DNA of 55,823 nucleotides, filler included, from Squatina squatina (GCA_031763465.1; 3 parts of 3 records of this genome joined end to end with filler, not necessarily neighbours in it), one strand, 5' to 3'; numbered from the whole stretch's first letter, positions 1-55,823 are shown. Numbers and translations: made by a program. The notes: a model not told the origin generated them from the sequence alone.

Positions 1-214
1 TCTGAGATGGCCATTTTCTGTTCTTGTGTGCCTACCACTTGGCAGCATAAACTTGGACATTGTAGCCTGGCATAGGCTGCTTCATTATCAGACGAGTTAT
101 GAATGGAGCTGAACACTTTTGTAAGATATTCCTTCTAGTCAAACCATAACACTTTAATTTTCCCTGTTACATTGTGGGTTTTTTTAAAGTTGTGATTATT
201 CTTACCTTTTTCAG

Positions 215-389
215 AGATTCCATCTCCGCCTGGTGCTGTTCGCTGTGCAAGAAACACAAAGCATTCAGTTGTTGTGCATTGGTTGGCTTCAAAAAATGAC
301 AGCGAACTGTTCGGCTACTATATCGATTCCTGTTTGGTGGGAACCAATGACTGGCAGCCATGCAATCATAAGCCTGTAAAATACACAAG
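215..389 (+). CDS. MYOM2: Myomesin-2 internal exon (FN3 domain, N-terminal half)
   Basis: ttttcag acceptor. Translates (E)IPSPPGAVRCARNTKHSVVVHWLASKNDSELFGYYIDSCLVGTNDWQPCNHKPVKYT(R), matching recalled MYOM2 VPSAPGRVLASRNTKTSVVVQW...GYYVD...WEPCNHKP. Ends phase 2 at AG|GT, compatible with the next exon. Confidence 0.92.
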
Positions 390-1193
390 GTCTTCCTCAC
401 AATTCCTTGTCTTCAATTTGTATGAATTAAAAATAACATTTTGTTTTAAGTTAGCATCCCACTGCATTTCACTCAATCAACAGCCCTTTTTGTCTGTTGC
501 AGTACGTAAGCTTTCCTCTTAAAAATATTATATGGCTCAGTGGGTTTATGCTGGAACCTCTGCCTGCCCTTTATAAAACCACTGACGCAGAGGCAGAGCT
601 GGGGTTAGTGACCCTCGATACTGGGTCTTCCTGCATCCCTGGCTCAAAAGGGACCTGCCTTAATATTGGAGGCCAGCACTGAGATAGGTGAGACGTATCA
701 ACTTTGAAAAGGTTGCAAGTGGGCCCAATCAGGGGATCCATGTCAGGGAAGCAGCCTAGACCCACAAAGATAAGAAACATAGAAAAAAAAAGGTGCCAAT
801 TTCTTTCTGTGAATTCTGAAGGGGCACTCCATGTGTTGCTTTCTTGTTGATTCTGCAAACTCTGGCAGAGTGGCACCAGCGGACGTGATCTTGGTGTAAT
901 CGCTGGAGTTGCGACCCGTGGGTTTTTGGGCCTTTAGCTTCAGATCACTACTTTTATTTTTAAAGCTAGCAGGTCAATAAATGTAAACAACCAGAAAAGC
1001 TTAATTAGTAATGAATGAGGGAAGAGGGGAGATTTAACACCCAGCAAACATTTCCTAGTTTAGATTTTATAACTGGATATATCACCTCCACAATTATATT
1101 CTTACTGACAGACTTGTGGAAGGATGTGAATGTATTTATCTTAACTGAAAAATTGCTTCAAAACAATATTTTTCCTGTGTTTTCCCCCATTAG

Positions 1194-1315
1194 ATTTGTT
1201 GTTCATGGTCTAAAGGCTATGCATAAGTACATCTTCCGTGTGAAGGCAGTCAATGCTGTGGGAGTAAGTGAGGAGTCCCAAGAATCGGAACCTATTATTG
1301 TCCAAGCAGCTCTTA
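1194..1315 (+). CDS. MYOM2: Myomesin-2 internal exon (FN3 domain, C-terminal half)
   Basis: Pyrimidine tract plus tag acceptor and GTGAGT donor. FVVHGLKAMHKYIFRVKAVNAVGVSEESQESEPIIVQAAL matches MYOM2 FVVHGL...YIFRVKAVNAVGMSENSQES...VQAAL. Confidence 0.95.
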
Positions 1316-1399
1316 GTGAGTACCCATTCCTGGTTCTCAAACAGNNNNNNNNNNCAAAACACGAGGCTAGAAACCATTACTGAAGCAAATAAAGATAGC

Positions 1400-1588
1400 A
1401 GTTTAATCATTTGGAATGCACTGCCTGATAAGATGGTGGATACAGATACAGATTCAACAGCAGCCTTTAAAACGGAATTGGATAAATACTTGAAGTAGAA
1501 AAAATTACAGGGATATGGGGAAAGAGTGTAGGAGGGGGACTAAATGGATTGCTCTTTGAAAGAGCCGGCACAGACTCGATGGGCCGAA
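1400..1588 (+). mobile_element. CR1 LINE 3' end fragment
   Basis: WNALPDKMV...AFKTELDKYLK ORF2 C-terminus plus the 3' UTR motif gagccggcacagactcgatgggccgaa. Confidence 0.7.
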
Positions 1589-2461
1589 NNNNNNNNNNNN
1601 NNNNNNNNNNNNNNNNNNNNNNNNNNNNNNNNNNNNNNNNNNNNNNNNNNNNNNNNNNNNNNNNNNNNNNNNNNNNNNNNNNNNNNNNCTGTACCACCTC
1701 CGATTGACCGCAGAATATTTCAGCTCACCTGATCTAGTAATGAAACCCAGCACACTATTTAAGTTTTTTATTGCTGCTTCACTCTGTTTAGACGTGGCTG
1801 GCAAATTCCTCAAAACTGTTGCTGCTCTGCTGGCATTACTTCACTGGAAGTGCAGTGGAAAAAATCTGTTTATGAGCAAGTATAAGGAATTTCCCAGCCA
1901 TGCTGAGCAAAAAGTGAACTAATATCTTAAGGTCTCTTAAATTCCATCTTGGCAAGTTCCATCCCACTCATGCCTCCTATTGTTACTTCCAATACGCGAA
2001 ACTTTTCATTTCTCCATATTGAATTCACTTGCACTGAGCAGCCCAGGTGCAAACCCTGTTTTGTTCTTTATAAAATTTGTGCTGTGCCCTCAGTCTACAG
2101 TCCCCTGTAACTTGGCTGCAAATGTAACTGCTTTACATTGTGACTGCGATTCCAGGTCACTTCTGCATACCAGGAACAGGGACCTGGAGTAAAACACAAT
2201 GGGGTTAAATTTGTGCAAGCATTCTCCCAAATGTCCACTGTAAATTTTGCTGTTTACGCTGTTTCTCCAGAGTTTCTGTGGGTCATCTGCTAAATTTATG
2301 GTGGACAATTGCGAAAATCCCCATTGAAATTAATGGCAAATGATTTTTGTTTGGAGATTGTAACATACACTACAGTATAAAATTACTTCCAAGAAGTTTT
2401 CTGCTGCAATCCATGGTAATAGCAATATTGATGGATTCTTTCTTTTGTTGTTCCTTAAAAG

Positions 2462-2588
2462 GTTGAAAATCTGAAAGAAGGTGGTTTTTATGAGTTTAAA
2501 GTCAGTGCTATGAATCTGGGTGGTGTTGGCATCCCTTCAGAGTCCAGCCGGCCTTTCAAGTGTGAAGCATGGACTATGCCAGAACCAG
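2462..2588 (+). CDS. MYOM2: Myomesin-2 internal exon (FN3 domain)
   Basis: aag acceptor and GTAATA donor. VENLKEGGFYEFKVSAMNLGGVGIPSESSRPFKCEAWTMPEP(G) contains the MYOM2 motif FKCEAWTMPEPG. Confidence 0.95.
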
Positions 2589-3739
2589 GTAATAGAACTT
2601 CCAGAGGCATGTCATTATTAACACAATTCACTAATAATGTCGACCAGTCGCTTAGACTAGGTGTGCATCTTCATTTTGTAACCTGCTTTGCAAAAGAGTT
2701 TGATAGCAATATTTAAGAAAAAGACCTCAAAATTCCTGGGGCTGGAAAGGTGGAAAGCCTGATTTCCGCTTGGGGCAGGGGGAGGCAGGAAGTTGGGATG
2801 AAAGCTGGTTAAATCAGGATTCTGCCCCATTCATATGGTTCTTTATATTCCGATGGAGGAGGGCCAAGGGTGGTTTTCAAGGGGACATGTTGGGTGGAGT
2901 TGCCGAGCTACCATGGGATTCCTGCCTTTACCCTTTGAAAGGTCTCAGTGGACACCTGGCGTAAGTCCCTTTGAGGCCTTCTGAGAGGCCCCAAACCTTA
3001 TCTTGGCTGAGGTGATTGATCCCAGTGGAGACTGATAATCTTGCCTGGAGATAAAATGGTTCATTTTAGAACTGAATACTTCGAAAGTTAAATATTTTCT
3101 TGAGCCCTGTTTGGACCTTCAGAGGACTTCAGGTGGACTGCCTCTGGGTTTGCTCCACCTTACAAGAGTTGATCAGGGCAGCTGCTGCTGATGTCCCCGT
3201 ACAGGCACTGGTGGTTTGCCCCATCCGTGCAAATGATCTCAGAAACTTGGGACACCATTGCACTTGCATTGGCGGAGTGGTCCTCCATGAATTTCAGGAC
3301 CAAATATTCTGTCATTGGAAAGTAAGTACTGCATAAATACCCAGCTTAAATAATTAAACGGGAAGGGAGTATATTCAACTGATTTTTCATAGTGATGTTA
3401 ATCTTTCCAGTGTTGTGGACATGCTTGCTTGTCCAAGCGCGGTTGGGCTCAATCAGGTCACAAATGAGTTTCCTCATGTCAAAGAACAACCTGGCCACAT
3501 TTACAACGTGATAATGCCAAAACTTCAATGGATTTGCTTTTGACTGGCTGATAAAAGGCCTTAAAGTTAGTTTACAGCCACTGAATATTGATTTTTTTTT
3601 GGAAAGTTTGTTCTCACTTCCAAAATTGAGGGTAAAAAAAACAGTGGAAGTAAAACATTCCAAGGTTTTTTTGTTGGGTGGCAGGAGGGGAGAGGGTGTG
3701 GTAAGAAAAAGTCTTATCTTAGAATAGGTAGAAATAAAT

Positions 3740-4080
3740 CATACTAAAATTAAAGAAATACTAGGGGCTTTCAAAATTATGAAAGATTTTGTGAATGTGA
3801 ATCTTGAAAAGTGAAAGATGTTTCCACTAGTTGGTGAACTGGTAACCAGGTAAGTGAAGGAGCAAACGGAGGGTTATTCAGACTCACTTTACCACAAGTA
3901 GCTACTGAGGCAGAGAAAGAAGCATCATTTAAAAGGGAATATAAGTATTTGAAAAGGAAGAATGATAAGTTTTTAAGGAAAGGGCTGGGAAGTGGGAGTA
4001 AAGTAGATGGCTCCAGTTGAAGAGGTAGCATTCACACAGATGGGCTGAATGGCATATGCTGTAAACTCCACGATTATATG
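3740..4080 (+). mobile_element. Degenerate CR1 LINE 3' end
   Basis: Same 3'-end motifs as 1400-1588 (atttaaaagggaa...tatttgaaaagg...gatgggctgaatggc). Confidence 0.55.
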
Positions 4081-5212
4081 AAAATAAGAATAGACCAGAG
4101 ATGATGATGGTGACAGTGACAGTGTGTGAACTGAAAACTTGGAAAATGAGACAGCCCTGGGTGACATATTTCCTTNNNNNNNNNNNNNNNNNNNNNNNNN
4201 NNNNNNNNNNNNNNNNNNNNNNNNNNNNNNNNNNNNNNNNNNNNNNNNNNNNNNNNNNNNNNNNNNNNNNNNNNNCATTGCACTCTACAATAATGATTTA
4301 TATTTCCTGTCCTGTTGCACATCTATTACGCGTCAGTGGAAGTATATACATGGGCTTACTATTCATGCCACAAGAGGTTGCTATTGCACTTTGTGAATTC
4401 TTTGTTGTATCACAGTAGTTACAAAGCTAGTCAGTGACAACGAACAGAAGAAATTTATCCCAGGTTCCCGAATATTTTAAAATGGGACTGTCTAACTTGC
4501 AAGCCGTATATTTTGATGACATTTTTTTTAACCTTGTGTAATATTTTACATATGAGCTAAAAGAAATACTGAATCTTCTTGTCTTGCCCAATATATGTGT
4601 ACGTGCACTAGTTTAAGATTTGTTAACTTACAGGACAGTCTGCTTCTGAACTGAAGATAAAATGCACCCCAGAAGGAATCAGAATTCAGTCCTTCTTGAA
4701 GTACTACATGGAGGACATGAAGGTTTTCTGGTATCACAAGTATGTGAACCTGTATTAACATACACTGGAATAGTAGATTAATGGCATGTTGCAGAAGTAC
4801 GTGCTTTACACTGTATCGTGATCATGCAGACTTGTTATGCTTAGCTCTACTTACTAGACAACTACCTGATCAGTGAAGTAAGTTGAGTAGAAACTGAAAA
4901 TCCAAAAACTATTTTCTGATAAAGGAGTGATTGTCACTACTCCTGTCCNNNNNNNNNNNNNNNNNNNNNNNNNNNNNNNNNNNNNNNNNNNNNNNNNNNN
5001 NNNNNNNNNNNNNNNNNNNNNNNNNNNNNNNNNNNNNNNNNNNNNNNNAGACGGGGAAGTCAACACTAAGTTTGTTTTTGACTCGCTCATGCCCCTTTCA
5101 CGCTATGAAAGGGGGTCAGAAATCAGGACCTCGGCCTTGCCTGCAGCAGTGCGACAGTAAAAGCTATGAAGTTTTTGTGAACTTTAACTTACTTTTGTGC
5201 CTTGTGCTCCAG

Positions 5213-5572
5213 ACATTGAGCCTCACTTCCACTGTGTTTGGGGATCCGACTCCTGAGGTAACCTGGCTCAAGAATGACAAAGATCTCGAATTGAATGGCC
5301 ACCACAGTGCGACTCTCGAGCAGGGAAAATATGCTTCCCTGACCATTAAAGGCGTTACCACGGACGATTCGGGAAAATATGGCATTAACGTCAGGAACAA
5401 ATATGGCGGCGAGACAATTGACGTCACTGTAAGTGTTTATAAACATGGTGAGGAGATCCCGTTGGTAAAAAGAGGGGCTCAGAAAGCCCCAGAGCAGCCA
5501 AAGGCAGCTCCTCCTAAGGCTGCTAAACCTGCAGAGCCTCCTAAGGATTCAAAGCTTGGAAGAAGAAAGTAA
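5213..5572 (+). CDS. MYOM2: Myomesin-2 last coding exon (C-terminal Ig domain and tail)
   Basis: ctccag acceptor. TLSLTSTVFGDPTPEVTWLKND...DSGKYGINVRNKYGGETIDVTVSVYKHGEEIP...GRRK* matches the MYOM2 C-terminus (IDVTVSVYKHGE). Confidence 0.95.
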   Translation, partial: TLSLTSTVFGDPTPEVTWLKNDKDLELNGHHSATLEQGKYASLTIKGVTTDDSGKYGINVRNKYGGETIDVTVSVYKHGEEIPLVKRGAQKAPEQPKAAPPKAAKPAEPPKDSKLGRRK

Positions 5573-7389
5573 CGCAAAGATGATTTAAAGTGGTAACTTA
5601 CTGTAAACTTAGCTTGAACGGCAGTGAACAATTACAATTGACCTCAGAATTCCTGCTTCAAGAAAGGAAAATTGGAAATTATTAATTAATCAAACTATTA
5701 ATGGATATTCCTACGCCTGTCACTGTCCAGTACACGTATGTGTATTTTGACTGAGAAGAGGATGAAGCTCAACCAAGTTGAATAGGCTGTCGAACCTTAT
5801 AACTATACAGGCTCATGCATGAACTATGATTATCTCAATTAGGTAACTGGTGCCACACTCCAGTATGAATCACTGTCAGGGGAGGACCAAAGAAGGAAGA
5901 GGAAGCTGAGAAAAATGGTGATCCACATCAAAACAGATCACACAGTTAATACAAAAAGAGTAATTGTCACTGCTGATGATGACTAACGCTTGGCAGATGG
6001 GCATTTCATGAATGATTCTTCTTTCAATATATTNNNNNNNNNNNNNNNNNNNNNNNNNNNNNNNNNNNNNNNNNNNNNNNNNNNNNNNNNNNNNNNNNNN
6101 NNNNNNNNNNNNNNNNNNNNNNNNNNNNNNNNNCGGGGCACCAACAGGATGGTCAGCGGCCCTCCCCTTTAGAGGATGCCTGGCCATGCTTCTGACATCA
6201 GCATGCAGCGACGCTGACGCGGTGCAGCTAACATCACTGGTGTGGCGCTGAGGCCACATCAGCGACGTCCCCGGCCGGCTGCCCCAGGCATCGTTGCACC
6301 TCGCTCCCACCCCGGACAGCTAATTTTTGCGGCGAGCAGGGAGTTTCGGGAGCCGGCGAGAAAAATGATGGCTCCTGCCCACTGCTGCCTTGGAAGCGCC
6401 TGGCCTGAATTGTGTGCCTTTCTGACTGACAAGTGAATCAGGCGCTCTAAACAGAGCTGTGTTTCAACATAAGCTGTACATCACAGGCCCTAAGATTTCA
6501 TGTACTCAAAGCTACAGGTCAATTCGCAGGGGCCAACTTCCTGAGAACATGAAAGCATTCCTTCTCCAACTGCATCATTAGGGAGAGCACATTGCTCAGA
6601 ATTGGCACATCCACTCAGCCAATCAATCTGCCAACACCGCTGGAGAAACAGATGTGTATTGTACCACAAGCCAGCCAAGGGTTGATGCCTTCCCCCCATA
6701 ACTATCAAACAAACCAGCCAAAAACCCTGCTCCTGGACAGCCAATGATCAATAGTTCCACTCGATCGCCAAGGACTGGATAGTCTCAGCAGGGAAGCAGA
6801 AACGAAAGCCTATCATTGGACTAGGAAATAATTCAAATGTAAAAGCTCTCCATCTACCTTTGCTTCTGTTGGCTCAAACTGCTCACCCATTACGAGCCAT
6901 AACGGCAAAAAAGCAAAGATAAATTGTGCAGGATTTACAGCACTTGTGCACAGAGGGACAGGCCAGCGAAATGTGGATATTTTGAATTTAGCCCAAAATA
7001 GCCAGCTGAAGTTAGTTTGGATTTGGAATTTGCCAGAATGCTCAGCACGAACATCAAATGGTGGGTGAAAAACTTAGTTGAGGGGACAGCACCTAATATG
7101 TAGGAGGGGGATTATGGGGTTCGACGTAAGTGATTTGGAAAGTGGAACTAATACTCGTGTGTTGGAAAGACAATAGTTTTCTACAAAGTTTGGAGCAGCT
7201 TATTAGCTTTTGTTGTGCGAATTATTTTCCTGTGAAAAATAATGACCAAAACCTGCTTATTCCTTGATGTGACAATTACGATTTCAAACAAGAAAATCAG
7301 AGCTTAGCAACCACATTTAACAAAATAGTAAATTCATCATATGAAGCTATCATTGCCAGATTCCATCATTGTGACTGCTACATATATAA

Positions 7390-7395
7390 AATAAA
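7390..7395 (+). promoter_or_regulatory. Candidate MYOM2 polyadenylation signal
   Basis: AATAAA followed by T/GT-rich sequence downstream of the MYOM2 stop. One gap intervenes. Confidence 0.35.
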
Positions 7396-8160
7396 TATAC
7401 TTTTAATGCATGTAGTTATTTTGATTTATTTCAGTCTTTTGATGCCAGCTCTTGTTGTCCCTGGTGTCCTTCTGGTCACCGGGGCATCTCTTGGCTTTGT
7501 TTAGCTGCTCCCGCCTTTTGTGGCTTCCCAGCTTCCCTGTCATCTTGTAAACAGAAGGTCTTTGGCCTCAGTGCTCTCTTGCTGGCCTGTTAACCTCTGT
7601 CGCCTTTGAATAATCCATGTTTAGTTGGCTTCTGGCCCCACTACTTCTCTGGCTCTACCTCCATCCAGCCTGCGCTGGCCCCATTGAAAATCATTGCTCA
7701 GTTCAACTTCAAAAAAAATAAACAACATTTTTCAGCCAGCTGGTTCTGCTCGACCTGCCCAGCTCTTAGCCAACTTGATCGCCTGTTAATGATCTCTTCA
7801 CTGCCCAGACTACTCTTTAAAAGCTGGTTCTTGTCCTTCACTGGGAGCCAGCCTTTGGTTTCTCTGAAGGGGTCACACATGACATTTAGGAGTGCGCCCT
7901 TATTTAATATGGTTCCTAGTTTTAAATGCCGGGGCATTCCCTATATTGTGGGGAAGCTATTTATATAATCCCATTTAGGAAGCTTGTTCCCGGAAAAGAC
8001 CAGCAATTGGCTTTGAAATCACAAACAGATTGTGTTAATCTGCAGACTCCTGGTTTGATTTTTCTAAACAGAAAACTACTGGTTGTTCACAAAAATAACT
8101 CAAGAGCTTACGAAATGGGAAGTCCTTGTCATTTAAATCTGTAGCTGCCAGGGAAACTTA

Positions 8161-8931
8161 GGGGCCGACATTCGGTAGCGCCCTGTTTGGGGAGGTAACT
8201 TTTCACTTTGAGAAAATTTAGCGAGTTGCCTTGCCAAATTGTGTGAGATTTGGCATTCTTGCCCCAGGAGTGAAGGGGGACAGTAAATAAGGTGTTAATG
8301 GCCTTAGCTGGGCGCTGCAGGGGCGAGATTCACAGCTAGTTACCCACTTTCAGCTGTGTTCCATTCAACAATCAGCCTTCAATCTTTGACTCCAACTCGA
8401 TTTAGCTCTGAAAGGAAGGCCATTGGAACCTGCATCGCTGAAATTGAGTCAGTCCTCCTTGGGCCTGAGGAACATTCTAAAATGGCTGCTGCTAACCCCC
8501 CTTCAGGGGAGTGTGCCACACAATTTAACCATGTGTATCTGGAGACGTTGGTGGGAGCACTGGAGACAAGGAGGGAGTCACTGTTCTCTGCATTGGGAAG
8601 GAGGTCATCCCTGCAAGTTTTCCAGGCAATGTAGCAAAAGGTTGTCCAGGAAGTGTCGGCCAGTACAGTGGTGCAGAGAAGCCTCACCCAGTGCAGGAAA
8701 AAGTTCAGTGACCTCTGTCGGATGGTGAAGGTGAGTACATGCTTCCATACCTCCTCCATGCCAGCCGCTCAACCTCTGTCTGCGCCCAATGTGCAAATCA
8801 CCACTTCCACACCAGTCAAATGCCAAGCATCTGCAGCTACTCACACTCACATCTTCATCTCACACCTTGACTACATTCACAGCTATTCAACCACAGCAGG
8901 CATATCTTCCACGTACATGACTGGACTCTTA
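8161..8931 (+). mobile_element. PIF/Harbinger transposon remnant with Myb/SANT-like gene exon 1 (8482-8730)
   Basis: Starts tta|ggggcc. MAAANP...QFNHVYLETLVGALETRRESLF...AM*QKVVQEVSASTVVQRSLTQCRKKFSDLCRMVK then GTGAGT donor. Trihelix Myb/SANT pattern, with one TAG at the conserved Trp. Confidence 0.75.
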
Positions 8932-10499
8932 NNNNNNNNNNNNNNNNNNNNNNNNNNNNNNNNNNNNNNNNNNNNNNNNNNNNNNNNNNNNNNNNNNNNN
9001 NNNNNNNNNNNNNNNNNNNNNNNNNNNNNNNGTCTTGCATTTACATAGCACCTAATCATGTTGAAATGTCTCAAAGGATTTTACTCAATGAATTACTTTC
9101 TGGAGTGTAATGATTGTTCTTATGCAAATAAACAGCATGGCTTCCCTCAAAGAATGCTATTTCCCTGTGATCCTCATGAATGGCAGAATATCAAGGGACA
9201 GTCACATTTTCAAAACCTTGCAGAGTGCAAATTCATTGTAGTCATGGGAATATAATGATTCTCATTTTTTTCCCACTCAATTTTGGGAAACGTTGCTATA
9301 TAAATTCTTAGCCTTGTGCTGTCATGGAAGAAAATTGTTTCTTCTATTGGGCTATTTGTAGAAAAATGGCTCACCATAAATCAATGTAATTAAAATACAC
9401 ATCACACAAAATGGAGGCTGTGCAAAAAGACATGCACTGCTCATTGTGGCTGTAAGCCGAATGACCGTATCACCGCTATTGAGGAAACTAAGAGCATCGA
9501 TTTTTATGTCCATAATACATGCATTGCTATGGGGTAGCTTTTTTGAACATTAAAAGATGCAATTCTTCTGTTCTTATCATATCAATACTGCACTTGTGTG
9601 AAGAATTTAAAAGAGCTCTTGGGAGCATTGCGGCCAGGATCAGTGCTCCACATGTAATTACCACAGCCCCACACTATCTTTACATTTTATACCACAGTTT
9701 TTCCCACTGCCAGCACCACACAGAGGGCAGTGCTCCATCAAAACACACAAATGGCATGGCAGAAGTGCTATTTAAGAGAACAGGCCTTTTCCCTTTTTTT
9801 TCCATTATTCCTGATGGCAGCTAGCAGTACCACAAACTGAATGAGTTTAATGTATTTTTTCCAAATGTCCCAAAAGCAGCCAATTATGCATTTGTAACTC
9901 TCTGATCATCTCCACCGAATGAACCAGAAATGGTTTAAATGTAATAAATGTCCATGTAGGTAAACAACTGCCACCTATTAAGTTCACAGGTCTGTTATGA
10001 ATCTTCTATTTCAGGCAATTCTGTTCAAGAAATACAATACAAAAATAAAGGAATACAACTTGTCGACAGTGGAAAATAACATTTGAATAATCTTTTAAAC
10101 TGGACTTTATTACAAAGAAATAAAAAGAAAAGCACAACAAATTCCTGGAAATCTGAAACGAAAACAGAAAAATATGCAAATACACACCAGATTGGTCAGT
10201 GTTTGTAAACAACAACAACTTGTATTTATATAGCACCTTTAATGTAGTAAAATGTCTNNNNNNNNNNNNNNNNNNNNNNNNNNNNNNNNNNNNNNNNNNN
10301 NNNNNNNNNNNNNNNNNNNNNNNNNNNNNNNNNNNNNNNNNNNNNNNNNNNNNNNNNCTACATAGCAGCAAAACACAATCTTTATGGAAAAGATATCCAA
10401 GAAAGGGCACTGTAGGTCAACCTAGTACAATTCTTCCTTTTCATTTGAGAACTTGATGTTGCTAAAGTGAAAACAGAACTATACGATTAATCTCGTTCT

Positions 10500-10630
10500 A
10501 GAGCCCTCGAGGACTTGAGCATATAATCAAGGCCAATAGCCCCATGCAGTACTGAAGGAATGCTGCATTGTTGGAGGTTCCATCCTTTGGTTTAATGTTA
10601 AAATGAAGCCAATAGTTCAGGTGGATATTA
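10500..10630 (+). mobile_element. Deu-domain SINE fragment
   Basis: gacttgagca...tgcagtactgaaggaatgctgcattgttggagg...gttcaggtggat resembles the recalled DeuSINE core. Confidence 0.55.
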
Positions 10631-10713
10631 ATTTGAAGGAGTTGAATGGATATGTTAGAAATAGTGTTTTAGGCAACTGTTCATAAACAGTGAAATATAA
10701 TAGAGCAATGTCA

Positions 10714-11124
10714 GGGGGTTATTTTGGCCAAAGGGTGAAAATGGGCACTGTGCTAATGAGACGCACCTGTTTGAAAGTGTGGATTTAGCATACCATTTTC
10801 AGGCTAATTGATGATTATCATAACTTAAATGTGAATGCAGGCACTGAAACCGACAACTGGAGGTTTAGCACTCAAGCGTTGATTAAATGCAGATTTCCTG
10901 CAGCTCGATTATGTAGCCTGCATTCGCCCACTTCCACTGAAGGTATGGCACGGAATGACTGACACATAGCGGCAGGTTTCAAGGTGGCTCACGGACCAAG
11001 TGAGAGACCACACAGGTTCTCGGACACGGCACTGGAGGTCCTGGTGGAGGAGTTCCAGAGGAGGGATGTCCTGTACCTACAACGGTGCTGGAGTCCACCT
11101 CGTCCTCCTGACCCTCTCTCCTAC
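10714..11124 (+). mobile_element. Second Harbinger-type Myb/SANT remnant
   Basis: ERPHRFSDTALEVLVEEFQRRDVLY is typical of the N-terminus of Harbinger Myb/SANT proteins. Truncated by a gap; left boundary approximate. Confidence 0.65.
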
Positions 11125-13724
11125 ANNNNNNNNNNNNNNNNNNNNNNNNNNNNNNNNNNNNNNNNNNNNNNNNNNNNNNNNNNNNNNNNNNNNNNNNNNN
11201 NNNNNNNNNNNNNNNNNNNNNNNNNCACGATGGCAAAACTTAAGGTTTGGTCAACTATTGCTTTTATTTTCCCCCTCATGTCATCTAGCAATATATTGCT
11301 TGCTTTATTGTTGTATTTTTTATTTTTAGTGCCAATATGTACCACCTTACATTTCATATATTTTGCCCTATTGCTATCTCTAGATCGGAGATGTGTTTCT
11401 TTTCTCCAAATATCATACCGAACTTGATACTATCTGCAAACTTTGACAAGCTATCAGCTTTCTGCAGTTTCACATCTGCAAGCTATGAGGTGCTTCAATT
11501 GTACCACAGTACACATTAGAATCAGGGAGTGCACATCCTGAAAGTTCCTACCATTCAGTATCTAACCCCACATAGCTGGCATAATTAATGGTCCAAATTA
11601 CAAAAGAGCTACACGTATTTAGTTTTGCCAGAATGGTGGGTAGACTGAATGTCCAGAGGTTCTGCAGCTATTGGTTATAAATGACTTCCTCCCCTACTTT
11701 TAGAATTCTTGTGACCAATAATGGATTTAGAGTGACTCATATCTTATTTATGAAACAACTTCTCCCATTAGTTTATAGCTTTAATATTCTAAACCTATTG
11801 TTGGATAAGTTATAGACTGTTTGTTTTGTGAATCCAGGTTACAGTAGGATATTTATTTACCCATACTCAAGCCAATATATTCAATACAGATTGTATTTAA
11901 GTAAGCAGGGATAATCTCATACAGTACTGATTTTACTAACCCACTCATTGGTGCTATAAGTTACGCAGCAATAATTCTGACATTTATCTACTTTATTTTT
12001 CCCCAATTGGTTTAAATAAAAGCAGCAGCTTCTATTCTGTAAAACCCATAGAATAAGGGTAGAACAACTTCAATATTTGTGTTCTTATTCCAACATTCAG
12101 GCTGTCAACATTTATTTAACATTGGTACTCAATTCTGATTGAAATAATCTAGGTCTGAATTTTCCGATGGGGTTGCATCTCCAGCATGCAGGACTTGCAC
12201 CACCCCAGAGATGCCCTCCTCTGATTTCAGATGATTTTCCATCCCTGAGGTAATGTGGATGTAGGAAGTGGGCTCCCTGACTTCTACCAGGGAGTTGTGC
12301 CAAACTGGAGGTGGTGACTTGGGGGAGAAATTCTCATTGTATGTGCCTCCCATTGGGGAGGGCTAATGAGGCACAAATGACTTCTCACCTGGGGAGCGCG
12401 GCTGCTACNNNNNNNNNNNNNNNNNNNNNNNNNNNNNNNNNNNNNNNNNNNNNNNNNNNNNNNNNNNNNNNNNNNNNNNNNNNNNNNNNNNNNNNNNNNN
12501 NNNNNNNNGACCCACTAGAGGGAGTACCGGCTTTTCCACAAGCAAGTCCAGTTGCAAGTTATAATTGTGATGCATTTCTAATATGCCTGTATTAAGACGG
12601 TCATCAGTACCAGTGTTAAGAATGAACCAGTCAGTAACAGGCAAAAGGCACATGCTTTCTGTAAATACAGTAAACGGCACATCAAGGCATCACCCAGTTA
12701 AGAGGACAGTTCACAATCACTAAGCAACTCAATGACTAAACAGACAAGCAGTGGATTCTTAACCATTTATCCACACGAAGGCCAACATGTACTGTAACCC
12801 ACTTCATTTCCCAGTGCTTTATCTTCATTGTACTGTATATCAGATGATGGTATTCAAGGTGATGTATGACTACAACAAATGGTTTCAGTCCAACAACTTG
12901 ACCATTTATGTACATTTAGTACATATACATACCATCTGAAATGCCACAGTAATTATATTTTAAAAAATCACCATTAGTTCACAAAACTAAGCAGTCAGCA
13001 ACTGAAATTAAGCATTTTACCCATCTTTCACAGCACACTTAGTATTGCATTTTTTTCTCCTCACAGGTAAACCATGCTTCAAAGCAATTTCATCATACTG
13101 GAAATATTCTTGAAAGCGCGATTTTAAAGATACTACACTTAGCCAGAGCAGNNNNNNNNNNNNNNNNNNNNNNNNNNNNNNNNNNNNNNNNNNNNNNNNN
13201 NNNNNNNNNNNNNNNNNNNNNNNNGGTTCTAAAGACATCCTTAATTCAGAATAAAATGCAATGATGCATTCTGAAAACAATTAAAAAATCTTTTCATGTA
13301 ATGTACAGCATAAAGTAACAGACTCAATGTAAGCAAATACTGTAATACATCAGTTTTTGCCCATCAAAACAGTACACCTTTAGCTACTTGTAATGTCAAA
13401 TCAAGCGCTTTCCCAGTTTTCAATAGGATCCGATCCAACACCATATGAATTCTTTAAACAGCCTACGCACAGAAACACATCAGGGCTCTAAAACTACATT
13501 GAGCAGGTAAACTATTACCACTACATTACAGCCATACTAAACAGATACATTACTGGAATATGTTCATTACAATCATTAAGGCAAATGTTTGTCATTAGAA
13601 TATAAAATTTCTTCAACAGCAATTTTGAAATCCCATTTTACAGGTAACTTCCAAAAAAATGCTATACAAGCAATTACATTAGGATTATTCTAAATAATTA
13701 GAACTTGCATCAAAGGGTGGAGTT

Positions 13725-13950
13725 TTAGGGTCTAATGTTAACCCATAACCAGCCCACTAAAGTTCCGTAAATCCACGTCTTCATATAAATCTTCCTTCCA
13801 GATTCTGTGAGGAGCATGGGAACTGTCAGACCACCAAGGAAGAGCAGGGATGGCAGAGTCCTCATAAGGTTCAACTGTGATTTGTAGCCTTCTCCAGGAA
13901 ATCTGCATCGCTTCTGTTCATCTTATGCCTCATAGAATTCTGTAAGCAAC
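13725..13950 (-). CDS. AGPAT5: AGPAT5 last coding exon, with an in-frame TAA at 13925-13923
   Basis: ttcccctctttgttgacag acceptor. LLTEFYEA*DEQKRCRFPGEGYKSQLNLMRTLPSLLFLGGLTVPMLLTESGRKIYMKTWIYGTLVGWLWVNIRP* aligns without gaps to recalled human MLIEFYESPDPERRKRFPG...TLPSMLILSGLT...GRKLYVNTWIYGTLLGCLWVTIKA. Confidence 0.92.
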
Positions 13951-13996
13951 CTGTCAACAAAGAGGGGAAAAAAACAATGGAAGCTTCAGGTTATAT

Positions 13997-14096
13997 NNNN
14001 NNNNNNNNNNNNNNNNNNNNNNNNNNNNNNNNNNNNNNNNTTAATTAATTAANNNNNNNNNNNNNNNNNNNNNNNNNNNNNNNNNNNNNNNNNNNN
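13997..14096. other. Artificial scaffold spacer (44N-TTAATTAATTAA-44N)
   Basis: Palindromic six-frame stop linker exactly centred in a 100-base gap. Confidence 0.95.
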
Positions 14097-14200
14097 AATA
14101 TTTGTCTTCCAGAAATTGTTTCTTGTTTGAAGAACGGTAGAATTGAAAGATGACTGATCAGCTAATGAGATAAGAGAGAAAAATAAGGACATTAAATGAA

Positions 14201-14385
14201 GAGGCAATATTATTAAACATTACGTTTGACTTAACAGTAGAGTTAAAAATATTGTTTGCAGGAAATAATTAACCCAAAGCCATATTCAAAGAGGCAATAT
14301 TATTAAACATTATGTTTGACTTAACATTATGGTTAAAAACATATTGTTGGCAGGGAATAGTTAACCCAAAGCCATATTCAAAGAG
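14201..14385 (+). repeat. About 90-bp tandem duplication (2 diverged copies)
   Basis: gaggcaatattattaaacatta...ttaacccaaagccatattcaaa starts at 14201 and again at 14291. Confidence 0.9.
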
Positions 14386-17256
14386 GATTACAAACTTTTT
14401 TTTAAGATTAAGTAGCTTAAACCATATCTGTTTCACCAAGAGTCGGATTTTCTTTCTCCTGGATGGTATCCGTGTGCCCACAGTCTCAAACCATATTACT
14501 GCACATCTCCACTCTAACTTCTCATGAACTGAAGAAGAAAAACAAACCAGCTTGAGACCTCATGAGGTGACTTGCAGATGGGATGTGACTTCTTCAAAGT
14601 GTTTTTGTCATCTCAGTAATTACAAGTTAGGAGTTGTTATATTACTATTTTCAGACCGTGGCTTCAGCTGCACATTGACATGAACGTGGCAGCATAAATC
14701 TGAAGCCAGATTCCAATCTAATTGCGGAATGGACTAAAACCAAGCAGTGCTAGCCCTATTTGAAAAAGCCATCTCACACCATTTGGTTGTGACACGATGG
14801 AATATAACATTAGTGCAATATGAAATTGGGCTTCAAATACTCAAATAAAGAACGCTGCCATGACAGGTAGAGTGCATTCTGCTGCCCATAACAATAGGTT
14901 CTTGGTGACTAAGTTTCACACTCTGAAACAGATTGCTATTGTGATATAATTGCAGCCTTAGTACTGCATCCCAGATTATGTGATTTAAAGCATTGACATT
15001 AGGGCATAAACTTTGAAAAATCATACAAATTTCAGGCTACTCCAATGACTTGGTTAGTAAATGCATTAGATAGTCTGGTACATACACCAATAAAGCTGAA
15101 TTTTTAGTACCCACTTGGTGTATTCCTATTCTCAGTGCCTGACCCAGCTCTGTCATTCTTTTTAACAAGTTTTTCAGAGGATTCTCGATAGCTTGAAAGG
15201 GCATCGTTTTTTACAAGAAAAACTCCCAATCTCATGGTGTTAAGTTTTTACTAACAGAAGCATCAGCAATATCTTTCTTTGTTTGCTATGAATATTTAGT
15301 TATTACATGCTTTAAACTTCATACTGTCTATTTGGAAAATGGCAGGCAGCCATGTTACGAAGGGATGCTATCAAAGGATATTTTAATGGGAAATAAGAAC
15401 TGACCTCATAATTTGCTGTTAATGTTTGAGTTACCAGCTTCTTATCTGATTCTTATTAGAATGCTGCATTCATTATATTTAAACATTATGATGTACTTTT
15501 TCATAGTCACTTAGATAAGGCAAACTGAAATGATTTGAAAAATAGCATAGTAGGAAATTTATATTTTTTCAGTATAATAGGTGGCACGATAAACTGACAC
15601 AAATTAAATTGCAATCCAGGCTATTATTAAAAAGTATCTTTTTTAATGGGTTTTCTACAGGTTGTACTGAATANNNNNNNNNNTTTCTTTGAAATTAAAA
15701 AAAATGTCTTTTCATATCTTGATCTGTTGGCATTTAGTGAAAGATGTGTTGTGGTGATCACTGATTGTGTGAACTTTATTTTAAATGTGGTAAGTGAGCC
15801 CAGTGGAGAAGAGCCACCACTATACACACAATGTTTTAAATCAATTGCACTATTATATGATGGGGTCAACTACCTGACAAGTTTTTATTACATCATTACT
15901 TTTCTATCCTAGGGGAAGCAGCAACTTCTTTTGCTAAGCAGATGTTTTACAAGCTCTGTGCTATCACGGAGGCACAAATTAAATGATTTCGGCAAGAACA
16001 AGTGAATTGAAGGAAAACAATGGTGAATTTGTGCATGTGGTACTGATGTTGGATTATTATGTAGGAAAATTATTGCGATGTGAGCAACACTGACGAGCCA
16101 TTTATATTGCCTGTGCCGAGTTGTCCCGAGGGCATTAAAAGTCAGCCAGAGTGTGAGTGAGACTAGAGTTACATATAAGCCAGATCACTTAGGGGTGGCA
16201 GGTCCCTCTCAGAGGGTATTTGTGAACCAAATTAATCTATTCGTAGGGGACCCAGAACCCTGTCCTCCACCCCCCACTCTCCATCCCTCAGGATCTGGTC
16301 ACTTTCCACCGCAATTTTCAGTTTCCCCAGTAGGGGCCTGCCCAGTTCATGGAAAGTAGGTGATCTTGCAAACCTTTGCTGATTTAATGGTAGACATCAC
16401 TTGCAGGCACATCTCGGCATATCTGTCAGGATGGACATTCAGGAGAAAAGTGGTAGCTACGCATCTTAAAGTTCAACTGCTGGAAAGAGCACAGAAGTGG
16501 GAATTCAATTAGAAATTTTCAAAGCCCAAGAACAGAAGCACGTTAGAATGTAGAGACTGNNNNNNNNNNNNNNNNNNNNNNNNNNNNNNNNNNNNNNNNN
16601 NNNNNNNNNNNNNNNNNNNNNNNNNNNNNNNNNNNNNNNNNNNNNNNNNNNNNNNNNNNATGTACTAACATGGGCTGATAGATTAGTGGAAGCACTTAAG
16701 CCTACTGACATACTGAACACCTGAAAAAAAACTAAGAAAAACTGGGCTAAGTATGTGCACATTAGTCCTGAAAGTAGCATGGATTTTTAAACAGATTTAC
16801 AAATTTTTTCCAAGTGCTGAAAAGGCTAACTTTAGCCTAAAGTTCTAACACCGAAACTTAACACTCAACTATTCATCCGTTAGCACCCAAAACTTAGGGC
16901 AATCGAATTGGGCTGTTCTAATTTTTATGGGACTAGTGGCTGCCTGTGCCACTACAAACACATACCCTGCACTTACCTACCCCATGCAGACGTAATATCT
17001 CATGTCGACCATTTGGAGGGTAGGATATTACCCAGGCCTGTCTCCCTCACCTGTGAACTCATTGTGACCTCCCATCGGCCATGTGCACAAGGGGGCTAAT
17101 CTTTTTTTAAATAATCAGAACTATTCTTTGGGGTATCCAGGCTACTCCCTTTGCATGGAGTTCTTACTGGAGCCTATTTGGAGGCCCTTAAGCCTTGAAG
17201 CACCAACTTCCAATATTACAATGGGTTCCTGCTGCGCGTGGGAAGCAGGATCTCAT

Positions 17257-17416
17257 GGGGTAGATTTTGAATTTGTTGTGATAGAGTAAAATGGGTGATC
17301 GTGAATTGGCAGCCCTTCATTAATTTTAATGGAAATAAAAATTAGGAGAGATGTAAAACCAGCTGCCGATTCACTATCACACGTTTTACATATCGCACAA
17401 AGTCAAAATCTACCCC
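17257..17416. mobile_element. 160-bp palindromic MITE
   Basis: Terminal inverted repeats GGGGTAGATTTTGA / TCAAAATCTACCCC with further internal complementarity. A related copy starts at 29032. Confidence 0.8.
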
Positions 17417-18826
17417 ACATCAATGAAAATTCTTGCCCCCACAGCCACTCATCACATCATTGGCCTGTAAGGTGTAGGCAACTCATTACAACTAGTTCCC
17501 TGCCATCTTTTGGTAGGTTCCAGCAGATTCTCTGAGGACATTTGGGGCTCAGATATCTTTAAAATTAGAATTATTTTTCATGTCTCTTTACGGTTTATAT
17601 CAATGCAGAACAAACAGCTAACAACAGACAGGTAAAGTATTTTCAAGTGTGTATGGAATTTAAATCCTCCCTTTGAATATGTTTTACAACCAGATGTCAC
17701 TCAGGATCTAATCTGTATGTAGCATTAATAGATTTTATGCCAAAGAAACACCATTAATATTTGCAGCACACAATTTATGAGTACACCAAGCAATTGCATG
17801 TTACATTTTCTAACTAAAAGTACGTTTGAGTCTCTAATTTAAACCAAGATTTATTGTTCTGAGTGAGCTCTTGACTAGCAGCTATAACCAATGTGATCCC
17901 TATTGGTTAGCTTGCTTTTTAATCAATCACATTGAAATCCTGAGAATTGACTGAATTGATCTTCTTGCACTGTCACTGGTCTTGCTTTGTACCTCCTGCT
18001 TTAATTCATTGTTTGTGCTTATAACTGAGTTTTCAAACCAACCCCAGAATAGGTGTTTCTGCTCCTTCAATATGAGTTTTCTTCATGCTAATCACAATTA
18101 AATCATCCTGTATCATTGGCAAGAATTATTAAAATATAACTTTATCTGTTCATGAAATAATAGGAGCTATTTTCCAGGTAACATAAAAGCAGCAACATAG
18201 CACATGCAGAGTTGTATTGCTGTGAAGAAAGGACATCTATTGCACAGAGTATCCTCCACAAAGTCATAGGGATTCATCAGCCACAGTGAACAAGTATTAT
18301 TACTTCATCTCCCACACCATAATCCCAGAGCTCGAATAAGGAAAATATATGATTCAAGATCAGATTAGAAAATATTAGATCATCTTTGGCCACTGTAGTA
18401 TAGATTTAATAAAATACATAGCAACATGAGTAGATTGTAGGGTAAATCGCAATATCATGAGACATAATAGTTGGAGTATCTCCGTATCCTACATACATGC
18501 ACAATGAGAGTTTTCATTTGCACTATTAGGAAGTCACAATTGAGACACTACCACGTTAATGAAGACCTTGAATTGAACGTCAGAATATCAGATGTGTCAC
18601 TCCATCCTAAAGGAAATGTATGGAACGTTCATCACTGAGGATTCCTCCTACAGCTCCATAGGCAGTTGTCTGTGATTGATCTCCTCTTACTGCAATTATA
18701 TAGGGTCCTGGTGAGACCACACCTGGNNNNNNNNNNNNNNNNNNNNNNNNNNNNNNNNNNNNNNNNNNNNNNNNNNNNNNNNNNNNNNNNNNNNNNNNNN
18801 NNNNNNNNNNNNNNNNNNNNNNNNNN

Positions 18827-19032
18827 ATGCACCTGGCGCCGCCTCAATCACTGCCACTGACGCCCAGCCACCAATGCCCAGTTGATGCCGGCGTCCAGCC
18901 CCATACAATACTGCTGCCGAAACTGTTGCCACCACCTGCAGGCGTTAGACCTCTAAAGCCCATTTCGTGCCTGACTAGCGGCACCTTCCAAACACCAATT
19001 GGACCCCCTAGATTCTTAACAAATTTTGCTCC
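18827..19032. mobile_element. GC-rich terminal remnant of a DNA transposon (Harbinger-like)
   Basis: GC-rich island ending aaattttgctccc. Family assignment is by resemblance only. Confidence 0.35.
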
Positions 19033-22000
19033 CATTTTGCATAGTGTTGATCACAATGAGAGCTGAAACATTTTGATATTACAGTGTAAGGTATTGAATT
19101 TCAATATGATACTGCATCTGTCAATAATTACATAGAACAGAGTAAACATTCACCAACGTTGAGTAGATTAATCATTCTATTCCTGGTAGATCATAAGACT
19201 GACATTTTTTGTCATAAGAGATGCATGAACAGAATGGTTATAATCCCTTAACATATGCCTTCATTTGGAAGATAGCTCATTAATGACCATTATATATAAT
19301 CAATGTCCAGTCCCTGTCTAAATTGTTCATTAATTGAATGACACTGACACAGAAAGCCATTAATGAAGATTATTTATTTACTTTGAGCAATTTAGCTTTT
19401 GCATCAAGGGATTTTCACTCTAATTGTCGCTGCCCACTGTTTTGAATAATCCTTATCTATTCTTAGATTCTTAGAAATATATTCTCTCTCTCGCAACTGA
19501 TGTGTTTGTTCTTTCAACTCAACACTGGGCAGTGCTCCAGGACATTTCTGACATGAAGCGACTTTAATGGCCGGCAGTGAACAATGGAGAATGAAAAAGA
19601 TCTTGCTACTTCTTACATTTCCTTAAAAAGGCTTTCCAATCTTCTTCAGTACCTATAGTTAGAGGCACTGCTCTTCTACACCTTAGTAATTTAAAAAGCT
19701 GTTTAAGATGTTGGCATTATTCAGGGGAGCCTGTTACACAATGTTTCATTTCTAAACAAATATGATAAAAGGAAAACTATTAGGTTTTAGTCATTAACCT
19801 TGAATTCCAGCAGCTAAAAGGAACATTAATGATGGCATCAATAGTGGTCAATGACTGAGTACCTGGAGGTAGAGATGAATGTGATCTCTCTCGATCTCTC
19901 TCTGAATGATGATTGATGTATTTCTTCCTCTTGGAACGTGTGGTATCTCCCCTACAACACAATGTTAGAATAGTTGCTGGCAATAGAATTAATTGGATTT
20001 TAAATTAACAGCCTAATGTAAAAATCATATTGGATCACCAGTACAGATATTATATTACAAGTAGCCTGTAAGATTTCTATAAATTGTTAGGGTACGTCGA
20101 TCGGGTGAGATGNNNNNNNNNNNNNNNNNNNNNNNNNNNNNNNNNNNNNNNNNNNNNNNNNNNNNNNNNNNNNNNNNNNNNNNNNNNNNNNNNNNNNNNN
20201 NNNNNNNNNNNNCCGCAGCGTTGGATCTGTCCAGAAGTTCTGGACAGATCGCAAATGCTGGTTATGTGGGCTTACGATGAACAGCCCCATAACTGGCTTT
20301 TGCGATGTCTCCCCAGTGCGTGGGAACATCGTTCCCACCTGGGGAGATTGTAATTTCAGGGCCATTGTGTTTACTTTGTTACTGACAAAAATATAGTTTT
20401 AACAATTCGCAGTCAGAAAACAGAGATTGGAATGAAAGCAATTTTGCAAGAAATCAAATCAGAAAATACAATATTGAAAAATGCATTCAGATGACACTTT
20501 GAATTGTATGAGCCTCATACATCTTTCAAAGGCTGCATGAACTGTAGGCTACAACATCTTCAATAAAGCTATCCCTGGGAGAGATCTCTTACTTGCAAGA
20601 GAATTTATTCTGCTACTTCACTTTTATGCAAGGTAATTTACAACCAGTCTGTGCTTAACATGCAGATCTTTGTGGGGTGAGGTGATGTGATGGGAAGAAT
20701 TTTCATCTGCAAGTGTCACAGGCAGAATTGTCAGCTGACTTATCAATAAATAGTGAACTCAGGAACAAATCAGAAGCACAGAAAATCATACTTAAGTTAC
20801 AGCATACGTGGATAAATATAAGAATAGCTGCACACTAAATGTATAACTGCATTTATGTGTATGGGTAAATTGGCTTTCATTATTGATCTAAGCACCAGGA
20901 TGCAGATNNNNNNNNNNNNNNNNNNNNNNNNNNNNNNNNNNNNNNNNNNNNNNNNNNNNNNNNNNNNNNNNNNNNNNNNNNNNNNNNNNNNNNNNNNNNN
21001 NNNNNNNTTTAATGAATAAATTGCTACCTTTGGTCACGTTAGGGATACTAGTTTTAGCCCTCACAGCGATTGTAGTAGTATTAGAAGTATTTTGTCACAG
21101 AATCTGGGAGAGGGCAATACAGAGGGCATTGGTTTGACAGTTTATTAGATGAGGATAGTTAGGGTTATCTCTTTCGCAATCATTTTATCTGTACTGAAAT
21201 GCTTAGGGCTATCGGTCTACACATCACTTGTGCAGCAAACATATCACTATAGATATGATCTGTGCTATTAAATGCATCAGCAAATACAAGGTGTCCTTCA
21301 AATCATCAAAGGTGGGAGAAAGTACACACCCTCCATTAATACAGATGTAAATTGAGTGTCTGAGCAATACTTCAAGCAAAATAATCAGCTTCAATGGAAC
21401 CTTATTTTCATAATATGAAAAGACAGCCTGATGAGGTGAACTGAGAGATGGTCACTGGGTGATGTTCTCTGGGAAGGTTAATCCATCTAAATGTAGCAAA
21501 GTAGTTTGTCACAAAACAGTGTCATCTATTCTGTCCTACACACAGACAATAAATAAACAAAGACAAGCTTCGAGATCAATGTTTGTGTATTCCCACAGGA
21601 TACTCACACAATTGGTGGAATTTCTTTGCAGGCAGCTATGGGCTCAGCACTGAATTTCAATTTGTTAGTCTCCTCCCGTCAATTTATGAGCAAGTTCTCC
21701 AACTCCCCCAGCCCCGTGCTCTCCAAAAAATTGGACCAAATATCTTTTACGGCAATCTCCCAAATAATGCTATCTACTATACATGATGTGTGATGTGACA
21801 CATGTCTGGCTGATTAGCTGATTAGCTGTCCTCTTTTCTTCTGGAAATTGTGCATACGAAGCAGGATATTGGAATCTGCATTCTCTTCCATTGTCACAAA
21901 TTATAGAATTATCAAAAAGGGAGAAACTTTTAAATATTCATGAAATAAAAATCTTCATCTGGTTAGGACTGAACCAAAAACATTAAATGGGAGGTAATCT

Positions 22001-22594
22001 ATATCTTATTAAAAATCTTAAGGGCAATTTTAACCGTACCCACCGAAATCCCAATNNNNNNNNNNNNNNNNNNNNNNNNNNNNNNNNNNNNNNNNNNNNN
22101 NNNNNNNNNNNNNNNNNNNNNNNNNNNNNNNNNNNNNNNNNNNNNNNNNNNNNNNNNNNNNNNNNNNNNNNNNNNNNNNNNNNNNNNNNNNNNNNNNNNN
22201 NNNNNNNNNNNNNNNNNNNNNNNNNNNNNNNNNNNNNNNNNNNNNNNNNNNNNNNNNNNNNNNNNNNNNNNNNNNNNNNNNNNNNNNNNNNNNNNNNNNN
22301 NNNNNNNNNNNNNNNNNNNNNNNNNNNNNNNNNNNNNNNNNNNNNNNNNNNNNNNNNNNNNNNNNNNNNNNNNNNNNNNNNNNNNNNNNNNNNNNNNNNN
22401 NNNNNNNNNNNNNNNNNNNNNNNNNNNNNNNNNNNNNNNNNNNNNNNNNNNNNNNNNNNNNNNNNNNNNNNNNNNNNNNNNNNNNNNNNNNNNNNNNNNN
22501 NNNNNNNNNNNNNNNNNNNNNNNNNNNNNNNNNNNNNNNNNNNNNNNNNNNNNNNNNNNNNNNNNNNNNNNNNNNNNNNNNNNNNNNNNNNNNN

Positions 22595-22866
22595 ATTGAG
22601 AGTCAACTGCATTGCTGTGGGTCTGGAGTCACATATAGGCCAGACCAGGTAAGAAAGGCAGATTTTCTTCCCTAAAGAGACATTAGTGAACCCAATGGGT
22701 TTTTATGACAATATGGTTATTTCATGGTCACCATTACTGATTCTAGCTTTTATTCTAGATTTATTTAGTTAACTGAATTTAAATTCCCCAGCTGCTGTGG
22801 TGGGATTAGATCATAAATCCAGGCCTCTGGAATTACTAGTCCAGTAACACAACCACTATGCTACTG
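22595..22866 (-). mobile_element. tRNA-derived SINE
   Basis: Reverse strand starts gtagcatagtggttgtgttactggactagtaattccagaggcc (A-box-like head). A related body fragment lies at about 16130-16230. Confidence 0.65.
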
Positions 22867-35826: not shown

Positions 35827-37303
35827 NNNNNNNNNNNNNNNNNNNNNNNNNNNNNNNNNNNNNNNNNNNNNNNNNNNNNNNNNNNNNNNNNNNNNNNNNN
35901 NNNNNNNNNNNNNNNNNNNNNNNNNNNNNNNNNNNNNNNNNNNNNNNNNNNNNNNNNNNNNNNNNNNNNNNNNNNNNNNNNNNNNNNNNNNNNNNNNNNN
36001 NNNNNNNNNNNNNNNNNNNNNNNNNNNNNNNNNNNNNNNNNNNNNNNNNNNNNNNNNNNNNNNNNNNNNNNNNNNNNNNNNNNNNNNNNNNNNNNNNNNN
36101 NNNNNNNNNNNNNNNNNNNNNNNNNNNNNNNNNNNNNNNNNNNNNNNNNNNNNNNNNNNNNNNNNNNNNNNNNNNNNNNNNNNNNNNNNNNNNNNNNNNN
36201 NNNNNNNNNNNNNNNNNNNNNNNNNNNNNNNNNNNNNNNNNNNNNNNNNNNNNNNNNNNNNNNNNNNNNNNNNNNNNNNNNNNNNNNNNNNNNNNNNNNN
36301 NNNNNNNNNNNNNNNNNNNNNNNNNNNNNNNNNNNNNNNNNNNNNNNNNNNNNNNNNNNNNNNNNNNNNNNNNNNNNNNNNNNNNNNNNNNNNNNNNNNN
36401 NNNNNNNNNNNNNNNNNNNNNNNNNNNNNNNNNNNNNNNNNNNNNNNNNNNNNNNNNNNNNNNNNNNNNNNNNNNNNNNNNNNNNNNNNNNNNNNNNNNN
36501 NNNNNNNNNNNNNNNNNNNNNNNNNNNNNNNNNNNNNNNNNTATTTGTTAGGCGAGAATTGCCATAAGTTACTTCTTTCTTCAGGTCTTTCATCACCAGT
36601 CGCAGGATTTCCACCTATCTACACCTGGATCAGGTAGGTCCTCTCCATTTATAATCAAGTTGCATTTTTCACACAAGGCTCCATTTGAACAATTTCTAAC
36701 AGCTCAGTATCATAGTACAATAATTATTGACAACAAATTTCTCTGTCTTGAGGAATTAACAATGTGTGTAGATAATATGTAAGATATTAATAGTTGTTTT
36801 CTTTCCCAGACCACTTGAATTTCTTTTTGTAGGTGAGAAGCTTATTAGTGATGGTTTCCCCAACTAATCAAGTTGATTTTTATCAGAGTCAGTTGTGGCC
36901 ACGTGGTTTTCAGGCTGAGCAGGCGGTTTCCAAATCAAACAGCGTGACATGAGGTTTACTGTGTGTTAATACTTTGAGGTGTGTCAATATTTAATTTTGT
37001 GACCTGTAGCTACTTAATGATTTATGATTTTGTAATGAATTTGCCTTTCAATTAAAATGAAGTGGCAGTGGGAAGGACCCTCAGAATTAAAGGCTGCCAA
37101 CAGTGAAAACTTCAAACTATTATCGATTCTCGACAAGCCTTGTGTAAATATTCAGAGTAAAGTAAGTAAGATGATATTAAATACTCAGTCACGAAAGGGT
37201 CATNNNNNNNNNNNNNNNNNNNNNNNNNNNNNNNNNNNNNNNNNNNNNNNNNNNNNNNNNNNNNNNNNNNNNNNNNNNNNNNNNNNNNNNNNNNNNNNNN
37301 NNN

Positions 37304-37385
37304 GAGATAATTCGGTACGAGTACCATGTTGTCTACTCCAGCAGTTACCAGGCACCTGTGCTATATTTCAGAGCTTGTTATTCAG
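37304..37385 (+). CDS. ATG10: ATG10 internal exon (5' part lost in gap)
   Basis: EIIRYEYHVVYSSSYQAPVLYFRACYS then G|GTATGT. Matches recalled ATG10 EVIKYEYHVLYSCSYQVPVLYFRASFL(D). Confidence 0.93.
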
Positions 37386-40300
37386 GTATGTTAAGCTCAA
37401 CATAAATGGAATTTAAGCTTCAGTCAACTTAACATTTCACTGCTTAATGTTTCAATCTCTTTTTCTCCTGCCTTTTAATATACACACCTTGGACCCAAGC
37501 TTTTCTGCCTCTCTCCAGTCCTATTCTCTGGCTTTTAAACATCACTCCCCTCTCCGTTTTCCCATCTCAAATTTTCCTGGCTTGCATTGCTCCTTGGCTC
37601 CACTTTCTGCTGCTCCCCTGTCGAACTCCTCTCCTCCCCCCATGACTTTCGTTGCATCTGAACAGGCTTACAGCATCCCACTCCTTCAACCTAGGTTTCC
37701 TTCACTGTGCTCACTGTAGCACTCACCAGTGCCTCTGCCCCAGTAGGACCCAATTTGCCTTATTCCCCTTGAACACACATTTTCCCTGCCAATACACTTG
37801 CCTGCAGTAAATGTTTCTAACTTCCTTTCTATCNNNNNNNNNNNNNNNNNNNNNNNNNNNNNNNNNNNNNNNNNNNNNNNNNNNNNNNNNNNNNNNNNNN
37901 NNNNNNNNNNNNNNNNNNNNNNNNNNNNNNNNNTGCCCACTGTGTGCACACTGCTCACTGCCCATGATGTAAGCACTTCTCATTTCCCACAGCACATGCC
38001 CTTCCCACCTTACCTGTTAATTCCACACACATGAAAATTGCCCACCATATGGAACTCATGTATGTTGTAATTTCTGGGATATTTTTGACTTCCTTGTTCT
38101 TGTTTTTTTTTCTTTATCTGATAAATAAAATGTGTGCTAATCTTGAAAGTTAAACTTTTATTTATACTGTATCCTCTAGGCCAGGGAAACCTGTCCAGTA
38201 TGTGGAGATAATTGATGCTTTACAATTATATGGAAATGAATGAAAGGAAGGTGTTTCGCTAATAATTCAGATGCCTATAAATGGACCGAATTTGATTTTA
38301 CCCATATTTTCAGAGTATAAAATTAGACATAAACTAACTTAGATTATTAAAGTAAATTAGAATGTTTCAATTGTAAGACCTTTTTTTAAAAAAACAAGTA
38401 GCATGTTTTTCTTTGTGTATTTTCCAGTATGGCAGTTATATTATTAACAAACCATGTGAGGAAATTAATGGCACTTAGTCCACTCATATTCTTGATGGAC
38501 CAACTGATGTTCTTTCAGTTGGCTTTCGTCTCAGCGGGAATCTCTCCTGAGTCGTCATTCATCCATTTTATGTGCACCAACATCCAGTAACTTGTTTTAA
38601 CTGCTTTCGTTTTAAATACTGTAAATCAATTACAACACACAGCTGTTTAATGAAACTTCTGAAATGTTGCTAGAAATCTCTGTGGGCATTTCCTGGTGGC
38701 TCATAATGACACCAATTTGCCACACCTGGCAAGATCTGCTCACACTGAAAGGGGCAATTCTAAAGTTGAATGAAAACTGTTAACCCTTTGAGTCTTGCAA
38801 TATCAGTTCCAGAGCACGAGGGTCTAAATTTGCTATTATTTTTAAAAAATGATTATTTTAGATTCCCTAATTTCGAAGCGACTGCCAATGTACCATAATT
38901 TGCTAAATTCAACATTACCCTATAGGTTCTACCATATCAACTATTTATTATGTGAATGTAGTTCTCCATTTGCAGTCCATACTGTACATCACTGAGCACA
39001 GTTTCTTCATTTTGTGGATTATGAGTTAATAACCCTTTGTTTTATAGATTTTACCTGATTGAATTTGAAATGTCATCTTTTCATTTTACTTGTTAGCAGT
39101 ACGTTGATTTTGAAATTGCTACTGATTGTGGAAGTGACCCATCAATCACAGTTTACCTTCCGTAATGAATTTCTCACCCTTTTCCATCTGCTAAATTGCC
39201 GCCTTAAATCTACGTGTGCTGGGAGGAAAACCTTGGAGTCATGCAGAGCAATAACGCAGAGGTTCCAAAGCACACTGCACGGACTGGGCGCTCAGTGCCC
39301 TCATAAAGGGCTTTCATGAACAGTTAGCTGACAATTTTATGCTGAAGGGGCCCTGTAACAAATCAGCTAAGAATGAACTCTGGCTGCATCAACATTGAGA
39401 CCTGGAAGGAAGGCCATAAAGAGTTCTATGATTTAAAAAAAGACAGCCGATGTAAAAATGACCGTGACTAATAAAGGACGTGGGACATTATTAGCAGGGA
39501 ATTTACAATTGTGAATGGTTAGAATTTATGAATGAAGCACTGTTTTTATGGAAAACGTCAACATTCTGTGGATCAAATTGTCTCTCCCAATACAGGAAAA
39601 AAGTTCCTGTTTGGCTTTTGCTTAGTTTATGAATAAATTTGTCTAAATCTGAAATACTTGTGCGNNNNNNNNNNNNNNNNNNNNNNNNNNNNNNNNNNNN
39701 NNNNNNNNNNNNNNNNNNNNNNNNNNNNNNNNNNNNNNNNNNNNNNNNNNNNNNNNNNNNNNNNTTGCATCTGTGTTTTCTTTGTTTTACTGAAACTTCT
39801 TGGAAAAACTGTTGGCCTTGTTTTACAGTGACTGAAGTTTTTGGTCAAAACATCTCACTGGCCAAATTTTTAAAGCTGCCATTTAACAAAAGTCTCTGAG
39901 GGAATTTAAGTTTTGTTGGCCTTGTCAGAGTCTTCATGACCACTATCTTCAGTCTTTGCCAATGTACCACTATTTTAAGGACTACCTACCCTGAAGGAGT
40001 TTCCTCACCAGGGCAGGGAAAGGGTGATTTAAGCAGTGAAAAACTATATTGAAAGATAGATGGCTGAAGTAGATTTGAATTATGCTAATACTTTATTGCT
40101 GGGGAGGAACCCAGGATGTCAACACGTCACAAAGGAGAAGTTTGATCATTAATTTAGAAACCATACAGATTTAGGTAAGAAATTGACACTTCTAGGAAAG
40201 GAGCCAGAGACCAATGACTGAAACAACTCTCTGGGACCAGAAAGTTGCCCGGGATCAGTTCCAAATCTTTGCTTGCCCTCACTGTTAAACACGAGATTCA

Positions 40301-41029
40301 TAAACCTAAGGCTTTACAGCCTATCTGAATTTGCAGATGTTTTGGGCACAGACCCAGTACGATTGTAACTGCTGCTGACTTTGAGTGCACCAGTCTTTCT
40401 GGCTTTATCAGTAGATGTGTCTCTATTGGTGAGGATGATCACAATGGGACTGGCAGCCAGATGTGCAGACTTAAAGAAAATCACCGAACAAATATAAATA
40501 ATAACAAAAATGCATCCTTGTCAACGCTAACAAAAAAAACCTTACTTTTATGGGACCTTGCTGAGCTCAATTAGCTTCTGTGTTTGTCTACAAAACAAGT
40601 AATTACATCAAAAAGTAAATCTTTGGATTTGAAGCACTTGAAATTTTTGAGAAGGTGATATATAAATGCAATTTATTTAATTCTGTAACAATTGACTTAA
40701 AAAGTAATAAAATTACCTGAATATATGGTCATTGAAGTGTTCATTCTGTGGAACTTTTTTGGTGTATTCTGTTGCTAATATCTGGTTTTAGTCGGTTTTT
40801 GAAATAAGTGGGTACCCATTTGTTATGCTCTTCTGATTTAAAAGTGGTTTATTGTGATATTTTCAAAACTGTTTTAAGACTGCTGTTTCATAGTACAATT
40901 AGAAACAGTAATATAATTTATTTTACATAGTCTGGAAATGTGTTCCCGTGCTCTCTCTGATCCAGTTAGTCTTCACTTCACTCCCAGGTAGTTTATTTGA
41001 TACAGTATACTAAGGTTTTCTATAGTTCT

Positions 41030-41126
41030 TAAGGCTAAAGGGATCTGGAGAGAAAGCAGGGACAGGGTACTGAATTTGGAAGATCAGCCATGATCTCATT
41101 GAATGGCGGAGCGGGCTCGAAGGGCC
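41030..41126 (+). mobile_element. CR1 LINE 3' UTR fragment
   Basis: gatcagccatgatctcattgaatggcggagcgggctcgaagggcc, a CR1-type tail. Confidence 0.6.
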
Positions 41127-42470
41127 NNNNNNNNNNNNNNNNNNNNNNNNNNNNNNNNNNNNNNNNNNNNNNNNNNNNNNNNNNNNNNNNNNNNNNNNNN
41201 NNNNNNNNNNNNNNNNNNNNNNNNNNNNNNNNNNNNNNNNNNNNNNNNNNNNNNNNNNNNNNNNNNNNNNNNNNNNNNNNNNNNNNNNNNNNNNNNNNNN
41301 NNNNNNNNNNACACTTGAGATGGTTAGAGGCTCTACACCCAACAGAACATGGCATAAAATTCACCACAAGTACAGGACCCAGGGTTTAACCCGGTCCCAG
41401 CCATTCAAGATCACTCCTCTTTAAGTTAGAGAACAGCTACAGCTTTTCGGTGTCTCCATGTTTTAATAACCCTATATGTAGAAAGAATTTCTTCTAATTT
41501 ACCTTTCCATTCTTCTAATGATAACCCTGAGTTTGTGCCCCTTGTTACCAATTCACAAACCAGTCGAAATTATCGTCCACTATTTACACTTTCAAACCTT
41601 TTCATCATTTTGAAAATCTTTGTTCGATTCCCCCCTCCCCCAAACCTTCTGTGTTCCAATGAAAAAGCTCTAATCTTTCACACCTTTCTTCATTGCGCAT
41701 TCATGGTATAATTCTAGTGAATCTTCACTCTCTGCTTTCCATGGTTTTAATATTCTTCCTGCAATGCAGTGCCTAGAACTGTGATTGACTGCTGTAACTT
41801 CAGTGAAATATCAACATTTATACTGTTTCTCCAGGGTTTCTACGGACCTTCTACCTAAATTACAGCAATCAGGAGACTCCCCCCACCCCCGTCCAAAATT
41901 CAAACCCCAAATTTTGTGAAAGCTACAGTATCATGTGCCTCCATTCTAATTAATGTATGTAGTTCATTGAGTCTTTATAATGCTTTGCACATTTGCATAT
42001 AAGCACTGGAACCCTGACCCTTTTGTATTCCTAAGTATGCTTTTCCTTCTGTTTTTCAATCATTATTTCTTATTCTTTCCTTTTCTTATTTGCCATAAGT
42101 TACATCTCTTCATAACCTCCTTAAACTTACTATTTTAGACTACTTTGACCCATCACTTTATTCTTAATCCAACCATATATTCTCTAGCCTTTACCTTTCC
42201 CCTTGCTTTGCAAGTTTAAATCATCCTTGAATTCTTCAGTTCTAAAAGAGTTAAGTAAATTAAAAGTTCATTATACCTACAATAATACAAAGAAAACTTT
42301 AAAAATTTGGGAATAGGTATAATGGATACAGGGAAACAACAGGGATTGCAGGAGATAGCCTCAGTGTGCAGCTGGCACAGGTACATTGGGCCGAATGGTG
42401 GCTTCCTGTGGTGAAACCTCTGTAAAACAATAACTTGGTTCTTAAACATCTTTTTGCATTTATTTGTCAG

Positions 42471-42568
42471 GAGCACCATTTACTTGGCCAACCATTTTTC
42501 GTTCTTCATCCTTGTCGAACATCTGAATTAATGACTCCAATAATGGATGGTGCCACACAGGAGCAGAG
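42471..42568 (+). CDS. ATG10: ATG10 exon with catalytic HPC motif
   Basis: tgtcag acceptor, GTAAAG donor, 98 bp. EHHLLGQPFFVLHPCRTSELMTPIMDGATQEQ(R) versus human EHPILGQPFFVLHPCKTNEFMTPV. Confidence 0.95.
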
Positions 42569-44619
42569 GTAAAGTGTTTTAACAGGGAGTCTGTTGAGCT
42601 TCTAACATTGGTACCAGTTGAACGCAGGTGAATTAGAATGCATTGAATTACTATTAGGACAATGAAAATGGATGTTAGCATTTTTAAGCAATTAGATCTA
42701 CAGTTTAGATAAGAACAAATGGATTTCTGGCTCTTCTGACTTGATAATGAAGAGTAAAGTGAGGTGGATAAACAAGTGTAGTTAACTGTTGAGTACAAAG
42801 TTTTTCTGAAACTTTTCAAAATCTGAGGCCATTTTTCATTATCTGGCACCTACGGGTAGGGAATGAAAAGTAAATGATTATGCTGTTCATTATAAATAAC
42901 ACAACACAAATATTTCTTAATTTATGTTTTAATACAAGTTTTTTTTTAGATTATTTCAAGAAAATTATACATAATAAATTATTTAACCCTTTAAAGATAA
43001 TTGATCTCTCCATAGACCTATAGTAAAGTTTTACAGTTGGTCTCGTGCTTTCTGTCTCTTAAAAATGTAAAACATTTGTAAAACTGCATTATGTTTTAAC
43101 TTTTCTTTTGCTTTCAGTGATGAGGCATAATTCCTTCAGGACAACTATCTTTGACCTTCATCAGCTTTAACAAAGCAGCAGGCTAAAACATCCTGAAGTA
43201 ATTATGGTTCAGCAGCACAAGGCAGGAGAAACTTTGAACGTATGGAGAGTCTTTGGTGTGTTTAAAAAAAAAAGGCATAGAACAAGAGAGAGTGCACTAA
43301 AATTCCACAACTATTAGATGTGCTGACTAATGTCTCCAAAATAACTAGCTTTACTCGTTCGTTCTTCTCAGAAGTTTCAATACATCCATCATCCAATAGT
43401 AAAATCACAGGGACGATGACCCTTTCAAGTTTTAATCTTCTGTAGTCTTGGAAGAGATGTACAGTATTTCCTGACTCATGCTGTATAAATGGGACGGTAG
43501 CAGACTGTGAAGCAAAGACAAGGATTCAGAATAACTTACACTTCCTGTGCTTAGAATGGATCACTCTATTCTAACTTGGAGTTTCAGTGACGTCATCATC
43601 TTAATTTGGCAAAAAAAAATTTGCATCAGTATATATTTCTACAATTCTATTTTTTTTTGTTCATAAAACAGTTCCACCGTTCACAAACTAGGTCTCCCAG
43701 TCCATGCTTGCTTTAGGTTTTGCTAGTCCTCATATGGGGTCATTCCAGAAACTAAATATCATTGTTGTTACTTTCTACTGAAACACAACTTCGGAAAATG
43801 TAAAACTTGCTGCTTTTTTTAGATGGTCTTATTCATTCTTACCTCCAGTCACTGAAATATGACCTTTGGGCGTCAGCCTGCAGCCGAAAGATGAATTCTT
43901 TTGCGTCAGATAAGGATTTGACTAGTATGGCAAAGTAGTCATTAATAGGGAAAATTTGTCTTTTTAACAACAGTAACTGCACTTCAGAAGTTATCCATTG
44001 ATTGTAAACTGCTTTGGTACGTCCTAAGAACGTGACGAGGTGCTATATAAGTGTAGATTCTTTCTTTACCTATTATAAGAGCATAAATGAGAAGAAATCT
44101 ATTTTGTGGGGGTATTGGAAGAAAACAGGTCAATAACTTGGCAGTCTTTCTCCAACTTTCACCCTGAGGCATTAATGTCACCGATTCTCTGACCTGGAAC
44201 TTGTGATTGCCCTTACTAGCTCTTGTGGTTCCAAGAAAGACCATAGATTGTTGGTCAGCAACTTCTGCATCTCTGGGGAGTTGCTGGTTGAATGATCAGA
44301 CTGCACCAAAGCTAGAATTAACTCTGTGAAGTCCTCTGATTAGAAAGCTTATCCCAACACCCATCACCACCACCACTGTCATCAATTAAGTTAATTATGT
44401 AAGAATTTCTTGATGGCAACCACTGAGGATCTGACGTAGTTAGTTTAACCAAATCGACACAGACTTTGGCCTCAGCTTCAGCTTAGGAAGAGTTATCATT
44501 GCTACACAACTTAAGGTTCAGACTGCTTCACATACTTTCAGGTTTCAGCTTTCAGCTTTGGGGTTTCTGATTCAGAAAGGATGAGTCAGCACCTCTCGCA
44601 CTCAGACCTTAAAATCTCT

Positions 44620-44764
44620 GAGGTCAGAAGTGGGGATGTTTGCTGATGACTGCACAGTGTTCAGTGCCATTGGCAACTCCTCAGATCATGAAGCGGTCCA
44701 TGCCCGCATGCAGCAAGACCTGGACAACATCCAGGCTTGGGCTGATAAGTGGCAAGTAACATTC
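44620..44764 (+). mobile_element. CR1/L2-clade reverse transcriptase fragment
   Basis: EVGMFADDCTVF...MQQDLDNIQAWADKWQVTF, containing the FADD catalytic motif. Confidence 0.85.
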
Positions 44765-46619
44765 NNNNNNNNNNNNNNNNNNNNNNNNNNNNNNNNNNNN
44801 NNNNNNNNNNNNNNNNNNNNNNNNNNNNNNNNNNNNNNNNNNNNNNNNNNNNNNNNNNNNNNNNTAAAGGTTCATCATAACTTCCTTGCTTTTGTATCAT
44901 ATACTTCTATTCATGGCATTTCATCTACTTTTATGGGGTGCCATAAATTCAATATGAAATGGCTTGTTTTAAATTCTCGTAACCTCAAGCTAAGATAGAC
45001 AAATGATCTCCTAATAACCATTGAGGGAGCCACTTCTCATGTACAATTCTAACCCATAATCCAAGTATGCACTAAGTACATGTCCTTTTTGGAGAATAAA
45101 TCCTTTATCCACTGAAACTCATCCAAGAAATTGGACGCTTGGGGCCAGAAGGTGCTCTTGCAGGGCACGCTGCAAACAAGATTAGCTACATATGGTAACA
45201 TTTATCAGTTAGCAGTGGATGAGAACTGACCTGCCGTTAGGCTGGCCCAAGTTTCTGTGATTGATAACACATTGCAGGGATGTAAGGCAGTTAATATGTA
45301 GACTGTAAAGCTGTTTCAACGCTTGAAGTAAGAGCACTTATTGACTCTTCTAGTGTGCGGGTGCCTGGTTACTGATCTCAGATCTGTTTGAGGATCTGCA
45401 GTCAAAGGCGTTGAAGCTTCTTTGAGGAAAGACTGATACTTGTAAAAAGGTTAAGTAATTGCTAAGGTGTTGTGAGAAACTCCAGCAAACCACCGCAGTA
45501 ATAAACACCAATGAGCAACAAACTCCTTNNNNNNNNNNNNNNNNNNNNNNNNNNNNNNNNNNNNNNNNNNNNNNNNNNNNNNNNNNNNNNNNNNNNNNNN
45601 NNNNNNNNNNNNNNNNNNNNNNNNNNNNACGGAAGTATTTTAAAATCCATAGGTAGGGGAGGTAGGATAGGAGAAAGAGCCCAAGGTGGTTTTATTATAA
45701 CTATTTGACAATTGCTGTAAGGTTAATTAAATAAACAAACAAATATAGTGAGCTGTGCAGGAAGGATATAAAGCTTAGTGGATGAAATTTTGCTTTGCCA
45801 TATTAGTAACAAATGAGTTAACATATTCAGATGTAATTCCTTGGTTAATTATTTGAACAAAGGCATTAACTATGTTATTTTAAATGGGTTAACTTTTGTT
45901 AAAATAACAAACAGAATGACTTAATTTGAGTGCATTAATGGTTGGTTACTAATGTTGCACAGTGTGATTTCAAGCATTTGTTTCCAATATAACTAATAAC
46001 TGTTTATTAAAAGGTGCCGTGGAATGGTCAGATGAGGATCCATGCCTGTGATTGTCCAGCGGACAAATTGTCAGTGTTGGAAAGACAGTGAGGGAAGAGA
46101 GGTGAGCAAGGTTCTTCCCTACAGAGGTGGAGAAAACTGGAGGCAAGATCCACATGGGCTGATTTTGTGTTCCATTTAACAGTTGGTGACAGATTAGTAT
46201 TGGCAGAGGTCTAGTGGTAGCTTCCCATCTGCCCTCTTGTATCAAGTTGTAGTCAAGAAAAGGCAAATATTCACAGGGTTTATTTCGGCTTATTTGTAGA
46301 ATACTGTAAATTTACAAACATTGTAGTTCCACACCCTGCTCTGTAGCATTCTGTTTTAGAGTTATATAGGGAAAAATGAGTCATGGTTGACAGTCAGACT
46401 GCTAAGGACGTTAACAATGTGAAAGAATTGAAGTACATTCTTCAAAGAATGAGATGCAAGGATTTTTTAGTATGAATTTAGTACTAGGCGTTGGTTGTGT
46501 CTCTGTTAGATTTGCACTGTCTGGTTTCTTCAACTTATTTTGTCTCAGCAGTATAGAAATGAGAGTGGGTAGGAAGGTTAGAAATCTAATTAGGGCTTCC
46601 TCTCAATGGTTCATCGAGC

Positions 46620-47010
46620 TTATCCACTGAGGAGCTGAATGATTATAGACCAGGAAGCATCCAGATTCGAACCTAGCCTGTGCTGAATTAGCTGATCTCA
46701 GCCACAGCAGTGGTAGGGGTGCTAAAATTGGCATCAGCACTCCCGGATTAAAGAGTGGAAAATCAGCTAAGGTTGCTGCTTCTGATCATTATCCAGCGAT
46801 CCCTGTTGGAAGTGAATTGTGTATGGATGAGGACTGCATAGGGTTTGTCTGTGACCCCCCCTCCCGTTGATGGTGGAATAGCTTGCATGCACTCACCGTA
46901 GATGTGAATAATGGGCAATTGAGCAAGGCCCTGGAGAGCACCCTGTGCCCAGTGAGCCATATCCTAGCAAGGAGTCAATTCCTTCAGGAAAGGGGAGTGG
47001 AGAAAACTGG
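46620..47010 (+). mobile_element. SINE-like interspersed repeat; second diverged copy at about 52940-53220
   Basis: B-box-like gattcgaacc. Shared body (ggtaggggtgctaaaattggc / ggtagtaaggctgctacaattagc; gttgctgcttctgatc / attgctgcttctggat). Confidence 0.55.
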
Positions 47011-47414
47011 TGAGTAAAGAGAAAAAAATGTAACGAGACAAAAAGCATTGCAGCGCTCAAACTCTGCCTTTTAGACATGTCTAAAAATGTGACTGGTTTC
47101 TGCTGATTGGAAACACATTTCAGAGTTACTGACATTCAGATTCAGAATACTTCGGGCTGTATGAGCTATGCTGCCATGCAGGCAATCCTTTTGTAATTCA
47201 TTATGAGTGCCTTTGAAAATGTCCGTTTTACTTCTACTTGTTCTACATGGTAATGCAAAGCATTCACTTTTCAGGTTGCATACACTGTTTTGTTTAAATC
47301 CCCTAAGACAGAAAGCAAAAATATTTCAAAATTGTAAACACCTATAATTAAAAAAATGCAATGCATCTTTTTTTGAAGAAAATGCCATGCTTATTTTATG
47401 TTTCTTTTGTTTAG

Positions 47415-47526
47415 GAATGTAAATTACATCACAAGCTGGCTGAGCATGATGGGGCCAGTAGTGGGACTCGACTTGCCGTTGAGCTATGCCACAGCTGTGT
47501 CACAGGGCATTTTTGGCCCAGATTGA
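47415..47526 (+). CDS. ATG10: ATG10 last coding exon
   Basis: ttttgtttag acceptor, phase-compatible with 42568. NVNYITSWLSMMGPVVGLDLPLSYATAVSQGIFGPD* versus human NVNYITSWLSIVGPVVGLNLPLSYA. Confidence 0.95.
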
Positions 47527-48020
47527 AGAAAGTATGTGTGTACAAGAAATTTATTTTCCACAATCCATTTTCAGTTTAACATTGTTTGAACAGAAGCTAA
47601 TGTGTGGAGCGGAATTGGGCAAATTGCACAAGGGGGTAAAAAAGAATCAAGAATTGTGTTTTTTTTTGTAGGGAATGTTTGTAATGAGAATTATAAATAT
47701 TACAGATCTCTGCTGTGTAGATGTTTCAATTATCAACAATGTCACTTAGCTTGTTAAATTTTAATGCTGAATGTTTTGTCCATGAGAAACAGGAAAGGTG
47801 GGGGCTGTATTGCAGAGAGTAAAGTGGAAATGTTTTTGAGAGCAAAGTGGTAGTGATCTGATGAATAGAGTCATGGGGATTGAATGTATGTGAGTATATC
47901 AGTTATTCCAGTTTGATCAAAAACAGTTGGCTGTTCTAGCTGTTACGCAGCAGGGATTCCCAAATAATGTTCATATTGATAAATTTTAACATACATTAAC
48001 ATTTCTGTTTTCTTTTTCAG

Positions 48021-48070
48021 GCCACCAGTTCAATATAAAACAATTAAATTTCTCATTTAATATATATAGA
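48021..48070 (+). other. ATG10: Candidate ATG10 non-coding terminal exon
   Basis: GTATGT donor 5 nt after the stop (47532), strong acceptor tttctttttcag at 48020, and ATTAAA just downstream. Confidence 0.45.
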
Positions 48071-51000
48071 TAATTTTGGGTATGTAAAATTAATATTAAT
48101 TTGGTGTGCATGATACTCTACTCCTTAAAATTCATGTTATTCAACTGCAAATCTCTGGTGCTGCCTTGATGGGTTGAATGTCCTTTTATCATGTAGTAAC
48201 ATTTTATGATTCCATGAATGCAAGTATAGCTGAGGGATTTTACTGACTTTAAATTCCTCAATGGGCATTTGCACTTAGGTTTTCTGCAGGGAACAAGTTC
48301 TAGCAATTATCNNNNNNNNNNNNNNNNNNNNNNNNNNNNNNNNNNNNNNNNNNNNNNNNNNNNNNNNNNNNNNNNNNNNNNNNNNNNNNNNNNNNNNNNN
48401 NNNNNNNNNNNAAAACAAGTACTTCATTGGTTATAAAGCTGTTTGAGACGTCCTGAGGACGTGAAGGACACTGTATAGATGCAAGTTATTTTCTTTTTCA
48501 TTTTCTGAAAGATAAGTCTTCCTGTTTGCGGCCCAAATAGAACCGTTTCCGAGCATTCAGTTCTGAGTGTCCAGGTTTGTCGCACAGTTTCTGCCCACTT
48601 GTCCTCCTCACCCAGGAACATACCCTGCGAGTAATGGGCTTTCCATCTCCCTGCAACAATGTACATCGCAGTACGACTATCTCACAACCCAGCTCATCGC
48701 ACTGACTTCATCACCATGACAACACAGTGTCAGAGATTCGATACAATCTGAGCTTTTTTTGGAGTGTATAAATAAAAATATCCAGGTGATGTTTATTGCT
48801 GAGATCATAGCCATCATTGAATTCTGAGAAGAAAAACAACAATCTTTATCCAAAATCAAATGAACAGCTGCCTACTTGCACTGTCAAGCTTCGTTCTCAG
48901 TACTTGCTGCTTGAGATACGTCACTCTGTGATTAGTCTGTGCTGTTGATGAAAACTTGTCTTTGACCTGTGATACAGTATTGTTTTAATTGTTATCAAAA
49001 GAATCTGTGTCTCTGAGCTTTAAGATATTTTGTTTAAACACTGTGGTAGTGTCAGCTAATGTGGACATGTGTGCTGAAGTGTAGCAGAATGCACTTGCCA
49101 CCAAAAGGGAGACACACACGCACATTTTCTGCTGAAACCTTGAGATGTTTTGGCCATGATGGAATGAAANNNNNNNNNNCTGTAATTGTTGACTAGAATG
49201 ATACCAAGAAGTTCCCTTAAAACCATTTCTTCATGCTCTTCTTAATAGCTGTCGTAAAGATTCAAACACTTGGATGGAAGCATTTTATTTTGAACATATA
49301 GTTTACATTTTCTGTGTTTTTGGAAGTGTCACAGTGCTTGAAAACCTGGTTTAATGTTGACACACATTGTGCAAAAGATACAAGTGAAAATAAGGTATTA
49401 TAGAAGCTGTTACTGAACAGCACAAATCAGAATGAAAATACAATGGAGCCCTCTTCAGGTCAACTTAAGTTACCTCTAGAAATGCCTAGATTTAAAAAAA
49501 ATATAAGCATATATATTAACGNNNNNNNNNNNNNNNNNNNNNNNNNNNNNNNNNNNNNNNNNNNNNNNNNNNNNNNNNNNNNNNNNNNNNNNNNNNNNNN
49601 NNNNNNNNNNNNNNNNNNNNNAGTTTGATCTATATGTGACTAGCCCAGCAAGCGACTTAGTTGTCTGGACAACTAGCACAACACTGGGTTGTAGCGGCAC
49701 GTGGGTGGACATTGCTCGCATCCTGAGACCTTTTGTTTTAAAAGACCACCTGTCAGGAATTTTTGGTTTACACGGCTTTACTGGAAGAGAGCTTAACTTG
49801 CATGTATCAATCTGTTTTTGAGGCTTTCTCTTCTGGCATCCTGTCGGGGACATTCTCTACTTTGGATTGAATTGTTTTTGCCATTTCTTCTTTATATTTT
49901 TCCAGTTTAGGTATTGTTAAATCTTTCCCAGCTGTCAATTCCAATCGCATGTTTATTTCTAATGGCTTTCAGATTTGTTTTGCGATTGGGTCAGCCTGAT
50001 GTCTTCATTTGTGCCACTGTTGCTACATAGCCATCAATCTGCCTGCTTTAACAACCTTGCTCTGGTACTTTAATCCCATCCTAAAAAGGGAAAAGTCTTG
50101 TTTGATGACAGCAGAAGCTTCAGAGAAGCACTTTCATTATAAGCTTATTTTCTACCTGGCAGGAAATGACTACAATTTTGTGATTAAATTTCCCTCTCGT
50201 GGAGACCCATCATTTCAGGTCTTCACTCACGTCGGAAGATGTAATTCCTGAGGGCAGTTGGCATTCATAATAAGTACATCTGTGTATTGTGCCAGTATAA
50301 CTTTTCACAACTTGGATATCTGTATATTTTGATTGGCACGCAGGCTGATTCAAAGCAGTGACGTGTGTTAGCACATGAGCCCACTCCAGAATGCATGCCT
50401 TTTATGCTCTAGTGCTATAGAGAATGATGAGTCTTTCTGGTACAAGGGAGTATTGTTATGCTTCATTTTCATTGCGTCAAATTAATTTTGTTCTTGCAAA
50501 GAGAGACGCGGGCAGCGGGGTGCCAGCAGAATTAATCCGTGGTGCAGAGCACTGGAAAAGTTTGTCCTCTGCTAGAGTGAGACAGAATGGGGTGTCCATG
50601 TCCAGGAAATGTGCAGGGCAGGCTTGCATGGTAGAAAAATTGTGAATTTTGTTGGACACTGTAAAACCCATAGATAAAGGTATTGGTAAGGAATCCTTGA
50701 TTATATTTGTACTCTCTTCAGCATTCATNNNNNNNNNNNNNNNNNNNNNNNNNNNNNNNNNNNNNNNNNNNNNNNNNNNNNNNNNNNNNNNNNNNNNNNN
50801 NNNNNNNNNNNNNNNNNNNNNNNNNNNNTTGTGCCACTATGTGTCTCCTGAGATCTGATTGTGGAGTGTCATTAGTAGTGAGCATGGGGTTCCTACTTAT
50901 TGGCCCATTGCTAAAAGGTGTGTTGATGGGGATAATCAGTAACACACTGGAAAGTGTTTAAATACATAAATGTAATAATATGCACATCAATTTCTACCTG

Positions 51001-51216
51001 AAACAGTGTGTATTACAAAAGTGACAGATTCCTGCAGTAAAAAAGACATGTAATACTATATTTAGTGCATAAATGCTAGTGGTTGATCTTTAGACATTTG
51101 CTGACTGACACTTTTTTTAATCTGGAATAATCAAGTCACTATTGTGAACCTGCGAATAACATTATATATTTAAAGCACTGGCAGCATTTTCCTTCTTTAA
51201 ATGTGAAACGTTTCCA

Positions 51217-51233
51217 CAGCGCCATCTACTGGC
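51217..51233 (-). promoter_or_regulatory. CTCF-like binding motif
   Basis: Reverse strand GCCAGTAGATGGCGCTG matches the CCAsnAGrkGGCrc consensus. Confidence 0.55.
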
Positions 51234-51988
51234 TGTTTCTTAGCTGCAGAGCCGTGCACGTAACCCTGCTTTAAAAATTGAATCTTTTTAAAAACAACAC
51301 TCCCTAGGAGCTAACATCCCCTTGGTTTTGTTTTCTGCCTTATTTTTATTTAAACAGTGACTCATGGCAACCTAATCTGGGGTACTAGCTGTTGCAATTA
51401 CTGTGCCCAATAAGTGAGAAGTAGCTATTTCAGAAGATGCAGGATTCCCTGGTGATCTTGTGATTTAATTATGTATGTTCATTCAGCTCTAGCACAGTAG
51501 GGGGGTCAGTAATTCCACCAAGCCAATTCCCTAAATGATTGCCATTTTCTATACATTCAGCAAATTTTACAGTGTGTTGTGGAAAAGTCGTATGGAGGTT
51601 GTACTCCTAACACCCGGAATCACATGGCTGCTCTTCTGAGGTTGGGACTAAGCCTCATTATTGGGTAGAGAAGAGGGACGGCTGCTGTGGCTGGCCTGCG
51701 TGTGTCTAATGCTGACATTGAGTTGCCTGGAAAGTGTTCCATTCCTTAGTACTTATCCCCCATCTCAATGGTCCTAAGTTCATCAAAAAAACTACATTGG
51801 ATAAGCCTAAATGCTACTTTGAAAGTTTTCAGACCTGCTTTTGATTTGCATGTTTTGTGTATTGTATATATTGCATCATAATGCAAATTAAATGTTACAT
51901 TTTGTACCTCCTTTTTTTTAAAAAAAAACATCTGTGGTGTGGGTTTATGTGTAAAGGGCATATTGTGCCATATTTTTGTATTTTGCAG

Positions 51989-52158
51989 TGTTTGTTTCCA
52001 ATTGGGTCCCTCCTTTCATTGAAGAACCATCATGTTATAACAGTGGAGGCATTGGGGTCTGTAAAGAAGGGTTTACACCCCATACAACAGCGACTGGCTG
52101 ATTACAATGGAAGTCAGTGTGGATTCTGCAGCCCAGGCTTTGTCATGCAGATGTATGG
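51989..52158 (+). CDS. Aldehyde oxidase/xanthine dehydrogenase-like exon, 2Fe-2S domains
   Basis: ttttgcag acceptor and GTAAGT donor. CLFPIGSLLSLKNHHVITVEALGSVKKGLHPIQQRLADYNGSQCGFCSPGFVMQMY(G) carries the QCGFCxPG FeS motif. Confidence 0.93.
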
Positions 52159-52213
52159 GTAAGTACAGAAAACTATCTATTTTGAATATCTACCTAAAAT
52201 ATGTTCTGTTTTT

Positions 52214-52459
52214 AAGCTTGAGGAACAGCACTTCATCTTTCTATTAGGCATTTTATAGCATTCCGGACTCAACATCGAGTTCAACAAATTCAGATCAATA
52301 TCACTGCCCCCATTTTTTCGGACAACAGCTGTTGTTTACAGCTCCTCTACATTTACAGCTCCTCTAGACCCATCTCTTGTTTCTTGTCTCATTACCATCC
52401 CTTTCACCTTGCACCATCATCCCTTGATCATTTAATCTATCCTGCCTTCCACCCAATCA
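52214..52459 (+). mobile_element. Penelope-like element: end of GIY-YIG ORF and 3' repeat
   Basis: KLEEQHFIFLLGIL*HSGLNIEFNKFR is a degenerate GIY-YIG C-terminal motif (LGTLxPxGLN). The tail is homologous to 26832-26950. Confidence 0.75.
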
Positions 52460-52559
52460 NNNNNNNNNNNNNNNNNNNNNNNNNNNNNNNNNNNNNNNNN
52501 NNNNNNNNNNNNNNNNNNNNNNNNNNNNNNNNNNNNNNNNNNNNNNNNNNNNNNNNNNN

Positions 52560-52720
52560 TTTAAAAAGTATTTGGATACGCACTTGAAGTGTCGTAATCT
52601 ACAGGGCTACGGGCCAAGAACTGGAAAGTGGGATTAGGCTGAATAGCTCTTTTTCAGTTGGCACAGAAATGATGGGTCAAATGGCCTCCTTCTGTGCTGT
52701 AAATTTCTGTGATTCTATGA
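52560..52720 (+). mobile_element. CR1 LINE 3' end
   Basis: tttaaaaagtatttggat...ctggaaagtgggattag...gatgggtcaaatggcctccttctgtgctgtaaatttctgtgattctatga. Confidence 0.7.
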
Positions 52721-54714
52721 AATATTAGGGTACAAGGAGTTCCTTTTGAAATCGCAGGAAAGGCTTCCCTCAGGCTAAGCTCCTTTTAAGATTCACTCCT
52801 CATCAGCATACAGAGTTTGAAGAATACAATTGAAGTACACAACCATTTTTGTATCTACAAGACAACATTGATTCTGCACAATAATATTAATGAACTGGAA
52901 GCATAGTTCCCCAAAAAGCTCCTTTTGTAAGCAGCATTAAACTGAGCCATATTTGCCTGTTGGGCCAAGGTTTGATTCTATGCTGCGTTGCCTTATTTTA
53001 GTTGGAGAGGTAGTAAGGCTGCTACAATTAGCCTCTCCACCCCTGAACTAGTTAAAAGAAATGAGCTAGGATTGCTGCTTCTGGATTGTGATTCAGTGGT
53101 CCTTGCTGTAAAAGGCACTTGCGTGGAAGTTGGGTGAGTTCAGGATTGGGTTGACTGTAATGCCCTCTGCCCCCACCCACTCGCCCCTCCCCCTGCCTCC
53201 CCAGTTTAATAATGCTCTAGCATTTAATGTCAAGGTTCAAGAAGAACCATTTGGGCAAGGTACCAGAGGGTAATCAGTGACCGTGGAACTGTATTCTAGC
53301 AGGGAGGCAATACCAGTAGGAAATGAAAGTTGAGGACAATCAAGGGAAAATTGGCAACAAAAAGCACAAATCATTAAAAAATGATGAACATGCTTCAGCT
53401 CCTTAGTAATGCTTATAATCCTTATCTTATGATTTGAATTATAGTCCATAGTTCAGAATCTCTGAGGCTTGTTCCCTTGATACTGGCACATAAATTATCT
53501 TATGTTCAAGACCAGAAAGCTCTCACTGACAGAATTGGTCCAAACTCCATCATCAAAAATATCTTTCTTCTTTTAGGATAGTTCTGTACCTCCCATTTTT
53601 CAAAGATGTGAATGTAATCTTTTAAAGTTTCTTGATCAAGAAGTGCTTAGTAAACAAACAAAAACCAAAATACATCTGATTTAAAATTATCCACACCAAA
53701 GCTCAGTTTAAAAAAAAAGCATCTTGCCCTCTAATCATGCCATCTTCCCACATGTATCCCTTATTGACCTATGACTGCCATTGCTCTCACAATACATTGG
53801 AAGATAGAGCTGCTTTTGTTTCTCAGCTTGGCTCATTGAGTCAATATCCTTGGTGTCTAAACAACACAATCTAATTTGGCATGTGATTTTTCATCGATAT
53901 ACTAAAACCTTGCCTAAGAGAAAAATAAACATAACTTCAAGATATGCAGCTTGGAAGATCTGTAATCAGCTCTGCCTCTTAACAGAGACTTCCTCCCTCT
54001 TCCATGTGAGGTACCCATGGCATGTGCAGTTAACAAAACGGGAGACGAGATTACTCACCTTTTGGTATAGTAAGAAACCTTATTCAAATAAAGTTATATT
54101 CCACATACCATATATTACTGCCCTCTTGCACCACAGACTGATTTGTTGGAAAGGTGCTGGGAAGCAGAGAGGGGCGCCATCATTATTGACTTTCTTTGGG
54201 CATGCCTATCTGGATTTCCAGATTCAGTGCTAATCTGCTCATATTTTATCATGCCCAAATATTCAGAATTTTTGATGTTCATCCTTAATTTTTCCTTAAT
54301 TATTGTACCTTTTTTATTTTCTAATTTTCAATACTAACCAGTGCTTCTTTGTAATGGAGCAACAAAAATCCCATTTCAAAAAGTGAACTGGTTAATTTTT
54401 CTCTTTGAATATAGAACACTAACTTCACTGCATGGGTAATAATCTGTCACCCCCCTGTTGAAGAACCCACGTGATTTATGCCAGCAAACTTGGGATCTAA
54501 ACTTGCAATTTGAAAGTCAGGTGCTGCGTAACAAGTGCAGTCGATGGTGAAAGTGACCGGGCACTACTGCTGTTAACTGAGAATGATGAGAGTGAGATGA
54601 GATGAAAATGCCGGCACGTGCTCGACAGGCCGAATGGCCGCCTTCTGTATTATAACCATTCTATGATGTGGACAAAAAATGTGACTCTGCATGTTTTATG
54701 CTCCATATCAATAG

Positions 54715-54882
54715 GCTGGTGGATGGGCTGGAAATTTGATGATGAAGTGGAAACACCGTGAGTTTGTGTCTGATGTATTTGTGGTCTTTGAAGTTGCTGG
54801 TGCTAAAGTGACTGTTTCAGATATCACTGAAGTGAACACTTACACTCTAATGCAGTTTCTTGATGTCAACATGCAAGGAAAG
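54715..54882 (+). CDS. Aldehyde oxidase/xanthine dehydrogenase-like exon, FAD-binding domain
   Basis: aatag acceptor, GTATGT donor, 168 bp open. AGGWAGNLMMKWKHREFVSDVFVVFEVAGAKVTVSDITEVNTYTLMQFLDVNMQGK resembles invertebrate AOX (VRN)xGxxAGNLxxKHxHxEFPSDxF...FLxxDMxxK. Confidence 0.85.
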
Positions 54883-55157
54883 GTATGTATTCATGACCTG
54901 ATTAAGGATTTCTGTTACAGTTGTAACCTTAGTTACCATACTCACTAAATGATAAGCCAACATTTTAAAATGCCTTTCTGAATAGCGAAGTAGGTTGAAA
55001 ATCGGTCTTTTTCAGTCATAAGTCTCACTTCTGACATGCACTGATTTTGGCAGCTAANNNNNNNNNNNNNNNNNNNNNNNNNNNNNNNNNNNNNNNNNNN
55101 NNNNNNNNNNNNNNNNNNNNNNNNNNNNNNNNNNNNNNNNNNNNNNNNNNNNNNNNN

Positions 55158-55720
55158 GGGCTCGACGTATGCATATCTCTGCAGGGTTTGAAGATGGAAA
55201 GTCGCATCCTGGGTACGCACGCACACCAGCGCCTGACCACCCTCCCTAAGCAGGAGACTCAGAACTGTGGCAGAGACCCAATGCTTTCTTATGTGCCAGA
55301 AGAAGTCGATGAGCTTCTTCTGTATCCTGGTGACAAAACCAGGGGAAGGAATCAAAGTGACAAACTGGTACCACAGCATAGCGGCCACCACCTGATGTAT
55401 GACCAGCGCTCGACCCCTGTAGGACGGCGCACGGAGCAGTCCTGTCCGGCGCCCTAGGTGACTTCGGCCTCCAGCTCTTGCCAATTTGCCGACAGGCTTC
55501 CTTGGCAGGGCTAAGGTAGACTCCCAGATAGAGGCGATGAATAGTACTCCAGGCAAAACACTCTAGCTTCTCCGGCAGGGAGTCCACCCACCAGTGACCT
55601 ACCAGGAGTTCGGAACATTTCTCCCAGCTGATCCTGGCAAAGGGCATGGCCGAGTAGGCCTGCTGGCACTCTCGCATCCTCCGCAAGTTAACGGGATCCG
55701 TGACCATTTGGCTGCCGTGT
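55158..55720 (-). mobile_element. Tx1-clade non-LTR retrotransposon ORF2 fragment
   Basis: Frameshifted YLGVYL...SYRGRALVIHQVVAAMLWY...IQKKLIDFFW...HWVSATVLSLLLREGGQALVC, typical of the Tx1 post-RT region. Confidence 0.85.
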
Positions 55721-55823
55721 TTCCTGCATTGCAACACTAACTACACTTCAAAAGTACTTAATTGGCTGTGAACTGTTTTGGGACATCCTGAGCTTGTGAA
55801 ATTATTACAGAATAATGACCTTC

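Follow-up and report, generated by a model that had tools for sequence, protein, structure and literature searches.

The standard account of the molybdo-flavoenzymes, associated with Rodriguez-Trelles 2003 and Kurosaki 2013, reportedly has aldehyde oxidase (AOX) arising twice from xanthine dehydrogenase (XDH). Vertebrates are said, in the same account, to hold only the second, XDH-derived AOX.

The residues that distinguish these enzymes have been discussed in several papers. PMC2671166 gives Glu1265 as essential and Glu802/Arg880 as replaced in AOX, and adds that within the molybdo-flavoenzyme family specificity is poorly predicted by active-site residues. AOX never conserve Glu802 and Arg880, according to PMC5746545, and PMC3864932 describes conservation of Phe919 throughout vertebrate AOX and XOR. 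The NAD motif is of the FFxGYRK type; insect AOX are without it and oxidize both aromatic and fatty aldehydes (PMC7724976). PMC5817353 describes the in vivo substrates of fly AOX as unclear.

In the open literature no description was found of a vertebrate member of the invertebrate-type lineage; key reviews and supplements could already mention one from a lamprey or chimaera. Combining "aldehyde oxidase" with the term "cartilaginous fish", or with the terms "amphioxus", "xanthine" and "phylogenetic", retrieved no paper, and PMC13653126, PMC4960552, PMC9782417 and PMC7879036 added nothing on a vertebrate lineage. The family and the RefSeq proteins are already known, and old paralogs kept by sharks and lost by bony vertebrates are a familiar pattern. 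Judged by its sequence, the gene described here is real and vertically inherited, and it forms a branch of the invertebrate-type aldehyde oxidases in vertebrates that has gone unlabelled.

Two exons in Squatina squatina

The window is a stretch of 55,823 nucleotides from the shark Squatina squatina (GCA_031763465.1). Exon A (51989..52158, forward strand; 170 nt, phase 0 to 2) starts directly after TTTTGCAG, a pyrimidine tract followed by CAG, and its open reading frame runs to a GTAAGT donor after 52158, the last full codon being one base short. It encodes the end of the first [2Fe-2S] domain and the start of the second, with three of the eight FeS cysteines, and corresponds to residues 91-147 of the ortholog from the sevengill shark Heptranchias. 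Pfam Fer2_2 was matched with an E value of 2.3e-13, and a PDB search with this exon matched many members of the family, bovine XDH being the top one.

Exon B (54715..54882, forward strand; 168 nt, phase 0 to 0) belongs to the FAD domain (residues 346-401 of the ortholog) and is also open, between a TAG acceptor and a donor in which AAG is followed by GTATGT. Its match to Pfam FAD_binding_5 was weak and below the cutoff (E 0.003); in a PDB search extended to E 10 the sole match was Drosophila AOX1 (E 2.1e-6). Two indels that are diagnostic for the family relative to XDH lie within it: four residues are inserted behind the AGNL motif, and four residues of the NAD loop are deleted.

The initial annotation had described two open exons with canonical splice sites that encode FeS and FAD segments, and it had proposed that the peptides be compared with known proteins. 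Both of its peptides were found in the window, the exons and their domains were as described, and the comparison recovered shark orthologs. The protein encoded by exon A is 100% identical to that of the sawshark Pristiophorus and that of exon B 98% identical to that of Heptranchias, so the two exons are not chance open frames; these matches suggest a squalomorph shark. Compared with the main copy in the nearest sharks, the protein sequence of exon A is 96-100% identical and that of exon B 84-98%. We take vertebrate XDH and AOX1 to share an intron between HPVQ and ERIA. Its absence from exon A, which had also been claimed, is borne out by the uninterrupted HPIQQRLA in the window.

Orthologs among vertebrates

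The Heptranchias protein (P0006) was used as the query of a full-length search in which 7997 candidates of 713-2272 aa were scored, and the best 120 of 721 matches are considered here. Among the matches listed, the top 20 are named vertebrates: 17 clusters from cartilaginous fishes (70-88% identity; two come from one species), a lungfish (66%), a lamprey (58%) and a hagfish (52%). The next one listed is a coral at 48%. Corals, amphioxus and molluscs lie at 45-48%, the series descends to insects at 38-40%, and the unnamed rows among the matches listed all have 48% identity or less. After cluster look-ups for 30 proteins, the named vertebrates with an ortholog number 29 species, comprising 23 cartilaginous fishes (13 sharks, 9 rays and skates and 1 chimaera), 1 lungfish, 4 lampreys and 1 hagfish. 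The predicted retention in cartilaginous fishes is evident in these 23 species, but the gene is not confined to them, as lungfish, lampreys and hagfish also carry it.

The best 120 of 721 matches (713-2272 aa), which do not amount to a genome survey, name no ray-finned fish, coelacanth or tetrapod. The absence from mammals put forward in the initial annotation agrees with this blank, which is a search result rather than a genome-by-genome comparison. Loss of the gene in ray-finned fishes and land vertebrates is likely.

The orthologs are about 1298 aa long, and seven Pfam domains follow in the same order in shark, lungfish, lamprey and hagfish. The two [2Fe-2S] domains, the FAD domain and the Moco domain that mark the family are thereby all found in one chain in the orthologs, the window itself holding two exons only. 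Over exon B the lungfish model reaches only 40% identity, and it is without the FAD-site Asp. Shark and ray orthologs are located on chromosome-length contigs in many species, and some sharks carry a second, faster-evolving copy. The proteins are already in RefSeq, and databases label them "xanthine dehydrogenase-like", one chimaera record reading plainly "xanthine dehydrogenase". In Atlas, only generic clusters of the family were retrieved, and the "indole-3-acetaldehyde oxidase" cluster names there are automatic.

The structure predicted for the Chiloscyllium protein (pLDDT 80.7, pTM 0.83) has the full fold of the family. Its TM scores are 0.89-0.91 to fly AOX1 and 0.88-0.91 to XDH, fly AOX1 coming first by a negligible margin. 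The predicted fold was rejected as evidence for a clade because it fits the two about equally.

Active site and predicted activity

Alignment columns were tied to bovine numbering through the motifs of apple XDH and a PDB alignment. The eight FeS cysteines, Gln759, Arg902, Gln1176 and Glu1244 (equivalent to XDH Glu1261) are kept in all 22 vertebrate rows. Each of these rows also has Trp999 in place of XDH Phe1009, Asn428 in place of the Asp at bovine 429 (rat 428) and Pro904 in place of Phe914; this Pro is also found in all 44 of the other AOX-type rows. The column of XDH Glu802 (794) contains Ala, Gly, Val or Ser, with Ala794 in P0006 and Glu in 0 of 22. Eight different residues occupy the column of XDH Arg880 (870), none of them Arg; P0006 reads Glu870/Ser871 there, with a two-residue gap and a register uncertain by one. 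Hence the residues expected of an XDH at columns 794, 870, 904 and 999 (Glu802, Arg880, Phe914 and Phe1009) occur in 0 of the 22 rows. The equivalents of Glu802 and Arg880 had been singled out for inspection in the initial annotation, and neither is kept.

The pocket is without purine-orienting residues, positions 802, 880, 914 and 1009 all being changed, and xanthine is therefore predicted not to be a substrate. The enzyme is likely to oxidize aldehydes or N-heterocycles and to pass the electrons to O2 rather than NAD+. Following the mechanism of the family, Glu1244 would deprotonate Mo-OH, which would attack a carbon of the substrate as a hydride passes to Mo=S. The electrons would then travel from Mo through FeS I, FeS II and FAD to O2.

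The favoured role would be a broad clearance of dietary or metabolic aldehydes, as suggested by the variable position 870 and by the faster-evolving second copy. Alternatively, the enzyme of this lineage might serve metabolism and be dedicated to a single endogenous compound such as retinal, pyridoxal, a pterin or a derivative of nicotinamide. Such specialization would suit the invariance of Trp999, Pro904 and Asn428 in the 22 vertebrate rows, the 78-90% identity of the main shark and ray copy across species, and the single cluster found in most named species. Sharks evolve slowly overall, however, which tells against reading specialization into that identity. The eight residues at position 870 among 22 rows also speak against a dedicated enzyme, as do the characterized insect relatives, which are broad in specificity (PMC7724976). 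We regard the dedicated enzyme as unlikely and prefer the broad oxidase. Taken as a whole, the probable reading is that of a spliced shark gene of the invertebrate-type AOX clade, of vertical descent, encoding a broad aldehyde/N-heterocycle oxidase that would use O2 over NAD+.

Missing exons and assembly gaps

The window holds 113 of about 1298 codons, and exons A and B are 198 codons apart in the protein. From the stretch between them (52159..54714, forward strand), which appears collapsed, 595 nt of coding sequence are absent, namely the rest of codon 147 and codons 148-345. Further exons were sought in the window by tblastn with seven orthologs and by a 10-residue identity scan with one ortholog; none was found beyond A and B, the 18 other matches of the scan being 7-of-10 chance matches. 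There are 39 N runs in the window, most of them exactly 100 long. One lies between the two exons (52460..52559), and we infer that this assembly gap is the likely site of the missing exons. High-copy repeats occur at about 52220-52720 and 54500-54700, according to depth tables. No tandem repeats were found at 47000-55823, and two repeat-derived frames had no match in Pfam.

Four sequencing runs from related organisms were compared, their RNA nature being a prediction. Contig edges fall at the boundaries of exon A in all four of these probable-RNA runs and at those of exon B in three of the four. In runs X19 and X20, which come from two studies and two organisms, a single contig spans both exons with 594 letters between them, exactly 198 codons. 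These contigs, of 5946 and 4562 nt, reach 287 and 328 nt beyond the 5' end of exon A and would by arithmetic suffice for the complete reading frame of 3897 nt. The contigs differ from the window at 4 sites in 171 nt for exon A and at 3 in 168 for exon B. Of the six differences listed, three are silent and the other three alter the encoded amino acid, which is too few for a test of selection. DNA runs X1 and X6 gave short repeat contigs only, and the gap between the exons was unbridged in them.

The neighbouring genes are similarly shortened. An ATG10-like gene at 37308-47526 is spliced in the same runs, which show a 95-nt exon that is absent from the window. A myomesin gene at the start of the window passes from an Fn3 exon to the last Ig exon within 2.6 kb. 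Since contigs join the two exons, N runs are present, and the ATG10-like and myomesin genes are likewise short, the absence of the other exons is most likely due to gaps in the assembly rather than decay of the gene.

A gene that is functional in other sharks and has decayed to a two-exon remnant in Squatina squatina would also leave the window without every other exon, including those expected in the mere 2.6 kb that separate A from B. We think this very unlikely: A and B are open, with canonical splice sites and the close identity to the main copies of the nearest sharks given above, a 100-N gap lies between them, and the neighbours have lost exons in the same manner, the ATG10-like gene its 95-nt exon across gaps and the myomesin gene by skipping.

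Comparison with xanthine dehydrogenase and vertebrate aldehyde oxidase

Vertebrate XDH (bovine 1fo4, human 2ckj) resembles the shark-type protein in domain order, fold, the eight FeS cysteines and the equivalents of Gln767, Arg912 and Glu1261. In contrast, identity in the fold alignment is about 30%, and the shark-type protein is without Glu802, Arg880, Phe914, Phe1009, Asp429 and the NAD loop. The NAD-loop motif (FFxGYRK-type) occurs in none of the 22 vertebrate and none of the 44 other AOX-type rows, and in 3 of the 4 XDH rows; the deletion falls inside exon B. Pro at 914, the FAD-domain insertion and the NAD-loop deletion, which are the marks of the AOX clade, are all present. Action in the manner of XDH, with NAD+ as acceptor and a purine-like or different heterocycle as substrate, would be in keeping with the database names and with the full XDH-like set of domains and fold, but it is highly improbable with all four substrate-pocket equivalents changed, the NAD loop deleted and the FAD-site Asp at bovine 429 replaced by Asn.

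Vertebrate AOX (human AOX1 4uhw, mouse AOX3 3zyv) share with the shark-type protein the loss of Glu802 and Arg880, the retained catalytic Glu and, as predicted, oxidase chemistry. They differ in their separate origin, in an identity of only 27-28% in the fold alignment, and in keeping Phe914/919 where the shark-type protein has Pro. The vertebrate rows have neither the Phe at 914/919 nor the closeness to XDH expected of vertebrate AOX1-4.

In PDB, P0006 scored 871 bits against Drosophila AOX1 (7px0), its best match, 658-669 against XDH, 629 against mouse AOX3 and 555-561 against human AOX1. An algal XDH gave the mirror order, with 1088-1120 for XDH, 909-913 for AOX1, 870 for AOX3 and 516 for fly AOX1. 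Two profiles were then compared, one of 20 non-vertebrate, non-arthropod AOX-type proteins and one of 4 plant/algal XDH-type proteins. All 22 vertebrate rows scored 1718-1837 bits on the first and 803-876 on the second (AOX/XDH profile: Heptranchias 1802/830, lungfish 1762/834, lamprey 1807/874, hagfish 1784/864). Fly AOX1 falls on the same side as the shark ortholog (1381/739). On the opposite side are bovine XDH (1085/1559), human XDH (1080/1535), human AOX1 (1020/1334) and mouse AOX3 (1030/1268), and the XDH profile scores higher for every full-length mammalian XDH/AOX chain in PDB. With TIGR02969 (mammalian AOX, cutoff 1912), five vertebrate orthologs stayed below the cutoff at 610-672, the shark at 610, and apple XDH reached 1138. 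By score, apple XDH is a nearer relative of mammalian AOX than the shark protein is; vertebrate AOX score as XDH offshoots, with an origin separate from that of the shark-type gene.

The sequence motifs to which the initial annotation had appealed were of unequal value. NGSQCG and the FeS segment are not diagnostic: exon A scores 73 bits on the AOX profile and 79 on the XDH profile, and NGSQCG is missing in lamprey and hagfish and present in one algal XDH-type protein. Exon B does carry the signal, with 57 vs -2.5 bits.

Phylogeny and descent

Trees were built with FastTree and a quick IQ-TREE run (LG+G4) from 70 of 198 proteins; isoforms, fragments and redundant paralogs of molluscs, corals and insects were left out, vertebrate XDH and AOX and plant aldehyde oxidases (AAO) were not among the rows, and the root was placed on four plant/algal XDH-type rows. 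A clade of 66 AOX-type rows is separated from these four with a support of 100. The vertebrate rows form one clade (100/100) within a chordate clade that includes Ciona and amphioxus (96/98). The chordate clade is sister to the protostomes, and cnidarians, sponges and Capsaspora lie outside. Cyclostomes, lungfish, chimaera, batoids and sharks branch within the vertebrate clade in an order that follows the species tree. The tree that had been called for in the initial annotation thus groups the vertebrate gene with the invertebrate AOX-type proteins; because it lacks the sequences of vertebrate XDH and AOX, these are placed by scores only.

Drosophila AOX1 shares with the shark ortholog the RAPG and QNAH motifs, the FAD-domain insertion and the NAD-loop deletion. 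Insect AOX differ in that the shark ortholog is only about 38-41% identical to them, in belonging to the protostome branch rather than the chordate branch, and in their pocket residues, Trp999 being invariant in the vertebrate rows. Unstudied proteins of amphioxus, Ciona, cnidarians, molluscs, sponges and Capsaspora belong to the same clade at 41-48% identity, those of amphioxus and Ciona being the sister rows. These invertebrate relatives often exist in many copies, for example in Haliotis and Branchiostoma, and their names, "xanthine dehydrogenase-like" or "indole-3-acetaldehyde oxidase-like", are automatic rather than tested functions.

Scores, profiles, TIGR02969 and trees agree with the claim that the gene is an old paralog, of invertebrate AOX type and separate from vertebrate XDH and AOX1, and the lineage almost certainly belongs to the ancient clade of invertebrate-type aldehyde oxidases. 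If the gene had instead branched off vertebrate XDH or AOX1 and, evolving fast, had come only to look invertebrate-like, this could account for the database name "xanthine dehydrogenase-like" and for the slightly better fit of exon A alone to the XDH profile, and the tree rows included neither vertebrate group. This reading has very little probability, as the branches are short rather than long, the NAD-loop deletion is common to the AOX-type rows, mammalian AOX is nearer to apple XDH than to the shark protein, and Pro904 is shared by 44 of 44 non-vertebrate AOX-type rows, vertebrate XDH and AOX keeping Phe (PMC3864932).

The initial annotation had named invertebrate or parasite contamination as a danger. 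Such contamination, or horizontal transfer from a source of that kind, might be suggested by the closeness to Drosophila AOX1, the nearest characterized relative, but is extremely unlikely: in many sharks and rays the orthologs sit on chromosome-length contigs, the tree shows chordate descent, and the adjoining exons belong to myomesin and an ATG10-like gene, the latter spliced in the same runs. Since the vertebrate clade stands beside Ciona and amphioxus and branches in species order, descent was vertical. On the evidence of the tree, the gene is a vertical inheritance from before the animals.

Evolutionary significance

The first kind of AOX persisted in vertebrates up to the lungfish, the sister group of the tetrapods, which dates its loss. 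Early vertebrates may possibly have had three lineages, a scenario to which we give clearly less than even credence. Hagfish, lampreys, cartilaginous fishes and lungfish would have kept the pre-animal AOX; elsewhere it would have been lost three or more times and replaced by the XDH-derived AOX. The losses would have occurred in ray-finned fishes, coelacanth and tetrapods, in each case where the XDH-derived AOX could take over. If this is true, an enzyme was replaced by its own convergent copy.

The naming of these proteins is a trap, in that the chimaera record "xanthine dehydrogenase" could mislead studies of purine metabolism. The two kinds of AOX form a natural pair for the study of convergent enzyme evolution, and the shark-type gene is a candidate for a xenobiotic-oxidizing enzyme in sharks and lampreys. 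If the scenario of replacement holds, sharks and lungfish may keep both AOX, which would allow a side-by-side test of independent AOX in one animal, and in jawless fishes the gene may be the sole aldehyde oxidase.

Oxidase copies and orthologs in relatives

In Carcharodon and carpet sharks a second copy of the oxidase (proteins P0015/P0179, P0018, P0032 and P0012) shares its chromosome with the first copy. The second copy evolves faster, and its pocket and FAD-site residues are altered.

In the lungfish protein, P0020, residues 346-401, the counterpart of exon B (54715-54882, +), are 40% identical compared to 66% overall, and Ser replaces a conserved FAD-site Asp. This segment could be wrongly predicted, could derive from an exon copy that has diverged, or could mark the onset of decay. 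Pristiophorus P0003 is a predicted short isoform (X4) that begins with six different residues spliced onto exon A (51989-52158, +), which supports the acceptor at 51989; as predicted, the greater part of the first FeS domain would be missing from this isoform. The Callorhinchus ortholog P0149 (XP_042190491.1) is recorded simply as 'xanthine dehydrogenase', but despite this name the XDH substrate residues are absent.

Repeats and intronic sequence

Two open frames, at 55158-55740 (-) and 44585-44764 (+), were read as resembling retrotransposon reverse-transcriptase remnants. Both sit within very high-copy sequence, and a Pfam search of the two frames gave no match. A single 6217-nt contig from X17, a sequencing run from a related organism, tracks the intronic region 52643-54286 at ~92% identity, and may represent either a longer repeat element or a retained intron transcribed in the relative.

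Neighboring genes

The start of the window holds the 3' end of a myomesin gene (196-5569, +), with Fn3 exons near 304, 1195 and 2459 and a last Ig exon that matches My13 of myomesin-1, together with a Lys/Pro/Ala-rich tail. Since its linkage to ATG10 is not known from the human myomesin loci, this may be a rearranged or fourth paralog, with the linkage being read across joined records that are perhaps not neighbors in the genome.

Directly upstream of the oxidase exons in the window lies an ATG10-like gene, of which three exons are present (37304-47526, +; Pfam Autophagy_act_C); these are joined by splicing in contigs of two runs from relatives. The assembly is missing one 95-nt exon of this gene. 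The label ATG10 is a provisional one, given from the sequence pattern, and Pfam family PF03987 includes ATG3 as well as ATG10. This ATG10-like gene can be used as a synteny anchor for following oxidase loss.
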